A stretch of DNA of 44,039 nucleotides. Source: a phage. The position numbers were made by a program, and so were the translations under genes. The notes below the pieces were generated by a model. That model saw only the letters and a list, made by a program, of their open reading frames with translations. It did no database searches and was not told the DNA's origin. Location of the stretch: the NCBI GenBank assembly GCA_030821775.1, contig GCA_030821775.1_4700.1; one strand, written 5' to 3'. Below are positions 1-44,039 of the stretch, piece by piece. Positions within the stretch are counted from its first letter, which is position 1, and every line of letters begins with the position of its first letter.

Positions 1-48
1 AAAAAAAAAAAAAATAGCCCTACCTCACGGGTAGCGAGATAGGGCATA
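1..48 (-). terminator. Rho-independent terminator after the major capsid gene
   Basis: On the minus strand a GC-rich imperfect hairpin (plus ~17-48, arms GCCCTA/TAGGGC) is followed by a 14-nt U tract (plus A14 at 1-14), ~50 nt past the capsid stop. Confidence 0.6.
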
Positions 49-96
49 GGTTATTACTCGTTCTTAGCTTCCGGCTTGATAGCAGTCGGCTTAACG

Positions 97-1260
97 TCAG
101 CCGCCAGTACCGGTAGCTACCAGATCTTCAGCAGGCATGAGGGCAGCAGCGGCAGCACCTGCCGGAGCGGCATTCTTGACATACACAGCTTTGCGCTGTG
201 CACGGCTAAGAACTTGAGTGTGCTGTTCTCCATCAGCACTCACGGCACCACCATTAGATGTGTCACGCTTAGTTGTTACAACAGACACTGCTTCCCAGCG
301 ATCAGGGATTGCGCCTTCAGACATGAAAGTATCAATATAGTAGGTCTTCTCTTTCTTCTCATAGAAAATGTCACCTGTTAAATCAATGGAACGACCCACA
401 AGCAGAGCGTCAGATGTGAACAGTACAGCAATAGCGCCATTCATTTCTGCAATCGGGTCATAACGATAACCGTTGTCTTCATTGGAAAGCAGGTGATGTT
501 TCTGACCCGGAGAGAATTTAGGGAAGCGGTTAGACGGGATAACAGGGCAGTTGTAAGAAGACAGAACAAAGCCCTGAATGGTTGCACCAGACAGACTAAT
601 GGTGTAGGACTTATCAACAATGCGGTCTGCATCCCGCAGGCAGTTGAAGTATTTCCACGGCATCAGGATAGCTACATCAGAGATGTCTACTTCCTGCTCA
701 AGCTGCTGCTCCAGAGCAAATTCTACAGCCGCCATTACATACTGCGGGTTAGCCAGTGCTTCTGCTTCGTTGACCTCTACGTTGATAGAGAAGCCATGAC
801 CTTTAACACGTGGCGTATGACGTTTCTTAACAGTGTTGCGGATACCGCCAAGCAGCATCTGCTGAATCAGCATCTCGTCTTCCATCTTCTTAAGCTGCTT
901 GGCTTGGTTAGTAGCCAGCTTCGGCTTCAGGCTGTCAATGTCACCCTGTACATCGTGCAGGTGTGCAACGGTGTTACGAGCGATAACAGTGGCATCAATC
1001 ACCAACTGGTTTTTATCCGCCTGAGTAGAGGTTGCAGCCGGAGACTGACCCGGTGCCAGAACCTGCAACTCAGTTTCACCCAAGTATTTGTTGCTGACAG
1101 TGTTGGTGCCAGTAACGGTCTGAACATCGAAGTAGCTCATGATGTTCTCGCCTTTCAGGTACTGCTCATTCACCTTACCGTTAAACTTCTCAATGAGAAG
1201 ACTATCTACCTCACCAGAAGCGGAAATAGCAACGTTGGTCAGATTGTTCGGCGTAGACAT
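97..1260 (-). CDS. Major capsid protein (T7 gp10-like)
   Basis: 387-aa ORF with ATG and AAGGAG SD, directly after the scaffold gene, preceded by a phage promoter and followed by a terminator, as in T7-like phages. Confidence 0.8.
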   Translation of the reverse strand: MSTPNNLTNVAISASGEVDSLLIEKFNGKVNEQYLKGENIMSYFDVQTVTGTNTVSNKYLGETELQVLAPGQSPAATSTQADKNQLVIDATVIARNTVAHLHDVQGDIDSLKPKLATNQAKQLKKMEDEMLIQQMLLGGIRNTVKKRHTPRVKGHGFSINVEVNEAEALANPQYVMAAVEFALEQQLEQEVDISDVAILMPWKYFNCLRDADRIVDKSYTISLSGATIQGFVLSSYNCPVIPSNRFPKFSPGQKHHLLSNEDNGYRYDPIAEMNGAIAVLFTSDALLVGRSIDLTGDIFYEKKEKTYYIDTFMSEGAIPDRWEAVSVVTTKRDTSNGGAVSADGEQHTQVLSRAQRKAVYVKNAAPAGAAAAALMPAEDLVATGTGG

Positions 1261-1314
1261 ATAATAAAATCTCCTTATAAATCAAGTGGATATTTAGGGA
1301 GGCAATACCTCCTT

Positions 1315-1332
1315 CTATAGTGTCCCCTAAAT
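1315..1332 (-). promoter_or_regulatory. SP6-type phage promoter driving the capsid gene
   Basis: Plus strand CTATAGTGTCCCCTAAAT is the reverse complement of ATTTAGGGGACACTATAG, one mismatch from the SP6 consensus, between scaffold and capsid genes. Confidence 0.75.
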
Positions 1333-1336
1333 AGGG

Positions 1337-2254
1337 TTACAGGCCTTTAGCCATGCCAGCGCGACGGCGAGCATCCAGACGAGCCTGTGCCTCAGCCATA
1401 CCTTTACGGTCACTACCGAAGCGCTCACCCAGCTTGGAAATCTCACGAATGTACTGGTCACGGCTTAACGGGGAGTTATCGCCACCAGACGGCGCTGCCT
1501 GAGACGGCTCGATGAGGTTAGGCTTATCGTCGCCCTGTGCTGCCTTACGGCGACCTTCCAGTTCACGCACTGCGTACTGCTGTAGGTACTGGTTGCCAGA
1601 TTCCATGACAGCATTGAAGGCAGTCAGTTCGTCATCAGACAAGGTTTCAAGCGCCCACTCCTCAAGACGTGCCCATCCATCTTCCCCGCCGACTTCCTTA
1701 GAAATGTCAGTGAAGCGCTGGGCATTAGCTGCTCCCGCCTCTTTAGCTGCATTGGCTTCTTTCAGGAAGAATGCCTCGTTCTGTGCCTTGAGGCCAGAAA
1801 GGTAAGCATCTACTGCAAACTTGCCAAAGGCATCATACAGTTTCTGCTTGGTTTCATCGGACAGTTCAAACTTGCCATCTTTGGCATAGAGTTCCTTGGC
1901 TACCTGATTGGCATCAATGCCTTTCTCTTTAAGGCTATCAGTTACATCCTGCGGGATTTCTATTGTTACTTCATGTTCTCCGAAGAAGTATTGCACTTCC
2001 TCAGTGTCTGTCTTGGTGTCATCTGGCTTAGATTCACCATTCTCTCCGCCATTGTTTCCTTCTTCTGAAGGCTGTCCAGAATCTCCTCCTCTGGTGTCTT
2101 CAGTACGCTGTGCACCAGCATTGTCATCTTGTACATCAGCACCAGTGTCAGTAGAAACATCAGTAGTAGCATCAGTTGTTACCTCCTCAGTTGCTGCTAC
2201 GCTTGGCTCAGCAGTAGGGTGCGTAGTAGTTGGTTCATTGAATGAAAAGCTCAT
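1337..2254 (-). CDS. Capsid assembly (scaffolding) protein
   Basis: 305-aa acidic ORF between portal and capsid, start overlapping the portal stop (TAATG); size and position match T7 gp9. Confidence 0.7.
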   Translation of the reverse strand: MSFSFNEPTTTHPTAEPSVAATEEVTTDATTDVSTDTGADVQDDNAGAQRTEDTRGGDSGQPSEEGNNGGENGESKPDDTKTDTEEVQYFFGEHEVTIEIPQDVTDSLKEKGIDANQVAKELYAKDGKFELSDETKQKLYDAFGKFAVDAYLSGLKAQNEAFFLKEANAAKEAGAANAQRFTDISKEVGGEDGWARLEEWALETLSDDELTAFNAVMESGNQYLQQYAVRELEGRRKAAQGDDKPNLIEPSQAAPSGGDNSPLSRDQYIREISKLGERFGSDRKGMAEAQARLDARRRAGMAKGL

Positions 2255-3804
2255 TAGCCCTCCTGTAATCCTTGTTGAATGACATTAGGTACAGCCTTAG
2301 CCACACCTTCGTTAAGCATAGCCGCCTGCTGGTCCTCCATCGCCTGCTCAGCTTCCTTGCGTAGCTGCTCCTCAGTCTTGAGGAATGGGAGTTCTGCGGA
2401 AATCTGACCGCGTACCCAGTCCATATAGTCAGGCCAACTTATAGCTCTCTGTGCAGATTCAGGCCATGTCTGAGGCAGTGACATGTACTGTGCAAAGGTA
2501 GCCAGCTTGTCTAACTCAGCCATGCGGCCTAGCGCCTCAATACCTGTCACAATCACAGGGTCTACCAGTTCGTTAGTGAAAGAATCACCAGTCTCCAGCA
2601 AGCCCCACATTGCGATAGGTGTCTGCATGGTTACAGCGAATAGGGAGTACACGCCACCCATGTTCTGCTCAATCTCCAGCGCATCACGCTGAATCTCAAC
2701 GGCGGTCACACGTTCTGCATCACGACGAGTTAATGCTTCCATCATGAACACAGTACCAACGCGGCGAGTGTATACCTCAAGCACAGCACTGATTGGTGTC
2801 AGGTCTGCATACTTCCCAAGCTGTACGATGTGGATATCCTCCTCTACACCAGTGATAACCTCACCAGTGCCTGAGTTAACAAAGTGGTCAACATCTGTCT
2901 GAGCGCCGGGACGAATAAGGTACTTGATGTCAGCCATAAGTGCAGCGCCACGCGCCACAGCTTCTGACAGGAACTGGATAACGAACAGGTCGCCAGAGTA
3001 ATCCTCGGCAAGTGGACGGCCCCAATCTTCACCGTAAGAGCGCTTCCATGTCAGTGGAATGAAGGGTAGTTTCTCCTTCTTGATGCGATTCTCTTCTCCT
3101 ACAGGGATATCGTCAGCAGATTGCTTGATCTCCCAGAACCCATCGCCTTTGTACTTAGCGTGAGTGTACAGCTTAACGTTGTCCTCACCTTTGCACTTCT
3201 TGCCTTTCATCGCAACTTCTATAGCCATGCGTGTTGCATGGTCGAAGGTCTTCAAGGCTTTCTCTTGCAGGAGAATAATGTCCAGCAAGTCACCGTTAGT
3301 GTCACGGTTAACGACATAGTGGTGCATCGGGACGGCGCTAATCGCACCTTCCTTCGGCTTGTAAAGCAGGCAGCTACCAGCAACGATAAGGTGCTTAAAT
3401 GCCTCAACGATTGCCGGACGGAACTGGCGCTGCTCCAGTGATTTCATAGCATTAGTTTCAACGCGAGCAAAGATAGTAGCTAGCTGAGTCTTCTTCATAC
3501 CTCGCTTGGCAAGGATTTGTTCACCATTAACCGTAAGGTCTACACGGAAGAAGGAACGTTGTGCAGGGAACAACACCTGCGCCAGCTTGTTGGCTAAGTG
3601 ATTAGTCGCTTGAGCGCCTACACCTTGCCAGCCATTCTGTGAAGTGTTGTTGTCACCTGTATCGTTCATCAGGTATGGAAGTGTCAACTTAGCGTAGTGT
3701 TTAGCCCTGTCAAGGAATGGACTACGCTTAGTAGAAAACTTCTCCCACAGCTTAGGAATCTTCGAACGCTTGCCACCATACGACATGTTGGTGTCATTGC
3801 GCAT
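2254..3804 (-). CDS. Portal (head-tail connector) protein
   Basis: 516-aa ORF with AGGAG SD, immediately upstream of scaffold and capsid; size and synteny match T7 gp8. Confidence 0.8.
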   Translation of the reverse strand: MRNDTNMSYGGKRSKIPKLWEKFSTKRSPFLDRAKHYAKLTLPYLMNDTGDNNTSQNGWQGVGAQATNHLANKLAQVLFPAQRSFFRVDLTVNGEQILAKRGMKKTQLATIFARVETNAMKSLEQRQFRPAIVEAFKHLIVAGSCLLYKPKEGAISAVPMHHYVVNRDTNGDLLDIILLQEKALKTFDHATRMAIEVAMKGKKCKGEDNVKLYTHAKYKGDGFWEIKQSADDIPVGEENRIKKEKLPFIPLTWKRSYGEDWGRPLAEDYSGDLFVIQFLSEAVARGAALMADIKYLIRPGAQTDVDHFVNSGTGEVITGVEEDIHIVQLGKYADLTPISAVLEVYTRRVGTVFMMEALTRRDAERVTAVEIQRDALEIEQNMGGVYSLFAVTMQTPIAMWGLLETGDSFTNELVDPVIVTGIEALGRMAELDKLATFAQYMSLPQTWPESAQRAISWPDYMDWVRGQISAELPFLKTEEQLRKEAEQAMEDQQAAMLNEGVAKAVPNVIQQGLQEG

Positions 3805-3805
3805 A

Positions 3806-4015
3806 TTACACTCCTAAGCTAGATGCTACCGGACGTACTAGGCCTCGCTTGCCTTTAGCTGAAGAGGTGGAAGTATCATCGCCGCCACCGACTTCGATAT
3901 CCTCAGCACCAACCTCTTGTTGACGCGCAAGCTGCTGTGCCGGAACCTTGGTTTCGATGCGAGGTGCATCTTGTGCTAGACCGACTGCCTTAAACGCTTT
4001 CTTAACTACGCCCAT
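3806..4015 (-). CDS. Small Gly/Ala-rich protein, possibly gp7.3-like virion protein
   Basis: 69-aa ORF with AAGGAG SD just upstream of the portal gene; the T7 gp7.3 analogy is positional only. Confidence 0.35.
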   Translation of the reverse strand: MGVVKKAFKAVGLAQDAPRIETKVPAQQLARQQEVGAEDIEVGGGDDTSTSSAKGKRGLVRPVASSLGV

Positions 4016-4024
4016 GTTATCTCC

Positions 4025-4537
4025 TTAGAACTTATGATTGTACACAGTGCCGAACGTTTCAAAACCTAAGCGGTTAAACATACGACCGACACGCTCTTCG
4101 TTGATACCGGAGGCGATAGACAGGCGAGCCTCAACACACGCCATAGACTCAGCCCACGCCTTGTACTCCTTGACTAAGCGCATACCCATTAATGAGCCTC
4201 GCTTCTCAGGAACCATATAGAATAGCATATCACTAGCCACAATAGCAGGGTTCCACGGAGCCATAGGGTGGGTCGCAGCCCACAGGAAGCCGACAACCTC
4301 TCCATCTTCCACTGCCACCCACAGAAACATATCGCTTCTTGTGAGTGACTGACAGAGGAAATGTGCGCTGGTTTCGGCATCCCATACGGCGCAATGATGA
4401 GCCACCTTCTTCACCTCTTCCTCAACATAACGATTCCCTAGGTTTATGATTGAGGGAATATCGAGAAAGGAGGCAGGACGAATCATGGATGCACCACGAA
4501 TTGTTGCCGAATGCAAGACAGGATATATCGCTTGCAT
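4025..4537 (-). CDS. GNAT-family N-acetyltransferase
   Basis: 170-aa ORF with an acetyl-CoA-binding-like motif (EKRGSLMGMRLV) and GNAT-like beta-strand pattern; start codon uncertain (no clear SD). Confidence 0.55.
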   Translation of the reverse strand: MQAIYPVLHSATIRGASMIRPASFLDIPSIINLGNRYVEEEVKKVAHHCAVWDAETSAHFLCQSLTRSDMFLWVAVEDGEVVGFLWAATHPMAPWNPAIVASDMLFYMVPEKRGSLMGMRLVKEYKAWAESMACVEARLSIASGINEERVGRMFNRLGFETFGTVYNHKF

Positions 4538-4627
4538 TCATCCCAAAGTAACTCTTCGTGAGTCTTATCAGGACGAGGACGGGATGGTTGAAGAATTAGG
4601 TTCTCCAGCATCTCCATCCCCTCAAAA

Positions 4628-4825
4628 TTAATCGTCGGTTTCTTCTTCGTCGTCACCGTAAAGCTCCTCGACTTTCTCTTTAATTGCCTCGATAGACAGG
4701 CCAAGCTCTTCGGCCTCTGCAAGAATAGTGTAAGGTGGAGTCATGCCGCATGAGTAACTTTCAAAGATAGCCTCTGCTACCTCAACGGCACGAGTTGCCT
4801 TCATGGAATCAAATACTTGTGTCAT
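4628..4825 (-). CDS. Small acidic hypothetical protein
   Basis: Track ORF 4628..4879 trimmed to the first ATG (MTQVFD...); C-terminus is acidic (GDDEEETDD); upstream of the GNAT gene. Confidence 0.35.
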   Translation of the reverse strand: MTQVFDSMKATRAVEVAEAIFESYSCGMTPPYTILAEAEELGLSIEAIKEKVEELYGDDEEETDD

Positions 4826-5243
4826 GTTTCCTCCATTTACCTGCGAGCACAAGGCCCACATATGAACGAGACATACCAAGTATATCGGAGATACGTTGTT
4901 GTGTGAGGCCTTCTTCTCTTAATTTAAATACTTTAGCTATAGTTTCATTATTAAATTTGCATACTCCAGATTTCTCTCCACTTGCAGTTCTTCCCTTACG
5001 CTGCCTGTCTTCCATGTTCTCTTTATGTGAACCTAATACAAGGTGTAAAGGGTTTATGCAGCGAGGATTGTCACAAGTGTGCATGATGACCTTGCCTTTT
5101 ATATCAGATAGACTGACATTATTATAAGAACAGTAAGCAGCACGGTGAGCAGGGGTTGTTTTACCTTCAAACTTCACAGAGCCATAACCTTTATGGTTTC
5201 CCTTTTGCCGATGATCAATACACATCAGGTACTTCCTTATCAT
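4809..5243 (-). CDS. HNH homing endonuclease with C-terminal HTH
   Basis: 144-aa ORF with HNH-type residues (GYG...H...CDNPRCINPLHL) and a C-terminal HTH (LTQQRISDILGMSRSYV); overlaps the 3' end of the ligase gene. Confidence 0.7.
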   Translation of the reverse strand: MIRKYLMCIDHRQKGNHKGYGSVKFEGKTTPAHRAAYCSYNNVSLSDIKGKVIMHTCDNPRCINPLHLVLGSHKENMEDRQRKGRTASGEKSGVCKFNNETIAKVFKLREEGLTQQRISDILGMSRSYVGLVLAGKWRKHDTSI

Positions 5244-6162
5244 GTCTTAGTTCTGAAACTTTAGGAAGGCGAAGAACCCCTTTACTAGACTCTTGTAATG
5301 CCTTAACAGCAAAGATTCTACCAATGACATTCATCTCACCACCATTTTTAATATCATGATACATCTGTGCTGCATCCTCATGGGACCATCCACGCCCCAG
5401 CATGGCCTTAACAGACTTACCACCTTTCCATTTAAAGATTAAATTAGCTACCTTACCTTTATACTTACCCTTTCCTTCCTCCCACCCAATGCAGGTGAGG
5501 TCGTAAGATACCATACGCACGATCTTCGTTTGACGATAGCCCTTGTGCCCACTTTCATACTCCACATCAAGTTTGAATACAGCACCCTCTCGGCCTGCAT
5601 CTATTTGCTCTTGAGCAAACGCTTCAACTTCTCGCTCATTATGGCAAGGGGTAATAGGAAGGATAGCGTTGTACCCGCTAAGATGAGAGCCGATGCGACG
5701 ATGTAAAGCATCGTAACGTTTGAGATAAGAAACATCAGTGAATCCATCATGGAATGCCTTAATGGTTAGCATATCGAAGAAGTCGATATACAGGTTGTCT
5801 TTAATCTGCTGGCCTATGAAATCAAGTGGCTCGGTGCGGTTAGGGTTCACAACCCCAGAGATTGCCTCAAGGTAGATATCAACGGCCATAGACTGAAGCT
5901 CACCAAGATAAACGCCAACCGGAAAGGTAGCAAAGGTTTGTTCGAGGCCTTCAGTGTTTGCCAGTTTCTTACCAGTGCGACCAAAAATGCCAACGACACC
6001 ATCAGCGCGAACAACAACAGCAGAAAAGATACCATCTCGTTTCACCTGTGCATAACATGGAAAAGTAAGTTTCTTCTCAGGTACTTCACCGCGATGCTTC
6101 ACCAGCATGAATGGGTGGTTGCGGTGATCTTCGGGAAGGCCTAGGAATTGGAAGATGTTCAT
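5215..6162 (-). CDS. ATP-dependent DNA ligase
   Basis: 315-aa ORF with the nucleotidyltransferase KxDG motif (VKRDG) and strong SD GAAGGAGG. Confidence 0.8.
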   Translation of the reverse strand: MNIFQFLGLPEDHRNHPFMLVKHRGEVPEKKLTFPCYAQVKRDGIFSAVVVRADGVVGIFGRTGKKLANTEGLEQTFATFPVGVYLGELQSMAVDIYLEAISGVVNPNRTEPLDFIGQQIKDNLYIDFFDMLTIKAFHDGFTDVSYLKRYDALHRRIGSHLSGYNAILPITPCHNEREVEAFAQEQIDAGREGAVFKLDVEYESGHKGYRQTKIVRMVSYDLTCIGWEEGKGKYKGKVANLIFKWKGGKSVKAMLGRGWSHEDAAQMYHDIKNGGEMNVIGRIFAVKALQESSKGVLRLPKVSELRHDKEVPDVY

Positions 6163-6350
6163 TTCACCTCCTTCATCACACCTTTGACTATTGCCTCTTT
6201 AAAGTGCGCTAAGTTAGAACCATAGGCACTTAAATACCACGTTGCACCTCCATCGTTAGAGGTCAATACAAAACCGCGAGGACTTACTTTATATAAGTTA
6301 CCGAAGTACCCTCTATACAGTTTACCTTCCATATCAAATATCCTCATCAA
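6159..6350 (-). CDS. Hypothetical protein
   Basis: 63-aa ORF whose end is translationally coupled to the ligase start. Confidence 0.35.
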   Translation of the reverse strand: MMRIFDMEGKLYRGYFGNLYKVSPRGFVLTSNDGGATWYLSAYGSNLAHFKEAIVKGVMKEVK

Positions 6351-6804
6351 TACATTCGTGACGATGCTTCTGGAATAACTCTTTGTAGTAGTCTGCTTTC
6401 TTCAGATCTTCTTCAGTGTTGAATTTCTTACCTGCACGCAGACGATACTTCAAAGCGTTACCCATGCAATACCCAGCGAATTGCTTCTCTGTCATGCTAC
6501 GGGCAATGATAGTGATTGCTTCTACACCTTCGAAGAACTCGTAGTGTTTAGGCTTAGTAACCATATTGTTGTCCAACATGTTGGACTCTTCACCTTGCAA
6601 TGGGTTAACAACTTTGAAATAAGGTGCATACCATTCTCGTTTCTCAACACCATCTAACATGATAGAGTTATAATTAAGTTCCGCATGAGTCACTTTGAAC
6701 ACTCCATCTGGTTTCTTGTTTAAACTTGCACAAAGGCTATTCCAGTTGGCGTCTCGGTAAGCTGCACGGCGTACTACGTATTCTCCAATATTGATCTTTG
6801 ACAT
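6334..6804 (-). CDS. Conserved phage hypothetical protein
   Basis: Track ORF 6334..6819; the start is more likely the ATG at 6804, which has a GGAGG SD. No recognisable catalytic motif. Confidence 0.5.
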   Translation of the reverse strand: MSKINIGEYVVRRAAYRDANWNSLCASLNKKPDGVFKVTHAELNYNSIMLDGVEKREWYAPYFKVVNPLQGEESNMLDNNMVTKPKHYEFFEGVEAITIIARSMTEKQFAGYCMGNALKYRLRAGKKFNTEEDLKKADYYKELFQKHRHECIDEDI

Positions 6805-6859
6805 AATTAAATCCTCCATTCACTATACAATCAAGGCAAGCTAATACCTGCCCTTTGTT

Positions 6860-6877
6860 CTATAGTGTCACCTAAAT
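6860..6877 (-). promoter_or_regulatory. SP6-type phage promoter
   Basis: Plus CTATAGTGTCACCTAAAT is an exact reverse complement of the SP6 consensus core; overlaps the stop codon of the phosphoesterase gene. Confidence 0.8.
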
Positions 6878-7882
6878 CTTGCCAATCCAGCGACCTTCAC
6901 TGTTTGTCTGCATCGGGATGATCTGCGGTACACCATCGATGATTACCAGACAACCCAGCGCTGGCTTGTACTTAGATTCCCGACCATAGGAGAATGCACG
7001 TGAGCCTTCGTCAATCAGGCAGCCACCTTGCGCAGCCCAGTATTGCTCGTGGCTGTTACTGGCATACTCGATAGACATCTTGCCATGCAAGTGACCACAC
7101 ACAAGATTCATACGCTCGTGTGCTGCATCGGTCAGAACTGCACCTGCTGGCTGGTGTTTGAATGCAACCTGCTCGCCGTTCGGCAGTTCCAGAATATGCG
7201 TGTGTTGCCACTCCCAACGCTCTCCTCCTCCCTGCGGGAAGAATACCTCACGGTATGTACGCAGGTACTGTACAGGGATGCCATGAGAGTGTGCCTTGCG
7301 GAAGTGCATAGAGCCGTGGTTAGAGTGACACAGGCGCATCACAGGGAACATACGGTGTAGCTTCTCCATGAAGACACGAGCCTTCTCAAGTTCCATGCCA
7401 GCAGAGTCAAGGTTGGGATCTGAATCGTGGAATGACATAGCATGTTTGTCTGCTTCATCACCAAGGTGGACAACTGTGTCCGGCTTGAACCGTGCAGCTA
7501 CAGCAGCCAAGAACTCCAGAGTATCTTGATGCTCATAAGGTGCGTGAGTATCTGGGATCACCAGAATGCTTCGATGAGGCGAGTCAGGCAGAGGTTTAAC
7601 AGCCAGATCTTCATAGCGATCAGGGTTGCGCAGCTTGCGTTGCTCCTTAATACGTTTGTTCTCTGGAAGAAGGGATTGGTAGTTGTCGCCATTCTTCTTC
7701 TTGGTCTTGAATTGACCATGCCAGTATCGAGCGAGTTGGCGAGTGATCTTCTTACCAACCGGATGCGCAGACAGGATGTGCGCCATTTCATTGTAGTTAA
7801 CATTACCTTTCTCGTCGGTAGCTTGCTCGATTGCGTCAAGCACCTCGGAGTCTTTAAACAGGCTACGAAGTTTAGCCACCAT
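6872..7882 (-). CDS. Calcineurin-like metallophosphoesterase
   Basis: 336-aa ORF with metallophosphoesterase signature blocks (VIPDTHAPY, HLGDEAD, GHLHG) and an AAGGAGG SD. Confidence 0.7.
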   Translation of the reverse strand: MVAKLRSLFKDSEVLDAIEQATDEKGNVNYNEMAHILSAHPVGKKITRQLARYWHGQFKTKKKNGDNYQSLLPENKRIKEQRKLRNPDRYEDLAVKPLPDSPHRSILVIPDTHAPYEHQDTLEFLAAVAARFKPDTVVHLGDEADKHAMSFHDSDPNLDSAGMELEKARVFMEKLHRMFPVMRLCHSNHGSMHFRKAHSHGIPVQYLRTYREVFFPQGGGERWEWQHTHILELPNGEQVAFKHQPAGAVLTDAAHERMNLVCGHLHGKMSIEYASNSHEQYWAAQGGCLIDEGSRAFSYGRESKYKPALGCLVIIDGVPQIIPMQTNSEGRWIGKI

Positions 7883-8285
7883 TTGCCTCCTTCTTCTTAC
7901 GTGAGTATGCTAAGCGAGCCTTGCGGTTGCGAGCCTCGCGCTTCTCTGCCTCAGTCTGGTGCTTGTGATACAGCCTGTCAGTCTGAGGTTTCTGGTGTAA
8001 CTTCCAGTAGTTCAGAAGATTCTCAAGCCATTTGATTTGGTAATACTTGCTGTTACCAGCCTTACCATAGCCAGAGATAATACCCTTAATCTTGCCCTCT
8101 GCACCATTGCATCCTCGGCATACCACAGCACGGCAGAAGCCTGTGTCATGGTCATGGTCGAGTACACGGTTTATGGCAGTGACAGCTTTAAGACTGCCAC
8201 CACACAAAGGGCATTTGTAACCTTGTACCTCCATTAGCTCCTGCTTGTATGCAGAAACCTCTGAGGCTTTCAGCTTGATTGCCAT
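7872..8285 (-). CDS. Endonuclease VII-like Holliday junction resolvase
   Basis: 137-aa ORF with an N-terminal CPLCGG zinc motif, DHDHD and CRGCN, the arrangement characteristic of T4 endonuclease VII-family resolvases. Confidence 0.65.
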   Translation of the reverse strand: MAIKLKASEVSAYKQELMEVQGYKCPLCGGSLKAVTAINRVLDHDHDTGFCRAVVCRGCNGAEGKIKGIISGYGKAGNSKYYQIKWLENLLNYWKLHQKPQTDRLYHKHQTEAEKREARNRKARLAYSRKKKEANGG

Positions 8286-9301
8286 AATTCCTTATCGCCT
8301 CCCCACAAGATAGGGTTCTTATCGGCTCGCCATATGTCACCTTTAAACCTTGCCATGTGAGCTAGGCGACCACATTCAAGCATCAGGTCAAAGGCTTTGC
8401 CAACCAGATAACCACCTCGGTAGTTCTTAATCTTAACTTGTCCATGTCCGAACTTAGCCTTGTAAGCACCAAGCACTGCCATGTACAACTCTTTCTCTGT
8501 CTTACAACCCTTGAGAAGATCATAGGCATACTTAGCACCACGTCCAGGTATGCCAGCGTAGTTATCAATATCATCACCGATAATCATCTGTGCATAGTGG
8601 AACATGAGGCCAGCACCTTTTAGGTCTTTGACTTGACCATTAGCCTTACGGCGTAACTCAAGCCAACCCATAGGCTCTACCCACTTCTTCTCTTGACCCG
8701 GCTGAAGGTGCCAACCGGGTACAATCATCAAATCCTTATCCAAGGAAACGATGCAAGTATCAGAGAATGCTTTATGCTCTGGACTACCGATAGGGAATTC
8801 GTTACCTGTATCTTGCTGGAAGCGGCGGTGGCTGTCCCATTGTGCAATACTCATGAGGTCATCTGCTTCTTCTCCATCTGCCAAGATTGCACCATGAACC
8901 TCTAAAAGATGCTCTCGCAATTCATAGAAGAATGGAGGTTTCTCGGTCTTACGTTGACCCTTATAAGGTTTGGTGAAGGCTAGGCGAACACGGAAGTTAG
9001 CTTCTGATTTCGTCATGAATAACTTAGCTGCATCACACTCTGCTGCATACACCCAAGAGTTGAGCAATGAGTTCACACGGTCACACGCTTGCTTACACTC
9101 AGGTGTATCTTTGATTGATGGGACTTGCCCTGACTTAACACGAGTTGTGGCTCGTACATAAGTCATGTCACTGATAGTATACCCGACGATGTAGGATAAC
9201 ATGTCAGCGTCTATTAAAGCAATTCGATTACCTTCAGTTGGCCACAGGATGAAATTATTGTCTTCCGACACTGTAGCTCCGAAGTAGAAGTTTGGTCGCA
9301 T
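8270..9301 (-). CDS. 5'-3' exonuclease (FEN / PIN-domain family)
   Basis: Contains IALIDADMLSY and GEEADDLMS acidic motifs typical of 5' nucleases. Track ORF extends to 9358, but the ATG at 9301 has an AAGGAG SD. Confidence 0.75.
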   Translation of the reverse strand: MRPNFYFGATVSEDNNFILWPTEGNRIALIDADMLSYIVGYTISDMTYVRATTRVKSGQVPSIKDTPECKQACDRVNSLLNSWVYAAECDAAKLFMTKSEANFRVRLAFTKPYKGQRKTEKPPFFYELREHLLEVHGAILADGEEADDLMSIAQWDSHRRFQQDTGNEFPIGSPEHKAFSDTCIVSLDKDLMIVPGWHLQPGQEKKWVEPMGWLELRRKANGQVKDLKGAGLMFHYAQMIIGDDIDNYAGIPGRGAKYAYDLLKGCKTEKELYMAVLGAYKAKFGHGQVKIKNYRGGYLVGKAFDLMLECGRLAHMARFKGDIWRADKNPILWGGDKELWQSS

Positions 9302-9486
9302 GTAGGCCACTCCTTTAAGAAGCAGGACACCGCATCGTGGAGGTTCTGTATTAACCAATAGTCATCCCACTGCCTCCCCTCCACCAGCTTTTCACCCGTT
9401 CGGTAATCATAGGCTATCCCCACGTACTGTCTGGTGATTTCATCGTAGCGAGTGCCCATTCTAATTCGTGATTCAATAGTCGGCAT
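9214..9486 (-). CDS. Hypothetical protein (uncertain)
   Basis: 90-aa ORF overlapping the exonuclease start by tens of nt in another frame; no recognisable motif. Confidence 0.25.
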   Translation of the reverse strand: MPTIESRIRMGTRYDEITRQYVGIAYDYRTGEKLVEGRQWDDYWLIQNLHDAVSCFLKEWPTCDQTSTSELQCRKTIISSCGQLKVIELL

Positions 9487-9551
9487 AATTCATTCTCCAA
9501 TAACTATTACGCAAAAGACCCTGCCTACACTAAGGCAGACAGGGGCATCAA

Positions 9552-9989
9552 TTATTCGACGTGACTCCACGCCTTGCGACTTCTAACCTTGTTAATCAAA
9601 TCTTTAGAGACACCTAGATTTTCTGCTAATGTCTTTGCAGATAGACTACAAGAACGTATGTACTTAACCTTATCAACATCTAACTTCTGGCTAGACCTTT
9701 TGGTTCTAATAGAAACATCAATCATGTTCTGGCTACGAGAACCCCAGCTTAAGTGATCAGGGTTACAGTACATCTTATTGTCGCAAGAATGAAGTACATC
9801 TTTTAAATCAGACTTGCCATGAAACACTTCACAGCTAACTCGGTGTACTGTTTCATTTCTACCTCCACCTGTAGCTATGTTTCCATAGCCATGAGAGCCA
9901 ACAGACTTCTGCCATATCCAGCACCCGTTACTGTCAACTCCCACGTTATCCTTGATCTTCTCTATGAGTGCATCGCGGCTTAGTCTCAT
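9552..9989 (-). CDS. HNH homing endonuclease
   Basis: 145-aa ORF with the canonical HNH_3-type pattern (GCWIW...GYG...HR...C.N..C.NPDHL). Confidence 0.8.
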   Translation of the reverse strand: MRLSRDALIEKIKDNVGVDSNGCWIWQKSVGSHGYGNIATGGGRNETVHRVSCEVFHGKSDLKDVLHSCDNKMYCNPDHLSWGSRSQNMIDVSIRTKRSSQKLDVDKVKYIRSCSLSAKTLAENLGVSKDLINKVRSRKAWSHVE

Positions 9990-9994
9990 TTAAC

Positions 9995-10369
9995 TCAAAA
10001 TTCCTCCTCTTCGCTTACCTGAACTTCCGGTGCAGCTACTTCTTCTACTGCCTGAGCTTCAGCTTCTTCAGCAGCCTTAACTTCTTTCACCGGCTTACCA
10101 GCAGCAATCCAATCCAGATACTCAGCTACGATATTAGCCTTACCGATCTGAGCTTTGTCAGCCTGCTCAGGGAAGCAAGCACGAGCGAACTCCAGACCAG
10201 CAGCGAAGTTACCCATGCTGTCAATCTTAGCCTGAGCTCCTTCACGAGTATCATAAGCCTTAGTGCCAGCTACCAGTTTGTTGGCTTCATCGACGATAAC
10301 GAAAGACTCAACGGATACCAGATCAGCACCTTTAACAACACGGTTTACGATAGTTTCGATAGTGAACAT
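9995..10369 (-). CDS. Hypothetical protein with acidic C-terminal tail ending in Phe
   Basis: Track ORF 9995..10399; probable start at the ATG at 10369 (AAGGAG SD). C-terminus ...VQVSEEEEF resembles the acidic aromatic tails of SSB-type proteins. Confidence 0.5.
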   Translation of the reverse strand: MFTIETIVNRVVKGADLVSVESFVIVDEANKLVAGTKAYDTREGAQAKIDSMGNFAAGLEFARACFPEQADKAQIGKANIVAEYLDWIAAGKPVKEVKAAEEAEAQAVEEVAAPEVQVSEEEEF

Positions 10370-10423
10370 ATTTAAATTCTCCTTTGTTAATTGTGGCATT
10401 ATCGCCGATTAAAATTCTCCCTT

Positions 10424-10441
10424 CTATAGTGTCCCCTAAAT
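10424..10441 (-). promoter_or_regulatory. SP6-type phage promoter
   Basis: Plus CTATAGTGTCCCCTAAAT (one mismatch to consensus) in the intergenic gap. Confidence 0.75.
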
Positions 10442-10456
10442 AGAGGACACCAATTT

Positions 10457-10472
10457 GTCCAACGCGTTGGAC
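10457..10472. repeat. Conserved palindrome, copy P1 (GTCCAACGCGTTGGAC)
   Basis: Perfect inverted repeat, member of the 8-copy TGTCCAAC-NN-GTTGGACA family; lies between the stop of gene 10473..10691 and the promoter at 10424. Confidence 0.8.
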
Positions 10473-10691
10473 TTACAGAACTGTGCTCACCTGCGCAATG
10501 TCGTGCGCCGGAAGTGACACGCCGTGGCGTTTACCGGTCGCGGGGTCACTGTAGTTCACCACATGCTGACCCTCGCGCCAGATATAGTGCAGGTTTGCGT
10601 ATGTATCCCCTTCAGAGAATGAGTGAAAAGTGTTACCGCCAAGCGTTGTGATGCCTTTCTTGCAGTGCAGGGTTACAATTTGTACTTTCAT
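10473..10691 (-). CDS. Hypothetical protein
   Basis: 72-aa ORF with ATG and AGGAGG SD. Confidence 0.5.
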   Translation of the reverse strand: MKVQIVTLHCKKGITTLGGNTFHSFSEGDTYANLHYIWREGQHVVNYSDPATGKRHGVSLPAHDIAQVSTVL

Positions 10692-10702
10692 TTAACCTCC
10701 TA

Positions 10703-11509
10703 TTAATATTCCGCGTCCTCGTCCATTTCTGGGGCTTCTACGTTCGTAGCTTCAGGTACTTCCTGCGGGACAGAAGCACCTGTGTCCAAAGGTTTGCGGT
10801 CTTCTGGAGTCGCGTCACTGTCTTTCTTCTTGGCCTTCTTCCACTCAGCATCGGCAGCGCGAGCCTCGGCGATAATGGCTTCAACATGAGAACCAGCAAC
10901 GGACAGGTTCTTACCGCGTGGTGTTTCGTTCAGCAGGTACTGACGGACAAGATGAGCAGGAATGCTGTCGATGATTCCGCGGGTCAGCTTGTCGAAGGTG
11001 ATGTGGCCTGTCATGGTTAGACCTTCTTCTTCCACCTGAGCCAGCACCAGCTTCTTGAGTTTATCAGGCATACCGCCGAAGCCTTTCCAGTTAACATACT
11101 TGAAAGTGCCATCTTCGTTCTTGCCACCCTTATCATCGCCAACCATGCTAACAGTCATGCACTCGCCGATGAAGTCATCGAAGCCACCAAGCAATTCTTT
11201 AGGGTCAACTGCATTCAGGAATTTGGTCAGCGTTGCCTTGTCACCAGACTTGAGCGGCACAGCCATCCACTGTTCCATGCGAGAACCATCCTCGTTCTTG
11301 TCACCGTCACCCATCAGGATAACCTTAACAAGAACAAAGTTAGCAGGCTTCTTCACCTCGGTAGTGTTACCTTTCTTGAAGATGTCTTGGAAGGAACCAA
11401 CGTGAATGATGCCAGAGATAACTGCCTCGTGATCACCAACTTCGGGATTCTTAAACACACCACCAGTAGCAGCAGCAACCTCAGCACCAAAATCAAAATT
11501 ACGAGCCAT
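10703..11509 (-). CDS. Putative ssDNA-binding protein (acidic C-terminal tail)
   Basis: Track ORF 10703..11557; ATG at 11509 has an AGGAGG SD. C-terminus ...EAPEMDEDAEY is acidic with a terminal aromatic residue, as in T7 gp2.5 and bacterial SSB; functional call is inference. Confidence 0.4.
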   Translation of the reverse strand: MARNFDFGAEVAAATGGVFKNPEVGDHEAVISGIIHVGSFQDIFKKGNTTEVKKPANFVLVKVILMGDGDKNEDGSRMEQWMAVPLKSGDKATLTKFLNAVDPKELLGGFDDFIGECMTVSMVGDDKGGKNEDGTFKYVNWKGFGGMPDKLKKLVLAQVEEEGLTMTGHITFDKLTRGIIDSIPAHLVRQYLLNETPRGKNLSVAGSHVEAIIAEARAADAEWKKAKKKDSDATPEDRKPLDTGASVPQEVPEATNVEAPEMDEDAEY

Positions 11510-11702
11510 TAATTTATTCCTCCTGTTGTTTGTTAGCTTTGTACTGAGCACAAGCATGTACTCACTAGAAAGCCCGATACTATATCGGGTTGTGCAAGAT
11601 GCACAAGAGGTTCAACACTTTACAATCATAGGACGTGCTTAGGATTTACGCTCACTGAGCACCTTGGATTTACTGTCTCTGACAAACCCACGTCCTATTG
11701 TT

Positions 11703-11720
11703 CTATAGTGTCACCTAATT
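11703..11720 (-). promoter_or_regulatory. SP6-type phage promoter (variant)
   Basis: Plus CTATAGTGTCACCTAATT; overlaps the stop of gene 11719..12096. Confidence 0.65.
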
Positions 11721-12096
11721 ATTTGGTCAGATTGTCTAACTCCATTTCCAGCATAACAATCTCTTTCTTCAGACTGTCAGATGCAGCTTGATGTACAATG
11801 GCAATGGATGCCTTGCGCTCTTCAAAGTCTGCCTTCAGGTTGTCACGCTCCTGCTGGTGACGTGCCATCATCTCTTCTACCTCTTTGACTTGACGCTCAT
11901 TCAGATCATCACGAGATGCATAGTAGCTATTGTGGCAGTCAATCATTTGAGAACTACGGTGTTCTTCAACTTCAACTTGTTCTGCCTGTACTGCTTCGAT
12001 GCGACCCTTGATTGCTTCAATAGCCTTGTACTTAAACTTATTAGCCAGACCACGAAAGTATTGAGCTACGAATACCAGAGTAGTTACCATTGACAT
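11719..12096 (-). CDS. Hypothetical coiled-coil protein
   Basis: 125-aa ORF with AGGAG SD; charged heptad-like sequence. Confidence 0.5.
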   Translation of the reverse strand: MSMVTTLVFVAQYFRGLANKFKYKAIEAIKGRIEAVQAEQVEVEEHRSSQMIDCHNSYYASRDDLNERQVKEVEEMMARHQQERDNLKADFEERKASIAIVHQAASDSLKKEIVMLEMELDNLTK

Positions 12097-12165
12097 ATTT
12101 ATATCTCCTATATTTACTTAATTACCTATACTACCTATAAGACCTTTATTACCTTGGTCTTCCTT

Positions 12166-12183
12166 CTATAGTGTCACCTAAAT
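12166..12183 (-). promoter_or_regulatory. SP6-type phage promoter
   Basis: Plus CTATAGTGTCACCTAAAT, exact consensus, between DNA polymerase stop and the next gene. Confidence 0.8.
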
Positions 12184-12223
12184 AAAAGGTAGAGAATTTA
12201 AGTGACACAAAGAAAGTTAACAA

Positions 12224-14797
12224 TTAGTGAGTCTCTTTCCAGCTTGCGCCAATCTTATATTCACCTGCCATCGGACAGCGCATCTTAAGATACTGACCAG
12301 CCCAAGTCATGGCGTCGGCAATGATATGCCCTGCACGGTGATAACGACGCTGGCAATGCAATACACCAGCATCAGCATCAACGCTAACGAGATTTGCAGC
12401 AGACCACATACGTCCCTCAGAATCCACATGAACACGTTTCTCCTCTGCATCGAACACTGCTTTCACAGCAGCCTTCTCTGTTTCAAATCCTTCTAAGGTG
12501 AAAGGTAGGTCATAGTTAAGATACAAGACCTCCTCTTCAGGGACTTCCATCTGTATTTCATCGTGCACGTTAGCTACACCACAAGGGTTTCCCATAGCAT
12601 CCAAGGCTACACCCTCCTTGCGCATCACTGCAAATGCCTTGACCAGTGCGTATTTCATACACAAAGAGCCAGTCATCTGGAGCAATACGTTAAGCATAGT
12701 GTGTTCTTTAAGTTCACCACCGGACATACGGATGCGACCCCAATGCCCATCAGGTGCTTGCAGGTAGCCAAACTTGTTACCTTGTGCGATAACATTCTCG
12801 CGAAGACGTGCAAGAGACGGTAGTTCAATCTCGAATCTTGCCACAACTTCCTTCATTTCATCCTCAGTGACACCGCATACTGCTGCAAGGTTAGCTATAC
12901 CAGAGCCATAGAGGAAGGCATATATAAACGTCTTCGCCATGTCACGCTTAGGAAGACCAGCCTTCATCTGGTTATGCGTATGGATGTCACCATGAAGTAC
13001 AATCTCTTGGTATTCGGGGTCATTCATGAAGTGAGACAGTACACGCAGTTCAAGACCTGCACCATCACAACCAAGGATTAGCTTGCCTTTCCCTGCTATG
13101 AATAAATCACGTAGAGGATACAAGCCACGGGCAGGAATATTAACCACGTTGCGATGACGCATACGGAACGTAGAAGTGCCAATACTAATAGCAACAGCTG
13201 GCACACGCCACTCTCCGTCATCTTTGTCAGACGTAGGCCAACATCCATACCTCGCATAGTATTGCTGCGCATTGATTCCTAGCTCCTTATTAAATGCTAC
13301 AGGTATAAGGCCGCGACACTTTCGTACACCAGCCTGCGAGGGCCACGCCCCCTTCTGATTGAAGGCTTCAACGTCACCACGGTTGAGGATCTGACCACGA
13401 CGGGATACGAGTATGTACCATGCAGCGATACCCAAGCACCAATCAGGGACTGTTTTACCTTCACGTGTGGCTCTTTCTTGCCATAAAGTGATGGACTTCT
13501 CATTTATCTTACCACTCCACGGCTTAGGTAATACACCATGTTCATCAATGTAGGCCTGTTCTGTATCATTAAACTCAACACCTCTCCATCCGAACCCATA
13601 AAGCACTTGTTTAACAGTCTCACGGTTTCCCAAGGGAATGTCTTCAAACGTGACGGGAGAGTAAGCGCCAATGTGCTTGATGCTAGGTGTGTCATTCTTG
13701 TTACCACGGAGGTGAGGGAAGTCTTTCTTGACAGTAGCAGACCAATCTCCAGACTTAGTGGTGACAGCCCAAACCGTCTGCCGATCTCCGCGCCGTTCGG
13801 CATGGATAAAAGCCTCGCTAGACAACGTGACTCCAATTCCGTGAAGTCTACTATACTCATTTGCTTTATCAACTTGCGCCTCCTTCTCTTGAGCTTTGAA
13901 TGGTTTAGACTTGATACGCATAGGCATGTGTGGACGAAAGGCTGCGACTGTCTCGTCAATCTTGGCGTCCAGTTCTTCGCATCGCGCTAACGCCTTGTCG
14001 ATGTCCAGACGGAACCCGCGTTCGGCCTGACGGCTCATCTCCAGCGCCACAATGGACTCCATGTGGAAGGCTGTCTCAATGCCCAAGCCAGTGCGTTTAT
14101 TCACGCCACGGCGTTTGTGTTCCATCCATTCCCCGTTAAAGAGCCAGAGGAACAGGTCACGACCGATTGCCACGTCCTCACGTACACGGTGAACCATGTG
14201 GTCAGTTAGTTTAGACCAGTCCTCGTTCTCCGGTTTATAGCGGCCTATACGGATGCCGTGCGCCTCAATTGAGTGAGGGGCAACGTTACCCATACCTTTG
14301 GCGTATGCTTGCGGAGGGAGGCGTCTATCGGGGTTTAACAGGCGGCTCATCACCAGCGTGTCCATGACTCGCACAGGACACAGGTCGGCACGAAGCCTGC
14401 CCTTGCCGCGCTTCTCGGTGTAGTTAAAGCCTTTCCATATAGTAGGGAATGCTTTCTCAAAGAGAAGCCCGTCATACCCTAGGAAGTTCTGTGACACGAT
14501 AGCTTCACAGTGCTTCAGGAAGTTAACACCGTCAACCAAGTCACCGTCTTGGTGGCCTTCCCATTCCTTCATACGTTCTCTTGCTTCATGGTCACGCATC
14601 TCATATGGGTCAAAGAAGAGAAACTCCTCGGTAGTAAGCAAGTCCATGCAGCAAATGATATGCACATCTTCACGGTGTCCATATCGGATAGCATCAAGGA
14701 GGCCTTTACTTTCGGCGTCCATGACGAGGATGCGGCCTTCTGCCTCCTTCTTCCAATCAATAATCTTCATACATTGCCTCTGTTTCGTAGTAGTCAT
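12224..14797 (-). CDS. DNA polymerase (family A, T7 gp5-like)
   Basis: 857-aa ORF in the expected position after primase/helicase; true start may be the ATG at 14770 (GAGG SD). Confidence 0.85.
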   Translation of the reverse strand: MTTTKQRQCMKIIDWKKEAEGRILVMDAESKGLLDAIRYGHREDVHIICCMDLLTTEEFLFFDPYEMRDHEARERMKEWEGHQDGDLVDGVNFLKHCEAIVSQNFLGYDGLLFEKAFPTIWKGFNYTEKRGKGRLRADLCPVRVMDTLVMSRLLNPDRRLPPQAYAKGMGNVAPHSIEAHGIRIGRYKPENEDWSKLTDHMVHRVREDVAIGRDLFLWLFNGEWMEHKRRGVNKRTGLGIETAFHMESIVALEMSRQAERGFRLDIDKALARCEELDAKIDETVAAFRPHMPMRIKSKPFKAQEKEAQVDKANEYSRLHGIGVTLSSEAFIHAERRGDRQTVWAVTTKSGDWSATVKKDFPHLRGNKNDTPSIKHIGAYSPVTFEDIPLGNRETVKQVLYGFGWRGVEFNDTEQAYIDEHGVLPKPWSGKINEKSITLWQERATREGKTVPDWCLGIAAWYILVSRRGQILNRGDVEAFNQKGAWPSQAGVRKCRGLIPVAFNKELGINAQQYYARYGCWPTSDKDDGEWRVPAVAISIGTSTFRMRHRNVVNIPARGLYPLRDLFIAGKGKLILGCDGAGLELRVLSHFMNDPEYQEIVLHGDIHTHNQMKAGLPKRDMAKTFIYAFLYGSGIANLAAVCGVTEDEMKEVVARFEIELPSLARLRENVIAQGNKFGYLQAPDGHWGRIRMSGGELKEHTMLNVLLQMTGSLCMKYALVKAFAVMRKEGVALDAMGNPCGVANVHDEIQMEVPEEEVLYLNYDLPFTLEGFETEKAAVKAVFDAEEKRVHVDSEGRMWSAANLVSVDADAGVLHCQRRYHRAGHIIADAMTWAGQYLKMRCPMAGEYKIGASWKETH

Positions 14798-14864
14798 CTG
14801 AACGTTCGGGTTTTGGATTCATTGAGTCATAGTAGTCCCAATCAGAATCATAATCACGTGGCAT
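14757..14864 (-). CDS. Small acidic Asp/Tyr-rich ORF (35 aa)
   Basis: Hand-translated MPRDYDSDWDYYDSMNPKPERSDDYYETEAMYEDY with GGAGG SD; stop overlaps the probable DNA polymerase start. Below the track size cutoff. Confidence 0.3.
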   Translation of the reverse strand: MPRDYDSDWDYYDSMNPKPERSDDYYETEAMYEDY

Positions 14865-14894
14865 AATGCACCTCCAATCAATATGATAAAAGGC

Positions 14895-14912
14895 TGTCCA
14901 ACACGTTGGACA
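14895..14912. repeat. Conserved palindrome, copy P2 (TGTCCAACACGTTGGACA)
   Basis: Perfect 18-bp palindrome with complementary AAGG/CCTT flanks, in the gap upstream of the DNA polymerase gene. Confidence 0.8.
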
Positions 14913-14921
14913 ACCCTTGAC

Positions 14922-15131
14922 TTACCGACTGCGTGTTACAGTTAATTTCTGGCCCATGTATTTACCTTGGTGCGGTTCCCAAGTGGCCTCCTTAATAACC
15001 TGTTCACGAGTGAGACTATTCTTTTTGGCTTCAGCCATAGTCAACTGTGCAAACAGGAAGGCTTGGTTAGTAATTTGTGCTTGCAGGTCTTCGTGACCAT
15101 CGAACATCTTAAGGCTGTGTTTATTTTGCAT
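14922..15131 (-). CDS. Hypothetical protein
   Basis: 69-aa ORF, overlaps the stop of the upstream gene. Confidence 0.4.
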   Translation of the reverse strand: MQNKHSLKMFDGHEDLQAQITNQAFLFAQLTMAEAKKNSLTREQVIKEATWEPHQGKYMGQKLTVTRSR

Positions 15132-15336
15132 GTTTCACCATAAAGCTGCCAATAACTTTCCAACGATTACGGAATTGCTTCTCAGTAAGACAACCATATA
15201 GGACCATTTGAAAACTAGCTGACATACCAGCACCTCGTATTGCATTGGGTTTATAACTCACAATTTTAACACCATTTGGTGATACAATACCATAAAACTT
15301 TTCACCGCAGTCTCTGATAATTAGAACTTTAGTCAT
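15121..15336 (-). CDS. Hypothetical protein
   Basis: 71-aa ORF with strong SD (TAAGGAGTTAATC before ATG). Confidence 0.5.
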   Translation of the reverse strand: MTKVLIIRDCGEKFYGIVSPNGVKIVSYKPNAIRGAGMSASFQMVLYGCLTEKQFRNRWKVIGSFMVKHAK

Positions 15337-15346
15337 GATTAACTCC

Positions 15347-16030
15347 TTAGATTTTCACGTAGGTTTCTTCAGTAACGATAGGGAGGTACAGTAATTCTTC
15401 ACCATTCAAGATGTGAAGACCTTTCAATCCTTGCTTAATGATAATATCTTCTATGGTTTTAGCAAAATTGGTATTAGCTACACGACGAGGTGTGCCATGC
15501 TCTGTGATTGCATGGTCAACATCATGATTCGCACAGGTACATTAGGGTGCATCATGGCTTCACCAATCTTCACCATAGCTTGTCCGGTGGATTTACCAAG
15601 AGCACGAGTGTTAAACTGTGTAACACCTAATGCAGTGCCACACAGCTTAATCATTTCACTTTGGGTCTTACCAGTGATTACATTGCGGCGCTCTTTCTTG
15701 AGTGTGGTCTTTGCTTTGCCACATGCCTCTGCTAAAGTTTGAATGCCACCACTATAGAGGTGTGCTGTAATATCACTTTCTGCATCTGGCGAGCGCACTT
15801 GTCGCAAATCTCATCATGTATGCACTTACATTGGTTGTTTACCTCTACAATCTTTTCAAGGTATTTATGTGCGTTCTTCTTGTTATAGAAAGCCTTAATA
15901 CCATTATCATATACTACATGATACAGGTTCTCACTTACATTATGCACTACACCATGACAACGATAGAGACGTGATGTTTATTGATGTTACGAACATAATC
16001 ACCTACATTCAATACTAATTTATACATAAT
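15347..16030 (-). pseudogene. Frameshift-disrupted gene, possibly a degenerate HTH-containing homing endonuclease
   Basis: Four consecutive minus-strand ORF segments in different frames (about 27 aa, 71 aa, 109 aa, 64 aa) tile this ~680-bp region; includes a Cys cluster (CKCIHDEICDKC) and an HTH-like stretch (TQSEMIKLCGTALGVTQFNTRAL). Confidence 0.4.
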
Positions 16031-16064
16031 CAATCTCCAGTTATTAATGTACTTAATAAGAGCC

Positions 16065-16082
16065 TGTCCAACATATTGGACA
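16065..16082. repeat. Conserved palindrome, copy P3 (TGTCCAACATATTGGACA)
   Basis: Perfect palindrome ~17 nt downstream of the primase/helicase stop. Confidence 0.8.
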
Positions 16083-16098
16083 AGCCCTGATAAGCACA

Positions 16099-18090
16099 CT
16101 AGAACTCCTGCTCTTCTTCGAAGTTACCTTGTTCTATAGTGTCCCCTAAATCAGCAGGCACCTCTTGCTGCTTAGGTACACCTGTATCAAAGCTCTTGGT
16201 TCGTGCTTGTGGTTCCCTCAATCTACCGGTAGCAAGGTCTCCTTTAAGCATAACCTTAGTTCCTGTGAAGATACCTTGGTCACGGTCTTTGACACATGAG
16301 ATGTACGTGGTAGTCCTTTCATCAAGCGTTTCAGCTCTTGTGTTACGCTCAATCCCCAATGCGTAAGATGCCCAGAATCCGATAGCTCCTGAGCCTCGGA
16401 AGTCAGAAAGGATAACCTCGCCACCTTCCTCGTGTTGGGTGCGGTTCCCCGCAGGACGTGTAAGGTGTGATACAAGGAATATAGTAACTGGGTGTCGGTC
16501 TTTGATAGTACCAATCCGCTTGACGCATTCATCAAGTGCACCAACCTTCCCACCATATGCTCTTTCATCTAATTTAATCCCAGTTAAGTTATCAATAAAG
16601 ATATTCTGAATCCCCATAGCTTCAAACTCTAAGCAGGTCTGCTCAATCTTCTCCATTGAGTAGTCACCTTCGAGGTCAGCTACAAAGAACTTACCCGTAT
16701 CAGCCACGTAGTCGATAGCTTCAGCCGCTTCCTCATCGGTATAGTCCAGCACCTCGCGGTAGCCATCCTCTTGCGGGTCGTTGGTTGGCGGCAACTCAAT
16801 GCGCTTATCAATCCACTTCCCGATGAATGCACGGGCAACCTTCTTGGTTGGGTCTTCTGTAGAGATAATGCCTACAGACTCGCCGTGCTCTTCGATGAGG
16901 TGCTTAACCACTTCACGAAGGAACTCAGTCTTACCTACACCGGAGCCAGCACCGACGATGATTAGCTGGTGCTTACGGATACCAAGCGTTACCTTGTTCA
17001 GCTTAGGCCAAGGCCACGACAGCCCTTCTTCTGGACGTGCCTGCTTGAGTTCGTCACGCATAGACGCAACGGACTTAATCTGGCTACCGAAGACTTCCTC
17101 AGAAGACTTGGCATTAAACCAAGCATCGACAAACTCTTTGGCCTTACCCGCCATCAAAGACTTGTTAGCATCCTTGCAACCACTTGGATACTCAAGGATG
17201 TAGGATTTGCCGGGAAACAGGCGAGCCGCTTGTTGGTTCTGCTTCTGCCCTACCTCGTCGCCATCGAATCCCCAGATAATCTTCTTGAATTGGGCGATGT
17301 GTTCACGGTTCTGCACAATCTCTTCAAGGCAAGATTCACCTTTGTTAACAGACCACACATGGTAAGGTTGCCCTTCCCACTTAGTACCCTTGGCAGAATC
17401 AAGGAGCATTTGCTGGGCTGCTAATGCATCCAGTTCACCACCCACGATAAGCAAGATATCTTTTCTTCTTCCCTTGTCCAACGTGTTGGACAGGGTATTC
17501 ATACCGAAAAGATCTTGTGTACCAAAGAGTTTACCTAGGTGTCCGAACTTAAAATCCTTCGGCAACGTCCGGCATTTTGCTCCAACAAGCACCCCCTTTT
17601 CATATCGTGGATAATAGTGACGGTTGACTCTTCCCTCTTCATCGTGTCCAACGCGCACATCGTACATTGCTGCGATGTCACCTCGAATGTGACGGGATAC
17701 AAGGTTCTTACGCTTAAGCGTGAGGAACCATTCAACATCAAGTTTCCACTCTGTTTCTTGGTCTGCCCTTTCTTGCTCATTCATAACCTCCCAACGGTCT
17801 TTCATACGCATACCACCAAGGGCGATGGCGCGTAGTTTAGGGTCGCTTATCTTCCCTTCTTTCTCCATCTCTTTGAATTGAGAAGGTGTGTATTTGATGT
17901 TGCCGGTAATAGGCAACTCGGTTATTTCGATGCCACCTTCCGGCTTATGGTAATAAGGTCTGCCATTATCATGGAAGTGACCACGGTTACAGTAGCCAGC
18001 ACCATCCTCGAATATCATAAGGTGGTTGCCTGATTTATCGTGTCCATTCTTCTGGCATTGAGGGCACGGAATGTTATTAATAATAGCCAT
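16099..18090 (-). CDS. DNA primase/helicase (T7 gp4-like)
   Basis: 663-aa ORF with an N-terminal Cys4 zinc ribbon (CPQC...C..GH) and a Walker A P-loop (GAGSGVGKTE) in the C-terminal helicase half. Confidence 0.9.
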   Translation of the reverse strand: MAIINNIPCPQCQKNGHDKSGNHLMIFEDGAGYCNRGHFHDNGRPYYHKPEGGIEITELPITGNIKYTPSQFKEMEKEGKISDPKLRAIALGGMRMKDRWEVMNEQERADQETEWKLDVEWFLTLKRKNLVSRHIRGDIAAMYDVRVGHDEEGRVNRHYYPRYEKGVLVGAKCRTLPKDFKFGHLGKLFGTQDLFGMNTLSNTLDKGRRKDILLIVGGELDALAAQQMLLDSAKGTKWEGQPYHVWSVNKGESCLEEIVQNREHIAQFKKIIWGFDGDEVGQKQNQQAARLFPGKSYILEYPSGCKDANKSLMAGKAKEFVDAWFNAKSSEEVFGSQIKSVASMRDELKQARPEEGLSWPWPKLNKVTLGIRKHQLIIVGAGSGVGKTEFLREVVKHLIEEHGESVGIISTEDPTKKVARAFIGKWIDKRIELPPTNDPQEDGYREVLDYTDEEAAEAIDYVADTGKFFVADLEGDYSMEKIEQTCLEFEAMGIQNIFIDNLTGIKLDERAYGGKVGALDECVKRIGTIKDRHPVTIFLVSHLTRPAGNRTQHEEGGEVILSDFRGSGAIGFWASYALGIERNTRAETLDERTTTYISCVKDRDQGIFTGTKVMLKGDLATGRLREPQARTKSFDTGVPKQQEVPADLGDTIEQGNFEEEQEF
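16134..16151 (-). promoter_or_regulatory. SP6-type phage promoter inside the 3' end of the primase/helicase gene
   Basis: Plus CTATAGTGTCCCCTAAAT located within the last ~17 codons of the gene. Confidence 0.7.
17475..17492. repeat. Conserved palindrome, copy P4, inside the primase/helicase coding sequence
   Basis: Perfect palindrome TGTCCAACGTGTTGGACA; encodes ...TLSNTLDKG... about 200 codons into the gene. Confidence 0.8.
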
Positions 18091-18100
18091 GGTCTGCCCT

Positions 18101-18238
18101 TTAGTTCCAACTACGTTTCATATTACGATTAACACCGCCGCGTTGTTGTACCCACTTTTTGGCACGATTCTTAAGGGTGCTAATATCTACATCGCACTCA
18201 TGACGGCTTCTACGGGTAATCTTTTCTACGTTACGCAT
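18101..18238 (-). CDS. Small basic protein (45 aa), T7 gp1.1-like by position
   Basis: Hand-translated MRNVEKITRRSRHECDVDISTLKNRAKKWVQQRGGVNRNMKRSWN with GGAG SD, between the tandem promoters and primase; resembles my recollection of T7 gp1.1. Confidence 0.4.
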   Translation of the reverse strand: MRNVEKITRRSRHECDVDISTLKNRAKKWVQQRGGVNRNMKRSWN

Positions 18239-18269
18239 GGTTAAATCTCCAAAGTAAGTTAGTCTTGTT

Positions 18270-18287
18270 CAATAGTGTCACCTAAAT
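18270..18287 (-). promoter_or_regulatory. SP6-type phage promoter (variant, downstream member of tandem pair)
   Basis: Plus CAATAGTGTCACCTAAAT, one substitution from consensus, with palindrome P5 directly upstream. Confidence 0.65.
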
Positions 18288-18289
18288 AG

Positions 18290-18305
18290 CCCAACACGTT
18301 GGACA
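18290..18305. repeat. Conserved palindrome, copy P5 (imperfect)
   Basis: CCCAACACGTTGGACA, one-sided degenerate copy abutting the promoter at 18270. Confidence 0.6.
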
Positions 18306-18432
18306 ACCTAGGTCTTCCCTTTATGTATAAGGAAAGGAAGTAATAGGAAGTAACCCAGTGTTACCTATGTAACCTATATTACCTACTACTTCCTATTACT
18401 ACCTATGACTTTCCGTCTCCGACGGGTTGGTC

Positions 18433-18450
18433 CTATAGTGTCTCCTAAAT
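18433..18450 (-). promoter_or_regulatory. SP6-type phage promoter (upstream member of tandem pair)
   Basis: Plus CTATAGTGTCTCCTAAAT; ~30 nt downstream of the RNAP terminator, with palindrome P6 directly upstream. Confidence 0.7.
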
Positions 18451-18458
18451 GCGCATCT

Positions 18459-18475
18459 TGTCCAACACGTTGGAC
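18459..18475. repeat. Conserved palindrome, copy P6
   Basis: TGTCCAACACGTTGGAC between the RNAP terminator and the promoter at 18433. Confidence 0.8.
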
Positions 18476-18502
18476 TTGTTAATAAAATGTTACAGGTAAT
18501 AG

Positions 18503-18532
18503 GCAAAAGAAAAGGGAGGCCGGAGCCTCCCA
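18503..18532 (-). terminator. Rho-independent terminator after the RNA polymerase gene
   Basis: Perfect 7-bp GC-rich stem GGGAGGC/GCCTCCC with a 4-nt loop (plus 18514-18531), followed on the minus strand by UUUUCUUUU, ~10 nt after the RNAP stop. Confidence 0.6.
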
Positions 18533-18542
18533 TGATTATTTC

Positions 18543-21161
18543 TTAAGCAAAACAGTAGTCGCTATCCATGATTTCGTTCAGGTCAAAGCTGCCTTGCTCT
18601 GGCACTTCGATGCCAGTATCAACCATCCAGCGGTCTTCGTGCTCATCAAGCAGTTTCTGCAAGGCGTTCCCTTCTGAGTACATGCCAACCATTTCTGATT
18701 TCAGTGCATGACGCAGCTTAGCGGTATTGTCTGCGTGAGTACCAAAGGAGTCGTGAATCACTGCAATACTCGTCACCCCTTCATCAACCAGATGACAGAC
18801 GGTCAGAATCAGGTGGCTTGCGTCATGACCATGAACGAAGTTAGGCGCTGCTGCTCCCATCATAGCGGTTTCATCCACTACATCAGTTTCAACTTGCAGA
18901 CTCATTTTGATGTCACCCATCAGGCAGGTGCGCACACGGAGCATCTCGGTCGCCATAATTTTCTGCTTCAGGATGAAGCCAGTTGGCAGTGGGTATTCCA
19001 ACCCTTCATTGCGCTTAGCTGCAAAGCGAGCCAACTTGCGAATCATCTGCATCGCCACTACCGGAGCCTTAACAACCTCAGAGATGGAAGGCCAGATGAG
19101 CGCCGTCATGTAGTTGTATGCTTTAGCCGGAGTAAGTTCACCGTTATCATCAAACGGGTGCACACGGTTCGCTGCGCGCCCTTCTGCCACCGCCATTTGT
19201 GCCTCTTTCTCTTCCAAATCGACGATATAGTCAATCACAGAATCACGGCAGGTGATGCGAGTAGAGCCGTAAGGCAGCGTCATTACTGGTTTCTTGGTCA
19301 GGCCACGGGTAATGCCTACGCTATCCCATGCGCTAGCCATAGCTCGAAGGTCAGAGCCGGAGAGGGTTAGGCTTCCGCTCGTGAAGGTCGTCCCTTCTTC
19401 GGCATCCATATAGAGCACATTTTTAGAAATGACCACCTGTGCAACCGCGCCGTAAATATCCTGCGGAGCGTCGGACGGCTTCAGGTTTACAGCTTTAGCG
19501 CCCACCTCATCGCGTAACATAGCGGAGTAATGCTGAATGCCGGAGCAAGAGCCATCTTGGTGGACTGGCAGGTGAGTTTCGAAATCGGCCTGCGTCCCTT
19601 TATCCAGTGCATCCAGATAGCGGGAGTATTCGAAGCACCAAGCAAGAAATTGGTACGGCTCATCCGCTTTAGCCCACTGTGTGAAAGTCAGCGGGTCGGC
19701 TGCAATGTCACGGCACATATCTTGGAAATCACCGTCTAACACGTTGGACTGACGTACGTCAAAGGTCTTCTTATCCCAACCCCACAGGTTAGCGCCCAGC
19801 ACGAGGAACCATTTAAGAGCTCCAGCGCTGTCAATCTTCCGCCCCTCTGTGAAGCGTAACAGAGATTTACCCAGGTCGTTAGACTGTGGGGACAGGGTGG
19901 AAGATTGAGCGTAAACACGGCTGCGGCTGTCCATCACGTAGACGAAGTAGATGGATTCAAAGGCGCTATATTTGCGAGCCTGTCCAATCATGCGAACCAC
20001 GGCGGCAGACTTGGAGCCGCGCTTTGTTTCGGCGGTGTATAGTCGCGCACACTCCCCTTTCCAGTTAATGAACGCCTGCCATTGCTCTTCTGATAGCATT
20101 TCTTTCAATTCACGACCCCGAAGATGTTGGAACTCAACCGGAACAGGGTTAGCAGGCTTGTTTTCCTTGTCAATTAGTGGCTTAAAGGACGGCACACCAT
20201 AGCCCAAATCAAGGCGGATGACGTCTTCAGCTACCGCTAAAACCTCTTTGTTAACCTGCCATTTGGTGTTTTGTAAGGCGTTAATAGCCTTGTACACCTT
20301 AGGCATTTGCTTAACAGTAAGTTTGCGAACATGCTCACGGTCGCCCTTAACCAGACGCACACGACTAGCCACCTTCTCAGTATGGAAGCCACCATTAAAC
20401 GGGGTTTTCCAAGGACGAGGAGGAACAACGCAAGGAGCATAGGCTGGGGCCAGTTGTGCTACGTGCTCTTTAAAGGCTGCAATCCATTGGCCTACAGTTT
20501 CGGAGGTTTGCAGGTAATAAATAGTTTTACCGCCAAATGAGCGCATAGCGCGAACGAACACAGGCTCACCGTTGTAGAATACGCTAGCTTCTAGTATTTC
20601 CAGCAGGGTAGTACCAATCTGCAATTGTGTATCTTTAGGCCATGCCTCCCAGCGGTCAAAGTCAGCGTCTTTAGCGGCTACAGACTTCTCAGCCACTACA
20701 GCTACATTGTGAGCGTGACGGTATGACTTGGTGCGGCTAGCCTTAAGCGATTTCTTCACTTTCTCGAAGTATTTCGCGGCGTGGCCTTCCAGCTTGCTGA
20801 AGCGCACTTGGTCTTCGATGCGCTCGGCAATGCTCATAGAAATGGCCTGCAATGTTACATCAGTGTTCAGCATATCCATAACTACCTTCATGGTAATATA
20901 GGCTGCCACCTCGTTTTCTACACACTGTAAGAAGGCTAGGGCACGAGGAGCGCGGCCTTTCTTGCCTTCGTATTCTTCTTTGTAAGCCTGAATGCCTTCA
21001 GCCATAGGCGCGATTAATTCAGACAGCAGGCGGCGATTCCATGCCGTATCTGATTCATTACCCGATGCTATTTGGCGCTGTTGGTCTGCCTCAAAGCGAC
21101 GGATCCCGCCATTAAACATTTCTTCTTCAAGCTGAAGCTGGATAGCGTGTAAGTCCTGCAT
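18543..21161 (-). CDS. Single-subunit DNA-dependent RNA polymerase, SP6-type
   Basis: 872-aa ORF with AGGAG SD; N-terminus [32 protein letters not shown]... and overall sequence match my recollection of SP6 RNAP almost residue for residue; consistent with the SP6-type promoters across the genome. Confidence 0.95.
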
Positions 21162-21224
21162 TTTGTGTACTCCTAGTTAAAGAAATTTTAATAGGTGACA
21201 CCTAAGAAGATGCCACCGATAAAA

Positions 21225-22097
21225 TCACTTAGTTAACTCTTCTACTGCCTCAGAGATTAAAGCCCATGCCTCGTGGCCTTCACCATAGCCCAGCTTAACC
21301 AGTTCGCGGCGCGCCTTGTTAACTGCGGTCTTCTTCGTTGCCTCCTCAGCGCTCAAACCTAGGCGAGCGTAGAAACAGGACGATTTGAACTGCGGCAGCA
21401 TAGGCGCGGCGCTTTTCTTGGTTTCCCGTGCGCTGGTCAGTTCTGCTATGCGGCCGTTTGCTGCGGTAAGTTGCTCGGTCAGCGTCTTTATTTGCGCCAA
21501 CAGGCTAGCCATAGCCGCGTTCTCGGTGTTCTCAGTGTTATCCAGCTTAGGCGCTGCTACCTCGGTAGTCGCTGGTGCATCTTCCCACGGTGCGGATTCG
21601 TCGCCCTCCGGTGCTATATCCTGCGGTACGCTTTGCAATGCCTCAGATTCTACAGGAGCGGCCTTCTCAGCTGGTTTTGTGGCTTCGGCTTGTGATTGGT
21701 TGGCTTCAGCCTTCACAGGCTTAGACGGCGCCACAAGCGCGTTAACGGCCTTGGTGTCTAATTCGCCGTTAGCGGCAAGTTCGGCGGCCTTATCCATGAT
21801 TGCTCTATCATCGGCAAAAGGGATAAGGGCAAGCATGGCACGCATGGCAACGCCTTTAAAACGCTCATCACCATCAAAGCAACGCGCTACGTTCATCAGG
21901 TTGTAGCATTGTGCTTTCTTGATACCGAACTCAGCTTCTACATAAGCCAGGAACTCACGCTGATTCTCAAAATCACCGCGTAACTCATTCAGGAGGGAAC
22001 CTACTTTGAGGTAAGAGGCTCCTATTGTTTCTAAGTGTGCTTTGATTTCAGCAGTTGCAGCTTCACGGACAGAAACGATGGTGTTTTCAGTAGTCAT
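21225..22097 (-). CDS. Early protein of unknown function (290 aa)
   Basis: N-terminal globular region, central Ala/Pro/Glu-rich low-complexity linker, C-terminal helical region; just upstream of RNAP and downstream of a phage promoter; no SD. Confidence 0.55.
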   Translation of the reverse strand: MTTENTIVSVREAATAEIKAHLETIGASYLKVGSLLNELRGDFENQREFLAYVEAEFGIKKAQCYNLMNVARCFDGDERFKGVAMRAMLALIPFADDRAIMDKAAELAANGELDTKAVNALVAPSKPVKAEANQSQAEATKPAEKAAPVESEALQSVPQDIAPEGDESAPWEDAPATTEVAAPKLDNTENTENAAMASLLAQIKTLTEQLTAANGRIAELTSARETKKSAAPMLPQFKSSCFYARLGLSAEEATKKTAVNKARRELVKLGYGEGHEAWALISEAVEELTK

Positions 22098-22167
22098 ATA
22101 GTCACTATTTGGTTTGTTGAGATAATTTAATCGGGCGCTAACAAGTAACGCCCTGTTAAGTCATCTC

Positions 22168-22185
22168 TTATAGTGTCACATAAAT
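22168..22185 (-). promoter_or_regulatory. SP6-type phage promoter (variant)
   Basis: Plus TTATAGTGTCACATAAAT, two deviations from consensus, upstream of the 290-aa early gene. Confidence 0.55.
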
Positions 22186-22290
22186 AACTTGTATGTAGTT
22201 CCTAGCACTTCCTCGCGAATCTGGGCGAATCGCAAGGAGCACTTCAGGGTTACGCCGTCGGAAAAGATAAAGTTATATTGCTTTTCCATA

Positions 22291-22620
22291 TTACTCTTCC
22301 TCTTCGTCTTCATACCAAACTACACTGCTATTATTTGGCACATCATTATAAAGCGCCTCATAAATGCGAGCCTGTAGAATCTTGGTTACGTCCTTAGTGT
22401 CAGAAATCAAGCCAGCATCCTCGAATTCGGTATCAATACCGTCGGCTGCCATCACAGTAAAGATTTCATGATAATAGTGAGGTACCTTGCCGTCTACAAC
22501 CTCATGCAGTGCATCAGAATAATCATCATCTTCACGGATACCATCGTATTGAATGCGTTCATTGAATGCTTCAACAGTTGCAGCCAGAAGTTCATAATAA
22601 GCGTTTGCATCACGTTTCAT
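22291..22620 (-). CDS. ocr: Ocr-like DNA-mimic anti-restriction protein (T7 gp0.3 homolog)
   Basis: 109-aa highly acidic ORF with GAGGA SD. The core ERIQYDGIREDDD...VPHYYHEIFTVMAADGIDTEFEDAGLISDTKDVTKILQARIYEAL aligns closely with T7 Ocr as I recall it; acidic C-terminal tail. Confidence 0.8.
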   Translation of the reverse strand: MKRDANAYYELLAATVEAFNERIQYDGIREDDDYSDALHEVVDGKVPHYYHEIFTVMAADGIDTEFEDAGLISDTKDVTKILQARIYEALYNDVPNNSSVVWYEDEEEE

Positions 22621-22769
22621 GATTTAATCCTCATTAGTTAGTTAGGTTACATTATAGGAGACTCAAGAGAATCTCCTAGATTTAACCTATCCCGACTAAG
22701 AAGCTACCTATCCAAATCGTTAAAGAGCTTGGTTTGCGCCTTGATAGGCCAGCTTATGCTGGCTGCTAT

Positions 22770-22949
22770 CTATTTGTAAACACGTAACAAGTGCAAGGAT
22801 TGCTTAAAGCCGTGCTCTTTGATATATGCAATAGTTCTTATATGACAAGTAAAAGCAGGCTCCCATTTATCAGACCCTCGCTTCTTACCATATATCACCT
22901 CCATATCTTCTAAGATATCGTACTTTAATCTATCAGTAAGTTTACGCAT
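22770..22949 (-). CDS. Small early protein (59 aa)
   Basis: Hand-translated ORF MRKLTDRLKYDILEDMEVIYGKKRGSDKWEPAFTCHIRTIAYIKEHGFKQSLHLLRVYK; weak SD. Confidence 0.35.
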   Translation of the reverse strand: MRKLTDRLKYDILEDMEVIYGKKRGSDKWEPAFTCHIRTIAYIKEHGFKQSLHLLRVYK

Positions 22950-23063
22950 GATAGTTTACCTTATCAGTAAGCCTATCAAGACACAAACCAAATTATTAAA
23001 GAGCGTTGCCTCTCGGCTATGTGCTTAATGTAACCTTGTATGCCGTGGCTGTCAATAGTTAAT

Positions 23064-23288
23064 TTAGAGACTTGTCGTGATTACTTCATCGTAATCATAA
23101 TCTTCACTACCTAGATACTCAGTAATGACTTGGTTGTCATACTCAGACACTAAGGTAACTCGGTGATACTCAGTGCTGTAGTCTATCAAGTAGTGATACA
23201 CATCAACACCTACACCGGCTTGCATCATATCATCATGGAAGCGAATAGCTTCGCTAGCTGATTCAAAGAATACCTCATGTTGATACAC
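23064..23288 (-). CDS. Small acidic early protein (74 aa)
   Basis: GTG start with strong SD (GGAGGG), coupled to the upstream gene (TAGTG); ~25 percent Asp/Glu plus many Tyr. Confidence 0.5.
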   Translation of the reverse strand: MYQHEVFFESASEAIRFHDDMMQAGVGVDVYHYLIDYSTEYHRVTLVSEYDNQVITEYLGSEDYDYDEVITTSL

Positions 23289-23467
23289 TATTTACCCTCC
23301 CTCAGCTCATCTATCATGTTACGGTATTGATTAACCGTATCGGTCCAACCTTCGTTAATGAAACGGTGATACAAAGCTAGCTCATCATCTGTAAGCAATT
23401 CGTTGTTACGAATCATATAGCATAACAAGGTGAAGAGAACGGATAGTTCACGGTTGTTTAATGTCAT
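23288..23467 (-). CDS. Small early protein (first gene after host promoter)
   Basis: Track ORF 23288..23509 begins at an alternative start; the ATG at 23467 has a GAGGAA SD and gives a 59-aa product. Confidence 0.45.
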   Translation of the reverse strand: MTLNNRELSVLFTLLCYMIRNNELLTDDELALYHRFINEGWTDTVNQYRNMIDELREGK

Positions 23468-23610
23468 AGCTAATTCCTCATTCAATAAGTAATTAACCAC
23501 GGCATACACAGGTTACACTAAGCAAATTGTTAAAGAGCAATGTAGGCGCTAGTCTCTTCGTAGGCCTTACTAGCTGGCTACTAGGTGCCTCAGCACCGCC
23601 TACGTGATGC

Positions 23611-23639
23611 ATTATGCATACACTAAGATAACTTGTCAA
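23611..23639 (-). promoter_or_regulatory. Sigma70-type host promoter for early transcription
   Basis: Minus strand reads TTGACA, 17-nt spacer, CATAAT (-35 at plus 23634-23639, -10 at plus 23611-23616), ~100-140 nt upstream of the first early gene. Confidence 0.5.
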
Positions 23640-23650
23640 CACTCTTTATC

Positions 23651-23668
23651 GTCCAACATGTTAGACAA
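23651..23668. repeat. Conserved palindrome, copy P7 (imperfect)
   Basis: GTCCAACATGTTAGACAA, one mismatch in the right arm, just upstream of the -35 of the putative host promoter. Confidence 0.6.
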
Positions 23669-23789
23669 GGCAAACTAAGGCAGTTCGAGGCAGATTTCAG
23701 GTGTTCCCTACTGCATCTTATTATTCTTCTCTTTCTTTAGCGGTCTACCGACCGCGACCTATTCGCATCTTATAGCGTAGCTATGCAAT

Positions 23790-24170
23790 CACTAAGGTAA
23801 CACTAAGACAGCAATAGATAGCCACTAAGCTAGTCACTAAGGTAGCTACTAAGGAAGTGACTAAGGTATTACTCAAGGTACACGTCAGGTAGTGCAGCGA
23901 GCGATAGCGAGCAATGGCGGGCAAATGGACAGATAGCCCACGCCCACACACGCTGTCAAGCGTCCCATAAGCGCCCTAAATGGCCCTGTGCCTGCACTAA
24001 GAGGCTTCACTAAGGCAATCACCTTGTCCAACACTAAGCCCACCCATAGGCTGTCCTAGGCCGTCTACCGCGTTCCACCTTACTAGTACACGGCAAAACG
24101 AGGACGGCCCTTGTGTACCACTAAGCTAGTACATGTGCCTGCACTAGTAAACTAGTACAACCAAGCCACC
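23790..24170. repeat. Short direct-repeat arrays in the non-coding genome-terminus region
   Basis: About 12 copies of CACTAAG(G) and relatives, four copies of ACTAGTACA, GCGAGC and GGCGAG triplets, and a 13-bp direct repeat TGTGCCTGCACTA at ~23987 and ~24134; no ORF with SD on the coding strand. Confidence 0.55.
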
Positions 24171-24440
24171 CTATGGGGACATCCCGGCGAGGGCGAGGGC
24201 GAGAGAGCTGACACACGCCTATATCAAAATTTTGACTTTGGTTACTTTGTGTACATCCATAATGAATACATCAGGGCAGCCAATAGGCTACCTGCACAAG
24301 CTATAGCGATAACCTGTAGCCAATTCTTAGGGTCTGTAGGTTCATATGAAACCCAACCATCTTTCAGCATGTTACCTCCCTTGGAATACACTAAGGACAA
24401 ACCTAAGTCTGCCCTTGTTTATACTAAGATATTAACCTGC

Positions 24441-24590
24441 TTACGCAGAAGATGCAGAAGGTTTCTTCATGGCACGACGTTGAACATCCTTGGCAATGGT
24501 ATAAGCCTGCTTAGGGTCACGTCCTGATTGAATAAGCTCTTCTGTGTTCTGGAGTACAGCAGCTTGCTTAACTGATTTTATTAAGGGCAT
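24441..24590 (-). CDS. Small ORF (49 aa) after the distal tailspike gene
   Basis: Hand-translated MPLIKSVKQAAVLQNTEELIQSGRDPKQAYTIAKDVQRRAMKKPSASSA; AGGAGG SD overlaps the tailspike stop. Last ORF before the terminal region. Confidence 0.35.
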   Translation of the reverse strand: MPLIKSVKQAAVLQNTEELIQSGRDPKQAYTIAKDVQRRAMKKPSASSA

Positions 24591-24601
24591 TCAACCTCCT
24601 A

Positions 24602-26314
24602 CTACTTTGCAACCCAACCTTGAGCAGATGTACCAGATTCTTTAATGTACAATGTACTACCACCAGACCCATTAATACCAGTTGCCAAAGAACCGACAGG
24701 TGCACCTACACCTAAAGTTGTAGGATTGCCATTTAGTCCATAAACAATCACCGTACTAGAACCGACTCCTTGGTTATTCTGAGGTGCTTGCGTACCATAG
24801 CAATCATTGCCAATTAGTTTAATATTGGAGCAAGAAGAAGTAACACAAATACCAAGGCTTGGCTTGTTAGGGCTTTCTCCATCTACTCCAATATTACCTT
24901 CTACTAGGATGTTGTTAGCTCCTGTGTCTATACTAATGAAGTGTCTACCTGCTTCAGCGGTAGATACTTCCTTCATATTATTAGCTTTAATCACTAGACC
25001 GCTAGCCTTGCAGTTTACATGAATACCATATTGCCCTAATTTAGAGAAGATATTACGACTAAGTATACCTTCTCCTGATAAACCAGTACCAATGAATGTA
25101 GTAGCATCAGACTCACCTAACCAAATCCCACTACCTCTTCCGTTTTCCCAAGTATTACCTTCGATGTGGTATTTTGTCCCAAAGCGTAAACCGATTAACC
25201 CTAAGCCACCAGAGCCTGTATTACCTTTTACAATTAAATTCTTACACCACCTTGCATCTACACCATAGGATACATCCCCTGTGAGGATCATAGTATTATT
25301 AGAAATTTCAATATGGTCATGCCAAATGTCACTAATATCGGTAAAAGGCCAAGATGGTGCATCAATTAGCACTGGTGCTCTTACGCCATCAAAAGTACAA
25401 CCTACAACACTACCTTGTCGAGTCCCTTGCGGTTTAGTTTGAGAGGAGACAGGTGTAACATGAACGCCTCTTGCATTAGAGTTTCTAAAGGTGCAACCAC
25501 GTACTGTCCAGTTTTTCCAGTTAAATACACGTACACCTGCAAAGAGAGCACCATCTGTAGTGCAATTCAAGATACGGATATTGTTGCCCTGTACACCATA
25601 AGCTGAGGCGTGATTTCCGATTAGTGCACCATAACCTCCAAACCCGGATTCTGGGTTTGGACCAGCATAGCAATTCTCCACCAGCATACCACTAGACTGC
25701 ACATAGTGACCAACTGTAATAAGTCCTGGGTCTAACTGTATAGCCTCTGAGAAGCTACGACTGCCTGTATTCTTAAACCCTAGGAATTTACAATCACGAA
25801 TAACTACGTTGTTCCAATCTGCTAAATCTATGGCGTGGTAGTCCACTACATTGTTAACTGTTATGCCTTCAAACTTCAAATCATTATTACTAGTAGATGC
25901 AAATACTACAAAAGGTGTATCCCCTTTAGTGTGACCATTGCCTTCATAGACACCTCCACTGACTGTTACATTACTAGCTTGCCTTTGTGATAATCTGAAT
26001 AGCGTATCTCCTGTTTCGTAGTCACGTACAAATGTTACACCTTTAGCAACCTTGAAGTGTGTATTAGCAAATATCTCAACAGTACCACTGAGTTTATATT
26101 CGCCAGCTTTAGTGACTGATACAGTACCACCGCCTAGCAATCTGACCGCATTGAATGCAGCTTGAAGGGCTTGCCTGTTGTCATTAGAAGAGGGATTAAC
26201 TCCAAAATCCGCAACATCTATTGTATCCGATAGTTTATCAGATAGCAGGCGCTCAATAGTACCTGTTAGTTTACTCTTGTACTTCACCAAGTAAGCACTT
26301 AATCTTTGAAGCAT
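24602..26314 (-). CDS. Tailspike 2: beta-helix polysaccharide depolymerase
   Basis: 570-aa ORF with AAGGAGG SD; N-terminal pectate-lyase-3-like motif (DVADFGVNP...), many Gly/Asn-rich repeat turns typical of right-handed parallel beta-helix tailspikes; terminal position as in SP6/K1-5. Confidence 0.7.
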   Translation of the reverse strand: MLQRLSAYLVKYKSKLTGTIERLLSDKLSDTIDVADFGVNPSSNDNRQALQAAFNAVRLLGGGTVSVTKAGEYKLSGTVEIFANTHFKVAKGVTFVRDYETGDTLFRLSQRQASNVTVSGGVYEGNGHTKGDTPFVVFASTSNNDLKFEGITVNNVVDYHAIDLADWNNVVIRDCKFLGFKNTGSRSFSEAIQLDPGLITVGHYVQSSGMLVENCYAGPNPESGFGGYGALIGNHASAYGVQGNNIRILNCTTDGALFAGVRVFNWKNWTVRGCTFRNSNARGVHVTPVSSQTKPQGTRQGSVVGCTFDGVRAPVLIDAPSWPFTDISDIWHDHIEISNNTMILTGDVSYGVDARWCKNLIVKGNTGSGGLGLIGLRFGTKYHIEGNTWENGRGSGIWLGESDATTFIGTGLSGEGILSRNIFSKLGQYGIHVNCKASGLVIKANNMKEVSTAEAGRHFISIDTGANNILVEGNIGVDGESPNKPSLGICVTSSCSNIKLIGNDCYGTQAPQNNQGVGSSTVIVYGLNGNPTTLGVGAPVGSLATGINGSGGSTLYIKESGTSAQGWVAK

Positions 26315-26399
26315 GTAACCTCCTTTTCTGAAAGGCTACCACCATGATAACCTTTAAGAAAAGTTGCGTGAAAAGCAGTGCTTACGCACTGCCTGTTGC

Positions 26400-28298
26400 T
26401 TACTTAGGCAGGGAAGCTAGTGCTTCCTGCATACGCTTAATAGTCCGCCGCATCAACGCAGCCTCTAATATCAGTACTTCCTCGTAACGAATACCGTAGC
26501 GGGAACCTGCTGGTGTAATCAGTTTACGAGAGCCATTGGCATCTTCCTCGTATACATCATCCCAACTGTCGAAGCACAAGAAGCCATAGCGATGTGCATC
26601 TATACCGTGACGTTCGAAAGCCTCCTTAGCTCGCTGAGCGATGATGCCAAAGTGCCATCTAGCTGAGTCTACACCCTTCTCCTCAATTCGGTCCAAGTAC
26701 TGAAACTGCACAAAGTCAACTTCAGACCAAGCATCCAGTAAAGCATCTGAGATAATAAGAGGCTCTGTTTTATCCCTAGCATCTGAGACAACAGTGAATG
26801 CTGATTGAGTAAAACCGCCAGACCACACTCGATCGGCGGAACCTAATGCGTATGTACCAGTACTATTTGGGGTCATTGCATTAGCACCTAACTGCAAATA
26901 GCCTTCTCTACTGGTAGAAAGACGCACGTTACCGTTGGTGAGGGACACTGTCCGATAAGTACCATCAGAAGTAAATAGGCGAACTTGAGAAGAAGTACCC
27001 CCACCTACAGCTAATGACACAGCACCGTCCCCAAGCATTCTGTACTTATCAGCAGAAGTAAGAGCGCCAGAAGGGGGTGACATGGACTTAATCCGCCATT
27101 CGAACCTACCTGACATACTACCTATGTACTGCCCTAAGGCAGGTGCGTGCACTACGTTACTATTATTAGTGCCGTCAATAGTAGCTGCACCGGCAATAGT
27201 ACTAGCAGAACTGAGAAGGTCGTTTCTCCTGCCAGGGTGCTTTACCTCTACGAAGTTACGTGTAGAGCCGGATTCGAAAGTAATAACACCTGTAGCACTG
27301 TAGCTAGGAAATACAGACGCATAGTTGTTATTAGCTGTACCTATAAAGCGTGCAATTGTAGCAGTCTGCTTTTGTCCTAAAGAGTTAGTACCATCACATC
27401 CTGACATAAGCACATTATTTATGACGTTATCAGAACCCTCTACTGTAACACCATGAGCCTGCCCAGCATCAGAAGTTGAGTAATCTACGAGCACGTCTGA
27501 GATTAAGTTCGTACTTCCTTTGCCTGCAACAACCGCTGCATACTTAGGGTTATTAGCCATCACCCCCTTGATAAGGTTATTAGAAGGAGCTATTGGCCCT
27601 TCAGTGCCGTTGTAAGTTACATGCTGACAATCTGTCCCTATAACATTACTGACTATGTTGTAACTGGCTTTACCTTTCAACTCTACTGCTCCGAACTGAG
27701 GGTAGTTCTTAGCAATGACGTTATCTATGAGGGAGTTAACTGAGGAATCAGCAAGTACGCATCCGGCTGCCTTATTAGTAGCATAGCCGGAATAGCTACC
27801 TCGAATGCCTTTAATCATAAGTCCATCCGGTGGCGCACCATTAGGGTATGCGATTAAACTGAAACCAATACCTTTAACGTCTGAGAAGTTAACGTCACTT
27901 ACAGTAACATCACTTCCACCAGCAAGGGATACCTGCTGTCCCTGAGTTGTATCAGTCGCCTTATTACTTTCTACCGTAATATTACTTAAGCGACCTGCAC
28001 GTAGATTGTTAAATACTAGGTAGTTACCTGTACTTGAACGGTGACTTAGCACGCCACTACCCCTGCCGTCTAAGTTACAGTAATTACTATTAATACCAGA
28101 GCTAGAGAATACACCATCTGAGACTGTGACAGCTTTCTGAGAGTTTAATGAAGCAGCTATAACCTCCGTATCATCAGTAGTGGCGTCACCTGCAGCACCA
28201 AACGGCTTTGATGTTAAAACTCTCGCATCAAGGTACTCATACAAAGATTGTCCTTTATGCAAGATTCCTTCAGTATTAGGTTTGGTTAATTTAGCCAT
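26400..28298 (-). CDS. Tailspike 1: depolymerase with C-terminal intramolecular chaperone domain
   Basis: Track ORF 26400..28358 begins at TTG; the ATG at 28298 (MAKLTKP...) has an AGGAGA SD. N-terminal FGAAGDATTDDT motif, beta-helix repeats, and a C-terminal ~128-aa domain (SDARDK...GIIAQRAKEAF...) resembling the self-cleaving chaperone (peptidase S74) of endosialidase and K5 lyase tailspikes. Confidence 0.75.
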   Translation of the reverse strand: MAKLTKPNTEGILHKGQSLYEYLDARVLTSKPFGAAGDATTDDTEVIAASLNSQKAVTVSDGVFSSSGINSNYCNLDGRGSGVLSHRSSTGNYLVFNNLRAGRLSNITVESNKATDTTQGQQVSLAGGSDVTVSDVNFSDVKGIGFSLIAYPNGAPPDGLMIKGIRGSYSGYATNKAAGCVLADSSVNSLIDNVIAKNYPQFGAVELKGKASYNIVSNVIGTDCQHVTYNGTEGPIAPSNNLIKGVMANNPKYAAVVAGKGSTNLISDVLVDYSTSDAGQAHGVTVEGSDNVINNVLMSGCDGTNSLGQKQTATIARFIGTANNNYASVFPSYSATGVITFESGSTRNFVEVKHPGRRNDLLSSASTIAGAATIDGTNNSNVVHAPALGQYIGSMSGRFEWRIKSMSPPSGALTSADKYRMLGDGAVSLAVGGGTSSQVRLFTSDGTYRTVSLTNGNVRLSTSREGYLQLGANAMTPNSTGTYALGSADRVWSGGFTQSAFTVVSDARDKTEPLIISDALLDAWSEVDFVQFQYLDRIEEKGVDSARWHFGIIAQRAKEAFERHGIDAHRYGFLCFDSWDDVYEEDANGSRKLITPAGSRYGIRYEEVLILEAALMRRTIKRMQEALASLPK

Positions 28299-28382
28299 GC
28301 TATCTCCTATTACTTCCCAACCCTCCCCATGAAGATTGGCTAGTAATAGGCCGCTCAAAAGAACGGCACTATCTTATCTCTT

Positions 28383-28400
28383 CTATAGTGTCTCCTAAAT
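28383..28400 (-). promoter_or_regulatory. SP6-type phage promoter upstream of the tailspike genes
   Basis: Plus CTATAGTGTCTCCTAAAT ~85 nt upstream of the tailspike 1 start. Confidence 0.7.
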
Positions 28401-28429
28401 CTGAAACCATTGATACATAAAGGTATGTA

Positions 28430-28615
28430 TTATTTATAACCGCGTTCTAGTGATAAAATGTACAGTCCAAGTTGTGTAGCATCAGGCTTGCTAAAGCAGA
28501 CCTTATCGTCTACTTCGTACACTGCCGTCAGCGTCGGCTTGGTTGGGCGTTCTGGTAACGCCGTCCCGCACCCGGAAGTGGTCAGCGAACCAATCAGCAG
28601 GATTGTCGCTAGCAT
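28430..28615 (-). CDS. o-spanin (Rz1-like outer-membrane lipoprotein)
   Basis: Track ORF 28430..28678; from the internal ATG the product MLATILLIGSLTTSGC... has a signal peptide with lipobox (LTTSGC) and a short Pro-rich mature part; overlaps the i-spanin-like ORF out of frame. Confidence 0.55.
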   Translation of the reverse strand: MLATILLIGSLTTSGCGTALPERPTKPTLTAVYEVDDKVCFSKPDATQLGLYILSLERGYK

Positions 28616-28712
28616 GATTCGCTTCACGTTGAGCCTCCTTCTGCTCTTGTTCTCGCTTGTAGGCAACCAGCAGGCCAAGTAGACCTGCCAGCACCTTAAG
28701 CAGCTTATTCAC
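28503..28712 (-). CDS. i-spanin-like protein (N-terminal transmembrane helix)
   Basis: 69-aa ORF with one N-terminal hydrophobic helix (LLKVLAGLLGLLVAY) then a charged region; alternative start and no SD; shorter than typical i-spanins. Confidence 0.4.
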   Translation of the reverse strand: MNKLLKVLAGLLGLLVAYKREQEQKEAQREANHASDNPADWFADHFRVRDGVTRTPNQADADGSVRSRR

Positions 28713-28968
28713 AGCCTACGGCTTGGCAGATAACACTGGTAACTGCATCGGCAGTCTGAGCACCAAACTCAACACCCATGCCAACAGAAACCAACGCCAC
28801 TACCAAACCTACCAGTGCTGCGACTACCTTCTTACTCTTTAACAGCCTCACAACCAGCCCTCGCTTTCCATTCGTTCAGAAGGTGAGTATAGTTCTGGAA
28901 GTCAGTGTAGTTTCCAGCTTCACAGGCCTCCTTTACCTTACGCTCACAGTATGCAATGCAACCCTTCA

Positions 28969-29313
28969 TTACCACCTCGCTTTGTTAGAGCGCACATCGA
29001 TGTGTGTGAAGTTCGGGTAAGCACCAATGCCGTACTTGTCTGGGTACTTGTTGCATAGGTACTCTAGCACCTTGGTAGGTGATACACCTTTCACATTAAT
29101 GTCAGCAGCAATGCCAAGCAGATGCTTGGAGTCACGAGCGCCACCAACATTTGAGTTGTGTTTAGCACAGCGATGACCAGAGGTGATAACTACAGGCGCA
29201 TCAAAATGCTCACGCACATCTGTGACTACCTGTAATAACTCAGCATCAACAGTGGATGTACCGCACCCACAACGGCAAGCAAATTCTTTACGCTTGAAGT
29301 ATTTGTTAAGCAT
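28969..29313 (-). CDS. Endolysin, peptidase M15-type (L-alanyl-D-glutamate peptidase-like)
   Basis: Track ORF to 29367 starts at TTG; the ATG at 29313 has a GAGGG SD. Zn-binding pattern SGHRCAKHN...D...H typical of M15 endolysins; no signal peptide. Confidence 0.65.
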   Translation of the reverse strand: MLNKYFKRKEFACRCGCGTSTVDAELLQVVTDVREHFDAPVVITSGHRCAKHNSNVGGARDSKHLLGIAADINVKGVSPTKVLEYLCNKYPDKYGIGAYPNFTHIDVRSNKARW

Positions 29314-29315
29314 TA

Positions 29316-29600
29316 TTAGCCCTCTGCTGGAGTGACAGGTGACTCCACCATAGTAGTTGCATACCAAGGGTCAGTTGGTTCACTACCATGTGCAATAGCG
29401 ATGTACAAGGTGTTTGCTTTCTCTACAGCAACCATGGCACCTTTCTGCTTACCAGATAGGTGTTTAATGTTGATAGGATGATTTTTCTTCTGAAGGTCTT
29501 CTTCAGCAACAACAGGCATGGGGATTGCCGTTGCAATAGTTTGTACTGCCTTTACTCGAAAAGCCTGACCAGTAACAGAACCTGTACCATATGTAGCCAT
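29316..29600 (-). CDS. Small protein, paralog B of a tandem pair
   Basis: 94-aa ORF with GGAGG SD; shares the block SGKQKGAMV...IAIA with the adjacent ORF 29616..29891. Confidence 0.55.
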   Translation of the reverse strand: MATYGTGSVTGQAFRVKAVQTIATAIPMPVVAEEDLQKKNHPINIKHLSGKQKGAMVAVEKANTLYIAIAHGSEPTDPWYATTMVESPVTPAEG

Positions 29601-29615
29601 GTAATCCTCCTCTTC

Positions 29616-29891
29616 TTAAGCTAGGGTAATAGAAGTGCCCGCTGTAACGGACAGCCAATTAGAATCTTCTTTGCCATCAACTGCAATAGCAATACTTAAT
29701 ACACCAGATGAGTCAAGACACACCATAGCTCCTTTCTGTTTGCCTGATTTGGTGGCATCATTAATAACATTGCTTTTCTTACTAGCTTCCTCTTTTGAGA
29801 TTACCGGAAGCATTAGTGCTTCACTTACAGGTTGTAACTGCTTACGACCAGACTTACCTGTAATGGGTTTACTACTATAACTATCAGCCAT
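29616..29891 (-). CDS. Small protein, paralog A of a tandem pair
   Basis: Track ORF 29616..29951 trimmed to the ATG at 29891 (AGGAGAG SD), giving 91 aa MADSYSS...; homologous to the adjacent 94-aa ORF. Confidence 0.55.
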   Translation of the reverse strand: MADSYSSKPITGKSGRKQLQPVSEALMLPVISKEEASKKSNVINDATKSGKQKGAMVCLDSSGVLSIAIAVDGKEDSNWLSVTAGTSITLA

Positions 29892-30031
29892 TATCTCTCC
29901 TATTATGTAAATATAGTAAGGAATGAAGGAATAGGGTGTACAGGAGTACACCCATACTAAGGCATACCTAGATATAACCTAGGTTAACCTATATTATCCT
30001 TGTTATTTCTCTTATTCTCTGTGCCCTCCTC

Positions 30032-30049
30032 CTATAGTGTCCCCTAATT
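30032..30049 (-). promoter_or_regulatory. SP6-type phage promoter (variant) at the 3' end of the large terminase gene
   Basis: Plus CTATAGTGTCCCCTAATT overlapping the terminase stop codon. Confidence 0.6.
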
Positions 30050-31946
30050 ACCAAGTCCTTGATATTCTTGAAGAAAGAGTATTTCGAGACTTGACCTGCA
30101 TCGTGGGTGCATTTCCGTAGACACGGCGCTGCATTGCCACTGACGTATTCACCTGTTTTCGATAACCGTGGTCTTGTCCTGTGAAGAACTCACGGCGACG
30201 GCGAGGGTCATGCATCATCTCAAGATAATCGCGCATCTCCTGCGCTCTGAGGCGATTTATCCGGTTAACCTCGTCATAGTCTATCTGAGAAGTTAATTGC
30301 CGTATAGCGCCGTACAGTGCGTCTAAGCGGTCATCATGTCGCAGGCACCCTTTCTCCAGAGTGATGTTCGAGATTTGAGCAAACAGGCTGTAGCTCATCC
30401 GAACCTCCAGAGGGTAGTGCTGGATGCTGTCAATGTCCTGCTTGATCATCTCAGCGTTGAAGATGATGCGGTGCGCGGAGAACAGCGGTTCAAGCGTCTC
30501 GATGATACGAACCTCTTTCTGACCGTGTGCGTAGTCTTCTTTCAACTCGGCAGGCCACTCACGTTCGAAGTATGGCTTAATTACCGCCTCAAACGCACCG
30601 TGACCGAAGTTCTTCTCTATGAAGACCTCTTTTACCCCTGCGGCCTTAGCCTCGCGCACAATGCGACTGAGCGCGTTCTCGGAGTATCCGCCAGGCACAC
30701 CGAAGCATTTATAGACGTAGATGAACGTCCCCAACAGGAATACGATAGCCACGCCAGTTTCGTCGCCGTTCTTACCGCCACCAGCGGGGTCAATGTACAT
30801 GACGCGGCGCTGGATTGGTCGCCACTCATACGGGCGTGCAACCGGACGGTACAGGTAGTCTGTAGGCTTGTTACCGAAGCGCGGAGCGTCACCAATCAAG
30901 TTGAGAGTGTCGTTGCTCCAAGTCGGCATCTCTGGGACAACATCTGTACCAAAGCTCATGCAGATAAGCTGGTTCAGGCGCAGGGGGTAACGGTCTGCGT
31001 CCATCAGGCGCGTGTTCAGCATGAACTGTAGCTGGAACTTAGCAGTACCTTGTGAGATTTCCTTCTCAATCAGCTTCTCGTCATCGTACATTTCAGGGCA
31101 AGTTGGAGCGCCCTGAGTCCCGTCGATGCCATAACCTGAGCGCAGTGACGGGTCTTCCATCATATCTTGGCGAATCATCGGTGCGAGGAAGTCGCCGTAG
31201 CAAGCCTCCTGCTCTAACGTTGGATACCGTCCGGGCCAGATTCGAATCTGATAGCCACGCGCTGGTAAGTTGTTGTAGATGGAGTTCACGCTCTGAGGCG
31301 TACCAAGGTAGATGATGTCACCGAACTGGTTGATTGATTCAAACTCTTTGGTCAGGTCTTCCAGCAAGGCACGGCCTGCTGCGGTACGGCTGTTCTGCAA
31401 CGATTCAACGTCATCAGCCAAGATGATGTCTGCACGAGCACCCTGCATACCCGCCTCGATAGAGTAGCAGGCCACGGACGGAGACTTGTCACTACCACGT
31501 AATGTGTAGTGAATCTCAAAGCCTTTGATTGAAGCCTTGTCACCTGCGTAGATGTCAGGCAACATGAACTCCAAGAAGTCCAGACCACGGAAGATTTTGA
31601 TAACCCAGCCTGCGATTTCCTCTGCACGCTTGGCTGTCTGCGACACAATCATGATACGCTTGTGTGGTTCATGGATGATACGAAATACAGAGTAGATTGC
31701 AGCGATTGTGGTCTTAGCCTGTCCACGCTGTGCCTCTACCATTCGATATTTGTTCCCACTGAATAGGAACTTTAAGATATCCGCTTGTACCCGATTCAAA
31801 TCAGGGTTGCCAGTGATTAATGTATTGATTACAACCTGAGCGAATGACAGAAGTCCCTGCACGGTATACGGGAATGTTTGTTGTAACTCGTGCAGCAACT
31901 CCCAACGGGCAAGGGCTTCTGCCTGAGATTCCCTTGCTTTTGCCAT
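30048..31946 (-). CDS. Terminase large subunit
   Basis: 632-aa ORF with AAGGAGG SD; start overlaps the small-subunit stop (TAATG); ATPase and nuclease-sized domains; position as T7 gp19. Confidence 0.85.
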   Translation of the reverse strand: MAKARESQAEALARWELLHELQQTFPYTVQGLLSFAQVVINTLITGNPDLNRVQADILKFLFSGNKYRMVEAQRGQAKTTIAAIYSVFRIIHEPHKRIMIVSQTAKRAEEIAGWVIKIFRGLDFLEFMLPDIYAGDKASIKGFEIHYTLRGSDKSPSVACYSIEAGMQGARADIILADDVESLQNSRTAAGRALLEDLTKEFESINQFGDIIYLGTPQSVNSIYNNLPARGYQIRIWPGRYPTLEQEACYGDFLAPMIRQDMMEDPSLRSGYGIDGTQGAPTCPEMYDDEKLIEKEISQGTAKFQLQFMLNTRLMDADRYPLRLNQLICMSFGTDVVPEMPTWSNDTLNLIGDAPRFGNKPTDYLYRPVARPYEWRPIQRRVMYIDPAGGGKNGDETGVAIVFLLGTFIYVYKCFGVPGGYSENALSRIVREAKAAGVKEVFIEKNFGHGAFEAVIKPYFEREWPAELKEDYAHGQKEVRIIETLEPLFSAHRIIFNAEMIKQDIDSIQHYPLEVRMSYSLFAQISNITLEKGCLRHDDRLDALYGAIRQLTSQIDYDEVNRINRLRAQEMRDYLEMMHDPRRRREFFTGQDHGYRKQVNTSVAMQRRVYGNAPTMQVKSRNTLSSRISRTW

Positions 31947-32245
31947 TAAGCCTCCTTAGCGAAAGCGATAACCTTACCTTGTGAAGCCTGTTTCAACTGA
32001 GCCAGACGCTTAGACAGCTTGGATTCCTCCTGTTGTGCTGCTGGCGTAGCGGTGATGCCGTTATCCAGCACCCACTTACACATCGCACCAACATCCTTAC
32101 CGGACACTAGGCCGATTGTCGCATCAGGGTTATCTTCGATTGCATCTAAGATAGCCTGTGCTTTCTTGTTGAACATCTTCGTAATTGCATTGTGTAGAAT
32201 ACCTACATCATCTTCCGATGCAGCATGTCTGTTATGATTGCTCAC
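31946..32245 (-). CDS. Terminase small subunit (T7 gp18-like)
   Basis: 99-aa ORF, GTG start with GGAGG SD, immediately upstream of and coupled to the large subunit. Confidence 0.6.
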   Translation of the reverse strand: MSNHNRHAASEDDVGILHNAITKMFNKKAQAILDAIEDNPDATIGLVSGKDVGAMCKWVLDNGITATPAAQQEESKLSKRLAQLKQASQGKVIAFAKEA

Positions 32246-32423
32246 GTCTCTTCCTCCGTGCCTTAATCTTTCCCCACACCCAGTCGCAAATCTGTAACAT
32301 AGTCCAGATAGCAGTTAGAATGTAAACCCAGTTCTCCCAACTGACTCCAAGAAAGGTTGAGCTTGTCACTAAGACACTCGGAACCCACTTAAGGCCATCG
32401 GTGATTGCATCTGAGTTTACCAT
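32232..32423 (-). CDS. Holin (T7 gp17.5-like)
   Basis: Track ORF to 32483; the ATG at 32423 has an AAGGAGG SD and gives a 63-aa protein with hydrophobic segments and a highly basic C-terminus (KIKARRKRREQS); sits between tail fiber and small terminase as in T7. Confidence 0.55.
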   Translation of the reverse strand: MVNSDAITDGLKWVPSVLVTSSTFLGVSWENWVYILTAIWTMLQICDWVWGKIKARRKRREQS

Positions 32424-32433
32424 AGCAACCTCC

Positions 32434-33393
32434 TTATACCAGTTGAAGTTTAAACATGACAGTACATTCAGGTAACGGCTCATTGAATGTCACAGTAGAA
32501 CCATGAATCTCATACGCAGAGTCAGGCTGATACAGCCCATCAAGGTAAACATCAATGCGCTTGAATGCCGTAACAACATCAATTGACTGTGTACCTTCTC
32601 TGACCTGCTGGTGCATCAAGGTTGTATCACCAGCCGTAGGTGGAGTGAGGCGACTACCGATGAGTACATACAACTCATCTCCTGCTTGCAGAGGTTCTGA
32701 CAAGGAGATAACACCATGCCCAACGGATACAGCGCCAGCCAACTCGTGCTGAAAGACACCGTTGATGAAGACCATTGCATCTTTGAACTCATATGGAGGT
32801 TGGATGATTTGCTCTCCACCAGAGGCGACCATGTACCAAGGGACAGTTCGATGTGACACACCGGAGATCATGCCCTTCTTAAGACCTGCAATCTCTAGGT
32901 CTTGTGCCTTATTCCAATCTGTATGCTTTTTGTCTACAGAATCAAGCTGGCCTTTGTTCACAGCATCGGTTTCATTGATGCCAGCACCAAGGTTAGTGAT
33001 GCGATTCCCACCCATGTTAAGGTGGCTCTTTATGAAGTAACCATCTGGCAAGAAGCCATCAAGCAGTTCCTGAATAATCTCAAGTTGTTGTATGAAGTTG
33101 TTGTTCAAAGACTTCATATCCAGAACAACGTTACGGTCGAAGACAGCATACGGGTTGTCCTTCTCAACAATCCTGCGAATACGCATCTTACGACCACTTG
33201 CTGGGGCTACGTTAAAGGTAATCTGGTTGGTGCCAGACAACACCCAACCAGTTGCTTCAACCCAATCACTTCCATCCAACCACTCTACGTGAATGTCGGA
33301 AGCACGGATATAACCTTTATCATAGCCAGCGAAGCGGAAAGAGAACGTAGTCGTGCTACCATCACCAGTCACTTCGGTATAGGTATAACTCAT
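32434..33393 (-). CDS. Tail fiber / tailspike adaptor protein (T7 gp17 N-terminal domain-like)
   Basis: ~319-aa ORF; ATG at 33393 overlaps the upstream stop (ATGA); N-terminus resembles the tail-attachment domain of T7-like tail fibers; too short to carry its own receptor-binding domain. Confidence 0.7.
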   Translation of the reverse strand: MSYTYTEVTGDGSTTTFSFRFAGYDKGYIRASDIHVEWLDGSDWVEATGWVLSGTNQITFNVAPASGRKMRIRRIVEKDNPYAVFDRNVVLDMKSLNNNFIQQLEIIQELLDGFLPDGYFIKSHLNMGGNRITNLGAGINETDAVNKGQLDSVDKKHTDWNKAQDLEIAGLKKGMISGVSHRTVPWYMVASGGEQIIQPPYEFKDAMVFINGVFQHELAGAVSVGHGVISLSEPLQAGDELYVLIGSRLTPPTAGDTTLMHQQVREGTQSIDVVTAFKRIDVYLDGLYQPDSAYEIHGSTVTFNEPLPECTVMFKLQLV

Positions 33394-36300
33394 CAATCCT
33401 CCAATAGATCAACACTGGCTTTGGTCATCTGACCAATACCAATTGTGTTTGCCAGCGGAACCAGACGGCGCACCTTGTCTACCAGTTGGCGTGTAGATAC
33501 GTCATCGTCACCGTTAGCATACTTAACCAATGCCTTGGAAAAGTCCACGGCATCACCAATAACACCAGCGCCTGCTACGAGTTCACCAAAGCCTTGTTGC
33601 TGGAAGCCCATACGTCCCGGTGCTTGCATTAGCGCATCCGGCATTAAACCGAACGTAGCCAAGGTATCACCAGCTAGGCCGAAACCTGCAACTTGTGGTA
33701 GCTTGTTGAACACACCCATAGCAATATTGTTGGTGTCAAACTTCTCTTTCAGGAACTTGTCACGGTCCTCTCGACCAATCGCCTGCATCTGCATCTGTGT
33801 TGCATAGGAAGCGTAGCCAAGCAGCGAAGACCAAGCAAGGATTTGTGCCGCTTGAATCTTGTCACCACGTAAGTCATGAATGAGTTGCTTCTCGATAGAG
33901 ACAATGGAGAATGATTTGAACTGAGTAAGTGCTTTGCCCCACCATTTGTTCATCCAGATACCTTCGTCACCAATGAAGTTACGCTGGATTAACCTACCAG
34001 ACATACGGCGTACTGCGATGCCTACGGTTTCCCGAAGGTCTGGTTCCATCACATCGAAGTTCATCATACGAACCTTCTCGCCATTATATTCAGCATAAGC
34101 TGGGTTTTCGTCGAAGTGGCGCTGTAGGCGCTTCATGGTTGCTTCATTCAGGCCAATCTCATCCAAGTCAGCCTGCGGCAACTTACGTCCACCAGACAGG
34201 TGTTCTTTAAGACGCTTGTTGATTGAACGTGCCACAATCTTCTCGGAACCACCCTGAATTGCCTTGAAGCCAGATAGCCAAGTGTTCACGCGACTACCCA
34301 TCGCAAGCCCGTTGTCTACGATTTGTGACAGCTTATTGAGGTTGTCAGCAGTCTCACCGAACTCGTCATGGCGTGTGTTCCAACCTGTCAGCCAGTTGTC
34401 TTCGCCAATGTATCCTACTAACTCCTCCATCTCACGCAGTTCTGGCTCAAGCAGTTCGCCTTGTGCTGTACCTCCTTTACGACCAGCGCGTGACCTGAGG
34501 AACTTAGTGGCAGGGACAGACTTCAGCACCGTACCTACACCCATCTTGGTTATGGCTCGTGCAAGCTCTGGGATCTGAGCAAAGCCCATCTGTCCAAGCC
34601 GCAAGAGGCCAGTCACCTCACGGAGTCGGCGTGTGCCTCTGACAATGCCAGCGTTAGGGTCTGCGTCAATAGTGTTCCCGTACATTAGGCGAACAGAATC
34701 ACGTAGCATATCTGCCTCTGCACGTAGCTGTTTGATAGCCTTGGCATCTGAGCCAGCCATGTTGCGCCCAGCGCGTTCTGCTGCGTCGATTGCGTTGAAC
34801 ACGGACTGACGGGTAGGGAAGCCCATAGCCGCCAGTGCAGCGCCCCCTGCGGCCTCTTTGCCGTAGTTCTCAACCAGTGTCGCCACGTTGGTGTTCAGCA
34901 AGTCCTGTACTTTCATACCGCCGTACTCTGCCTGCGTATTGATGCCCATGCTGGCTTTAGCACGGTTCGATACAGACTCAGCCATCTCTGCCAACTCCGT
35001 ACCTTCAATAAAGTTGTCAATGATGGAGTCAGGGACACCAGCGGATTTCAGGTCAGCAATGAGTTGCGCCTGCTGCTGCTGTGAGATAACGCGGTCGAAG
35101 GCTACACGGCTAGACAAGGTAGAGTCGGAGGCACGGATATACTGGACTTTAGCGAGTGCATCTGCTGACTTCTTACCTAGCTTGTACTTGCCTGTCTGAT
35201 AACCTTTGGACAGCAAAGCAATCACTGCCTCGCTTGAGCCAAGACGGTTAACAGCCTCGGTGATTTTGATGCCGTCGTAGATAACTGGCATGTAGTCACG
35301 AGCCGACTGCACGTTCTCGAAGCCTGCTTCACCAGCCTGCTTGCGTATCTCAAGTGCTTTCTTCAACTTGTCAGCCATACCCTCGGCAGCCAACTTAACA
35401 CCCTTGGGAGTATCTTCTGGAATACCTTTGACAATTGCTGTGTAGACTTGGTTGTTGAAGTCACGAGTTACGGCAGGGTTAAGGTAATCAATGGCCCGTA
35501 AGTTATTGTCCTTGAGGAACTGAGAGAAGCCATCGTTGTAGCGGTTACGATCTGCTGTACGAATCAGGTTGTTATACACATCAGACAAGATTGAAGCTGT
35601 CTTCCCTTGATACGCACCACCTTGTGCATTCTCAAGCAGGCGTAAGCCAAGACCACGGAACACAGGGTTCTTCGAGTTAAGAATAACGGAAGACACAGAA
35701 CCAAGCCCAAAGGTAGATACAGGCTTAACGTCAGACTGATATGCCTCACGAGCCAAGTCATCCATCAGGTCTTCCATCTTATCAGAGAGGTAGAATTGCT
35801 CACCTTGAATCTCTGAGCCTTTAACACGGGCTGCTGACAGGGAATCATCAGGCGCTGCCTTGGCTTCCACCTCTGCCTGTGCAGCCTCGTCAAACTTCTG
35901 AGTCGGCGTCTTCTTAGCAGCCTGCTCTGCCTTGATAGCAGCAACTGCCTCCTTCACTGCACTGTGCATATCAACCTTACGTGACGGCACTTCCAGTCCA
36001 AGCTCTTTGATTTGCTGCTCACGCGTTAGGCTTGAGAATCTCTTAAGCTCTGCCTTGGCTGCTGGTACGTTCTCTACAGCTCTCAGCTTAGCCTGTAGTT
36101 CTTCCAAGCGACGAGTGGCATCAGCGATTGGCGCATCGAAACGACGAGCCAGTGCCTGCAATTCAACCTTAGTGTCTAATGCCTCTACCTTGTTACGCGC
36201 TGCACCTTTCTTGGCTGCATGTTCTGCCCGTGCTGCTGTACGAGTTTCCTGTAATGCAGCCAGTTCACTCTCGGCTTGTCTAATGTCAGCCTTGAGTCTT

Positions 36301-37193
36301 CCCTTCTCCTTGGCGCTCATACGGATATTGGCGTCACCTTTCAGCTTCTCTGTATGCTGGAAGATACCCATATCCAAGTCAACTTCACGAGCCATAAGCG
36401 GTTCATAGTTACGAGCAGCCATATACGCGTCATACTCCATCGCCTCACGGACGGCTTTAGATGCAGACACGTCGAACTCATCAGCACCACGAATGACAGT
36501 ATCAAGGTCATCTACGGTTGCACGAGGTGTGTCTGTGTCAACACCACGGACACGCTGGCGAGTAGCCATCCCAATAGTGCCACCCATCACCATGCCGAAC
36601 CCAGCGGCAGCTAGTACGTCATCAGCTCCACGCTGGTAGTCACCCTGAGCCAGAACTGCTTCAAGTGAAGCGTTCTCAGCACCAGCCAATGCAGCCGTCT
36701 TGATAACTCGTCCTAACCGACCAACCTTGAATGCACCAGCAACCGGAGCGGCAGCGAGTGAAGCCGCCCAGCCAACAGGGTCGAAGATACCAGCGGCAAG
36801 CTGTGCAGCGAATCCAGTAAAACCATTACGGGCAAGAATCTCGTTACGGTCCTTGTCTGCCTGAGCGTTAGACATACGGAACTGTAACTCTTCTGGAGAT
36901 TGTGCGCCTTTAACAATCTCTTGCGCTATCTCATAACCGTGGAGTTTTGACAAATCTTCTACGGTTGACTCTGGAACAGCGTAACCATCTTGTGGTGTGA
37001 ACTCAGCAGTGCTACGTTCATACGCACGTTGACCACCATAGAGCATCCATTCGTTCTCTAAGGCAGTTTGCATTACCTTATCCTTCGCTCGTTGTTCCTC
37101 CAACTTACGCTCGGCCTCGGCAATCTGAGAGAAGGTAGGAGGTAACTGCCTTTGAGTTACACCTACCCAGCTTTGGCTAGTCAAATCAGCCAT
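33393..37193 (-). CDS. Internal virion protein, large (T7 gp16-like ejection protein)
   Basis: 1266-aa ORF with AAGGAGG SD, last and largest of the internal virion protein trio. Confidence 0.8.
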   Translation of the reverse strand: MADLTSQSWVGVTQRQLPPTFSQIAEAERKLEEQRAKDKVMQTALENEWMLYGGQRAYERSTAEFTPQDGYAVPESTVEDLSKLHGYEIAQEIVKGAQSPEELQFRMSNAQADKDRNEILARNGFTGFAAQLAAGIFDPVGWAASLAAAPVAGAFKVGRLGRVIKTAALAGAENASLEAVLAQGDYQRGADDVLAAAGFGMVMGGTIGMATRQRVRGVDTDTPRATVDDLDTVIRGADEFDVSASKAVREAMEYDAYMAARNYEPLMAREVDLDMGIFQHTEKLKGDANIRMSAKEKGRLKADIRQAESELAALQETRTAARAEHAAKKGAARNKVEALDTKVELQALARRFDAPIADATRRLEELQAKLRAVENVPAAKAELKRFSSLTREQQIKELGLEVPSRKVDMHSAVKEAVAAIKAEQAAKKTPTQKFDEAAQAEVEAKAAPDDSLSAARVKGSEIQGEQFYLSDKMEDLMDDLAREAYQSDVKPVSTFGLGSVSSVILNSKNPVFRGLGLRLLENAQGGAYQGKTASILSDVYNNLIRTADRNRYNDGFSQFLKDNNLRAIDYLNPAVTRDFNNQVYTAIVKGIPEDTPKGVKLAAEGMADKLKKALEIRKQAGEAGFENVQSARDYMPVIYDGIKITEAVNRLGSSEAVIALLSKGYQTGKYKLGKKSADALAKVQYIRASDSTLSSRVAFDRVISQQQQAQLIADLKSAGVPDSIIDNFIEGTELAEMAESVSNRAKASMGINTQAEYGGMKVQDLLNTNVATLVENYGKEAAGGAALAAMGFPTRQSVFNAIDAAERAGRNMAGSDAKAIKQLRAEADMLRDSVRLMYGNTIDADPNAGIVRGTRRLREVTGLLRLGQMGFAQIPELARAITKMGVGTVLKSVPATKFLRSRAGRKGGTAQGELLEPELREMEELVGYIGEDNWLTGWNTRHDEFGETADNLNKLSQIVDNGLAMGSRVNTWLSGFKAIQGGSEKIVARSINKRLKEHLSGGRKLPQADLDEIGLNEATMKRLQRHFDENPAYAEYNGEKVRMMNFDVMEPDLRETVGIAVRRMSGRLIQRNFIGDEGIWMNKWWGKALTQFKSFSIVSIEKQLIHDLRGDKIQAAQILAWSSLLGYASYATQMQMQAIGREDRDKFLKEKFDTNNIAMGVFNKLPQVAGFGLAGDTLATFGLMPDALMQAPGRMGFQQQGFGELVAGAGVIGDAVDFSKALVKYANGDDDVSTRQLVDKVRRLVPLANTIGIGQMTKASVDLLED

Positions 37194-37226
37194 ATTACCT
37201 CCTTAGTTAATGCCATTCATAAAGGC

Positions 37227-37244
37227 TGTCCAACATGTTAGACA
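37227..37244. repeat. Conserved palindrome, copy P8, between two internal virion protein genes
   Basis: TGTCCAACATGTTAGACA (one mismatch) with complementary AAGG/CCTT flanks, in the 66-bp gap between the two large internal virion genes. Confidence 0.7.
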
Positions 37245-37259
37245 ACCTTGAGTATGACA

Positions 37260-40205
37260 CTAATTGATCTTCACTCGCCCAATCTTAGTGTTTGCAGCGA
37301 GTTTGCCAGCGGCAGGCGGGTATACCTGCATCCAGCCGTTCTTGTCGATCTTGTTGAAATGAGACTTACTGACGAATGCCTCGGACATTTCACCAGCGAA
37401 CTTAACGTACATAGAGCCATCTGCACGAGTTTCTACTTCGCTAATCTTAGGAACAGCTCCACCACTCTGTGCTAGGTTGTAGGCTTCTGCACGACGAACC
37501 AATAGGCCAGTTTGACGCTTACCTTCGGAAGATGCAGTGGCTAGCATTTCAATAAACCCATCAGTAAACCGACCAGCCTTGAACGCTTCATATGCACGAG
37601 GTGACTTCTGGATGCCACCTCTACCAAGGTTGTAGCTTAAATCCATGATACCACGCTGTACACCGGGATGCATTTTGTCAAAAGGCACAGCCCAATCACG
37701 AGTAGAAGGTACATGGCTCTTCATGTCCTGCTTGAGAAGTTTCATAGCTCGCTCTGGTGTCAGTTGAGACTGACCAGCTTTGAACGGAACTTTCTCTGAA
37801 CCAATCATGATGTAGCCATTACGCTTCTCTTCGGCAGTCAGGAAGTGACCATATCCAACCGAATGACCATGTGCATCTTTGTACGGTGTGTACACGCCAG
37901 CAACTCGATCAAAGCCAACGTTCATCTGGTTCTCTGTCTTGGCTACATAGTCGAAGAATGTCTGGTTCTTCTTCTCGTAGCCGAACTCAAAGTTAGCAGG
38001 TAGGTTCTCACCAGCAGCAAAGGCAGGAGACATAAGGAAGTCAGCAATACCACGCTTGCCTACTGTCTTAGCAGTAACGTCACCTTTCTGCATAGGCTGC
38101 GCTTGGTAGCCACCAGCACCCCACATGCGCATCTGCTGTGCTTCAAAGTTCTTCTTAGCATCATCACGCTCTTTCACTTTAGCGTCGTAATGTTCCTTGA
38201 GCAACGCTTGTCCTTTAATTTCAGACAGTGGCATTGCTGGAGTGAGAGGCGTTCTGGCAGAACCCCCACGGATTGTGAACATACCACGCTTAGAATCAAC
38301 ATCAATGTAGATGTCAGATTCATCTAAACCTCCTGAATTATCAAGCAATTCCTGCTTGTGGTTATCGATGTACTGACGTAATGCTGTAGGTACATCATTC
38401 TGGTTTACACCTATAGTGTCACCTAAACCACGAGCATCACCTTTGACCAACACACCTTGAGTGAAGAAACCTTCGGAAAGCTGCGTATACTGAGATGTCA
38501 GATAGGATTGCAAGTGACGCTTGATGGTGTCATTGTTGTGACCTGCAATCTTCATCGCACGGGCGATAGTCATTGCATCATCCATCACAAGTGCTTTACC
38601 AGTGTCGCTCATGTTATCTCCAAGAGTTAACCAGCTACCACCAGCAATATCATCAACCACACCCTCAACATCACTGGACAATTCTTTGAGAACTGAGCCT
38701 TGCAACTTCTCACCTTTTGCAACGTTCTGAGCAAACTCAATCGCCTGACCCACGTTGTATCCCATCTGTAACGCCTTGTCGTAGTTCTCCACAAAGGCGT
38801 ACTCCTTGTCGCCCATCACTGCACGGCGGGAGTCTTCTGGAATAGAGTCACGCGCCATCATGATTGTCTTGAGCGCCTCCGGCTCTGCTGTCATATCCTT
38901 AAGGTTAGCAGAAGACATTTGCATCAGTGAGTCGTAACGAGCCTTGATGTTCGGGTCTTTGATGAGTTGCTGCCCCAGCTTGGCATATCGCATGATTTCG
39001 TACTTACCACGGATAGCCTCTGCCGCCTCTCCGGTTGCTCCGGTTCGTGCAATCTCATCGTTTGCCAGCTTGGTGAACACACCAGCGATACCTTCTGCAT
39101 AGTCGTTACGGTCTTTCTCACTAATGTCTTGCAAGCCAAGAGGTGAACCAGATTGACCGCGTGCAAGCAGGTCTTGCATCTTGGCTTCCTCTGCGTTCTT
39201 CTTAGCTACCTTGTCGAACAGTGATTTGATTTCACCGTCAGACCAAGCAGTGCCTCCAGAGATTTGGTTGTGATTCTGCATGATTTGCAGCATCTCTTCT
39301 CGGTCAAGCTCTCCAGCTTCGAATGCCTGAATCGCTGCATCCTTCTTCTCGAAGAGTGCAACCTGATTCTGAGCAGCCCAGTTACGGTTAGCTTGAATCT
39401 CGGCAGTCTGTAGCTTGCCATTCCGCTGGTACAGGGACACACCGTTCTTGTCTTTCAGAGACTTCGTTGCTTCAACAAAGGTGTCATCACCAACAGCAGC
39501 ACGCTCCATAGCAATCTGAGCAATCATCTCTTCATACTCAGGCTTGGTAAGCTGCATGGTGATAGCTTCCTGCTGTAGCTGGTGTAATGCGTCATCAAGA
39601 GCACCACCAGACAGACCTTCTGTAACCATCAGGACACGAGACTGCATAGCCTGTGTGCGCTCTTGTGCTTCACGTTCCAGCTTGGCGCTCATACGGGCAG
39701 CGAAGATTTTAGGTTGCTGCTCCATGAATGCGTTAGACACAGTACGCATGGTTTCTTTGTCCCCGATAAGTCCGGGGTACTGCTGGTATACTTTCTCCTG
39801 AATCTGGTTGCGGGAGTTAACAACCATTTGCTCCCACTCTTGGTCTGTGCCAGTGAAGCGCTTTGCTGCATCCTGTAATGCGATAGATTGTCCTATCACG
39901 TCGTTCTGCAACTGCACCAGCATATGTGCACGAGCGCCACCAACAGTGGCATCATCGGACGGCATCAGACCCTGCAAGGCTCGGTCATATTGACGAACCT
40001 TGTCATCCTCTACCGCCTGATTCATGATTTCCGTGCCTACCTTGGCGAATGCACCAGCGGCGCTAAACAGGTCATCAAGGAATGCGGAGCCTGTACGCTC
40101 CAGCACTGGCTCGCTTACCTGAATAGCGGAGGTGGAAGCACCACGCGGTGCTCCCTTAGATTGTACTTGCTGCAAGCCTTGCACTGCTTGCCGTTCAATT
40201 GCCAT
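37260..40205 (-). CDS. Internal virion protein with C-terminal T4-lysozyme-like domain (gp15-like position)
   Basis: 981-aa ORF with AAGGAG SD; C-terminal region contains YKDAHGHSVGYGHFLT, closely resembling the T4 lysozyme block YKDTEGYYTIGIGHLLT. Confidence 0.75.
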   Translation of the reverse strand: MAIERQAVQGLQQVQSKGAPRGASTSAIQVSEPVLERTGSAFLDDLFSAAGAFAKVGTEIMNQAVEDDKVRQYDRALQGLMPSDDATVGGARAHMLVQLQNDVIGQSIALQDAAKRFTGTDQEWEQMVVNSRNQIQEKVYQQYPGLIGDKETMRTVSNAFMEQQPKIFAARMSAKLEREAQERTQAMQSRVLMVTEGLSGGALDDALHQLQQEAITMQLTKPEYEEMIAQIAMERAAVGDDTFVEATKSLKDKNGVSLYQRNGKLQTAEIQANRNWAAQNQVALFEKKDAAIQAFEAGELDREEMLQIMQNHNQISGGTAWSDGEIKSLFDKVAKKNAEEAKMQDLLARGQSGSPLGLQDISEKDRNDYAEGIAGVFTKLANDEIARTGATGEAAEAIRGKYEIMRYAKLGQQLIKDPNIKARYDSLMQMSSANLKDMTAEPEALKTIMMARDSIPEDSRRAVMGDKEYAFVENYDKALQMGYNVGQAIEFAQNVAKGEKLQGSVLKELSSDVEGVVDDIAGGSWLTLGDNMSDTGKALVMDDAMTIARAMKIAGHNNDTIKRHLQSYLTSQYTQLSEGFFTQGVLVKGDARGLGDTIGVNQNDVPTALRQYIDNHKQELLDNSGGLDESDIYIDVDSKRGMFTIRGGSARTPLTPAMPLSEIKGQALLKEHYDAKVKERDDAKKNFEAQQMRMWGAGGYQAQPMQKGDVTAKTVGKRGIADFLMSPAFAAGENLPANFEFGYEKKNQTFFDYVAKTENQMNVGFDRVAGVYTPYKDAHGHSVGYGHFLTAEEKRNGYIMIGSEKVPFKAGQSQLTPERAMKLLKQDMKSHVPSTRDWAVPFDKMHPGVQRGIMDLSYNLGRGGIQKSPRAYEAFKAGRFTDGFIEMLATASSEGKRQTGLLVRRAEAYNLAQSGGAVPKISEVETRADGSMYVKFAGEMSEAFVSKSHFNKIDKNGWMQVYPPAAGKLAANTKIGRVKIN
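38412..38429 (-). promoter_or_regulatory. SP6-type promoter-like sequence inside the gp15-like gene
   Basis: Plus CTATAGTGTCACCTAAAC, one mismatch at the upstream end, within the coding sequence. Confidence 0.5.
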
Positions 40206-40214
40206 TTAAACTCC

Positions 40215-40883
40215 TTATCTTCCGATGCCAGAAGAGTAGGTTCGAGATTCCTTCCATGCAGTGCTAAGGTCTTTACCCAAATTAGAACCTGTCACGTAGG
40301 AGGTTGCAGCACTACCAAGGCCGGACACAAGTGAACCGAATGCAGACGGCTTACTGAATGACCGTTGTTGCATCTGTCCACCTGTCTGAATAGCCTTGGC
40401 TTGGTTGATGAAACCTTGCTGCTGATTCTCGAAGTTATCTACGATCTGTGCTTGGTTACGCCCAGCTTGACCAGACAGGTCATTAAGCATAGACGAAATT
40501 GATGCGCCTCCAGTACCGGATGCGCCAGCCATGAGTTCAACCTGTGCCTGCTGCTGTAGCAGGGATACTTGGTTTTGAATCAAGTCTTGGTGGAACTCTT
40601 TATTAGCCACACGCTCAGCATCGCCAAGTTGACGGTACTGCTCACGCGTGTTTATCATTTGCTGCTTCCACTGCTCCTTCTGAGCCTTCTTAAGCGCCTT
40701 GGCTTGGTCGCCGCCAGTTAAGAAACCAGTTAGGCTACTCAACAAAGAGCCACCCATAGCCAAGAGGCCAGAGTTGGAGAAGCCAGCGGTACTCCCGCCC
40801 AGCCAGCCCATAACAGAACTGGCTACGCCACTACTGCCAACCATGCTGCCAAGAGAAGCAGCGGCAGTTCCAACGATTGCCAT
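40215..40883 (-). CDS. Internal virion protein, small (gp14-like)
   Basis: 222-aa Gly/Ser/Gln-rich ORF with GGAGGG SD, start overlapping the tail tubular B stop; first of the internal protein trio. Confidence 0.6.
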   Translation of the reverse strand: MAIVGTAAASLGSMVGSSGVASSVMGWLGGSTAGFSNSGLLAMGGSLLSSLTGFLTGGDQAKALKKAQKEQWKQQMINTREQYRQLGDAERVANKEFHQDLIQNQVSLLQQQAQVELMAGASGTGGASISSMLNDLSGQAGRNQAQIVDNFENQQQGFINQAKAIQTGGQMQQRSFSKPSAFGSLVSGLGSAATSYVTGSNLGKDLSTAWKESRTYSSGIGR

Positions 40884-43294
40884 TATACCCTCCGCTTACT
40901 TGGATTGTATGTACCTTCCCACTCAATGTCACGTAGCTGCAACGTGTGCGGCGCTGTAGACTTAAGTCGGTATGTCACATCCGTACTTTTCGCACGTAAC
41001 GGAAACCGAACCACACCTTCGAATGGCTTCACGTAACCTACTCGGTTGGAGAGAGCACCGCCTCTACGGTTCGATGCCTTAACTGTGCGTGTTTTGCCAC
41101 TCTGAGTATTAGTAACTTCGATAGTGAAGTCAGGGTACTTATCCATGTTTAGGTGAACAAGACCGATGGTAGGTACGTCAATGTGTGAGGTACGCTCTTG
41201 CGAATCCTTGATGATGACAGGTGTAGGCTCAAACTCCTGAGAGTAAAGTTCACCCACCACACAATGAACGACAGAGTTCTCCTCACCTAAGTCGAAGGTT
41301 GTATACAATCGGTTTCCGTCATCTTCATGCTGGAAGAGGAACGAGCCACCAGTGTACGCAGGCCAACCTTTAGTGATGACACATTCCAGAAGTTCTGGAT
41401 GGTTCACCTCCCAAGGTAGGCGGCTGGAATACCAACCATCAGAGGCTTGGTCGTATGCAAACGATATAAGCGCTCGACGGTCAAGACGGATGCGATCATC
41501 TAGGTGATACTCCAAGGCATCACCCATGTCCATCTTCTCAAGGAACACACCAGATGTGCCACGCTCAATGATGACATATAAGGTTTCACTAGAGTAGAAC
41601 ATACCGCAAAGCCTTGCATCGCTAGGCCAAACCCACTTATGCCATGCTGCCTGTACACGCTCAGTCCCTTGCCACAACCAGTCATATACATATGCTACAT
41701 TTCGTCTCTTGTCGGTAAGGACAATGAGGCGGTTGATGTTAGAGCTAGCAATCATTGAGATGATATTACCTTCCAACAGTCGGTTCACATGACTTGTGAT
41801 GGGTTGTGCCTTCTTAGTGTCAGTGTAGGAATCTGTGTAGAACTCACGAACACCAGAGTATGCACCTTCACTAGTTGCGAACATTACAGACTCACCTGTA
41901 GCAACTGGCCTTACATGATTATTCACCTCGAAAGCTGTAGTTGGCCTCAGAAGTGCATTATCCTTGGTAAGTGCTTTATCTCCGGGAAGGATGAACTGAG
42001 AGTTATCTGAGAACAACACAGTGTCTCCATCCAAGGTTATTGCATGTTTTAACTGGTATACCTCACTTGCATCTGAGAAGATGTCGATTGGGTCGGTATC
42101 CAACGCTGATAAGACGGTGTACCTGAAGAAGTCGAAGAAATGTGAAGTACGAGTCATGATAACCGCTTCACCTGCGGTTACGCAGAGTCGGTTCTGCACC
42201 ATGAACATGCCACCAATCGTCTGAGGGACATCGTCATCAATGAAGGAAGGCATTGGGTTAGTCAAGTCATCGCCCACCTTCCTGTCTTCCCAGTCTCCTT
42301 GGCGAATAGTGAACTGTGCAATACCGTTAACAATACGGGTACGCTCGATGATATAAGGCATTGTTGCCTTGTCAAAACCTAGCTGCGCACCTGCTGCCAC
42401 CGTCTCTTTCCAAGTTACAAGGTTTCCCTCTTTCGGCTCTGCCTGTAACCAATATCGAGATTCAGGCTTACTTCCGGTAGGCCACACTTGTACCTTATAT
42501 CCCGCAGGAGCATGAGAAGGTAGCAGGTCAGTGGACGCCACTTTGTACTTGATTGCAACTAAGTCTTTACCCTTAGCTCCATCTGTGGTTGATACAGTAA
42601 AGTCTCTGCTTCCATCAGTTCGTGTGATGTAAATGCAGGTGTCTTCAAGCTGTACGCTGTAAGTTCCTCCCGTGACGAGTGCGTGCTTCTGTATCGACTC
42701 GTAAAGTTTGCTTGCGATGACCCCTGTCCTGATTTGCTCAACCTGCTCAGCGCTACCACCATCCGGTGTTTTGAATGAAGCTACAGTTGTTCCGTCTAAA
42801 CTTATACTGTAATTCGTACCATACTGACCGTAGGCGCAGAATACGATTGCAGTAGAGCCGACCTCTGGCGCTTTCTCTTGTCTTGCTTTGACTACCTTTC
42901 GTCGGTTAAGCATAAAGGTAACGTCAGCGATTGTCATAAACTGCACATCTTCTCTGGGGTTCTGGACTTCATTAAGGTACGTCATAGGTGCGTCCTGCGA
43001 AGACAGAGGACAACGATTCCCTGCTTTGTCGTAAATCTCAGGTACAACTCCTTTCTTCAAGAAGAAGAAATACTCTTCGTTATCATCTCCTCGGCGATAA
43101 TGGTGTAGCGCCATGTCATCTGTTGCCGAATCCATTAATCTGGCAGTATGGACTGTCCCCATTCGTGACTTGGTTCCGTCAACAACATCTGGAACCATGT
43201 TCACCATATCAGTACACTGACCGGGCAGGCGAACTGCTGGCGGTTGTTGGCTGATTCCTTGAATCTGCCTACCTAGTGAACCTTGTACCTCCAT
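40883..43294 (-). CDS. Tail tubular protein B (T7 gp12-like)
   Basis: ~803-aa ORF (track start at 43306 is TTG; ATG at 43294 has GGAGG SD and overlaps the upstream stop as ATGA); size and position match T7 gp12. Confidence 0.8.
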   Translation of the reverse strand: MEVQGSLGRQIQGISQQPPAVRLPGQCTDMVNMVPDVVDGTKSRMGTVHTARLMDSATDDMALHHYRRGDDNEEYFFFLKKGVVPEIYDKAGNRCPLSSQDAPMTYLNEVQNPREDVQFMTIADVTFMLNRRKVVKARQEKAPEVGSTAIVFCAYGQYGTNYSISLDGTTVASFKTPDGGSAEQVEQIRTGVIASKLYESIQKHALVTGGTYSVQLEDTCIYITRTDGSRDFTVSTTDGAKGKDLVAIKYKVASTDLLPSHAPAGYKVQVWPTGSKPESRYWLQAEPKEGNLVTWKETVAAGAQLGFDKATMPYIIERTRIVNGIAQFTIRQGDWEDRKVGDDLTNPMPSFIDDDVPQTIGGMFMVQNRLCVTAGEAVIMTRTSHFFDFFRYTVLSALDTDPIDIFSDASEVYQLKHAITLDGDTVLFSDNSQFILPGDKALTKDNALLRPTTAFEVNNHVRPVATGESVMFATSEGAYSGVREFYTDSYTDTKKAQPITSHVNRLLEGNIISMIASSNINRLIVLTDKRRNVAYVYDWLWQGTERVQAAWHKWVWPSDARLCGMFYSSETLYVIIERGTSGVFLEKMDMGDALEYHLDDRIRLDRRALISFAYDQASDGWYSSRLPWEVNHPELLECVITKGWPAYTGGSFLFQHEDDGNRLYTTFDLGEENSVVHCVVGELYSQEFEPTPVIIKDSQERTSHIDVPTIGLVHLNMDKYPDFTIEVTNTQSGKTRTVKASNRRGGALSNRVGYVKPFEGVVRFPLRAKSTDVTYRLKSTAPHTLQLRDIEWEGTYNPSKRRV

Positions 43295-44025
43295 CAGAAC
43301 CTCCAAGGACGTGGCGGGTAAGAGTCATAAGGCGAGTGAGAGAAACCCGCAACGTTCTGGTAGCCACCAGCCATGACACCAAACTGCGCCTGAGTTGGAT
43401 TATGTACAAGCATATTGAGTCGCTTCTGAGCAGACTGCTCCGCCTGTACGCTTGTGAGAAGTTGAGATGCGATAACTTGGTGAGTTTGCAGTTTAGTCTT
43501 GTCTGCAGCCTTAGACACAATGAACTCACACGCTGCATGATAGGTGATTGCCTGCATCACACTTGTAGGTAGATGCTCGAATGGTAACATCATAACCAGT
43601 GTCAGCCGGATATTGCCGTCACGGTTCACATGGCTACGCAGGTCGAACGTATGATTCCAAGTAGAGTACAGCTTACCTGCTCGCATGGTCATTGGGACTT
43701 TCTTGTCATTAAGACCATAACATTGCAGAACAGCCAAGGTATTGTTAGGTAGGTTCACTTCACCGTTTGAGTCTGGAGTTAGGTTCCAGTTAGGCTCACG
43801 GTTGAACCACCAGCCGTTCCCTTGGTTGTACTGGAAACGCTGTGACACAATATCGACAATCTTGTTCGCATCCTCTGCGTCCAAGTCACCAGACTCTAAG
43901 GAGTCCACACCTTCACGCCCAATGGCTCGCATACACACGTTGACAGCCTCTAACTTGCTATCAATGATGTTGAATGCTGCATCAGACATTAAGGATGTTA
44001 CATCACTTTCCTGAATAAGTGGCAT
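43294..44025 (-). CDS. Tail tubular protein A (T7 gp11-like)
   Basis: 243-aa ORF with AGGAGG SD; if the window is circular, its start follows the capsid terminator at position 1 directly. Confidence 0.75.
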   Translation of the reverse strand: MPLIQESDVTSLMSDAAFNIIDSKLEAVNVCMRAIGREGVDSLESGDLDAEDANKIVDIVSQRFQYNQGNGWWFNREPNWNLTPDSNGEVNLPNNTLAVLQCYGLNDKKVPMTMRAGKLYSTWNHTFDLRSHVNRDGNIRLTLVMMLPFEHLPTSVMQAITYHAACEFIVSKAADKTKLQTHQVIASQLLTSVQAEQSAQKRLNMLVHNPTQAQFGVMAGGYQNVAGFSHSPYDSYPPRPWRF

Positions 44026-44039
44026 GAATCCTCCTAAAC

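What the first reader, a model, noticed from the sequence alone, without database searches (positions are those of the whole stretch)
24602..28298. Two different depolymerase-type tailspikes at the end of the late region
Two adjacent large ORFs both show pectate-lyase-like N-terminal motifs and beta-helix repeat patterns but are unrelated in detail. The upstream one ends in a self-cleaving chaperone-like domain; the downstream one does not. The tail fiber/adaptor homolog (32434..33393) is only ~320 aa and cannot carry its own receptor-binding domain. This matches the K1-5/SP6 arrangement in which one adaptor mounts two different tailspikes, giving dual polysaccharide specificity. The enzymes set host range and are candidate capsule or O-antigen depolymerases.
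Basis: partly seen in the sequence, partly recalled or inferred. Interest (0 to 1): 0.6.

Follow-up and report, generated by a model that had tools for sequence, protein, structure and literature searches.

The report
K5 lyase plus second capsule tailspike
The two genes are the tailspike pair of an SP6/K1-5-type phage: the first is the well-known K5 capsule lyase, and the second is an uncharacterised spike already seen in about 20 coliphages that most likely targets the E. coli K2 capsule, so the layout is ordinary and only the second specificity is new.

Summary
On the minus strand, 26400..28298 encodes a 632-aa protein 96% identical to K1-5 gp46, the K5 heparosan lyase KflA (PDB 2X3H). It carries a C-terminal Peptidase_S74 self-cleaving chaperone.

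24602..26314 encodes a 570-aa right-handed beta-helix tailspike with no S74 domain. It is 96-98% identical to the second spike of LL11, EEc4, vKMB47 and the LI10/T147 Vectreviruses.

Gene order, spacing and the position-specific N-terminal peptides match K1-5. A 319-aa gp37-type adaptor lies at 32434..33393. The K1-5 interpretation is therefore supported, and this spike pair was already described for LL11 in 2019.

Two additions:
- **Mosaic genome.** The structural genes and the adaptor follow Salmonella phages SE29/PST_H2 (91-98%). The roughly 4-kb spike cassette follows E. coli Vectreviruses (96-100%), in place of a P22/Det7-type endorhamnosidase.
- **Likely K2 target.** Published host data point to the K2 capsule, a teichoic-acid-like polymer. 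Phages with this spike were isolated on K2 strains, and they give lytic signals on 7 of 8 non-O6 K2 strains against about 2% of other strains. Phages with K5 lyase and a different second spike give none. This is inferred, not demonstrated.

Interest is modest.

The parts
26400..28298 (-). TSP1: K5 heparosan lyase tailspike (KflA / K1-5 gp46 orthologue), 632 aa precursor
   Evidence: 96% identity to K1-5 gp46 over 632 aa. PDB 2x3h 'K5 lyase' matches residues 1-505 at E = 0. phrog_14895 matches full length.
26784..28298 (-). TSP1 mature part (residues 1-505): N-terminal docking peptide plus beta-helix lyase body and triple-helix stalk
   Evidence: The 2x3h chain ends exactly at query residue 505. 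E206 and K208 (AVELKG) are identical to K1-5 gp46. Their catalytic role is recalled from Thompson et al. 2010 and was not re-read.
26403..26783 (-). TSP1 C-terminal intramolecular chaperone (Peptidase_S74), released by self-cleavage at Ser505
   Evidence: PF13884 hits residues 505-565 at E = 3e-13. Matches to the endosialidase chaperone 3gw6 and the phi29 gp12 C-terminus 3gud. The motif VVS505-DARDKTEP aligns with the K1-5 gp47 sequence IVTS-NGERKTEP (sequence recalled from memory, not fetched here).
28278..28298 (-). Slot-1 N-terminal docking peptide (MAKLTKP)
   Evidence: M(A)[KRS]LT[KR]P is shared by otherwise unrelated slot-1 spikes: K5 lyase, T147 TSP1' (MARLTRP) and the SE29 endorhamnosidase (MSLTKP). 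Homology to SE29 stops at 28279.
24602..26314 (-). TSP2: LL11-type beta-helix tailspike, 570 aa, no chaperone domain; candidate K2 capsule depolymerase
26201..26314 (-). Slot-2 N-terminal docking peptide (MLQRLSAYLVKYKSKLTGTIERLLSDKLSDTIDVADFG)
   Evidence: This is the only stretch similar to K1-5 gp47 (34/90 identities, E = 8e-11). M[LI]QRL[SG][AS][YS]LVK is shared with the SE29/PST_H2 slot-2 spikes. Low pLDDT in residues 1-30 fits a peptide that folds only on the adaptor.
25610..25837 (-). TSP2 residues 160-235: invariant H160, E190, Q193, D195 and H235 on three successive helix turns; candidate catalytic groove
   Evidence: H160, D195 and H235 are invariant and E190 and Q193 are conserved in at least 90% of 22 homologues, including Firmicute and Actinobacterial proteins. 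The same residues align in PfbA. A catalytic role is inferred.
28380..28400 (-). SP6-type phage RNA polymerase promoter driving both spike genes
   Evidence: ATTTAGGAGACACTATAGAAG is one of 12 matches, all on the minus strand, against 0 expected by chance. No match lies between TSP1 and TSP2.
26375..26392 (-). Hairpin between TSP1 and TSP2, inside a conserved junction island
   Evidence: GCAGTGC-GTAA-GCACTGC followed by TTTT. Annotated as a terminator in LL11. A 112-bp stretch within the 26251-26500 bin is the only part of the cassette that still matches SE29/PST_H2, at 88%.
24441..24590 (-). 49-aa ORF directly after TSP2 (K1-5 gp48 / LL11 gp054 homologue), part of the transferred segment
   Evidence: Translation. 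Annotated at the same position in LL11, EEc4 and K1-5.
32434..33393 (-). Adaptor (gp37 homologue): T7 gp17-type N-terminal domain, no receptor-binding domain
   Evidence: PF03906 at residues 3-152. 91% identity to the SE29 adaptor and 58% to K1-5 gp37 and EEc4.
24250..28300 (.). Vectrevirus-derived segment (spike cassette) inside an SE29/PST_H2-like chassis
   Evidence: In 250-bp bins this stretch is 96-100% identical to EEc4 and has no match to SE29. From 28500 upward it is 92-98% identical to SE29/PST_H2 and about 75% to EEc4.

Best explanation
This is the receptor-recognition module of an SP6/K1-5-type podovirus. One phage promoter (28380-28400) transcribes two spike genes.

TSP1 is the K5 lyase. 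It trimerises with the help of its C-terminal S74 chaperone, which then cuts itself off at Ser505. The mature spike cleaves the K5 (heparosan) capsule by beta-elimination.

TSP2 is a second, unrelated beta-helix spike that folds without a chaperone. It most likely binds and depolymerises the E. coli K2 capsule, a galactosyl-glycerol-phosphate, teichoic-acid-like polymer. K2 contains no uronic acid, so cleavage would have to be hydrolytic (glycosidase or phosphodiesterase) rather than eliminative.

Each spike docks by a short, slot-specific N-terminal peptide onto the 319-aa gp37-type adaptor. The adaptor sits on the tail through its T7 gp17-like N-terminal domain. The virion therefore carries both spikes and can open two capsule types.

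The cassette was acquired by recombination at the conserved borders (promoter and first codons of slot 1, the inter-spike junction, the genome end). The recipient chassis has close relatives that carry Salmonella O-antigen spikes.

Shown here: the identities, domains, fold, synteny and mosaic borders. Taken from literature: assembly on gp37. Inferred: K2 specificity and enzymatic activity of TSP2. The confidence of 0.6 is for the whole statement: about 0.9 for the architecture and TSP1, about 0.55 for the K2 assignment.
For: - **TSP1 identity.**. S74 domain and the end of the crystallised chain at residue 505.
- **TSP2 fold.**
- **Same layout as K1-5 and LL11.**. Slot-specific N-termini. Adaptor. 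Adaptor function from cryo-EM as reviewed in PMC6966330. Single promoter.
- **Mosaic.**. The slot-1 spike of SE29 is a Det7/P22 endorhamnosidase.
- **K2, line (i).** Phages with K5 lyase plus this TSP2 were isolated or propagated on K2 hosts with different O antigens: LI10 (O25:H4, K2) and CFT073 (O6:K2:H1). vKMB14, which has K5 lyase plus another TSP2, does not infect CFT073.
- **K2, line (ii).** The T147 Vectreviruses carry this TSP2 with an unrelated slot-1 spike. They score at least 1 on 7 of 8 non-O6 K2 strains, against 8 (T147_P10) or 5 (T147_P9) of 329 strains that are neither K2, K5 nor O6. Fisher p = 5e-10 and 7e-11.
- **K2, line (iii).** T205_P4/P5 (K5 lyase plus another TSP2) score 0 of 10 on K2 strains.
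- **K2, line (iv).** A P22-like prophage tailspike, 47-48% identical to TSP2 over its whole catalytic part, is present in 24 of 5426 complete E. coli genomes. All 5 genomes checked carry the K2 biosynthesis genes, which occur in only 141 of 5426 genomes.
- **K2, line (v).** K2 region 2 encodes a CDP-glycerol glycerophosphotransferase, and K2 is a 'teichoic acid-like polymer' (Jann 1980, as cited in PMC13171606). The nearest sequence and structure relatives of TSP2 outside coliphages are tailspikes of phages of Gram-positive hosts, including phi29-type pre-neck appendages.
- **Halos.** vKMB47, grown on CFT073, makes haloed plaques.
Against: - No enzymatic or binding assay of TSP2 exists.
- Most K2 signals in the matrix are MLC 1, meaning clearing only at MOI 10, which can be lysis from without or abortive infection. 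Only ECOR-66 and LI10 score 3-4, and one K2 strain (NILS75) scores 0.
- The columns for the LI10 phages, the closest match to this window's spike pair, were cut from the stored file.
- The tabulation was done by hand from a preprint supplement.
- The five prophage-bearing genomes checked share one genomic context and are probably one ST131 sublineage (only strain 4433 is labelled ST131), so they are not independent. They are also probably all O25b.
- Two ST131 strains not typed as K2 (NILS55, NILS64) behave like weak K2 strains.
- The closest solved structure, PfbA, is an adhesin with no known enzyme activity.
- The fold search does not single out any catalytic class.
Confidence: 0.6

Rival explanations
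1. TSP2 is a depolymerase for another surface polysaccharide, not K2. Candidates are the O25b or O6 O-antigen, or another group 2 capsule such as K95, which older work (recalled from memory) links to phage K5.
For: The prophage relative P0006 occurs in genomes at least three of which are labelled O25b:H4-ST131. LI10, NILS73, NILS55 and NILS64 are all ST131 O25:H4. CFT073 and T147 are O6. P22-type prophage spikes usually target O antigens. T147 phages also infect O6 strains that lack K2.
Against: - Non-K2 O25 strains score 0 with the T147 phages: ECOR-15, -52, -54, NILS01 and NILS19.
- K2 strains of O1, O4, O75, O107 and O-negative types score positive.
- The O6 pattern is shared with Kayfunavirus T147_P5. 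Its fibre is homologous to the T147 slot-1 spike (43%), so that pattern belongs to slot 1.
- vKMB47 and the LI10 phages lack that slot-1 spike yet grow on O6:K2 and O25:K2 hosts. K2 is the only shared antigen.
- K95 could not be tested. No K95 strain or phage K5 ORF sequence was available.
Confidence: 0.2
2. TSP2 is a binding-only spike, an adhesin-like beta-helix. It recognises a surface glycan reversibly and has no depolymerase activity.
Against: - A set of polar residues (H160, E190, Q193, D195, H235) is invariant or conserved in at least 90% of 22 distant homologues, which fits a conserved active site.
- All close viral relatives are annotated tailspikes.
- vKMB47 makes haloed plaques on its K2 host, where K5 lyase has no substrate.
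- A capsule about as thick as the tail is long has to be cut for a short-tailed phage to reach the outer membrane (general knowledge; Leiman 2007).
Confidence: 0.1
3. Only TSP1 is functional. TSP2 is a passenger or vestigial slot-filler, like the truncated gp46 of K1E, with no effect on host range.
For: K1E shows that one slot can hold an inactive remnant (PMC6966330). A hairpin annotated as a terminator lies before TSP2.
Against: - TSP2 is a full-length, confidently folded 570-aa protein.
- It is conserved at 96-98% in about 22 phages paired with at least two different slot-1 partners.
- It has a strong ribosome-binding site, AAGGAGG.
- Host range tracks with it.
Confidence: 0.03

Closest known systems
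Escherichia phage K1-5 gp46 (K5 lyase) / gp47 (endosialidase) / gp37 (adaptor)
   Same: Same gene order and spacing. TSP1 is 96% identical to gp46. TSP2 shares the slot-2 N-terminal peptide with gp47. The adaptor is the same length and domain type.
   Different: Slot 2 holds an unrelated beta-helix spike without an S74 chaperone, instead of the K1 endosialidase. The adaptor is only 58% identical. The structural genes belong to another lineage (66-77% DNA identity to Vectrevirus EEc4).
Escherichia phage LL11, EEc4, vKMB47, vB_EcoP-101101UKE1, LI10_P3-5 (Vectrevirus)
   Same: The same spike pair: K5 lyase plus this TSP2, 96-98% identical across the whole 4-kb cassette. The LL11 genome note already points out the dual-spike arrangement.
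   Different: Outside the cassette the window is only 66-91% identical to EEc4, the member compared across the whole genome. Its structural module is closest to Salmonella phages SE29 and PST_H2. In EEc4 the K5 lyase gene is annotated as two fragments; here it is intact.
Salmonella phages vB_SalP_SE29 / PST_H2 and SP6 (labelled Zindervirus)
   Same: The chassis. Tail, internal virion proteins, terminase and adaptor are 91-98% identical to SE29/PST_H2. Same two-slot layout and same N-terminal peptides.
   Different: Their slot 1 is a Det7/P22-type endorhamnosidase and their slot 2 is another spike with no solved relative. SP6 itself is only about 77% identical over 38% of the late region.
T147 Vectreviruses (T147_P1/P7/P9/P10)
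   Same: They carry this TSP2 (96-98%) and the same inter-spike junction.
   Different: Slot 1 is a 630-aa spike of a family shared with phages isolated on O6 hosts, not K5 lyase. This shows that each slot is exchanged independently.
PfbA of Streptococcus pneumoniae (3zpp/4mr0) and tailspikes of phages of Gram-positive bacteria (SPO1 gp18.3, Moonbeam, Finn, phi29-type pre-neck appendage)
   Same: The closest solved structure and, after LL11's own orthologue, the closest viral models. They share the N-terminal half of the helix with the invariant H/E/D/H residues.
   Different: Identity is 20-30% only. Different N-terminal attachment and different hosts. PfbA is described as an adhesin. No shared substrate has been shown.

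Membership tests
K5 lyase KflA (phage K5A/K1-5 gp46) | Sequence orthology to the crystallised enzyme over the whole mature chain | tested here: met
   2x3h matches residues 1-505 at E = 0 and 1030 bits. 96% identity to K1-5 gp46.
K5 lyase KflA (phage K5A/K1-5 gp46) | Conservation of the reported catalytic residues (Glu206/Lys208, recalled from Thompson 2010; paper not available) | tested here: met
   AVE206-L-K208-G is identical to K1-5 gp46. The assignment of these residues as catalytic rests on memory.
K5 lyase KflA (phage K5A/K1-5 gp46) | Beta-eliminative cleavage of heparosan | not testable with these tools
   Needs an enzyme assay. Inferred from 96% identity.
Peptidase_S74 intramolecular chaperone (endosialidase-type C-terminal domain) | Pfam PF13884 above the gathering score, at the C-terminus, preceded by the conserved cleavage serine | tested here: met
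   TSP1: 50.3 bits against a cut-off of 22, residues 505-565, with Ser505 in VVSDARDKTEP. The crystallised chain ends at residue 505.
Peptidase_S74 intramolecular chaperone (endosialidase-type C-terminal domain) | The same domain in TSP2 | tested here: not met
   No hit even at E <= 10. The C-terminus ...SGTSAQGWVAK is a short beta domain conserved in homologues.
SP6/K1-5-type dual tailspike system (adaptor plus two spikes) | Adaptor with a T7 gp17 N-terminal domain but no receptor-binding distal part | tested here: met
   PF03906 at residues 3-152. 319 aa in total against 320 aa for K1-5 gp37. 58% identity to gp37.
SP6/K1-5-type dual tailspike system (adaptor plus two spikes) | Two spike genes in tandem after the lysis genes at the right genome end, behind a phage promoter | tested here: met
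   Synteny with K1-5, LL11 and EEc4. Promoter at 28380-28400. The EEc4 right end maps to window 24205.
SP6/K1-5-type dual tailspike system (adaptor plus two spikes) | Slot-specific conserved N-terminal peptides on otherwise unrelated spikes | tested here: met
   Slot 1: MAKLTKP / MARLTRP / MSLTKP. Slot 2: M[LI]QRL..LVK.
SP6/K1-5-type dual tailspike system (adaptor plus two spikes) | Physical presence of both spikes on one adaptor in the virion | not testable with these tools
   Known for K1-5, K1E and SP6 from cryo-EM (reviewed in PMC6966330). No multimer prediction tool was available.
Pectate_lyase_3 / Pect-lyase_RHGA_epim (PF12708) | Pfam hit above the gathering score | tested here: not met
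   TSP1: E = 0.14, 12.3 bits against a cut-off of 27, at residues 94-148. TSP2: no hit. Distant TSP2 homologues P0009-P0020 do carry it.
E. coli K2 capsule depolymerase (no described family; proposed here) | Host range of phages carrying the spike follows the K2 capsule and not the O antigen | tested here: inconclusive
   7 of 8 non-O6 K2 strains against 8 of 329 others, p = 5e-10. K2 isolation hosts. Most signals are MLC 1, the tabulation was by hand, and the LI10 phage columns were unavailable.
E. coli K2 capsule depolymerase (no described family; proposed here) | Cleavage of purified K2 polysaccharide | not testable with these tools
   Needs recombinant protein and K2 polysaccharide.

The most novel reading that the evidence does not exclude
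TSP2 is the first identified depolymerase for the E. coli K2 capsule. It works as a hydrolase (glycosidase or phosphodiesterase) on a glycerol-phosphate polymer, and it descends from the tailspikes that phages of Gram-positive bacteria use against wall teichoic acids. That would be a case of a spike family following a polymer chemistry across the Gram divide.
Probability: 0.3. Interest if true: 0.6.

Novelty: new member of a known kind. Interest (0 to 1): 0.3.

Why it matters
K5 and K2 are among the commonest capsules of extraintestinal pathogenic E. coli, including ST73 (CFT073) and part of ST131. A phage or enzyme pair covering both is relevant to phage therapy and to capsule typing.

No K2 depolymerase appears in the lists of known specificities (PMC12488582). 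A testable candidate with named residues is therefore useful.

The mosaic also gives a clean natural example of a spike cassette moving between a Salmonella-phage chassis and a coliphage chassis at three short conserved junctions. These are the same junctions one would use to engineer host range.

The architecture itself teaches nothing new.

Tried and rejected
- **PF12708.**
- **Papers not held.** Scholl 2001 (phage K5 ORF-P, K95 host) and Thompson 2010 (KflA mechanism) could not be read. The relation of TSP2 to phage K5 ORF-P stays open, and the catalytic residues are from memory.
- **Cut matrix.** The stored interaction matrix holds only 49 of 96 phage columns, so LI10_P3-5 could not be scored. 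The T147 phages were used instead.
- **A wrong first assumption.** I first took the T147 phages to carry K5 lyase. Reading the locus showed a different slot-1 spike. That changed the analysis and explained the O6 pattern.
- **Missed guesses.** A guess at the kps position in strain 4993 hit the ribosomal-protein operon. The first guesses for AZ146 and strain 4433 also missed and were corrected.
- **Literature.** Searches found no paper that characterises this second spike.
- **Not attempted.** Prediction of the adaptor-spike complex (no multimer tool) and the sequence of phage K5 (not in the collections).


Full report
**What is there.**
All long ORFs of the 44-kb window lie on the minus strand, and the window is a complete SP6-like podovirus genome. 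The finding covers two adjacent ORFs.
- TSP1 is 26400..28298, 632 aa from the ATG at 28298, preceded by GGAGATAGC.
- TSP2 is 24602..26314, 570 aa, preceded by AAGGAGG.
- Twelve SP6-type promoters (ATTTAGGNGACACTATAGAAG) occur, all on the minus strand, against none expected by chance. One lies at 28380-28400 just before TSP1 and none lies between the two genes. The pair is therefore one transcription unit.
- An 18-nt hairpin (26375-26392) between the genes is annotated as a terminator in LL11.

**TSP1 is the K5 lyase.**
- It is 96% identical over all 632 residues to K1-5 gp46.
- It matches the crystal structure 2x3h, 'K5 lyase', over residues 1-505.
- Residues 505-565 are a Peptidase_S74 chaperone (E = 3e-13), with further matches to the endosialidase and phi29 gp12 chaperone structures.
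- The crystallised chain ends at residue 505, the serine of VVS-DARDKTEP. This fits self-cleavage there.
- E206 and K208, which I recall as catalytic from Thompson et al. 2010 (paper not available), are conserved.
- This part is already known biology.

**TSP2 is a different beta-helix spike.**
- BLASTP finds nothing between TSP1 and TSP2 (E = 0.38).
- TSP2 hits Beta_helix PF13229 and NosD and phrog_2234, 'tail spike'.
- An AlphaFold model built on 22 homologues is confident (pLDDT 89, pTM 0.88). It shows one long right-handed helix from about residue 40 to 530, a small C-terminal beta domain, and a disordered first 30 residues.
- H160, D195 and H235 are invariant, and E190 and Q193 are conserved in at least 90% of the 22 homologues, which include Firmicute and Actinobacterial proteins. 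These residues lie about 35-40 residues apart, one helix turn each, which suggests a groove on one face. This is inferred.
- There is no S74 domain.

**The arrangement is that of K1-5.**
- In loci fetched from LL11 and K1-5 the two spike genes start at the same offsets, 1595 and 3579. EEc4 has the same layout (1595 and 3578).
- TSP2 resembles the K1-5 endosialidase only in its first ~38 residues.
- Across phages with unrelated spike bodies, slot 1 begins M(A)[KRS]LT[KR]P and slot 2 begins M[LI]QRL[SG][AS][YS]LVK.
- The adaptor (32434..33393, 319 aa) has the T7 tail-fibre N-terminal domain and nothing distal. It is about the size of K1-5 gp37.
- The review PMC6966330 summarises the cryo-EM evidence that gp37 joins two different spikes, six of each, to the tail.
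[quoted passage not shown] The same pair at 96-98% identity is present in at least 18 deposited genomes. The vKMB47 paper makes the same point.

- The late region 28400-44039 is 93% identical to Salmonella phages vB_SalP_SE29 and PST_H2, which are labelled Zindervirus. It is below 80% to everything else.
- The early and middle genes are about 83% identical to Vectreviruses.
- A 250-bp scan places the switch between 28250 and 28500. Above it the window follows SE29/PST_H2 (92-98%). From about 28250 down to 24250 it follows Vectrevirus EEc4 (96-100%) with no SE29 match, apart from a 112-bp island at the inter-spike junction (88%).
- The adaptor belongs to the chassis: 91% identical to SE29 and 58% to K1-5 and EEc4.
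- In SE29 slot 1 holds a Det7/P22-type endorhamnosidase (E = 6e-292 to 2v5i).
- So a coliphage capsule-spike cassette has replaced Salmonella O-antigen spikes on this chassis, or the reverse happened. The joints are the short conserved sequences that also encode the docking peptides.
- The T147 Vectreviruses carry this TSP2 and junction with an unrelated slot-1 spike. The two slots are therefore exchanged independently.

**What TSP2 probably recognises.**
No paper characterises it. Host data allow a triangulation.
- *Isolation hosts.* Phages with K5 lyase plus this TSP2 were isolated on LI10 (ST131, O25:H4, K2) and propagated on CFT073 (O6:K2:H1). vKMB14, with K5 lyase and another slot-2 spike, scores 0 on CFT073, while vKMB47 scores 4 and makes halos.
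- *The T147 phages.* Their slot-1 spike belongs to a family found in phages of O6 hosts: Kayfunavirus T147_P5 43%, Kagunavirus 536_P11 48%, phiEB49 of CFT073. That accounts for their O6 pattern, which T147_P5 shares.
- *Hand tabulation.* I tabulated supplementary tables 1 and 3 of the Gaborieau et al. preprint. T147_P10 and T147_P9 score at least 1 on 7 of 8 non-O6 K2 strains: ECOR-46, ECOR-66, IAI67, LI10, NILS42, NILS58 and NILS73, but not NILS75. Among 329 strains that are neither K2, K5 nor O6 they score on 8 and 5 respectively (Fisher p = 5e-10 and 7e-11).
- *Controls.* T147_P5 scores on 1 of those 8 K2 strains. T205_P4/P5, with K5 lyase plus another slot-2 spike, score on 0 of 10. Non-K2 O25 strains score 0.
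- TSP2 is the only component shared by all K2-positive phages.

Caveats on this evidence:
- Most signals are MLC 1, meaning clearing at MOI 10 only, which may be lysis from without.
- The LI10 phage columns were missing from the stored file.
- The count was manual.

**An independent hint from prophages.**
- A P22-like prophage tailspike (P0006), 47-48% identical to TSP2 across the catalytic part and located next to P22 gp7/gp20/gp16 homologues, occurs in 24 of 5426 complete E. coli genomes.
- The K2 biosynthesis region of CFT073 occurs in 141 of 5426 genomes.
- All five prophage carriers checked have it: p11A, R6, Ecol_AZ146, AVS0753 and strain 4433.
- They share one genomic context and are probably one ST131 sublineage (only strain 4433 is labelled ST131), so this is weak.

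**Chemistry.**
- K2 region 2 encodes a 1266-aa CDP-glycerol glycerophosphotransferase.
- K2 is 'a teichoic acid-like polymer' (Jann 1980, cited in PMC13171606).
- Of 111 phage records with a TSP2 relative, most below 60% identity come from phages of Bacillus, Streptomyces, Staphylococcus, Arthrobacter and Listeria.
- After LL11's own protein, the best viral structural neighbours are Bacillus and Brevibacterium phage tailspikes and a phi29-type pre-neck appendage.
- From memory, phi29 gp12 degrades wall teichoic acid (Xiang 2009).
- The link is suggestive only. If K2 is the substrate, the lack of uronic acid excludes a lyase mechanism. This follows from established chemistry.

**Verdict.**
- The system is a known kind. 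TSP1 is a known enzyme, and TSP2 is a known but unstudied gene.
- New here are the chassis-cassette mosaic and a specific, testable K2 hypothesis with candidate residues.
- Confidence is about 0.9 for the architecture and about 0.55 for K2.
- Rivals are another polysaccharide target (0.2), a binding-only spike (0.1) and a non-functional slot-filler (0.03).

Noticed in passing
window 30048..31946 (-): The large terminase subunit is one intact 632-aa ORF. In the closest chassis relatives, SE29 and PST_H2, the gene is annotated in two pieces around a 534-bp homing-endonuclease ORF. The BLAST join at window 30779/30780 marks the insertion point.
   Followed up: partly
PDB 9vvr versus window 26403..28208 (-): A recently solved 843-aa 'tail spike protein' (18 chains) matches TSP1 residues 31-631 at its residues 242-842. 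This is the K5 lyase body on a long, presumably T7 gp17-type N-terminus. Four Kayfunavirus records also matched the cassette DNA.
   Followed up: no
L008 3996..5888 (T147 Vectrevirus slot 1): A 630-aa slot-1 spike is unrelated to K5 lyase. It has 43-48% relatives in a Kayfunavirus, a Kagunavirus and siphoviruses isolated on O6 hosts (536, CFT073, ATCC 25922), so it is probably an O6-antigen spike moving between four phage groups.
   Followed up: partly
Gaborieau preprint matrix, columns T205_P4/P5: Phages with K5 lyase and a third kind of slot-2 spike, isolated on a K7 host, hit K7 strains (IAI72 5/5, IAI54 2/2, IAI33 1/1) as well as K5 strains. This follows the same slot-2 logic for another capsule.
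   Followed up: no
Gaborieau preprint matrix, T147 columns: The T147 phages lack K5 lyase yet give MLC 1-2 on about half of the non-O6 K5 strains and on one K7 strain. T147_P1 alone gives weak signals on many K1 strains. This is unexplained. Mixed lysates or lysis from without are possible.
   Followed up: no
window 24441..24590 (-): A 49-aa basic ORF (MPLIKSVKQAAVLQNTEELIQSGRDPKQAYTIAKDVQRRAMKKPSASSA) lies 11 nt after TSP2. It is conserved with LL11 gp054 and K1-5 gp48 and travels with the cassette. Its function is unknown.
   Followed up: no
L003 1595..3492 (EEc4): In EEc4, the closest match to the cassette, the K5 lyase gene is annotated as two separate CDSs (350 aa and 227 aa) with a gap. 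This may be a frameshift or a sequencing error. The window copy is intact.
   Followed up: no
window 15001-16000 and 22001-23000: Two low-GC patches (0.40 against about 0.48 for the genome) lie in the early/middle region. They have poor or no matches to SE29 or EEc4 around 22250-23000 and are probably lineage-specific early genes.
   Followed up: no

Follow-up and report, generated by a model that had tools for sequence, protein, structure and literature searches.

A conserved hairpin between the two tailspike genes of a K1-5/SP6-like phage as a predicted leaky terminator

The tailspike locus of the phage lies on the minus strand of a DNA stretch of 44,039 nucleotides (GenBank assembly GCA_030821775.1, contig GCA_030821775.1_4700.1), hereafter the window, and comprises two tailspike genes, spike 1 and spike 2, separated by a gap of 85 nt (26315–26399). 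The 5-kb region around the hairpin that occupies this gap matches 146 phage records, with Vectrevirus EEc4, 6948 and LL11 as the best matches (95–96% identity) and K1-5 next, and, judged by sequence, the window is the genome of a K1-5/SP6-like podophage (Vectrevirus). The minus strand carries every gene (all long ORFs) together with all 12 matches to SP6-type promoters, and the window thus presents the genome in a reverse-complemented, circularly permuted orientation. The break falls at a homopolymer, since the window starts inside the T run that follows the capsid gene and the next gene, coding for tail tube A, is found at the opposite end of the window. The promoters of the window are of the SP6 type (ATTTAGGNGACACTATAGAAG), whereas the closest relatives of the spike region (LL11, K1-5, K1E, CrRp3 and R4596) use ATTTACTGGACACTATAGAAG, a type of site that is absent from the window. 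Because the promoter type differs despite 95% identity in the tail region, a different polymerase specificity and a mosaic genome are suggested. In the replication-gene region a perfect inverted repeat, TGTCCAA-N4-TTGGACA, is present in three copies, located inside the primase/helicase gene (17475–17492), just past its stop (16065–16082) and upstream of the DNA polymerase gene (14895–14912); these repeats could constitute a protein-binding site or an origin-related element.

The features of the locus and the two other terminator-like hairpins of the window are collected in Table 1. The K5-lyase type of spike 1 is taken from the annotation of LL11, while the Peptidase_S74 match of the same protein represents a chaperone domain. 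The true start of spike 1 is the ATG at 28298, which is preceded by AGGAG, and not the TTG at 28358 from which the mechanical ORF list reads the gene (652 aa), this TTG falling within the structured leader. The stop codon of spike 1 is a TAA at 26400–26402.

Table 1 Features of the tailspike locus and other terminator-like hairpins of the window, in order of minus-strand transcription within the locus.
Feature	Position	Strand	Description
SP6-type phage promoter	28380–28400	-	ATTTAGGAGACACTATAGAAG; sole phage promoter 5' of both spikes
Spike 1 leader	28307–28367	-	Small G+C-rich hairpin, then long hairpin up to the Shine-Dalgarno; z = -4.8
Spike 1, K5-lyase-type tailspike	26400–28298	-	632 aa; full-length PHROG 14895 'tail spike protein' match and Peptidase_S74
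Extended 9-bp HP1 helix	26373–26394	-	Adds G26393.U26374 and A26394-U26373 to the core; -14.8 kcal/mol
HP1 core	26375–26392	-	GCAGUGC-GUAA-GCACUGC on mRNA; 7 Watson-Crick bp (5 G-C), GNRA tetraloop
Short U tract and spacer	26364–26374	-	UUUU (26371–26374), then CACGCAA; adjoins the 3' side of the core stem
HP2, long imperfect hairpin	26323–26363	-	7-bp outer helix (CUUUUCU/AGAAAAG) and 11-bp inner helix, 3-nt loop
Spike 2 Shine-Dalgarno and start codon	26312–26325	-	AAGGAGG (26319–26325) and ATG (26312–26314); GGAGG and ATG nearly invariant among relatives
Spike 2, right-handed beta-helix tailspike	24602–26314	-	570 aa; PHROG 2234 'tail spike' match
Hairpin past the RNA polymerase gene	18514–18531	-	GGGAGGC-UCCG-GCCUCCC, then UUUUCUUUU; 12 nt past the gene (18543–21161)
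12-bp hairpin with a run of 14 T	1–50, 44025–44039	-	After the capsid gene (97–1260); resembles T7 T-phi

The first element of the gap is a hairpin, HP1, which begins 5 nt past the TAA of spike 1. The initial annotation had described it as a perfect 7-bp stem with a 4-nt loop, located in the 85-bp gap between two tailspike genes and followed by no U tract. The stem and loop are found in the sequence exactly as described (GCAGTGC-TTAC-GCACTGC at 26375–26392 in the plus-strand form), and the identity of both flanking genes as tailspikes is borne out by their PHROG 14895 and PHROG 2234 matches. The U tract, by contrast, had been sought on the antisense strand. On the mRNA strand UUUUCACGCAACUUUUCUU lies directly 3' of HP1 and the stem is followed by UUUU, so that the terminator reading had been given up as a consequence of a strand error. 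The first two U residues of the tract are also able to pair within the extended helix, and UUUUCACG, the sequence following HP1, contains 4 U in 8 positions, below the 5 T in 8 used by the terminator scan on the minus strand; intrinsic terminators usually show no fewer than 5–6 U in 8 at this place. Among the relatives 2–4 U follow HP1 and never 5 or more (TTTC in SP6, TTCT in CrRp3 and TTTA in Proteus phages). An alternative pairing of GUGCG with a downstream CGCA was discarded, as it comprises only 4 bp and is not conserved. The window contains no second copy of HP1 at up to 3 mismatches, the covariance model R1 finds the module formed by HP1 and the following hairpin, HP2, only once, and a scan of the whole window against Rfam at the gathering threshold returned no match.

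The 3' arm of HP2 extends into the Shine-Dalgarno of spike 2, overlapping its 5' part, and the spacer that separates HP1 from HP2 is single-stranded and U-rich in the fold of the region. The leader of spike 1 folds directly 3' of the promoter (28307–28383), with a layout that parallels HP1 and HP2 and has been kept from SP6 through to K1-5. The record of Proteus phage Pm5460 lists this leader hairpin, directly after a promoter, as 'terminator'.

The window shows no enrichment of perfect hairpins that have 7 bp or more in the stem and 3–8 nt in the loop: 17 are observed against 16.6 ± 5.3 expected from 100 dinucleotide shuffles of the window, and those with at least 5 GC pairs number 4 against 2.75 expected. 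The chance of finding one such hairpin inside an 85-nt gap is p ~0.03 when the window alone is considered. Folding of the intergenic region, which the initial annotation had proposed as a check, yields z = -4.2 for a stretch of 121 nt, with 0 of 200 shuffles folding as well. The decisive evidence that HP1 is real is nevertheless provided by its conservation with covariation across related sequences and not by the statistics of the window.

The 85-nt gap matches 110 phage records, while the spike genes that flank it vary among phages; the conservation in two-spike relatives that the initial annotation had asked for is thus found. The gap is shared by the E. coli phages K5, K1-5 and K1E, by Salmonella SP6 and by phages of Citrobacter, Proteus, Klebsiella and Pectobacterium, with identities of 100% in K5, LL11 and VEc3, 97% in K1-5 and K1E, 92% in SP6 and 81% in the Proteus phages. 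A 95-nt query likewise matches the K5 record Y10025 at 100% identity and K1-5 at 97%. The similarity of the window to K1E, SP6, R4596 and the myophage alia starts at the hairpin itself (26391–26394), the adjoining spike sequence being unrelated. In pairwise comparison the two spike bodies vary and are flanked by three stretches of conserved sequence. The first holds the promoter and leader of spike 1 with the initial codons of this gene, the second (26394 to about 26261) runs from HP1 through HP2 and the ribosome-binding site to the end of the initial 17–45 codons of spike 2, and the third is a downstream gene of 49 aa. HP1 is the first element of an 85-nt conserved linker between exchangeable tailspike cassettes in K5, K1-5, K1E and SP6-type phages. 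In every relative examined it lies at most about 10 nt past the stop codon of the first-slot gene, and in the single-spike relatives R4596 and 101117UKE2 it is still found 3' of the spike gene, followed by a different second hairpin. In K1E (L004, NC_007637) the annotated stop of gene 46, at 3008–3010, coincides with the TAA of the HP1 loop (GUAA), so that this truncated ORF of the first slot enters the hairpin.

Covariation was counted on 15 distinct aligned sequences scored against the structure formed by HP1 and HP2. Standard pairs occupy 96.3% of the cells, compared with 36–57% when the partners are slid by 1–3 columns, and 7 pairs are changed on both sides, compared with 0–2 in the slid-partner controls. 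The observed values were reached by none of 500 shuffles for four of the five measures and by 3 of 500 for the remaining one, further pair types. Three adjacent pairs of HP1 covary, the first being A-U in 11 sequences and G-C in 4, the second G-C in 9, C-G in 5 and A-U in 1, and the third U-A in 8, G-C in 5 and C-G in 2. The inner six pairs of HP1 are intact in all 15 distinct relatives and the outer pairs in 12–13 of the 15, while 14 of the 15 variants keep at least 2 U immediately past the stem although the stem sequences differ. In HP2, 97% of the cells are paired and 3 pairs are changed on both sides. Both helices are predicted independently by RNAalifold. The fold is also strand-specific: the GNRA loop and the G.U pairs of HP1 exist on the mRNA strand only, the G.U pairs of HP2 are likewise confined to the minus strand, and model R1 matches the minus strand with 109 bits, whereas on the plus strand it detects HP2 only, with 28.9 bits. 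The covariation of the stem and the far better score of the sense strand identify HP1 as an RNA-level element and, as read from these comparisons, a selected structure of the sense RNA. The suggestion that HP1 is an mRNA stability or processing element therefore stands as far as its RNA level is concerned. The dismissal of a terminator that accompanied it does not, in view of the UUUU and of the annotations of three relatives. As far as could be found, selection on the RNA structure of the predicted terminator had not been supported by comparative evidence before this covariation.

HP1 displays the G+C-rich stem of at least 5 bp and the 3–8 nt loop of a terminator on the transcribed strand, and is located 3' of a gene along the direction of transcription. 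An identical hairpin is annotated as 'terminator' in LL11 (TransTermHP), and HP1 is annotated as a terminator in R4596 and KAW1A4500 (ARNold, -16.9 kcal/mol). A terminator was also predicted after the tail spike gene(s) in a paper on UAB_Phi78. A plus-strand terminator, which the scan had flagged, was ruled out since the plus strand holds no genes or promoters. HP1 is, in this respect, an ordinary feature that is already known and annotated in relatives. It is predicted, with about even probability, to be a leaky factor-independent (intrinsic-type) terminator that also serves as a 3'-end-protecting hairpin of the spike 1 message; both termination and 3'-end protection, and their efficiency, are inferred. 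The late minus-strand transcript would start at the promoter at 28380–28400 and cross the K5-lyase-type spike gene. Five nucleotides past the stop, the RNA would form a G+C-rich, GNRA-capped hairpin of 7–9 bp followed by UUUU, at which a minority of polymerases would halt. HP1 would then end the spike 1 message and guard it against 3' exonucleases, while most polymerases would go on to transcribe HP2 and then spike 2 with its ribosome-binding site. A literature search retrieved no transcript or transcriptome data for this phage subfamily.

The leakiness of the predicted terminator follows from the arrangement of the locus. The promoter scan detected no further phage promoter match from 28380 to 22185, and the gap between the spikes contains no CACTATAG core and no phage promoter. 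As the only phage promoter is that at 28380–28400, the expression of spike 2 must use read-through of HP1. K1E has a single active spike, gene 47, located 3' of the hairpin, and its gene 46 has been reduced to a truncated remnant (PMC6966330). With spike 2 lacking a promoter and the only active spike of K1E located 3' of HP1, any termination at HP1 must be inefficient. Single-subunit phage polymerases usually require a longer U run, as is known from the class I signals of T7. The window has two other terminator-like hairpins, whose tails have 7 T among their first 8 bases and which are much stronger than HP1. That at 18514–18531 looks like an early terminator for the host polymerase. The 2–4 U of the relatives, the U content below the scan threshold and the much greater strength of the other hairpins of the genome thus indicate that HP1 is not an efficient terminator.

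The main rival to the leaky terminator, essentially the idea of the initial annotation, is a purely post-transcriptional barrier to 3' exonucleases or processing element, and it is considered somewhat unlikely. The bicistronic RNA would be cut by RNase E or RNase III in the U-rich spacer or in HP2, so that HP1 would close off the spike 1 mRNA at its 3' end and HP2 that of spike 2 at its 5' end, and each message would have a half-life of its own. Such a role agrees with a stem that is kept by covariation next to a short and variable U tract, with the obligatory read-through past HP1, with the single-stranded, U-rich nature of the spacer and with the similar two-hairpin design of the spike 1 leader. 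The HP2 helix, at 18–19 bp (18 bp and a 1x1 mismatch), is also near the length required by RNase III, although borderline. HP1 itself was rejected as an RNase III site of the T7 type, which comprises ~20 bp of double-stranded RNA and often an internal loop, because its helix of at most 9 bp is too short. Against the pure barrier, no cleavage site can be shown, and the U residues retained after the stem in 14 of the 15 variants would be needless. HP1 is found moreover in single-spike phages with a different second hairpin, and each K1-5 baseplate reportedly bears six copies of one spike and six of the other (PMC6966330), leaving no obvious need for unequal spike expression. In view of the same two observations, the hairpin following the spike of single-spike R4596 and 101117UKE2 and the equal copies in K1-5, the earlier proposal that HP1 tunes the ratio of the two spikes finds no support. 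Reading HP1 and HP2 together as a structured 5' leader that governs the translation or stability of the downstream gene, instead of a 3' element of the upstream gene, appears improbable. It would account for the parallel succession of small hairpin, long hairpin and Shine-Dalgarno in front of spike 1 and for the overlap between the HP2 3' arm and the 5' portion of the Shine-Dalgarno. HP1 and the small hairpin of the leader are however non-homologous, U residues follow HP1 only, and the matches of model R1 to the position of the spike 1 leader in the relatives L016 and L008 are weak (23–25 bits); furthermore, HP1 stays beside the upstream stop even where HP2 has been replaced, in R4596 and 101117UKE2.

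A role at the DNA level, in which the 85-bp block is kept as a homology patch for recombination of spike cassettes and the hairpin is incidental, is likewise improbable. It draws on the onset of homology to K1E, SP6, R4596 and alia at the hairpin beside unrelated spike sequence, on the presence of the block in the 147-kb myovirus alia and on the cassette model of K5, K1E and K1-5 that Scholl and co-workers are said to have put forward in 2001. A homology patch, however, requires sequence identity rather than pairing, whereas HP1 is the most divergent part of the block across genera and yet remains paired through compensatory changes, with G.U pairs that make the fold strand-specific. This DNA role may coexist with an RNA function but leaves the structure unexplained. 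It is further in line with the proposal, made for other phages, that a terminator motif 3' of receptor-binding genes is a recombination hotspot (PMC10408124). Finally, a weak sigma-70 promoter (TTCACG, 17 nt, TATCAT; 26372–26344) driving spike 2, with the hairpin as an insulator, was rejected as extremely improbable: its 9/12 match to the consensus is set against a number of promoter-like sites in the region that is below chance (5 vs 8.3), against the position of TATCAT within the HP2 stem and against its replacement by TATCAC in K1-5. In T7/SP6-type phages it is the phage polymerase that transcribes the late genes.

The HP1-HP2 block is also found outside the podophages, in the Escherichia phage alia (L005, MN850632; 4001–4077, record positions 22710–22786) and in J-01 (PQ438393). 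In alia, a Justusliebigvirus myophage of 147 kb, the block is 87% identical to window positions 26394–26318 and is placed directly past the stop of alia_23, without a following spike gene; this non-coding block is the only sequence that alia shares with the window. A DNA search for a Vectrevirus donor of the alia_23 gene body found none. Close by, at 4118–4320 of L005 (about 22827–23029 of the alia record), a block of ~200 nt contains a gene for a 49-aa 'membrane protein' beside tailspike genes. This second block accounts for most of 315 phage-record matches, which include, among those listed, Phapecoctavirus, Justusliebigvirus, Salmonella phage SKML-39 and Shigella phage pSb-1, and it could represent a further, widely shared, limit between spike cassettes. 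A more speculative and distinctly unlikely reading would make HP1 and HP2 a portable RNA 'cassette junction' that travels with tailspike genes, even from SP6-like podophages to the 147-kb Justusliebigvirus myophages, with RNA processing (cleavage between or within the hairpins) uncoupling neighbouring spikes and the DNA providing a crossover point.

For the predicted leaky terminator, the result matters little beyond a correct annotation and leaves the understanding of the element unchanged. In K1-5/SP6-type phages, this hairpin indicates where the first spike cassette ends on its 3' side. As the structure is under selection and spike 2 depends on its read-through, the whole 85-nt linker (26315–26399) should be kept intact when spikes are swapped for retargeting.

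The closest known counterpart of the gap is the 85-base conserved intergenic region of K5, K1-5 and K1E, present also in SP6, which we take to be the same element. The tail genes of K5, K1E and K1-5 are reportedly modular, with an 85-base gap that holds two regions of symmetry and no promoter (J Virol, 2001). The window gap shows homology to this linker between the slot-1 and slot-2 tail genes and agrees with it in position, in its length of 85 nt, in its two dyad symmetries and in the lack of a phage promoter. Only the downstream spike is different, as the window codes for the 570-aa beta-helix protein, as do LL11 and EEc4, and not for an endosialidase. With intrinsic terminators, including the class I terminator T-phi of T7, HP1 shares a G+C-rich hairpin, a stable tetraloop, 3' U residues and a location just past a stop codon. 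In contrast to them it is followed by 4 U (2–4 in relatives) and must be largely read through. Hairpins that stabilise mRNA between cistrons comprise the REP elements in malEFG, the hairpins of the puf operon and the 3' hairpins left at T7 RNase III sites. Similarly to these, HP1 is stable, lies between two cistrons of one transcript and could stop 3' exonucleases, but its 9 bp are too short for RNase III and the products of the two genes are reported to be equal in stoichiometry. The last counterpart is 'Motif three', a conserved predicted terminator of 20 nt located 0–19 nt 3' of receptor-binding-protein genes in Gamaleya-, Kutter- and Justusliebigviruses and proposed as a recombination hotspot (PMC10408124). 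Compared by description only, its size and position resemble those of HP1, as do its predicted function and the proposed connection with the exchange of spikes. BLAST searches with seven HP1 variants gave significant matches only in SP6-like podophages and in the Justusliebigvirus phages alia and J-01, with none in Kuttervirus or Gamaleyavirus; one Justusliebigvirus, alia, carries HP1 itself.

Follow-up and report, generated by a model that had tools for sequence, protein, structure and literature searches.

A predicted self-releasing chaperone domain of the Peptidase S74 type at the C-terminus of a putative K5 lyase tailspike in an SP6/K1-5-like podophage

The tailspike locus

The analysed stretch of phage DNA (the window, 44,039 nt) comprises the complete genome of an SP6/K1-5-like podophage in reverse-complemented and circularly permuted form. 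All large open reading frames (ORFs) lie on the minus strand, and a single copy of the homologue of the 234-bp terminal repeat of phage K1-5 is located at about 23934-24202. Within this genome, positions 26400-26786 represent the 3′-end of the minus-strand ORF 26400..28358 of the ORF list. The minus-strand translation of this segment reads SDARDKTEPLIISDALLDAWSEVDFVQFQYLDRIEEKGVDSARWHFGIIAQRAKEAFERHG...QEALASLPK* (128 aa followed by the stop codon) and reproduces the residues quoted in the initial annotation, in which the strand itself had been left unstated. The plus strand over 26400-26786 contains many stop codons and no ORF of at least 50 aa, and a scan of it for RNA features (sigma-70 promoters and terminators) yielded no excess over shuffled sequences. 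The features of the locus are compiled in Table 1.

Table 1. Position of the tailspike genes, the C-terminal domain and associated features in the window.
Feature	Position	Strand	Remarks
Putative K5 lyase tailspike gene	26400..28298	-	632 aa + stop; orthologue of K1-5 gp46 and K5A KflA
C-terminal intramolecular chaperone domain (CIMCD, Peptidase S74)	26403..26786	-	Ser505-Lys632, 14.8 kDa; release predicted
PF13884 Peptidase_S74 core	26604..26786	-	aa 505-565; profile positions 1-57 of 58
Ser505 codon TCA	26784..26786	-	predicted nucleophile and cleavage site; scissile bond Val504-Ser505
Lys510 codon AAA	26769..26771	-	predicted general base of Ser-Lys dyad (Ser +5)
Mature lyase part	26787..28298	-	aa 1-504, 52.2 kDa; 2X3H alignment, calculated mass
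Adaptor-binding heptapeptide MAKLTKP	28278..28298	-	seven codons; matches known heptapeptide
SP6-type phage RNA polymerase promoter ATTTAGGAGACACTATAGAAG	28380..28400	-	upstream of lyase gene; 1 mismatch to SP6 consensus
Hairpin GCAGTGC-GTAA-GCACTGC then TTTT	26375..26392	-	8 nt after stop codon, in 85-nt spacer between spike genes
Second tailspike gene	24602..26314	-	570 aa, beta-helix; starts MLQRLSAYLVK, undecapeptide type
Putative adaptor protein gene	32434..33396	-	320 aa, T7-tail-fibre N-terminal domain; would carry both spikes

The complete ORF starts with a TTG codon and would encode 652 aa. It was rejected as the real gene because an AGGAG motif is located 8 nt upstream of the ATG at 28298, the orthologues of K1-5 and K5A are annotated with a length of exactly 1899 nt, the product of this ATG begins with MAKLTKP, and an SP6-type promoter lies inside the extension of the longer ORF. 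The ATG at 28298 is therefore the true start. The adaptor-binding heptapeptide MAKLTKP is described in a part of PMC6872550 that cites Leiman 2007. In total, 12 SP6-type promoters are present in the window, all of them on the minus strand, with none expected by chance.

The tailspike and its relatives

The gene shows 97.4% nucleotide identity to the “K5 lyase” gene of phage K1-5 (gp46) over 100% of its length and 96.7% to its counterpart in phage K5 (K5A). At the protein level, the product deviates from K1-5 at 24 of its 632 residues and from K5A at 29 (95-96% amino acid identity). Furthermore, the protein matches phrog_14895 from end to end (1-632/632, E=0), and the K5 lyase chain of PDB 2X3H aligns to aa 1-505 (E=0). 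According to the 2X3H alignment, the mature part is composed of the adaptor-binding peptide, a beta-helix lyase domain and a triple-beta-helix stalk. These full-length matches identify the gene product as the K5 capsule lyase tailspike, and its identity to the known enzymes suggests lyase activity on the K5 (heparosan) capsule. The catalytic residues of KflA, which we take from the work of Thompson in 2010 to be Glu206 and Lys208, are both present (AVELKG). Residue 210 is Lys, in contrast to Thr in K1-5 and K5A.

Like K1-5 gp46 and K5A KflA, the spike has a length of 632 aa, carries MAKLTKP at its N-terminus and is encoded upstream of a second spike gene. It possesses the same C-terminal domain as K1-5 gp46, in which only 4 of the 24 differences are found (4 of 128 residues). 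Of the 24, 11 cluster at aa 464-515, around the predicted cleavage site. The 24-29 substitutions relative to K1-5 and K5A include Thr504Val (P1) and Cys509Asp. Another difference from K1-5 concerns the partner spike, which is a 570-aa beta-helix protein here and the K1 endosialidase in K1-5.

Positions 1-22000 of the window (RNA polymerase to capsid) are at best 82.8% identical to any Vectrevirus, so that the early and middle genes share only about 83% identity with these phages. The late region 28359-44039, which encodes lysis, terminase, internal virion and tail proteins, shares 93% identity with SE29 and PST_H2, two Zindervirus phages of Salmonella, and the two spike genes match those of E. 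coli Vectrevirus phages at 97-98.7% identity. Homology to SE29 runs to position 28279, the end of the MAKLTKP codons, then disappears and returns only at 26392-26282, which comprises the 85-nt spacer and the first 11 codons of the second spike. The borders of the cassette thus fall at the hepta- and undecapeptide sequences for adaptor binding known from Leiman et al. 2007, as cited in part of PMC6872550. The comparison indicates a mosaic phage of the SP6-like type, whose spike cassette was exchanged precisely at the adaptor-binding peptides of 7 and 11 codons. By analogy with K1-5 gp37 (PMC6872550), the product of 32434..33396 would serve as adaptor for both spikes.

Identity of the C-terminal domain

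The domain constitutes the extreme C-terminus of the protein (aa 505-632 of 632) and follows directly after the triple-beta-helix stalk. The first base of the Ser505 codon (26786..26784) is the edge of the analysed segment, and the domain boundary is therefore exact to the codon. The initial annotation had proposed a resemblance of the last ~128 residues to the Peptidase S74 chaperone domain and a domain search as the way to check it. In this search, PF13884 Peptidase_S74 (“Chaperone of endosialidase”) matched aa 505-565 with E=3e-13 and 50.3 bits, above the curated Pfam cutoff of 22.

A PDB sequence search with the C-terminal 168 residues retrieved the chaperone domain of GA-1 gp12 (3GUD, E=2.9e-23), the endoNF chaperone (3GW6, E=1.6e-20), a tail spike protein (6EU4, E=3.6e-20), a phage tail fiber (7Y5S, E=1.4e-19) and T5 pb1 (4UW8, E=1.9e-9), and thereby all members of the domain family with a solved structure. 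Ser505 aligns with the first residue of the 3GUD chain (SDERHK), with position 911 of endoNF in 3GW6 and with the last residue of the deposited 2X3H chain. Lys510 aligns with endoNF K916, S505-D-A-R-D-K510 is likewise in register with S1/K6 of GA-1, and S..K pairs in 6EU4 and 7Y5S also match S505/K510. Published Ser-Lys dyads are S911/K916 of endoNF and S1264/K1269 of T5 pb1, both with the +5 spacing (PMC8326128, PMC4690869).

Conservation was assessed in a panel of 12 sequences, consisting of the protein studied, K1-5 gp46 and ten tblastn matches from phages of different families (K1E, K1F, IME392, a Kagunavirus, an Aeromonas phage, an Ackermannviridae Serratia phage, a Webervirus, a Salmonella siphovirus, an Acinetobacter phage and a Przondovirus). 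Lys510, Asp544, His549, Gly551 and Gln555 are invariant in all 12 sequences, and Ser505 is kept in 11 of the 12, with Cys in the remaining one. The core motif (D/x)AR-x-H-x-G-x-x-AQ is present as DSARWHFGIIAQ at aa 544-555.

An AlphaFold2 model was calculated for aa 455-632 as a monomer only, the native state being an intertwined trimer. Over the domain, the means of pLDDT in 10-residue blocks range between 73 and 95, apart from one block at 59. Model residues 151-174 are predicted to form a long terminal helix. Confidence is low over the stalk part (model residues 1-48), as is to be expected when a single chain of an intertwined trimer is modelled. A Foldseek search of PDB with this model found 3GW6 (1.4e-10), 3GUD (5.5e-9, TM 0.77), 4UW8 (9e-8) and the MyRF ICA domain 7DC3 (2e-4), and no other PDB match at E<1e-3, the next one having an E-value of 0.5.

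Among the solved domains, that of GA-1 gp12, a neck appendage, is the best match to the domain alone in both structure and sequence (~40% identity) and starts at the homologous Ser. The endoNF of phage K1F shares the domain family, the fold and the Ser-Lys +5 dyad. Its domain is likewise located C-terminal to a triple-beta-helix stalk and is released autocatalytically after folding of the trimer. It differs by an identity of only ~33%, an insertion of ~25 residues in the middle of the domain and a mature enzyme that is a sialidase beta-propeller instead of a lyase beta-helix. T5 pb1, the L-shaped fibre, has the same S/K(+5) dyad (PMC4690869). The cargo of both GA-1 gp12 and T5 pb1, a Bacillus phage appendage and a siphovirus fibre, respectively, is unrelated to the lyase. 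The eukaryotic MyRF ICA shows the same fold and Ser-Lys self-cleavage (PMC8326128), but is only 18-19% identical, belongs to a membrane transcription factor and has its cleavage uncoupled from an upstream stalk.

Pfam, dyad register, PDB matches and fold agree, and the proposed resemblance was borne out. We are highly confident that the segment encodes the CIMCD, Peptidase S74 in MEROPS and Pfam, belonging to the K5 capsule lyase tailspike of an SP6/K1-5-like podophage, and that this domain would release itself as proposed.

The domain had further been taken to pin down the lineage of the spike. In PHROG, the 128 residues find counterparts at the C-termini of 11 different tail families, one of which has 1396 positions, a length like that of T5 pb1. 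They also match 607 phage records across podo-, sipho- and myoviruses, 553 of them below 60% identity, with phages of Klebsiella, Escherichia, Salmonella, Vibrio, Pseudomonas, Aeromonas, Serratia and Acinetobacter among these records. The S74 domain is a promiscuous module. Since it is common to at least 11 PHROG tail-protein families, the domain alone cannot fix the lineage; this part of the proposal goes too far, and it is the full-length K5 lyase match which establishes the lineage.

Processing of the tailspike

The calculated masses are 66.96 kDa for the full-length protein (aa 1-632), 52.17 kDa for the mature part (aa 1-504) and 14.81 kDa for the released domain (aa 505-632). For K1-5 ORF46, Table 1 of a review lists “67 / mature form 52 / trimer” (PMC5380687), and the calculated precursor and mature sizes match these values. 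A recombinant K5 depolymerase runs at 52 kDa, “in accordance with expected sizes after proteolysis” (PMC5696595). The K5 depolymerase of Lin et al. apparently originates from phage K1-5, which was propagated on their K5 strain. In addition, K5 lyases are one of four phage protein families with the domain (PMC8326128, the MyRF structure paper). Processing from 67 to 52 kDa is thus already documented for the 96%-identical orthologue K1-5 gp46, and by analogy the allele studied here would be cleaved as well. With the processing known in the orthologue, its prediction is a correct annotation and therefore no discovery. A representative K5 lyase was reportedly found by Schwarzer in 2007 to be cleaved at the conserved Ser, with a Ser-to-Ala exchange blocking cleavage. 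In the same work, the chaperone domain is said to have been shown experimentally to be exchangeable between families.

In homologues, the triple-beta-helix stalk is templated by the three associated C-terminal domains, which cut the bond before the Ser after the trimer has folded correctly; release of the domain exposes the tip of the spike and stabilises the trimer (PMC4690869, PMC8326128). For the spike studied here, the following course can be envisaged. Three 67-kDa chains would be made, and upon correct folding of the trimer, Ser505, activated by Lys510, would attack the Val504-Ser505 bond in each chain. The 14.8-kDa domain would leave, and a kinetically stable 52-kDa mature spike would remain, which may attach to the adaptor protein via its N-terminal MAKLTKP.

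The fate of the Ser differs between homologues. It is lost with the domain in T5 and K1F, whereas phi29 has been modelled with the Ser kept (PMC4690869, section 3.7), and the deposited 2X3H sequence ends with the Ser included. The mature spike is accordingly expected by analogy to have 504 aa, or 505 if the Ser stays. The ~500 aa predicted in the initial annotation agree with either length, and the calculated 52.2 kDa fits the 52 kDa reported for K1-5 gp46.

Comparisons with K1-5, K5A and the allele of Kayfunavirus R1 gave dN/dS values of 0.16-0.28 for the C-terminal domain and 0.42-0.63 for the mature part, both from small counts. The low values of the C-terminal domain imply that purifying selection acts on a domain that is discarded.

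Variation at the cleavage site and alternative explanations

The residue preceding the Ser is Val504, in contrast to Thr in K1-5, K5A, G9 and EEc4 and in 10 of the 12 panel sequences. The allele SAFTVV|SDARDK is shared by the Kayfunavirus phages R1 and ZG49, whose K5-lyase spikes have 843 aa, and by PDB 9VVR, on which no paper was found in a literature search. Val at P1 further occurs in PDB 6EU4 and in Klebsiella phage KP1801. Val504 is judged to be probably compatible with cleavage.

A further deviation concerns the upstream stalk Arg of endoNF (R897) and T5 (R1250), which senses folding of the stalk and completes the active site from a neighbouring chain. In these two proteins it is located at -14 from the Ser, whereas the only nearby candidate here is R490 at -15, and HMMER pairs endoNF R897 with V491. 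The R-A-W spacing is the same in K1-5 and K5A, which likewise have the Arg at -15.

A more far-reaching reading concerns the context and not the domain itself; we put it forward only tentatively and hold it to be somewhat doubtful. The phage might be an undescribed mosaic species with an E. coli K5-lyase cassette on a Zindervirus-like late backbone, and its lyase allele might itself be recombinant, with the junction of stalk and cleavage site (aa ~464-515, VVSDARDK) derived from the Kayfunavirus form of the spike. If true, the boundary of the chaperone domain would be a natural recombination joint, as suggested by the domain-swap experiments.

One alternative explanation is a genuine S74 homologue that is kept uncut as a C-terminal knob in this particular allele, for example through the exchanges Thr504Val and Cys509Asp. 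The unusual Val in place of Thr at P1 and the accumulation of the K1-5 differences around the site would fit such a retained knob, as would the deposited sequence of 9VVR, which carries the VVSDARDK allele and spans the whole domain, although a deposited sequence is not equivalent to modelled residues. Yet neither Ser505 and Lys510 nor any of the invariant core residues has been lost, and the VVS allele recurs in independent phage lineages. Uncleaved forms were reportedly less stable in the work of Schwarzer of 2007, and retention would therefore be selected against. In T5, Asp1239 and Thr1263 take part in forming the oxyanion hole and Lys1269 activates Ser1264, and the uncleaved T5 fibre fails to block adsorption (PMC4690869). 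Taken together, we regard a retained knob as very unlikely and favour release of the domain.

A chance or low-complexity match, with the C-terminus merely being part of the lyase fold, is practically inconceivable, as no supporting point was found and it is refuted by E-values between 1e-13 and 1e-23 in the comparisons with curated profiles and solved structures, by the end of the deposited mature lyase chain 2X3H exactly where the domain starts, and by the specific result of the Foldseek search.

Significance

The domain is an already known, published feature of a published protein and is found by a standard Pfam scan. No new question is opened, since publications from 2007-2010 onwards already describe the domain, its Ser-Lys mechanism and its occurrence on K5 lyases, all of which Pfam covers. 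Only the context is mildly new and concerns the mosaic backbone and the Kayfunavirus-type allele of the cleavage site. The practical value of the annotation lies in the identification of the spike as a putative K5 (heparosan) capsule lyase, which predicts the capsule type of the host. For expression of the enzyme, the C-terminal 128 residues should be kept in the construct and a product of 52 kDa is to be expected.

The second spike and the spacer

In the second tailspike, Pfam and PHROG searches found no S74 domain. The coding end of the chaperone domain in the first spike gene abuts the 85-nt spacer between the two spike genes, which shows 88% conservation relative to SE29. As a structure on its own, the hairpin downstream of the stop codon is not significant (71-nt fold, z=-1.3), and it was kept only as a conserved terminator-like element.

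Genome organization and mosaic backbone

The window comprises the entire genome of an SP6/K1-5-like phage in circularly permuted and reverse-complemented form, and the minus strand carries every large ORF as well as all 12 of the 12 SP6-type promoters (1-44039). Since the homologue of the 234-bp terminal repeat of K1-5 is present in a single copy at approximately 23934-24202, the physical ends of the genome probably lie near 23.9-24.2 kb. The phage backbone is a mosaic. The early and middle genes (1-22000) show at best 82.8% identity to any Vectrevirus, the late genes (28359-44039) show 93% identity to the Salmonella Zindervirus phages SE29 and PST_H2, and the spike genes (24205-29316) show 97-98.7% identity to E. 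coli Vectrevirus phages. Measured against the phage collection of August 2025, the phage likely represents an undescribed species.

Features of the tailspike region
Feature	Position	Strand	Remarks
Spike 2, second tailspike	24602-26314	minus	570 aa; Pfam Beta_helix and NosD matches; phrog_2234
Hairpin followed by T-run	26375-26392	minus	8 nt past the lyase stop codon
Spike 1, K5 lyase	26400-28298	minus	632 aa
SP6-type promoter of the lyase gene	28380-28400	minus	about 80 nt upstream of the gene
Small ORF	29316-29600	minus	94 aa
Neighbouring small ORF	29616-29951	minus	111 aa

Boundaries of the tailspike cassette

Homology to SE29 ends exactly past the seven codons for the heptapeptide MAKLTKP of the lyase (28279-28298) and is back only over the 85-nt spacer between both spike genes and the 11 codons with which spike 2 begins (26282-26392). 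As read from this alignment, the boundaries of cassette exchange are thus located at the adaptor-binding peptides of the two spikes. The lyase gene has its own promoter, and its stop codon is followed by a hairpin whose fold showed no statistical separation from shuffled sequences (z = -1.3). The spacer containing this hairpin is kept across genera.

Spike 2 is common to 22 Vectrevirus records with identities of 96-98.7%, and its relative in the PDB, 3ZPP, is only a weak match (E = 6e-9). A search of spike 2 for the self-cleaving S74 chaperone domain found none.

Cleavage-site allele of the lyase and related records

Among the 24 amino acid differences between the lyase and its orthologue K1-5 gp46, 11 are concentrated in residues 464-515 (26754-26909), around the junction of stalk and cleavage site. 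At this site, the lyase has the same allele as the K5-lyase spikes of Kayfunavirus phages (R1, ZG49, PDB 9VVR), SAFTVV/SDARDK with the slash marking the predicted cleavage site, whereas Vectrevirus K5-lyase spikes read AAFTVT/SDARCK. The sequence of residues 464-515 hints at a patch of intragenic recombination.

In a tail protein of the Serratia phage vB_SmaA_3M (Ackermannviridae; MH929319.1, 35462-36145), the nucleophilic serine of the domain is replaced by cysteine and the lysine is kept (ISTCDAERKTEP), possibly a Cys-Lys variant of the self-cleaving domain. In the record of Escherichia phage EEc4 (ON210145.1, 40497-42394), the K5 lyase gene is split into two annotated CDSs of 1050 and 684 nt. 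The matching stretch is shorter than the query by a single base. Judged from the record, the split is a sequencing error or a frameshift.

Two adjacent small ORFs

Both small ORFs contain the motif SGKQKGAMV...IAIA and look like paralogues. Their counterparts in SE29 are labelled "acetyl-CoA acetyltransferase", which is implausible.

What the first reader, a model, noticed from the sequence alone, without database searches (positions are those of the whole stretch)
28430..32423. Split lysis system: holin next to the terminase genes, endolysin and overlapping spanins 3 kb away
The holin candidate (32232..32423) sits between tail fiber and small terminase, as T7 gp17.5 does. The M15 peptidase endolysin and an embedded spanin pair (o-spanin lipoprotein reading frame overlapping a short i-spanin-like ORF) lie beyond the terminase and paralog pair. 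The i-spanin-like ORF is unusually short (69 aa) and uses a non-ATG start, so the spanin call is the weakest part. A Cys-rich 44-aa ORF (~28835..28969) is coupled to the endolysin stop.
Basis: partly seen in the sequence, partly recalled or inferred. Interest (0 to 1): 0.35.

Follow-up and report, generated by a model that had tools for sequence, protein, structure and literature searches.

The report
SP6-type phage lysis genes, mini-spanin pair
This stretch holds the ordinary host-lysis genes of an SP6-like Salmonella phage (a T7-type holin, a zinc-peptidase endolysin and an unusually small overlapping spanin pair); near-identical relatives already have them catalogued, but public annotation disagrees on which small gene is the inner-membrane spanin.

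Summary
The window is an SP6-like podophage (91% identical to Salmonella phage SE29, 88% to UAB_Phi78), with its genes on the minus strand.

- **Holin:** 32423→32232 encodes a 63-aa member of the T7 holin family (Pfam PF10746). It lies between the tail-fibre and small-terminase genes, as in T7.
- **Lysis cassette:** about 3 kb downstream, behind its own SP6-type promoter (30049–30029), lie five genes:
  - an M15_3 zinc-peptidase endolysin;
  - a 45-aa Cys protein;
  - a 69-aa GTG-start ORF;
  - a 65-aa lipoprotein, in the +1 frame.
- **Architecture:** the pair is "overlapped" (125 nt shared), not "embedded".

The weakest call, the 69-aa ORF, is a real gene. Its dN/dS is 0.28 in the non-overlapped part. 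It carries a conserved DPxxWFxDHF motif and belongs to a family of 319 clusters. It always lies upstream of the lipoprotein gene and overlaps it in all but Vibrio phage X29, where the two are separated. It occurs in cassettes with four unrelated endolysin types.

Kongari et al. 2018 already list this pair as the spanin of UAB_Phi78. They list the 49-aa protein as i-spanin in K1-5, K1E and SP6. All these phages have both genes, so the catalogue is inconsistent. Nothing has been tested experimentally.

Verdict: already known; modest interest.

The parts
32232..32423 (-). Holin, 63 aa, T7 gp17.5 family (class II type). It sits between the tail-fibre/adaptor gene and the small terminase.
   Evidence: Pfam PF10746, 2.2e-13, 50.1 bits against a cut-off of 25.4. 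phrog_920 holin, 1.6e-19. 31% identity over 35 aa to T7 gp17.5. AAGGAGG Shine-Dalgarno upstream. Same gene order in T7.
31946..32245 (-). Small terminase subunit (context gene). Its GTG start overlaps the holin end by 14 nt.
   Evidence: ORF list. Annotated as small terminase in UAB_Phi78, SE29 and LL11.
30048..31946 (-). Large terminase subunit (context gene). It separates the holin from the lysis cassette.
   Evidence: ORF list. Annotations of relatives.
30029..30049 (-). SP6-type phage promoter (AATTAGGGGACACTATAGGAG) heading the transcription unit that carries the paralog pair, endolysin and spanins.
   Evidence: One of 12 matches to the SP6 promoter consensus, all on the minus strand, with 0 expected by chance.
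28969..29313 (-). Endolysin, 114 aa. Peptidase_M15_3 zinc peptidase, soluble, with no signal or SAR sequence.
   Evidence: PF08291, 2.3e-33. phrog_894 endolysin, 2e-43. The SxHxxGxAxD and THID metal-ligand motifs are readable in the sequence. The local match to the Zn D-Ala-D-Ala carboxypeptidase 1LBU covers the SxHxxGxAxD motif only. No hydrophobic segment.
28832..28969 (-). 45-aa soluble protein with a CxxxC motif, of unknown function. Its ATG shares a base with the endolysin stop.
   Evidence: Sequence. phrog_1312, unknown function, 2.4e-13. Homologues present in SP6, K1E, K1-5, Klebsiella and Proteus phages.
28705..28851 (-). 48-aa single-TMD protein (N-in, about 20 residues outside with two Cys), in the 'holin slot' of the cassette. 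Annotators have called it either holin or i-spanin.
   Evidence: Strong TMD, KD19 2.65. phrog_4712 'holin', 1.8e-15. Called i-spanin in LL11 and Premi and in Kongari 2018 for K1-5, K1E and SP6. In distant relatives this slot holds holin-like 1- or 2-TMD proteins.
28503..28712 (-). 69-aa i-spanin candidate. Its GTG start overlaps the stop of the 48-aa gene by 8 nt. It has an N-terminal 15-residue hydrophobic anchor, a charged helix, a DNPADWFADHF motif and a variable acidic tail.
   Evidence: dN/dS of 0.28 in its frame against 1.5 and 2.4 in the other frames. Open in every locus where the lipoprotein ORF was found. Motif conserved. 319 clusters in the profile search. phrog_9219. Catalogued as the overlapped i-spanin of UAB_Phi78. 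AF2 fusion with the o-spanin gave pTM 0.51.
28430..28627 (-). o-spanin, 65-aa outer-membrane lipoprotein precursor (mature form 46 aa). Its GTG start follows AGAAGGAGG. It is in the +1 frame relative to the 69-aa ORF and shares 125 nt with it.
   Evidence: Lipobox LTTSG|C, Cys20, K/R in the first 7 residues, Gly at +2. phrog_8971 'Rz-like spanin', 5e-34. Annotated as Rz-like spanin in UAB_Phi78 and SE29. C-terminal YILSLERGY motif conserved.
28380..28400 (-). SP6-type promoter (ATTTAGGAGACACTATAGAAG). It marks the downstream end of the lysis cassette and the start of the tailspike unit.
   Evidence: One mismatch to the SP6 consensus. Sequence read.

Best explanation
This is the standard lysis equipment of the SP6 group of T7-like phages, spread over two late transcription units.

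1. A T7-family holin (63 aa) is made with the structural and packaging genes. It is inferred to permeabilise the inner membrane.
2. A separate SP6-promoter-driven cassette supplies a soluble zinc-peptidase endolysin (Peptidase_M15_3), which needs a hole to reach the wall. The cassette also encodes a 45-aa protein of unknown role and a 48-aa single-TMD holin-like protein.
3. The last two genes form a minimal two-component spanin.
   - The 69-aa i-spanin is translated from a GTG by coupling to the stop of the 48-aa gene. It is anchored N-in by a 15-residue hydrophobic helix, and its charged helix and WFxDHF motif lie in the periplasm.
   - The 65-aa o-spanin is read in the +1 frame from its own strong ribosome-binding site. 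It is lipidated at Cys20 and sorted to the outer membrane.
   - The WFxDHF region is inferred to bind the conserved C-terminal hairpin-plus-helix of the lipoprotein. After the wall is degraded the two membranes are joined and the outer membrane is disrupted.

What is shown here: the homologies, the lipobox, the reading-frame selection and the conserved gene context. What is inferred: membrane topology, the i/o contact, and all lysis functions.
For: - **Identity of the phage and synteny:**
- **Holin:** PF10746 above cut-off and homology to T7 gp17.5.
- **Endolysin:** PF08291 at 115 bits, with no hydrophobic segment.
- **o-spanin:** PROSITE-type lipobox met with the GTG start. The start position is ATG in SP6 and GRNsp51, and an AGGAGG Shine-Dalgarno is conserved in all loci. 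It matches phrog_8971.
- **The 69-aa ORF is a real gene:**
  - It is open in every locus where the lipoprotein ORF was found, and its start always overlaps the upstream stop.
  - Its start is ATG in distant relatives.
  - Pooled dN/dS is 0.28 against 1.5 and 2.4 in the alternative frames. Third-position diversity is highest. The other frames carry stops in 16 and 28 of 29 genomes.
  - In the shared DNA the i frame is better conserved (BLOSUM 2.32 vs 1.15 per residue). The Gly in the signal peptide tracks the Trp codon of the i frame.
  - The profile search finds 319 clusters, nearly all 60-90 aa.
  - In Vibrio phage X29 the gene stands alone, separated from the lipoprotein gene.
- **Lysis context:** the pair follows endolysins of four unrelated families (M15_3, GH108, Phage_lysozyme, and an amidase annotated as PF01520 in X29) plus a small TM protein.
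- **Anchor:** on the same scale its hydrophobicity (KD15 2.17) is at least that of the T7 gp18.5 TMD (1.72).
- **AF2 fusion:** the i+o fusion gives pTM 0.51, with the o-spanin domain at pLDDT 91-92. The 48-aa+o fusion gives pTM 0.31 and pLDDT 61-78.
- **Prior cataloguing:** Kongari 2018 lists exactly this ORF pair as the overlapped spanin of UAB_Phi78. The annotators of Pantoea phage Nufs112 call the pair Rz-like and Rz1-like.
Against: - No experiment exists for any SP6-group spanin. The M15 endolysin is 'suggested ... without biochemical evidence' (PMC4837284).
- The i-spanin has only about 51 residues beyond its anchor, and the mature o-spanin has 46. That is far shorter than lambda or T7 spanins. 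Kongari's tables report no predicted coiled coil and flag the K1-5 pair as 'too short'. A rough length estimate (my inference) gives about 10 nm, less than the width of the periplasm.
- The anchor is only 15 hydrophobic residues and fails a classical 19-residue Kyte-Doolittle threshold. In about 16% of family representatives the N-terminal helix looks amphipathic rather than membrane-spanning.
- The GTG has no Shine-Dalgarno of its own. Its conservation is partly forced by the Cys-Glu-stop codons of the upstream gene.
- The i-like protein has no periplasmic cysteine.
- The AF2 evidence is indirect, because no coordinates or contacts were available.
- The profile shows no sequence relationship to T7 gp18.5.
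Confidence: 0.7

Rival explanations
1. The 48-aa single-TMD protein (28851→28705) is the i-spanin. It forms a 'separated' pair with the lipoprotein, and the 69-aa GTG ORF does something else.
For: Kongari 2018 lists the homologous 49-aa gp44 as i-spanin of K1-5, K1E and SP6. Center for Phage Technology annotations of LL11 and Premi do the same. The protein has a strong N-in/C-out TMD and two conserved periplasmic cysteines.
Against: - Only about 20 residues lie outside the membrane. [quoted passage not shown]
- The family is not coupled to the lipoprotein. In distant relatives the lipoprotein and the WFxDHF protein persist, while this slot holds unrelated 1- or 2-TMD holin-like proteins.
- It matches holin PHROGs.
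- The AF2 fusion with the o-spanin is poor: pTM 0.31 against 0.51 for the 69-aa ORF.
- The same catalogue uses the 69-aa ORF for UAB_Phi78, which has both genes.
Confidence: 0.1
2. The system is not really split. The 48-aa protein next to the endolysin is the working holin (or a second holin or antiholin), and the T7-type protein by the terminase is auxiliary.
For: The gene sits exactly where holins sit in related cassettes: endolysin, then a small TM protein, then i-like/o. It hits phrog_4712 'holin'. A 2-TMD protein in that slot hits both phrog_34682 and phrog_4712. RefSeq labels the SP6, K1E-group and Proteus homologues 'holin'.
Against: PHROG and RefSeq 'holin' labels are untested. The T7-family holin is conserved in all the relatives examined and has a curated Pfam match. 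A 48-aa one-TMD protein is very small for a canonical large-hole holin, which a soluble endolysin needs (inference).
Confidence: 0.15
3. The lipoprotein is not a spanin but a superinfection-exclusion or receptor-masking lipoprotein (like T5 Llp or Cor). It sits next to the tailspike genes, and the 69-aa protein is unrelated to outer-membrane disruption.
For: The gene lies immediately upstream of the tailspike genes. The pair is too short for a textbook periplasm-spanning complex (inference). The only NCBIfam hit is a weak one to a periplasmic immunity lipoprotein model, well below cut-off.
Against: In unrelated phages the pair travels with endolysins and holin-like genes, not with receptor-binding genes. 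Overlapping a membrane-anchored partner gene in the +1 frame is the hallmark arrangement of Rz/Rz1 pairs (Kongari 2018). The cassette is driven by a late promoter.
Confidence: 0.04

Closest known systems
Overlapped two-component spanin of Salmonella phage UAB_Phi78 (Kongari et al. 2018, BMC Bioinformatics 19:326, Tables 3/4, S1, S3, S4)
   Same: It is the same gene pair. The i-spanin is 69 aa and 97% identical, and the o-spanin is 97% identical. Both are in the +1 arrangement, with the same position after the M15 endolysin. DNA identity over the cassette is 95.5%.
   Different: The catalogue uses the ATG start (61 aa, 110-bp overlap). The evidence here favours the upstream GTG (65 aa, 125-bp overlap). 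The catalogue entry is computational only, and it treats UAB_Phi78 as a singleton i-spanin family. The family is in fact large.
T7 lysis genes 17.5 (holin) and 18.5/18.7 (embedded spanins)
   Same: The holin is homologous and in the same slot between the tail-fibre and small-terminase genes. The spanin logic is the same: a membrane-anchored protein plus a lipoprotein read from another frame of the same DNA.
   Different: - T7 spanins lie between the two terminase genes and are embedded. Here they follow the large terminase and are overlapped.
- T7 gp18.5 is 143 aa. The i-spanin here is 69 aa and unrelated in sequence.
- The T7 endolysin is the gp3.5 amidase located elsewhere in the genome. Here it is an M15 peptidase.
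'Separated' spanin call for K1-5, K1E and SP6 (gp44 + gp45) in the same catalogue and in LL11/Premi annotations
   Same: The o-spanin is in the same family. The 49-aa gp44 is the homologue of the window's 48-aa ORF.
   Different: Those genomes also contain the 72-73-aa GTG ORF, so the difference in architecture is a difference of annotation, not of biology. The evidence here favours the GTG ORF as partner.
Lysis cassette of SP6-like phage KBNP1315/ECBP5 (Lee et al. 2015, PLoS One 10:e0142504)
   Same: That paper describes the same 'separated position' of holin, endolysin, Rz and Rz1 in the SP6-like gene order. The ECBP5 lipoprotein belongs to the same o-spanin family.
   Different: KBNP1315 has a secreted or SAR-type endolysin and a proposed pinholin. 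The window's endolysin has no export signal.
Vibrio phage X29 lysis region
   Same: It has the same WFxDHF-type small protein and the same YILxLERGY lipoprotein, downstream of an endolysin and a small TM protein.
   Different: The two genes are separated by an opposite-strand gene. The i-like protein is 58 aa and ends just after the motif, which shows that the long acidic tail in the window is dispensable.

Membership tests
Two-component spanin (Rz/Rz1 type) | The o-spanin is an outer-membrane lipoprotein: signal peptide, lipobox Cys, no Asp at +2. | tested here: met
   MKRIMLATILLIGSLTTSG|CGT. A PROSITE PS51257-type rule is satisfied (Cys20, K/R in the first 7 residues). The +2 residue is Gly. 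The lipobox is conserved in all 38 distinct homologues.
Two-component spanin (Rz/Rz1 type) | The i-spanin is an integral inner-membrane protein with one N-terminal TMD, N-in/C-out. | tested here: inconclusive
   There is a 15-residue hydrophobic stretch (LLKVLAGLLGLLVAY) with KD15 2.17 and KD19 1.22. The bona fide T7 gp18.5 TMD scores 1.72 and 1.35 on the same scale. Across the family the median KD15 is 1.7, and 23 of 146 representatives fall below 1.2. TMHMM, DeepTMHMM and topology reporters were not available.
Two-component spanin (Rz/Rz1 type) | The o-spanin gene is embedded in, overlapping or adjacent to the i-spanin gene. | tested here: met
   The o start lies inside the i ORF, in the +1 frame, with 125 nt shared, and o ends 73 nt beyond i. 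The same geometry is found in 45 of 47 related loci. The genes are separated in X29.
Two-component spanin (Rz/Rz1 type) | Located in or next to the lysis cassette. | tested here: met
   The pair lies directly downstream of the endolysin and a holin-like gene, here and in relatives with four different endolysin families.
Two-component spanin (Rz/Rz1 type) | The periplasmic domains together are long enough, and the i-spanin helical or coiled-coil, so as to bridge the periplasm. | tested here: not met
   About 51 + 46 periplasmic residues. AF2 predicts only one helix reaching residue 36. Kongari's tables report no coiled coil and 16.7% helix for the UAB_Phi78 i-spanin, and flag K1-5 as 'too short'. 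This is a typical rather than a strictly defining feature.
Two-component spanin (Rz/Rz1 type) | At least one periplasmic cysteine in the complex (intermolecular disulfides). | tested here: met
   The mature o-spanin keeps a conserved second Cys (DDKVCFSKPD, nearly invariant). The i-like protein has none.
Two-component spanin (Rz/Rz1 type) | The i- and o-subunits bind each other. | tested here: inconclusive
   The AF2 single-chain fusion with a paired alignment gives pTM 0.51 and o-domain pLDDT 91-92. The fusion to the 48-aa protein gives 0.31 and 61-78. No coordinates or contacts could be inspected.
Two-component spanin (Rz/Rz1 type) | Required for outer-membrane disruption (spherical-cell arrest in Mg2+ when absent). 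| not testable with these tools
   A genetic experiment is needed. No published test for the SP6 group was found.
Embedded spanin architecture (lambda, T7) | The o-spanin gene lies entirely within the i-spanin gene. | tested here: not met
   The o stop (28430) lies 73 nt beyond the i stop (28503).
Unimolecular spanin (T1 gp11 type) | An N-terminal lipoprotein signal plus a C-terminal TMD in one chain. | tested here: not met
   The C-terminus is ...QLGLYILSLERGYK. The only hydrophobic window is the signal peptide.
T7 holin family (Pfam PF10746, Phage_holin_2_2) | Profile match above the curated cut-off. | tested here: met
   50.1 bits against a cut-off of 25.4, covering profile positions 2-56 of 61. 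The pairwise match to T7 gp17.5 has E = 9e-6.
T7 holin family (Pfam PF10746, Phage_holin_2_2) | Small membrane protein with a highly charged C-terminus, located between the tail-fibre and small-terminase genes. | tested here: met
   63 aa, with a hydrophobic core at residues 32-50 and a C-terminus of KIKARRKRREQS. Synteny with T7.
T7 holin family (Pfam PF10746, Phage_holin_2_2) | Forms lethal membrane lesions that release endolysin. | not testable with these tools
   Requires expression or complementation assays.
Peptidase_M15_3 endolysin | Full-length profile match and zinc-ligand motifs (H-x6-D ... H). | tested here: met
   PF08291 at 115 bits over profile positions 1-108 of 108. SKHLLGIAAD and THID are readable in the sequence. 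The former aligns to the Zn D-Ala-D-Ala carboxypeptidase 1LBU.
Peptidase_M15_3 endolysin | Cleaves host peptidoglycan. | not testable with these tools
   The UAB_Phi78 genome paper states the assignment is 'without biochemical evidence'.

The most novel reading that the evidence does not exclude
The WFxDHF protein and YILxLERGY lipoprotein form a widespread class of 'mini-spanins', with about 50 + 46 periplasmic residues. They would be too short to pre-assemble across an intact periplasm, so the two halves could meet only after the endolysin has removed the wall and the membranes come together. In the SP6 group the 48-aa two-cysteine membrane protein, translationally coupled to the i-subunit, might be a third partner or a cassette-resident holin.
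Probability: 0.25. Interest if true: 0.5.

Novelty: already known. Interest (0 to 1): 0.22.

Why it matters
SP6/K1E-type phages are used in Salmonella biocontrol and in E. coli K1 therapy work, yet their spanin genes are annotated inconsistently.

- The same ORF is called hypothetical, 'o-spanin', 'Rz-like' or is left uncalled.
- The 48-aa neighbour is called both 'holin' and 'i-spanin'.

A consistent call (69-aa GTG ORF as i-spanin, GTG-start lipoprotein as o-spanin, 48-aa protein as a holin-slot protein) would improve annotation of some hundred or more sequenced phages: 110 phage records matched this cassette. It would also reconcile two conflicting entries in the reference spanin catalogue.

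The pair is also among the shortest two-component spanins proposed. That makes it a compact test case for whether spanins must bridge the periplasm before the wall is degraded.

Tried and rejected
- **The GTG ORF as an accidental open frame inside or upstream of the lipoprotein gene.** Rejected on dN/dS, codon-position diversity, stops in the other frames, ATG starts in distant relatives, and the stand-alone copy in Vibrio phage X29. A synonymous-recoding simulation of the lipoprotein gene gave only modest per-lineage support (P = 0.015-0.33), so it is not used as main evidence.
- **The classical Kyte-Doolittle 19-residue threshold for TMDs.** Uninformative. The validated T7 holin and the T7 gp18.5 TMD also fail it.
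- **tblastn of two distant i-like proteins against GenBank phages.** No match. The lipoprotein query worked instead.
- **Profile-profile comparison of the i-like family with T7 gp18.5.** No relationship, probability 0.2%.
- **Pfam and NCBIfam scans of the four small proteins.** Nothing above cut-off.
- **Foldseek of the fusion model against the PDB.** No hit.
- **The lipoprotein as a unimolecular spanin.** Rejected, because it has no C-terminal TMD.
- **Literature search.** No experimental study of SP6-group spanins was found.

Full report
**What the window is.** The region 28300-32600 matches 150 phage records. The best are Salmonella phage SE29 (91% identity) and UAB_Phi78 (88%), both Zindervirus in the SP6 group. 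K1-5, K1E, Klebsiella and Proteus relatives match at 75-80%. All genes discussed here are on the minus strand. Twelve matches to the SP6 RNA-polymerase promoter consensus lie on that strand, with none expected by chance.

**Checking the observation.**
- The holin candidate runs from ATG 32423 to stop 32232 (63 aa). It has an AAGGAGG ribosome-binding site 5 nt upstream, directly after the tail-fibre/adaptor stop. It overlaps the small-terminase GTG by 14 nt.
- The endolysin runs 29313→28969 (114 aa).
- The Cys ORF starts at an ATG that shares one base with the endolysin stop (TAATG). It is 45 aa.
- The i-spanin-like ORF starts at GTG 28712 and ends at 28503 (69 aa).
- The lipoprotein ORF ends at 28430.

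Three corrections are needed.
1. The lipoprotein gene starts inside the 69-aa ORF but ends 73 nt beyond it. The architecture is therefore 'overlapped', not 'embedded'.
2. The lipoprotein most likely starts at GTG 28627, 6 nt after AGAAGGAGG. This site is conserved in all relatives and is an ATG in SP6 and GRNsp51. Only this start puts K/R in the first seven residues.
3. A conserved 48-aa ORF (GTG 28851→28705) with a strong transmembrane segment lies between the Cys ORF and the 69-aa ORF.

**Holin and endolysin.**
- The 63-aa protein matches Pfam PF10746, the T7 holin family, at 50.1 bits (cut-off 25.4). It also matches phrog_920 'holin'. It aligns with T7 gp17.5 at 31% identity over 35 residues.
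- The T7 record shows the order: tail fibre 17, holin 17.5, small terminase 18, spanins 18.5/18.7, large terminase 19.
- The 114-aa protein is a full-length Peptidase_M15_3 (115 bits). The SxHxxGxAxD and THID metal-ligand motifs are readable in the sequence. The first aligns to the zinc D-Ala-D-Ala carboxypeptidase 1LBU.
- The protein has no hydrophobic N-terminus, so it should need a membrane lesion to reach the wall.
- The UAB_Phi78 genome paper notes that this endolysin assignment is 'without biochemical evidence' (PMC4837284).

**The lipoprotein.** With the GTG start the precursor is MKRIMLATILLIGSLTTSG|CGT... It satisfies a PROSITE-type lipobox rule and has Gly, not Asp, at +2. It matches phrog_8971 'Rz-like spanin' at 5e-34, and is annotated that way in UAB_Phi78 and SE29. 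Its C-terminal half (VCFSKPDATxLGLYILSLERGY) is the most conserved part.

- *Open frame.* I collected 43 related loci from GenBank phages and IMG/VR. In all 42 where the lipoprotein ORF was found (the script found none in L026), an ORF of 61-85 aa is open in the frame one base upstream of the lipoprotein frame. Its start codon overlaps the stop of the preceding small membrane-protein gene, by 8 nt in SP6-likes and 4 nt in distant ones. The start is ATG in several distant relatives.
- *Selection in the non-overlapped part.* Codons 4-28 overlap no other gene. There, pooled dN/dS over 29 genomes is 0.28 in this frame, against 1.5 and 2.4 in the other two frames. Diversity is highest at third positions. 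The other frames contain stops in 16 and 28 of 29 genomes.
- *Conserved motif.* The protein alignment shows an N-terminal hydrophobic helix, a KKxEQKEAQ charged segment and a D-P-x-x-W-F-x-D-H-F motif, followed by a variable acidic tail.
- *Selection in the shared DNA.* The motif is encoded by the same DNA as the lipoprotein's signal peptide. There the i frame is better conserved (BLOSUM62 2.32 vs 1.15 per residue). The otherwise odd invariant Gly of the signal peptide is explained by the Trp codon of the i frame, and it is absent where the i frame has Tyr.
- *Family size.* A profile search of 1.8 billion representatives finds 319 clusters at E ≤ 1e-3, nearly all 60-90 aa.
- *Context.* Three randomly chosen distant members sit downstream of endolysins of three unrelated families (M15_3, GH108 + PG_binding_3, Phage_lysozyme). 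Each follows a small TM protein and carries an overlapping +1 lipoprotein gene with the same C-terminal motif.
- *A stand-alone copy.* In Vibrio phage X29, whose endolysin is an amidase of a fourth type, the i-like gene (58 aa, ending right after the HF motif) is separated from the lipoprotein gene by an opposite-strand gene. It is therefore an autonomous gene, and the long tail is a by-product of the overlap.

**Which protein partners the lipoprotein?** Public annotation is contradictory.
- Kongari et al. 2018 list UAB_Phi78 as an overlapped spanin with a 69-aa i-spanin (coordinates 39883-40090) and a 61-aa o-spanin. This is exactly the window's pair.
- The same catalogue lists K1-5, K1E and SP6 as 'separated', with the 49-aa gp44 as i-spanin. 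[quoted passage not shown]
- LL11 and Premi follow the second scheme.
- RefSeq and PHROG call the 49-aa protein 'holin'.
- SP6's GTG-frame product is even named 'o-spanin' in one source.
- Pantoea phage Nufs112 annotates the pair as Rz-like and Rz1-like.

All these genomes contain both candidates, so the difference lies in annotation, not biology. Four lines of evidence favour the GTG ORF.
1. It co-occurs with the lipoprotein across the whole family. The 48-aa family does not; its slot holds other holin-like proteins in distant relatives.
2. The 48-aa protein and its slot-mates hit holin PHROGs.
3. An AlphaFold2 single-chain fusion of the 69-aa protein, a 30-residue linker and the mature lipoprotein, run with a paired alignment, gave pTM 0.51. 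The lipoprotein domain reached pLDDT 91-92, and residues 1-55 of the i-like protein reached 78-91. The equivalent fusion with the 48-aa protein, using the same lipoprotein rows, gave pTM 0.31 and pLDDT 61-78.
4. The hydrophobic anchor of the 69-aa protein scores as high as the T7 gp18.5 TMD on the same scale.

**Mechanism proposed.** The homologies, signals, frame selection and gene contexts are shown here. The rest is inferred.
- The T7-type holin is transcribed with the structural and packaging genes.
- The endolysin cassette has its own SP6-type promoter at 30049-30029.
- The 69-aa protein has no ribosome-binding site of its own. It is probably translated by coupling to termination of the 48-aa gene.
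- The lipoprotein has a strong site of its own inside the i gene.
- After the holin lets the soluble peptidase reach the wall, the inner-membrane-anchored WFxDHF protein and the outer-membrane lipoprotein would join and disrupt the outer membrane.

**What does not fit the textbook.**
- The two periplasmic parts are about 51 and 46 residues. AF2 predicts a single helix to residue 36, and the catalogue reports no coiled coil. My rough estimate of reach is about 10 nm, shorter than the periplasm. The halves may therefore meet only after the wall is gone.
- In 23 of 146 family representatives the N-terminal helix is weakly hydrophobic.
- The i-like protein has no cysteine.
- None of this has been tested experimentally in any SP6-group phage.

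**Comparison and novelty.**
- The separated placement of holin, endolysin and Rz/Rz1 in SP6-like genomes was described for KBNP1315 in 2015.
- The spanin pair of the 95.5%-identical UAB_Phi78 cassette was catalogued in 2018.
- Holin, endolysin and 'Rz-like spanin' are routine RefSeq labels.

The finding is therefore already known.
- a reconciliation of the conflicting i-spanin assignments;
- evidence that the small i-like protein defines a large family tied to one lipoprotein family;
- the overlooked holin-slot gene, which makes the system less 'split' than it looks.

Noticed in passing
window 1312-38428, minus strand (12 sites: 1312, 6857, 10421, 11700, 12163, 16131, 18267, 18430, 22165, 28380, 30029, 38408): Twelve SP6-RNA-polymerase-type promoters (ATTTAGGTGACACTATAGAAG, 0-3 mismatches), all on the minus strand, with none expected by chance. 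They define the phage's transcription units.
   Followed up: partly
window 29934-29953, minus strand: A G+C-rich 8-bp stem-loop (GGGTGTACTCCTGTACACCC) lies about 75 nt downstream of the promoter at 30049-30029, at the 5' end of the endolysin-cassette transcript. It overlaps the mechanical GTG start of the first paralog ORF. It may be an RNA-processing or stabilising hairpin rather than a terminator.
   Followed up: no
window 29616-29891 and 29316-29600, minus strand: Two paralogous 91- and 94-aa proteins lie between the terminase and the endolysin. Relatives label them 'acetyl-CoA acetyltransferase' (phrog_2725). They have no Pfam match and are far too small for a thiolase. The name looks like a misannotation propagated from K1E gp42.
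   Followed up: partly
window 28832-28969, minus strand: The 45-aa protein coupled to the endolysin stop is conserved across SP6-like, Klebsiella and Proteus phages (CxxWCE...GNYxDWxNY...W, phrog_1312, unknown function). Only the first CxxxC is conserved, so 'Cys-rich' is not a family trait. It is unannotated in K1-5, K1E and LL11.
   Followed up: partly
L002 (Salmonella phage SE29) 2153-4797: In the closest relative the large-terminase gene is split by an inserted 177-aa ORF. PST_H2 and Klebsiella relatives have a homing endonuclease annotated at this place. The window's terminase gene is intact.
   Followed up: no
P0023 (SP6) and L005 853-1071: One public source names the SP6 product of the i-spanin-like frame 'o-spanin'. 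The true lipoprotein frame of SP6 (L005 938-1147) is not annotated in NC_004831.
   Followed up: partly
window 26400-28358, minus strand; L006 1269-1664: The N-terminus of the first tailspike ORF (MSGLLLANLHGEGWEVIG...MAKLTKPNTEG) is shared with the small K1E gp46. This suggests a common adaptor-binding module ahead of exchangeable tailspike bodies. A second tailspike gene follows at 24602-26314.
   Followed up: no
L051 (Vibrio phage X29) 536-1701; L037, L043, L045: Some distant cassettes carry, in the holin slot, a 50-91-aa single-TMD protein with a TPxxKDD motif (phrog_9685, 'unknown function'). By position it is a candidate holin family.
   Followed up: no

Follow-up and report, generated by a model that had tools for sequence, protein, structure and literature searches.

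Two small paralogous proteins encoded after the terminase of SP6-like podophages as candidate subunits of a trimer-forming virion-surface module

SP6-, K1-5- and K1E-type phages are used heavily in phage therapy and in research on capsule depolymerases. A conserved pair of small proteins encoded in these phages has nevertheless passed twenty years with either no function or a false enzymatic label, which raises the question of what the two proteins are and what they may do. We addressed this question in a 44,039-nucleotide stretch of phage DNA (the window, by which we mean the whole stretch that was analysed). The window is an SP6-like podophage genome (Molineuxvirinae), probably complete and from a lytic phage, with its genes on the minus strand, and the DNA around the pair is 92.7% identical to Salmonella phage UAB_Phi78 and approximately 78% identical to coliphage K1-5. 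The reading that we favour, and to which we give about an even chance, is that the two proteins are the bare subunits of a module that forms trimers at the virion surface, probably on the capsid.

Table 1. Positions of the gene pair and of neighbouring features in the window.
Feature	Position	Strand	Details
T7 tail-fibre N-terminal domain (PF03906)	32434-33396		found in the adaptor encoded here
Large terminase (TerL)	30048-31946	(-)	upstream of the pair
SP6-type RNA polymerase promoter core (predicted)	30030..30044	(-)	GGGGACACTATAGGA; pattern search; directly after the terminase stop
Perfect palindrome	29981-29990		AGGTTAACCT; in the gap between terminase and gene 1
G+C-rich hairpin	29934..29953	(-)	GGGTGTAC-TCCT-GTACACCC; terminator-like match in the ~140-nt leader between promoter and gene 1
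Gene 1 Shine-Dalgarno sequence	29895..29901	(-)	AGGAGAG, read from the sequence (AGGAG core 29897-29901)
Gene 1	29616..29891	(-)	ATG 29891, TAA 29618-29616; 91 aa, 9.4 kDa, pI 8.8
Gene 2 Shine-Dalgarno sequence	29606..29612	(-)	GAGGAGG, read from the sequence
Gene 2	29316..29600	(-)	ATG 29600, stop 29318-29316; 94 aa, 10.0 kDa, pI 6.8
M15_3 peptidase endolysin	28969-29313	(-)	Pfam E 2e-33; 2-nt gap after gene 2
Tailspike gene	26400-28358	(-)	after the lysis genes
Tailspike gene	24602-26314	(-)	after the lysis genes

An earlier note on this DNA had described the two reading frames as homologous, with common SGKQKGAMV and IAIA blocks, each preceded by a strong Shine-Dalgarno sequence of its own, and had placed them between the large terminase and the endolysin behind their own promoter. 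This description holds in all of these respects (Table 1). Pairwise BLASTP aligns the two products with 30/81 identities (37%) and 63% positives (E 7e-18), and both blocks occur in both proteins. For gene 1 we adopted the ATG at 29891 rather than the GTG at 29951, an alternative start given in the ORF listing, because the orthologues are 91-92 aa long and the AGGAG core lies just ahead of that ATG. Each product consists of one family domain without a C-terminal extension and carries N44, SGKQKGA and W79 (gene 2 numbering). A search of the 44-kb window with the family HMM found no third copy, the next best hit having an E-value of 0.24. By Kyte-Doolittle hydropathy (19-residue windows) the maximum means are 1.52 and 1.12, with GRAVY values of about -0.15; neither protein shows a transmembrane segment, a signal peptide or a signal-anchor, and no lipobox containing Cys is visible. 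Judged by their sequences, both are soluble proteins of 9-10 kDa. The gene 2 protein has an exact match on record as 'TPA: hypothetical protein [Escherichia coli]' (P0001).

The SP6-type promoter pattern has 12 minus-strand matches in the window, compared with approximately one match expected by chance on both strands, and the site ahead of the pair is also present in UAB_Phi78, K1-5, CrRp3 and SP6. This predicted promoter drives both gene 1 and gene 2. The hairpin in the leader is identical in four relatives, and its Kp7 version is kept by means of three compensatory pair changes. Its possible roles are those of a terminator or of an element for RNA processing or stabilisation; a search of the leader against Rfam gave no match, and a terminator is annotated at the leader position in some related records. 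The region 29892-30047 as a whole (~155 nt) is conserved at least as much as the coding sequence among UAB_Phi78, K1-5 and CrRp3.

The earlier note could match the pair to no known T7 or SP6 function. The pair does have counterparts in SP6 and its relatives, themselves without assigned function: gene 1 is orthologous to K1-5/K1E gp41, SP6 gp42 and Kp7 gp45, and gene 2 to K1-5/K1E gp42, SP6 gp43 and Kp7 gp46, while the UAB_Phi78 counterparts are gp51 and gp52. The K1-5/K1E, SP6 and Kp7 orthologues share with the pair the gene order after TerL and before the endolysin, the length (88-99 aa) and the invariant residues; identity is 85-89% to UAB_Phi78, 75-80% to K1-5 and 41-52% to SP6 and Kp7. Both genes match PHROG 2725 (E 2e-34 for gene 1 and 1e-42 for gene 2) as well as a family HMM built from 93 sequences (E 3e-28 and 2e-33). 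On this sequence evidence the pair belongs unambiguously to the K1-5 gp41/gp42 family, which is itself uncharacterised.

The earlier note would have counted poor conservation among relatives, combined with undetectable expression, against its reading; we found the genes to be conserved. Using tblastn, the gene 2 protein matched 200 genomes among 50,697 phage records, from phages of Escherichia, Klebsiella, Salmonella, Proteus, Vibrio, Pseudomonas, Erwinia, Pectobacterium, Ralstonia and other hosts. A profile built from the pair and a few relatives retrieved 273 proteins at E<=1e-3 from 1.84 billion cluster representatives. The taxonomically classified records that we examined all belong to the Autographiviridae (Molineuxvirinae or Colwellvirinae). 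The dN/dS values relative to orthologues are 0.22-0.65, which indicates purifying selection on both genes, though not a very strict one. The two genes are ordinary conserved members of their phage group.

It is apparent that the locus is mosaic. The window TerL is 94% identical to that of SP6 and 79% to that of K1-5, whereas genes 1 and 2 are 41% and 52% identical to their SP6 counterparts but 75% and 80% identical to those of K1-5. In UAB_Phi78 a K1E-like block takes in a neighbouring lysis-region ORF too, and the capsid and tailspike are SP6-like. Taken together, this indicates that the cassette moves independently of both the capsid and the tail genes. The conserved promoter and leader are a plausible recombination junction at this locus.

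The family domain, which is confined to phages, is approximately 85 aa long, with an invariant N, an invariant S and K in SGKQxGA and an invariant W, and with a near-invariant G, A and C-terminal P. We determined the domain layout of 148 of the 150 best-scoring representatives (of the 273) with the family HMM. One domain alone was found in 89 of them, and a single N-terminal domain followed by a C-terminal extension of more than 40 aa in 13. Exactly three tandem domains per chain were present in 38 (three of these with a further extension of ~130 aa), two detected domains with a domain-sized remainder in 6, and two domains in 2; none of the 148 chains had more than three. The three-domain fusions, about a quarter of the scanned best representatives, are continuous ORFs. 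Wherever they have genomic context they lie directly after TerL on autographivirus-like contigs, several other triple-bearing contigs being too short.

In the genomes a recurrent order is observed, in which the bare set leads and a long member often comes after it. The bare set is a single gene in Vibrio phage AS51, where no long member follows, in Era103, where it is followed by gp48 (232 aa), and in the Pseudomonas phage uligo, where it is followed by gp43 (580 aa). The window, UAB_Phi78 and K1-5 have two bare genes only; Kp7 and CrRp3, in contrast, have two bare genes and a third copy with a C-terminal module, namely gp47 with an Ig-like domain in Kp7 and the 232-aa gp16 in CrRp3. SP6 differs again, its two bare genes being accompanied by gp44, a truncated third copy of 81 aa (E 3e-10). 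On metagenomic contigs the bare set is a fused triple, and the long member is either another triple or a long form with one domain. No gene separates TerL from the first family gene in the window or in the 11 other loci that have enough context (UAB_Phi78, K1-5, Kp7, SP6, CrRp3, Era103, AS51, uligo, Reminis and two metagenomic contigs). In JSF38 one gene intervenes between TerL and the family gene.

Several of these loci have features of their own. The AS51 member (NC_047737.1, 1989-2264 on the plus strand; 91 aa, HMM E 1e-24) lies between the terminase and a pectate-lyase-like tailspike and is unannotated in RefSeq. SP6 gp44 (2810-3055 in the SP6 record, L004) matches only the first two thirds of the domain and clusters with the N-terminal domain of CrRp3 gp16, and may be what is left of a long form. 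A 27-kb metagenomic contig (L018) encodes two fused triples after the terminase, at 5755-8170, with two small ORFs between them; the bare triple is 279 aa long and the other 389 aa, including a C-terminal extension of 127 aa.

The modules that could be identified at the C-termini of the long members are of two kinds. Kp7 gp47 and the family member P0187 end in an Ig domain (Pfam Ig_3), and that of gp47 matches the decoration proteins 8zvi (E 6e-17) and 5lxk (E 3e-16), the latter of which we take to be the C-terminal domain of T5 pb10. P0171 and P0246 (Ralstonia phage Reminis) carry the Sf6-type tail-needle knob PF16532 (E 2e-30 and 5e-43). This type of knob is a trimeric TNF-like domain. In uligo gp43 the family domain forms the N-terminus (hhalign probability 97%). 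The C-terminal modules of CrRp3 gp16, Era103 gp48, uligo gp43 and P0190 gave no match in Pfam or the PDB, and a second, word-indexed homologue search with the profile returned close relatives only, with nothing further on the long forms. Such a combination, in which the N-terminal domain is conserved and the exposed C-terminal modules can be swapped, is what marks a virion-surface anchor. The same logic, a small anchor bearing an exposed Ig-like domain, is seen in T5 pb10 and T4 Hoc and in Kp7 gp47.

The only direct evidence of a virion role that we found comes from Klebsiella phage Kp7, of which gp45, gp46 and gp47 are all members of the family (HMM E 1e-19 to 1e-28). Its GenBank record names gp45 and gp46 'minor capsid protein' and gp47 'minor capsid protein with Ig-domain', and one sentence of the Kp7 preprint identifies gp45-47 in purified particles by mass spectrometry and asserts their location on the capsid. 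This preprint was the only source of virion proteomics for SP6-like phages that we found in the literature searched. Among released structures, PDB 7xyc is a cryo-EM structure of a Kp7 tail fibre, and the major capsid protein chain of the Kp7 capsid structure 7y3t is 100% identical to the Kp7 sequence. Sequence comparison with 7y3t matched the major capsid protein only and found none of the minor proteins, and no released PDB chain was found to match Kp7 gp32, gp45-47 or the family profile. In Vibrio phage Peru-2 (PX516383), a 473-aa GDSL esterase, P2_42, is abundant in purified virions and invisible in cryo-EM maps (PMC13320782). The minor capsid protein of that phage is an Ig-like pentamer whose fold differs from that of the family (PMC13320782).

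The structure prediction and remote homology search that the earlier note had called for gave a small beta-rich core and the membership in PHROG 2725 described above, and no counterpart in the PDB. AlphaFold modelled the gene 2 protein, with an alignment of 93 sequences, at a pLDDT of 78. The confident core spans residues ~28-85 and contains a short strand, two short helices and three or four more strands, and the N-terminal arm scores 47-67. A natural fused triple of 268 residues (P0109) was modelled at a pLDDT of 90.7 and a pTM of 0.87, with its linker arms at 77-84. A pTM of 0.87 for a chain of three domains points to a fixed mutual arrangement, and hence to a compact pseudo-trimer whose arms become ordered on assembly, as read from the confidence scores alone. 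A Foldseek search of viral models returned mainly family members, together with a handful of larger proteins whose annotations are pectate lyase, SGNH esterase or tail fibre. One weak match was to a 473-aa viral protein (UPI001EAA2096); the family domain of uligo sits on a 580-aa protein labelled 'lipase'. No PDB entry was found to match the fold of the family domain, and no fold was found in common with the known decoration families (gpD, Soc, Dec, the Hoc/pb10 anchor and the beta-tulip). Sequence searches of Pfam, NCBIfam and the PDB with the pair, Kp7 gp46/gp47 and the 93-sequence profile yielded nothing informative on the family domain; the one part that matched was the Ig domain of gp47.

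On the reading that we favour, the pair would be the bare members, without a display domain, of an accessory surface module of SP6-like podophages. In each protein an extended, basic arm at the N-terminus, marked by the conserved motif TG-x3-(R/K)-x-K, leads into a small beta-rich core, which comprises approximately 60 residues and is built around the invariant N, SGKQxGA and W. Both would be expressed late from their own phage promoter and would assemble in threes by way of the beta core and of exchanged basic arms, the arms becoming ordered on assembly. The likeliest forms in this phage would be a mixed trimer of gp41-like and gp42-like subunits (for example 2:1), or two homotrimers at different local three-fold sites. 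Such trimers would attach to the exterior of the particle, most probably to the capsid shell, and act as decoration or cement; in relatives, the family domain would serve as the docking foot for Ig-like, TNF-like knob and large enzyme-like C-terminal modules. We infer that the split proteins form trimers, that they attach to the capsid rather than to the tail, and that their role is stabilising or adhesive.

The preference of fused chains for exactly three domains (38/148, with 6 more chains having two and a remainder, and none having more than three) suggests a trimeric unit. The position after TerL, the separate clades formed by the two copies, the small size and solubility of the proteins, the strong ribosome-binding sites and the dedicated promoter also support this reading. 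Against it, the presence of only two paralogues does not account for the stoichiometry of a trimer. There are also weak structural echoes of trimeric tailspike proteins and of a protein annotated as tail fibre, and the knob-bearing member of Reminis lies next to a probable fibre gene and not next to TerL. In addition, the mosaic locus shows the pair travelling with neither the capsid nor the tail genes, the fold is unlike that of any known decoration protein, and the family has no PDB chain.

In function, the nearest analogues besides the anchor-plus-Ig decoration proteins are lambda gpD, phage L Dec and the phi29 head fibre gp8.5. These are trimers located on the capsid exterior at three-fold sites, and in Dec and gp8.5 a capsid-binding base carries a projecting trimeric part. 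The pair resembles these proteins in being small, late and non-essential-looking and, on the favoured reading, would likewise form trimers, and the knob-bearing members of the family resemble Dec and gp8.5. It differs from them in that no fold similarity to the family was detected and in that capsid binding is putative here. We also count the collagen XV/XVIII trimerisation domain among the closest known systems. To our knowledge, no other decoration family has paralogous subunits together with single-chain pseudo-trimers. A broader proposal, which we put forward tentatively and regard as somewhat unlikely, is that the family represents a previously undescribed fold that forms homo-, hetero- or single-chain pseudo-trimers and gives SP6-like and related podophages a general platform for docking on the capsid. 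Whether a phage has one, two or three paralogues, or three fused, would then reflect a tuning to the local three-fold sites of a T=7 shell, of which there are three classes, and the C-terminus would be the plug-in point for an Ig domain, a TNF-like knob or an esterase.

The family is worth testing, and easy to test, in view of its rule of three, its pseudo-trimers, its modular C-termini, the absence of any solved relative and the extent to which it is mis-annotated. Should the proteins prove to be surface trimers whose C-terminus is free, they would account for some of the particle's stability or adhesion, the annotation of well over a hundred genome records would be corrected, and a ready-made site for the display of peptides or domains would be at hand on therapeutic podophages. 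The split, paired and fused-triple versions would amount to a natural experiment in the interconversion of a hetero-oligomer and a pseudo-symmetric single chain.

We consider it fairly unlikely that the proteins are in the virion but on its tail or neck, as a trimeric docking foot for the tail adaptor or a collar, with the bare forms filling or organising sites and the long forms acting as accessory spikes. The long forms do resemble short trimeric spikes, such as the Sf6 tail-needle knob and the 580-aa 'lipase' of uligo, and the knob form of Reminis adjoins a 595-aa gene without a Pfam match, probably for a tail fibre or spike. The Foldseek matches to larger proteins with pectate lyase, SGNH esterase and tail fibre annotations point in the same direction, as does the released Kp7 capsid model, which lacks chains of this kind. 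However, the Kp7 depositors, who solved both the capsid and a tail fibre, call the proteins minor capsid proteins, and uligo has separate tail fibre genes. The pair also has no Pfam match to the T7 gp17 N-terminal domain (PF03906), which is carried by the window adaptor. When compared with the first 150 aa of both window tailspikes, the family profile obtained hhalign probabilities of 0.2% and 0.1%, and we rejected a relation to the tailspike N-termini at these values below 1%. One of these tailspikes has a C-terminal Peptidase_S74 intramolecular chaperone domain (E 3e-13), and the other a right-handed beta-helix (E 3.5e-11).

Still less probable, in our estimate, is that the pair encodes late non-structural proteins, such as assembly chaperones or factors that modulate lysis or the host envelope, and that these only co-purify with virions. 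Such a role would agree with the position between packaging and lysis genes, with the moderate dN/dS (0.22-0.65) and with the K1E-like block of the window/UAB_Phi78 lineage, which includes at least one lysis-region ORF while the capsid and tailspike are SP6-like. It is opposed by the detection of homologues in purified Kp7 virions, by Ig-like and knob fusions typical of exposed virion proteins, by the lack of a membrane segment, signal peptide or lipobox, and by a position after TerL that is kept despite quite different lysis cassettes in Era103 and uligo. Among the functions that the earlier note had listed, decoration or adaptor component is accordingly the best fit, given the Kp7 virions and the Ig and knob C-termini, whereas a lysis regulator is unlikely since there is no membrane segment. 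The probability left over by the favoured reading and these two alternatives belongs to readings that we have not thought of.

The earlier note had further taken the pair for a recent tandem duplication that is diverging adaptively in the lineage of the window. The genes are indeed adjacent, of like length and in possession of common sequence blocks, and a metagenomic hybrid joins the N-terminal half of copy 1 to the C-terminal half of copy 2. We nevertheless hold this account to be very improbable. In a neighbour-joining tree of the domain, gene 1 groups with K1-5 gp41, CrRp3 gp18, SP6 gp42 and Kp7 gp45, and gene 2 with K1-5 gp42, CrRp3 gp17, SP6 gp43 and Kp7 gp46. The copy-1 and copy-2 clades of orthologues thus both span SP6, K1-5, CrRp3 and Kp7, and on these grounds we rejected a recent origin. 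Identity between the paralogues is 37-39%, with synonymous sites saturated (pS 0.67), compared with 75-89% among orthologues inside the UAB_Phi78/K1-5 lineage, and selection on the genes is purifying. From the separate clades and the synonymous saturation, the duplication is ancient, and the distinct clades argue for two non-redundant subunits. The hybrid gene (P0107, 95 aa, on a contig of 1,963 bp) has its halves joined at the SGKQKGAMV block and has the look of an unequal recombination product in which the pair was reduced to one gene, which indicates that copies 1 and 2 are still able to recombine.

Finally, RefSeq labels PHROG 2725 'acetyl-CoA acetyltransferase', and this label, which is found on many phage records, is all that speaks for the pair being thiolases. 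Thiolases are proteins of approximately 390 aa with N- and C-terminal domains. We give this identity next to no probability and reject it as refuted for practical purposes, because the window proteins, at 91-94 aa, are about a quarter of that size, have no thiolase match in Pfam or NCBIfam at E<=1 and no PDB sequence match despite the many thiolase structures, and are predicted to fold as a small beta domain. The label stands, without supporting homology, on records of SP6, K1-5, UAB_Phi78, CrRp3 and Proteus, Klebsiella and Pseudomonas phages, and uligo gp43 is labelled 'lipase' yet has no Pfam match. In the 2016 annotation table of UAB_Phi78, the acetyl-CoA acetyltransferase is given as 'putative'.

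Follow-up and report, generated by a model that had tools for sequence, protein, structure and literature searches.

The locus examined here raises the question of whether a peptidoglycan-cleaving enzyme is built into an internal virion protein and, if so, at which stage of infection it would act. The window is the whole stretch of DNA that was analysed, 44,039 nucleotides from a phage (NCBI GenBank assembly GCA_030821775.1, contig GCA_030821775.1_4700.1). It is an SP6-like Salmonella phage genome of the genus Zindervirus, and its nucleotide sequence is 95% identical to those of Salmonella phages PST_H2 and SE29. The preferred reading, given a probability of about 0.9, is that a GH24 peptidoglycan-cleaving domain lies within the gp15-position ejection protein of this SP6-like podovirus and acts at DNA entry. 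The genes concerned are ordered nozzle, gp14-like protein, 981-aa protein, gp16-like protein and tail-fibre adaptor, and the following features are referred to below.

40215-40883, minus strand: gp14-like internal virion protein, 222 aa, upstream neighbour (PF24072 T7_gp14, E 1.5e-37; phrog_805)
37260-40205, minus strand: gene for the 981-aa gp15-position internal virion protein (ATG at 40205, stop codon at 37260-37262; from the open reading frame list and translation)
37959-40205, minus strand: N-terminal carrier region, residues 1-749, the part of the ejection protein presumed to form the tunnel
37473-37958, minus strand: predicted T4-lysozyme-type (GH24 / Phage_lysozyme) muramidase domain, residues 750-911
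37932-37934, minus strand: codon of the putative catalytic glutamate, E758 (T4 lysozyme E11 equivalent)
37836-37883, minus strand: motif YKDAHGHSVGYGHFLT, residues 775-790 (from the sequence, its translation and alignments to T4 lysozyme)
37263-37472, minus strand: small beta-rich module at the C-terminus (conserved tail, residues 912-981)
33393-37193, minus strand: gp16-like internal virion protein, 1266 aa, downstream neighbour (phrog_342, E 2.8e-248)

The gene for the 981-aa protein is preceded by a Shine-Dalgarno sequence, AAGGAG, 6 nt upstream of the ATG. The protein matched phrog_4290 ('lysozyme domain-containing protein') over its full length (E=0), and no NCBIfam model covers it. The GC profile across the lysozyme domain contained no compositional discontinuity and therefore gave no sign of recent acquisition.

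The first-pass annotation had placed a T4-lysozyme-like muramidase domain at 37500-37960, equivalent to residues 749-902, and this agrees with the domain as delimited here. The motif on which it was based, YKDAHGHSVGYGHFLT, was found exactly as written on the minus strand. A GH24 / Phage_lysozyme domain search, named there as a check, returned Pfam PF00959 (Phage_lysozyme) at E 8.6e-9 and 36.2 bits, above the curated cut-off of 22.3, with residues 772-907 of the protein spanning profile positions 8-124 of 125. The domain had also been described as C-terminal; it does lie near the C-terminus but is not terminal, since the 70 aa of residues 912-981 lie beyond it.

BLASTP to T4 lysozyme (T4L) gave E 5e-5, covering T4L residues 18-133. 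A nine-member family profile searched against the PDB retrieved T4 lysozyme variants at E 1.5e-8 to 1e-6, with an aligned stretch of approximately 115 residues (T4L residues 17-136). Comparison by hhalign gave a probability of 91.7% and E 7.9e-7 to T4 lysozyme, and a probability of 97.4% and E 9.9e-12 to an ordinary GH24 protein (P0005). Detection of T4 lysozyme in the PDB required the family profile. Single-sequence phmmer against the PDB was weak (E 0.92), a 246-aa fragment gave no match at E<=0.1, and this search was considered uninformative; it is what could be cited for a chance resemblance between the 16-residue block and T4 lysozyme, a notion already refuted by the Pfam, family-profile and P0005 values above. 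Homologue searches with the C-terminal 261 aa returned two proteins, and with the nine-sequence profile five. An AF2 model of the C-terminal 247 aa, built from a shallow six-sequence alignment, had a mean pLDDT of 73, with a poor N-lobe at 33-51. Foldseek with this model returned mostly GH24 enzymes and T4L fusions among the top 50, the highest-ranking ones being without exception GH24 enzymes (endolysins and T4L), although these matches were weak (best E 0.028, TM 0.43-0.45). The lysozyme domain is the best-conserved region in the family, with a mean pairwise identity of 0.57 vs 0.42-0.50 elsewhere. At the level of profile comparison, residues 750-911 are confirmed as a T4-lysozyme-type (GH24) domain.

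In alignments to T4L, YKDAHGHSVGYGHFLT corresponds to Y18-T34. D777 aligns with T4L D20 and S782 with T4L T26, the loop being one residue shorter, so that the last two positions of the E-(8)-D-(5)-T signature are occupied in the window protein by D777 and S782. G786, H787 and T790 are invariant across the nine-sequence family. The T4L D20 column contains D in six of the nine sequences and T in the other three, which have an acidic three-residue insert just upstream; the T26 column contains S, T or N.

The putative catalytic glutamate, equivalent to T4L E11, is E758. The pair E758-N759 is invariant in 9/9 sequences at identities down to 34%, and the AF2 model predicts a helix (model residues 14-27, in the low-pLDDT lobe) that has E758 at its C-terminal end. 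The sequence FFDYVAKTEN in the window protein resembles IFEMLRIDEG of T4L, as does LAMDEN of K1-5 in relation to LRIDEG; these likenesses are suggestive only. A 10-residue insertion, QMNVGFDRVA, separates E758 from the motif and first strand, and because of it no statistically significant alignment reaches E758. All significant alignments start at residues 772-775 (by hhalign at T773 vs T4L and at P774 vs P0005, just before Y775) and none covers the catalytic-Glu helix; ad hoc pairwise alignments of this helix were inconsistent between family members.

Displacement of the Glu helix beyond statistical alignment, together with the variable D20 position and the low-confidence N-lobe in the AF2 model, might be taken to mean that the lysozyme fold is catalytically degenerate and is left with a purely structural or peptidoglycan-docking function in the ejectosome. 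This was judged very improbable. E758-N759 is retained throughout the family in its best-conserved segment, and the window protein retains D777 and S782. Zymograms are reported to show muralytic activity of the SP6 and K1-5 orthologues (Moak & Molineux 2004, as cited in PMC5380687 and PMC8954989), and the C-terminus of phiKMV gp36, which is more divergent, is an active lysozyme (PMC5380687).

The chemistry of the reaction was considered separately. Lambda lysozyme has the GH24 fold yet is a transglycosylase. Sequence alone leaves the reaction outcome unsettled in a fold that includes this enzyme, and the Asp position varies in the family; the domain might accordingly act like lambda R, producing 1,6-anhydro-MurNAc ends, and be chemically equivalent to the N-terminal part of T7 gp16. 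Against this, the profile search finds variants of T4 lysozyme as the nearest solved relatives, the residues at the hydrolase D20 and T26 positions are kept as D777 and S782, a long T4L-type N-lobe insertion is present, and the term used in reviews for the SP6 and K1-5 orthologues is 'lysozyme' (PMC5380687). A transglycosylase was regarded as unlikely, though slightly less so than a degenerate fold.

The closest characterized relatives are the proteins of SP6, K1-5 and K1E. SP6 gp36 (NP_853596, 978 aa) is an orthologue, collinear over its full length with 72% identity (82% within the domain), and differs from the window protein by ordinary sequence divergence only; the window is closer to PST_H2 and SE29. 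K1-5 gp38 (982 aa), equivalent to K1E gp35 (982 aa; PMC8954989), has 43% identity over its full length and 67% within the domain. The PF00959 match in the orthologues (E 4e-10 to 9e-9) is placed correspondingly, at residues 770-905 in SP6 and 776-910 in K1-5. The SP6 and K1-5 orthologues share the gene position between the gp14-like and gp16-like proteins, and the 70-aa tail follows the domain in them too. The virion-associated lysozymes in Table 2 of PMC5380687 include SP6 Gp36 (NP_853596, 107 kDa) and K1-5 Gp38, with Moak & Molineux 2004 as the source. Lysozyme activity of K1E and K1-5 is carried by gp15-like proteins (PMC8954989), SP6 gp36 and K1E gp35 are classed as gp15-like in Table 1 of the same paper, and C-terminal similarity of SP6 gp36 to lysozymes was noted by Dobbins 2004 and Scholl 2004 (cited by PMC4837284).

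Some GenBank entries for the orthologues carry the names 'putative soluble endolysin' or 'putative endolysin', and PHROGs places the family under 'lysis'. On these grounds the domain could be the enzyme that lyses the host from within at the end of infection, as an endolysin that is fused to a structural gene or has been mis-annotated inside one. However, the genome has a holin and an endolysin of its own:

32232-32483: holin (PF10746)
28969-29367: Peptidase_M15_3 endolysin (E 3.6e-33)

End-of-cycle lysis is the task of this separate holin and M15 peptidase endolysin. The GH24 domain is not a free holin-dependent endolysin but part of a 981-aa structural protein within the internal-virion-protein operon, and the SP6 and K1-5 orthologues are virion-associated lysins (PMC5380687). 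A role in lysis from within is scarcely credible, and of the readings weighed here other than chance it was considered the least probable.

The first-pass annotation had called the carrier gp15-like. A gene flanked by verified homologues of gp14 (IVP-B) and gp16 (IVP-D) is assigned to IVP-C (PMC4819975), the periplasmic tunnel protein, a class taken to be extensively alpha-helical, with about 8 copies per virion and ejection into the cell envelope, and here a T7_gp14 match lies upstream and a phrog_342 match downstream. Together the three ejection proteins measure 222+981+1266 = 2469 aa, within the published range of 2378 +/- 162 (bioRxiv 10.64898/2026.05.18.726046). Similarity of the N-terminal 740 aa to T7 gp15 was undetected (BLASTP best E 0.89, hhalign probability 0.2%), the N-terminal carrier region matched no Pfam family above cut-off, and hhalign to phiKMV gp36 gave a weak collinear hint (E 0.0017, probability 15%). 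The label therefore holds by gene position and by orthology to SP6 gp36 and K1E gp35; homology of the carrier to T7 gp15 is best described as positional rather than demonstrated. Rapid divergence is typical of IVP-C (PMC4819975), so the failed match leaves common descent possible. The N-terminal region is presumed to be the tunnel-forming part, from gene position and published work (PMC8954989, PMC4819975).

The contrast drawn in the first-pass annotation, that T7 places a lytic transglycosylase at the N-terminus of gp16 instead, was borne out. As a positive control, T7 gp16 gave SLT (PF01464) at residues 15-127 with E 1.7e-31. Genome entry of T7 mutants in this transglycosylase is delayed at low temperature. 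The T7 domain is required only where the peptidoglycan is highly cross-linked (PMC8954989, citing Moak & Molineux 2000). The 1266-aa gp16-like protein of the window gave neither SLT nor any other Pfam family, and its first 250 aa gave none even at E<=10. Its phrog_342 match begins at profile position 207, and the BLASTP offsets relative to T7 gp16 are consistent with approximately 175 missing N-terminal residues. As part of an ejected internal core protein, the T7 SLT and the window domain would both have the job of cleaving murein locally, and the T7 SLT lies at a similar ejectosome height in the published model (bioRxiv 10.64898/2026.05.18.726046; PMC8954989). The two differ in fold (SLT/GH23-type vs GH24), in reaction (transglycosylase vs presumed hydrolase), in carrier protein and in being at opposite termini.

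From the orthologue literature and from T7 and phiKMV-like structures, we infer virion presence, ejection, muralytic activity and an ejectosome position for the window protein, and the entry pathway may be sketched as follows. The 981-aa protein would be packaged in the capsid core alongside the gp14-like and gp16-like proteins. After adsorption the three proteins would be ejected through the tail and assembled into a trans-envelope channel. The lysozyme domain, carried on the periplasm-spanning subunit, would cut murein glycan strands locally, with E758 probably acting as general acid and D777 and S782 at the T4L D20 and T26 positions. Once the murein was cut, the channel could reach the inner membrane and DNA could enter. 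The domain would thereby fill the role of the N-terminal SLT of T7 gp16, absent here, and would account for the breach of murein by the phage during DNA delivery.

The same layout is found in gp36 of Pseudomonas phage phiKMV (898 aa) and its orthologue Ar-KM gp42, both gp15-position internal virion proteins with a lysozyme domain near the C-terminus (residues 740-881 in Ar-KM gp42; bioRxiv 10.64898/2026.05.18.726046). The window protein and phiKMV gp36 have in common the motif YKDADGYSVGLGHYLG (hhalign E 9e-5). phiKMV gp36 is nevertheless very distant: it has no PF00959 match at E<=0.01, no T4L-type insertion over the stretch that aligns and no 70-aa tail, and its N-terminal part is barely alignable with that of the window protein. 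Muralytic activity of gp36C of phiKMV has been shown (PMC5380687). In a phiKMV-like phage, cryo-EM shows the gp15-like tunnel protein to carry the lysozyme domain, and a wall-cutting domain at the gp15-like C-terminus was counted in 31/127 Autographivirales genomes (both bioRxiv 10.64898/2026.05.18.726046).

Among solved structures, the profile search places T4 lysozyme (gene e) closest, at approximately 20% identity. Both it and the window domain have the long N-lobe insertion and the motif YKD...G.GH..T; the window domain differs in the replacement of T26 by Ser and in 10 residues inserted after the Glu helix, ahead of the first strand. T4 lysozyme is a free endolysin and T4 gp5 a baseplate hub, whereas the window domain lies inside a podovirus internal core protein. 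T4 gp5, with its lysozyme domain, is likewise a virion-borne entry enzyme (PMC5380687).

Fold searches with the 70-aa tail returned nothing except an orthologue. When the tail was searched exhaustively with HMMER, four further matches appeared (P0007, P0011, P0012 and P0013), all in long repetitive proteins, and these were rejected as repeat or low-complexity artefacts: the match in P0011 falls in VFPPAAGKITVSEINKN repeats, and the others in Ig-like, CarboxypepD_reg and DUF5977 repeat arrays. The tail is confined to SP6/K1-5-type phages and matches no recognisable fold or family. It is conceivable, although doubtful, that it is a distinct functional module, for instance one docking to peptidoglycan or gp16 or acting as a latch that silences the enzyme in the capsid, and that together with the 10-residue insertion next to the putative catalytic Glu it defines a regulated subtype of virion lysozyme.

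A virion lysozyme on the gp15-position protein is already documented for SP6, K1-5, K1E and phiKMV. Because the SP6, K1-5 and K1E orthologues were described approximately 20 years ago and a survey of the layout has followed, nothing new is added by the window. It exemplifies a mosaicism already known among podovirus ejection proteins, in which the wall-cutting module is on gp16 (T7-like) or on the gp15-position protein (SP6-like and phiKMV-like). Its practical value is in annotation hygiene, given the inconsistent 'baseplate hub' and 'endolysin' labels. The labels of the orthologues in GenBank vary between 'putative soluble endolysin', 'putative endolysin' and 'baseplate hub', the last being annotation transfer from T4 gp5, and an endolysin domain is erroneously ascribed to the neighbouring gp16-like protein.

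The region flagged in the first-pass annotation (37500-37960) corresponds to residues 749-902, on the minus strand, of a 981-aa internal virion protein. An AAGGAG sequence stands at the usual distance before the start ATG of its ORF. Translation placed the motif YKDAHGHSVGYGHFLT at residues 775-790 (window 37836-37883, minus strand), in agreement with the first-pass annotation in both content and position. The gene and the C-terminal segment of its product are located as follows.

37260-40205, minus strand: 981-codon ORF, internal virion protein in the gp15 position (ORF list and translation)
37263-37472, minus strand: conserved beta-rich tail of approximately 70 aa after the lysozyme domain, residues 912-981 (AlphaFold2 model and searches)

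The flagged region is a lysozyme domain of the T4 lysozyme (T4L) type, as had been proposed from the sequence. In a domain search, residues 772-907 matched Pfam PF00959 (Phage_lysozyme) at E 8.6e-9, scoring 36.2 bits where the curated cut-off is 22.3 bits. T4L was matched by BLASTP over its residues 18-133 (E 5e-5). A single-sequence phmmer search of the PDB gave weak matches, and a family profile made from the C-terminal 240 residues of nine members retrieved T4L variants at E 1.5e-8 to 1e-6. The hhalign probability was 91.7% for T4L; for an ordinary GH24 protein from a metagenome it was 97.4% (E 9.9e-12). For residues 735-981, AlphaFold2 gave a model of only moderate quality (mean pLDDT 73, poor in the N-lobe), because the alignment comprised just six sequences; Foldseek searches of the PDB with this model returned mostly GH24 endolysins and T4L, with weak scores. 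The domain had been placed at the C-terminus; it lies near that end but is not terminal, as residues 912-981 come after it.

Residues D777 and S782 aligned with T4L D20 and T26, both by BLASTP and with the family profile against the PDB. These T4L-like D and S/T residues of the putative active site would favour hydrolysis over transglycosylation. The putative catalytic glutamate sits outside the motif first noticed. E758 is the sole invariant acidic residue upstream; together with N759 it was kept in all nine sequences, down to 34% identity, and it is predicted by the AlphaFold2 model to lie at the end of a helix. The surrounding FFDYVAKTEN is similar to IFEMLRIDEG of T4L, and the K1-5 orthologue has LAMDEN. 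Statistically supported alignments do not reach E758 because of a 10-residue insertion between it and the first strand. E758 is thus a candidate catalytic residue. Within the protein, the lysozyme domain is the segment best conserved across the family (mean pairwise identity 0.57 against 0.42-0.50 elsewhere), in keeping with selection for an enzymatic function.

The domain's presence on the gp15-position protein is a correct rediscovery of a known feature. SP6 Gp36 (NP_853596, 107 kDa) and K1-5 Gp38 are listed as virion-associated lysozymes (PMC5380687, Table 2, citing Moak & Molineux 2004), the former described as a protein of the internal head that makes up part of the extensible tail (PMC5380687). 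The SP6 gp36 C-terminus is similar to lysozymes (PMC4837284, citing Dobbins 2004 and Scholl 2004), and lysozyme activity is assigned to gp15-like proteins in K1E and K1-5 and to gp16 in T7 (PMC8954989). In a phiKMV-like phage the equivalent domain has been visualised on the gp15-like protein, and among 127 Autographivirales genomes in which a domain could be identified, 31 have this configuration (2026 preprint, 10.64898/2026.05.18.726046). The same preprint finds that the summed length of the three ejection proteins is constrained (2378 +/- 162 aa); those of the window total 222+981+1266 = 2469 aa, inside that range.

The carrier had been called gp15-like. It is 72% identical to SP6 gp36 and 43% to the K1-5 orthologue (equivalent of K1E gp35), and these proteins are classed as gp15-like (PMC8954989). 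Its N-terminal 740 residues had no detectable sequence similarity to T7 gp15 and gave no more than a weak collinear hint with phiKMV gp36. Divergence among IVP-C proteins is rapid, and flanking genes are the main means of recognising them (Hardies et al., PMC4819975). The label is reasonable, resting on gene position and on orthology with the SP6 and K1-5 proteins rather than on demonstrated homology; sequence comparison with T7 gp15 did not bear it out.

The window comprises one complete genome of the SP6-like kind, in reverse strand and circularly permuted, with RNA polymerase, Ocr-like protein, portal, two tailspikes, terminase, holin and Peptidase_M15_3 endolysin. The 981-aa gene shares 95% nucleotide identity with Salmonella phages PST_H2 and vB_SalP_SE29 (the latter Autographiviridae, Molineuxvirinae, Zindervirus). 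The order on the minus strand is tube protein, nozzle, T7_gp14-family protein, 981-aa gene, 1266-aa gp16-family protein and tail-fibre adaptor.

Before the 981-aa gene, minus strand: T7_gp14-family protein (E 1.5e-37)
33393-37193, minus strand: gp16-like protein, 1266 aa, phrog_342 (gp16 family; E 2.8e-248)

In T7 the wall-cutting module, a lytic transglycosylase (SLT) domain, is on gp16. The contrast drawn with T7 was verified: the gp15-position protein carries the module and the gp16-like protein lacks it, since neither SLT nor any other Pfam domain was found in the latter (including its first 250 residues at E<=10), its phrog_342 alignment starts at profile position 207, and the T7 gp16 positive control returned SLT at residues 15-127 (E 1.7e-31). 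Public records of gp16-like orthologues in related phages (L001, L002, L005, L007, L008) carry the PHROG 342 name 'internal virion protein with endolysin domain', which seems to have been carried over from T7 gp16.

The proposed role in genome delivery is supported. From the literature and the anatomy, the 981-aa protein would be packaged in the internal core, ejected after gp14 and make up the section of the ejectosome that spans the periplasm. The lysozyme domain, facing outwards, would make local cuts in the glycan strands and so allow the channel and gp16 to reach the inner membrane. A role for the GH24 domain as the lysis enzyme is argued against by a separate holin and M15 endolysin.

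28969-29367, minus strand: Peptidase_M15_3 endolysin (E 3.6e-33)
32232-32483, minus strand: T7-type holin (PF10746)

These two genes are non-adjacent, about 3 kb apart with terminase genes between them. The endolysin has a weak likeness to the L,D-endopeptidase MepK, and the likely SP6 endolysin is gp46 (Peptidase_M15_3; PMC4837284). GenBank labels for orthologues of the 981-aa protein include 'baseplate hub', 'baseplate hub subunit / lysozyme', 'putative soluble endolysin', 'internal virion protein B' and 'hypothetical protein'. Those that name a baseplate hub seem to have been carried over from T4 gp5 on account of the common lysozyme domain.

Within the locus, only the tail (residues 912-981) might still yield something new. 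Its predicted structure has four strands plus one short helix (pLDDT 76-90). It had no Pfam match at E<=10 and no PDB match, and BFVD gave only an Erwinia-phage orthologue. By tblastn it was found in 152 phage records, always at the end of this gene only (SP6/K1-5-type phages). Exhaustive HMMER searching of 1.84 billion representatives gave just four credible relatives (963-987 aa), with the match C-terminal in all; the other matches were repeat artefacts. phiKMV gp36 has the YKDxxGxSVGxGH motif in common with the 981-aa protein but is without such a tail and, unlike the 981-aa protein, no longer scores against PF00959.

Elsewhere in the genome, a 109-aa ORF (22291-22620, minus strand) matches PF08684, the Ocr family of DNA mimics (E 1.5e-30), and is presumably an anti-restriction early gene adjoining the RNA polymerase region. 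Two tailspike-like genes (24602-26314 and 26400-28358, minus strand) encode a right-handed beta-helix protein (570 aa) and a 652-aa protein whose C-terminal domain is a Peptidase_S74 intramolecular chaperone; the pair is consistent with the dual-tailspike adaptor system of SP6/K1-5-type phages. The large terminase gene (30048-31946, minus strand) is intact (632 aa). In the 95%-identical vB_SalP_SE29 (L001, 43-2687) it is annotated as two pieces with a 'hypothetical protein' ORF between them, an arrangement that points to an insertion in this relative, perhaps of a homing endonuclease or an intein-like element. Just upstream of the head genes is a 170-aa ORF for a GNAT-family acetyltransferase (4025-4537, minus strand), and vB_SalP_SE29 has an annotated acetyltransferase at the corresponding place.

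Follow-up and report, generated by a model that had tools for sequence, protein, structure and literature searches.

A lineage-conserved SP6-type promoter-like sequence within the reading frame of an internal virion protein gene of an SP6-like podophage

Two arrangements in phage T7 are close to the locus described here. The class III promoters phi13 and phi17 reportedly lie downstream of the terminator T-phi, in intergenic positions and with full-consensus sequences, and phi4c is said to be located inside the coding sequence of gene 4, with mapped transcripts. Promoters of a phage RNA polymerase (RNAP) embedded in a gene (phi4c) and distal late promoters located past the capsid terminator (phi13 and phi17) are both already known from T7.

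For the SP6 lineage, SP6 promoters were reported to "appear 12 times" (PMC11880802). Our scan of the SP6 genome returned 10 sites with at most 2 mismatches and another 3 sites with 3 mismatches, a site in gene 36 being included. The full-text literature that we searched, outside of which the 2004 genome papers fall, held no statement on a promoter inside SP6 gene 35/36, and no promoters are annotated in the GenBank records of SP6, K1-5 and PST_H2. Here, we describe the homologous site in a relative of SP6 and compare it with its counterparts in other phages.

Match and position of the in-gene site

The window, i.e. the whole 44,039-nt stretch of DNA that was analysed, was assigned to an SP6-like podophage of the Molineuxvirinae (Zindervirus-like) based on gene order and similarity. 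It shares 83-95% identity with the closest database genomes, each over different parts. The window is given as a reverse complement and is circularly permuted. Every long ORF is found on the minus strand, including the RNAP gene (18543-21161, minus strand), the product of which is 89% identical to SP6 RNAP.

The minus strand contains 12 matches to the phage's own promoter consensus ATTTAGGTGACACTATAG with at most 2 mismatches, all of which are co-directional with the genes. Eleven of them are intergenic or overlap the last codons of a gene, whereas the remaining one is the only copy located deep inside a gene. The first-pass annotation had placed this 17/18 match within a coding sequence at 38412-38429. 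We confirmed the match on the minus strand, at 38428..38411; the interval proposed earlier was one base off, as it covers -18 to -1, and the strand had been omitted. The site reads GTTTAGGTGACACTATA followed by G (-17 to +1), which corresponds to CTATAGTGTCACCTAAAC on the plus strand at 38411-38428 and to GTTTAGGTGACACTATAG as its reverse complement. Position -17 is 38428 and the predicted +1 G is 38411, from which the initial transcript would begin with GGTGTAAACC. The single mismatch to ATTTAGGTGACACTATAG is an A>G change at -17, and the sequence from -16 to +1 is identical to that of canonical promoters of the same genome. The specificity region (-12 to -5, GGTGACAC), the melting region (-4 to -1, TATA) and the +1 G are all intact and identical to those of two canonical sites (6860 and 12166). 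A chance origin of the match was rejected given the negligible expectation obtained from shuffled sequences (0.04 matches with up to 3 mismatches); by our own arithmetic, a match with at most 1 mismatch is expected about 3.5e-5 times per strand of 44 kb.

The gene that hosts the site (37260..40205, minus strand) encodes a 981-aa internal virion protein homologous to SP6 gp36 (72% amino acid identity) and occupies the position of T7 gp15. Searches assigned it to phrog_4290 ("lysozyme domain-containing protein", E=0) and placed a lysozyme domain (Phage_lysozyme, PF00959) at residues 772-907. Within the 981-codon ORF, 1794 nt precede the site, and the stop codon and the next start codon (37193) follow 1151 nt and 1218 nt downstream, respectively, in agreement with the distance of about 1.1 kb to the next gene given by the first-pass annotation. 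Its codons, GGT TTA GGT GAC ACT ATA GGT, encode G-L-G-D-T-I-G (residues 593-599). Inspection of the three frames of the promoter consensus showed that only this one is free of stop codons, the other two containing TAG or TGA. An internal in-frame start that would produce a lysozyme fragment was considered and rejected, as a single candidate exists downstream of the site, the weak TTG of residue 668.

Position -17 is a G at the in-gene site, compared to an A in 11/11 canonical sites, and is a G or a C in all relatives. Given that residue 593 varies and would have allowed an A at this position, promoter strength has not been maximised. At +1 to +3, the in-gene site has GGT, whereas natural canonical sites have GAA or GGA. 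The output of SP6 RNAP was shown to be governed mainly by positions +1 to +3, with no effect beyond +4, and AA and AT at +2/+3, i.e. GAA and GAT, were the most active combinations (PMC7429497). Using a position weight matrix (PWM) derived from the 11 canonical sites, which score between 30.0 and 37.3 bits, the in-gene site scored 20.9 bits, roughly 9 bits under the weakest canonical site, for a strand background of at most 10 bits. Based on these features, the in-gene site can reasonably be expected to be weaker than the canonical promoters.

The late block and its only candidate promoter

The capsid gene (97-1260, minus strand) is preceded by a canonical promoter, ATTTAGGGGACACTATAG (1315..1332, minus strand), the last one before the late block. 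The capsid terminator (1..45, minus strand) is composed of a 12-bp hairpin (45..17) followed by U14 (14..1), with a dG of -21.6 kcal/mol and a z-score of -4.47. Its T-run spans both ends of the window; the circular join is valid, since the joined ends reproduce the PST_H2 junction, ...GGTAGGGCTA-T(n)-GTTTAGGAGGATTCATG. Beyond the join, the gene for tail tubular protein A extends, together with its ribosome-binding site (RBS), over 43294..44039 (minus strand), begins with GTTTAGGAGGATTCATG and has its ATG at 44025. Only 14 nt separate the T-run from this ATG, RBS included, leaving no space for a promoter, which bears out the earlier remark that there is little room for a separate promoter after the capsid terminator.

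It is with this strong terminator that the 15.3-kb late block starts. From the capsid promoter (1315) up to the post-terminase promoter (30032), the PWM revealed no other coding-strand site above 10 bits, making the in-gene site the only candidate promoter of the block. The next canonical promoter, AATTAGGGGACACTATAG (30032..30049, minus strand), is found at the 3' end of terL. In the interval 30000-44039, neither sigma-70 promoters nor intrinsic terminators rose above chance level.

Downstream of the site, the first gene present in full codes for a gp16-like internal virion protein of 1266 aa (33393..37193, minus strand; phrog_342). It is followed on the same strand by the adaptor/tail-fibre gene (32434-33396), a holin-like gene (32232-32483), terS (31946-32245) and terL (30048-31946), in the same order as SP6 genes 38-41. 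The in-gene site has the placement of a distal late promoter, as it comes after the capsid terminator and before virion and packaging genes and is the only promoter-like sequence in the vicinity. However, it does not have an intergenic position, being inside a gene and not directly ahead of the gene that it would serve.

The first-pass annotation had suggested that the site may boost the transcription of downstream genes, and related this to the little room left for a separate promoter of the tail gene block. The first part of this proposal remains plausible for the gp16-like gene, the adaptor/tail-fibre gene, the holin gene, terS and terL, the only genes that the site could serve, and boosting of these genes has sequence and comparative support: the specificity and melting positions are complete, the site is the sole candidate in the block, its synonymous positions are conserved in relatives including SP6, and analogous sites exist in sister lineages. 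The link with the tail gene block does not stand, because the tail tubular A/B and gp14-like genes lie upstream of the site, which cannot help that block.

Taken together, we consider it reasonably likely that the in-gene site is a functional internal late promoter, probably a weak one, conserved in the SP6 lineage. The site would be a lineage-conserved recognition site for the SP6-type single-subunit RNAP of the phage. The polymerase would initiate at G38411 on the minus strand, as from a secondary late promoter, and the terminal 1.15 kb of the gp36-like gene would form the untranslated leader of a transcript that extends over the gp16-like gene and the adaptor, holin, terS and terL genes. 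Such transcripts would supplement mRNAs whose only other source is a promoter located 6.9 kb upstream, by way of read-through of the capsid terminator. The match, its uniqueness in the block, its conservation footprint and the parallel sites of other lineages are observations; initiation at the site, its strength and its physiological benefit are inferred.

Conservation in relatives and own-type sites in sister lineages

The same in-frame sequence, encoding L-G-D-T/A-I-G, was found at homologous codons in 24 distinct sequences, comprising SP6, PST_H2, Klebsiella-like, CrRp3-like, PM85-like and metagenomic sequences drawn from IMG/VR, GenBank and metagenome relatives. The SP6 copy, CGCTAGGTGACACTATAGG, is located at position 29393 of AY288927 and has CGC at -17 to -15, while the homologous site of the Klebsiella-like group carries an A>G change at -6. 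Conservation amounts to about 96% at the third-codon positions -13, -10, -7, -4 and -1. The Ile codon of the site is ATA in 24/24 sequences, compared to 10% of the Ile codons in the gene. In contrast, the adjacent synonymous position +3 (GGN) can be T, A, G or C, and the flanking codons vary freely. A metagenome scan with a codon-degenerate pattern of the flanking sequence returned only 10 loci, all of which fit this conservation pattern.

Such a footprint could be left by a relic, namely a neutral passenger that arose once in the ancestor of the gene clade and was kept by constraint on LGD(T/A)IG and by the short time elapsed, with no measurable transcription. We consider this scenario unlikely, although it accounts for part of the data. 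Between the major groups, synonymous sites are near saturation, as identical residues share the same codon in only 44-57% of comparisons gene-wide (codon identity 0.44-0.57), yet the core third positions and the ATA codon of the site are conserved as described above. Furthermore, the peptide is not conserved outside the clade. Distant homologues (L013 group, PP1, phD2B, K1-5, Era103 and Vibrio BD5) align with no indels, encode LGEAL, LGRVM, IAKSL and other residues, and are devoid of the site. Since these distant relatives are colinear with other residues at this position, the motif is a derived character, produced by conservative substitutions and codon choice and not by insertion. A gene fusion that would have trapped an intergenic promoter was rejected, given that the K1-5, Era103 and Vibrio BD5 homologues are colinear and of similar length.

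The synonymous constraint at the site is only moderately significant. The 6-codon window of the site ranks 4-6 of 976 for excess codon identity, and residues 775-780 and 887-895, in the lysozyme domain, are as conserved as the site. Among the 12 phages with SP6-type promoters, 1 of the 4 comparable site codons is polymorphic, compared to 79% gene-wide (p=0.03), in a within-group test of low power.

The site was also retained by phages with different promoters of their own, i.e. PM85-type, CrRp3-like and L022 phages, so that conservation alone does not prove use as a cognate promoter. The own promoter of PM85, AATTAAAGACCACTATAG, has 4 mismatches with the site in -11 to -8, and a search for an own-type substitute site in PM85-type phages found none. 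The CrRp3-like phages, which have K1-5-type promoters, are mosaic, sharing 97-100% identity with K1-5 in terS, whereas their gp36-like gene has only 43% identity with its K1-5 homologue and about 81% with that of SP6. Within this group, 2 of 5 site codons are polymorphic for a background of 54%, which looks neutral, although the test has low power. As CrRp3 promoters include the variants AGTTGAC and AGCTGAC, the SP6-type site is a single base (-11) outside of their natural range. In L022, a D>S change provides a G at -8 that matches the L022 own consensus. Hence, the site does not covary with the RNAP type in PM85 or CrRp3-like phages, and does so only partially in L022. These cases fit a relic carried along with a recombined module and constitute the main evidence against a simple promoter reading, and they leave some room for a non-cognate function. 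The persistence of the site where promoter specificity does not match, the neutral-looking polymorphism of the CrRp3-like group and the low power of the within-group tests are all in line with a relic, as are the suboptimal bases at -17 and at +2/+3 (PMC7429497 for +2/+3).

Promoter-like sites of each phage's own type inside genes of other lineages argue for selection and against a relic. K1-5-type phages, whose own promoter is ATTTACTGGACACTATAG, carry CAATACTGGACACTATAGAAG inside terS, where it encodes AILDTIE with two ATA codons; at the same terS position, SP6-type phages encode AILDAIE with unrelated codons. The L013 group has GAGTTAGTGGCGCGTATAGAAG inside its gp16-like gene, to be compared with its own consensus CTAATAGTGGCGAGTATAGAAG. 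PP1 and phD2B bear GAAAAGGGCGGACTAAAG and GAAAAGGGGCTACTCAAG, respectively, at one homologous position of the gp16-like gene. Their own-type cores (GGGCGGACT vs GGGGCTACT) show a 4-base difference that mirrors the difference between their own promoters, and the TATA at -4 to -1 is damaged in both sites (CTAAAG and CTCAAG). Independent own-type sites in the same promoter-poor block would be the expected outcome of selection for an internal late promoter.

Polymerase or factor binding could also serve another purpose, such as priming of a secondary replication origin, pausing or road-blocking, or a cis element that acts independently of RNAP specificity. Some T7 promoters prime secondary replication origins. 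A binding role of this kind would explain why the site is conserved in phages of the PM85 and L022 types, which have RNAPs not expected to use it, and the PP1 and phD2B sites, which keep the binding region with a damaged TATA, are as expected for binding without efficient melting. We nevertheless regard it as quite improbable, since no AT-rich or repeat feature adjoins the site, RNA structure at the site revealed nothing beyond shuffled sequences (z -0.6), and no candidate binding factor is known. Moreover, with its TATA and +1 G intact, nothing separates the site from an initiating promoter. A bolder proposal, which we see as a long shot, is that selection maintains the site also in phages of the PM85 and L022 types, for a cis role independent of RNAP specificity (such as replication priming, genome ejection or packaging, or use by a co-infecting SP6-type phage) and not for cognate initiation of transcription. 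Under this proposal, the Molineuxvirinae would repeatedly use codon choice to place promoters within their virion genes, and the sites would then spread between phages with gene modules.

Finally, a constraint on the protein or its translation, whereby the needs of folding or ribosome pausing would preserve the residues along with the rare codons TTA and ATA, the likeness to a promoter being incidental, is very hard to credit: both rare codons are invariant and the site is within a conserved protein block, but an incidental 17/18 match has an expectation of about 3.5e-5, the conserved footprint coincides with -13 to -1 and ends at +3, out-of-clade relatives have other residues and common codons, and at terS the same peptide is encoded using promoter codons or other ones according to the RNAP type.

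Significance and comparison with known systems

If the in-gene site is active as an internal late promoter, an SP6-like phage would have a way around its strong capsid terminator to supply the internal protein, adaptor, holin and terminase genes, at no cost in non-coding DNA. For engineering purposes, recoding or codon-optimising gp36-type genes could silently delete a promoter, and SP6 RNAP would initiate within cloned fragments of such genes, provided that the site is active. The presence of own-type in-gene sites in several lineages offers a testable case of promoters that evolve in reading frames and move with mosaic modules; we regard this cross-lineage comparative pattern as the most interesting by-product of the analysis.

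Compared to canonical SP6 RNAP promoters (ATTTAGGTGACACTATAGAAG), the in-gene site is alike at -16 to +1, lies on the same strand as the genes and belongs to a phage whose cognate RNAP is 89% identical to that of SP6. It differs by its G at -17, its GGT at +1 to +3, its location 1.8 kb into a coding sequence and a score that is about 9-16 bits lower. The sites found in terS of K1-5-type phages and in the gp16-like genes of the L013 group and of PP1 and phD2B belong to the same late block and are likewise embedded in frame through codon choice and conservative substitutions, each with the promoter type of its own phage. However, they occupy different genes and positions, and the PP1 and phD2B copies are without an intact TATA.

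With respect to the T7 promoters, which set the precedent, the in-gene site is a putative promoter. Unlike phi13 and phi17, it is embedded in frame and off consensus, and the resemblance resides in that an extra phage-RNAP promoter past the capsid terminator would reinforce the distal virion and packaging genes. phi4c belongs to another phage group, another gene and another transcription class, but shares the organisation of a phage-RNAP promoter encoded in the reading frame of an essential gene.

Own-type promoter-like sequences within genes of relatives

Promoter-like sequences matching the consensus of the same phage's own RNA polymerase (own-type) were found inside the gene for the gp16-like internal virion protein in Molineuxvirinae other than the window, namely in relatives L013/L014 (12132-12153), L031 (14089-14110), PP1 (11969-11990) and phD2B (11937-11958). 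The copies of PP1 and phD2B occupy homologous codons (EKGxLK), lack an intact TATA, and differ from each other (GGGCGGACT vs GGGGCTACT) exactly as the respective own promoters do.

In K1-5-type phages, namely K1-5 (15473-15494), CrRp3 and relatives L009-L012, the own-type promoter sequence CAATACTGGACACTATAGAAG lies within the small terminase gene, where it encodes AILDTIE and uses ATA codons twice. The corresponding peptide of SP6-type phages, the window among them (small terminase gene at 31946-32245), is AILDAIE, written in other codons that contain no promoter site. Klebsiella-like relatives (L005-L008, L021, L029) have a second promoter-like site within a gene: ATATGGGTGAC(G/A)CTATAGA, at ~8610-8630 in the tail tubular B gene, where it reads MDMGD[A/T]IE. 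SP6 and K1-5 encode MDMGDAL at the same place without the site, and the window likewise carries none there.

CrRp3-like phages (CrRp3 and L009-L012) are mosaics: their RNA polymerase/promoter type and small terminase gene are K1-5-like while their gene for the gp36-like internal virion protein belongs to the SP6 clade (~81% amino acid identity to SP6, 43% to K1-5). Era103 carries seven tandem 27-bp repeats (GGTCTATAGGTAGGCCCAGGTTATCCA; 18251-18440) immediately 3' of its post-terminase promoter.

Other conserved and promoter-like stretches of the window

Within the lysozyme domain of the gp36-like protein, two further stretches, residues 775-780 (window ~37866-37883) and 887-895 (~37521-37547), exhibited synonymous-site conservation equal in strength to that of the in-gene promoter-like site. 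On the + strand at 22640-22657, AGTTAGGTTACATTATAG resembles the promoter with 3 mismatches and scores 20.0 bits with the position weight matrix built from the 11 canonical promoters of the window. It is an early-region sequence of the non-coding strand, runs antisense to every gene and is probably inactive because positions -9 and -5 are altered.

Genome ends and the capsid gene 3' end

The window represents the entire genome, circularly permuted and in reverse-complement orientation. Its two ends (1 and 44039) both lie within the T14-15 homopolymer of the capsid terminator, a position that suggests a break made during assembly. Sequence comparison with the relative PST_H2 revealed an 8-nt deletion near the 3' end of the capsid gene (97-150, minus strand; …GTAGCTAC/CGGTACTGG…). 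In the window, the capsid ORF ends prematurely (…LVATGTGG*); the conserved C-terminal peptide VLAADVKPTAIKPEAKNE is still intact but lies in a different frame. The deletion and early stop could reflect a real truncation, an assembly error or a programmed frameshift, the last being comparable to 10A/10B of T7.
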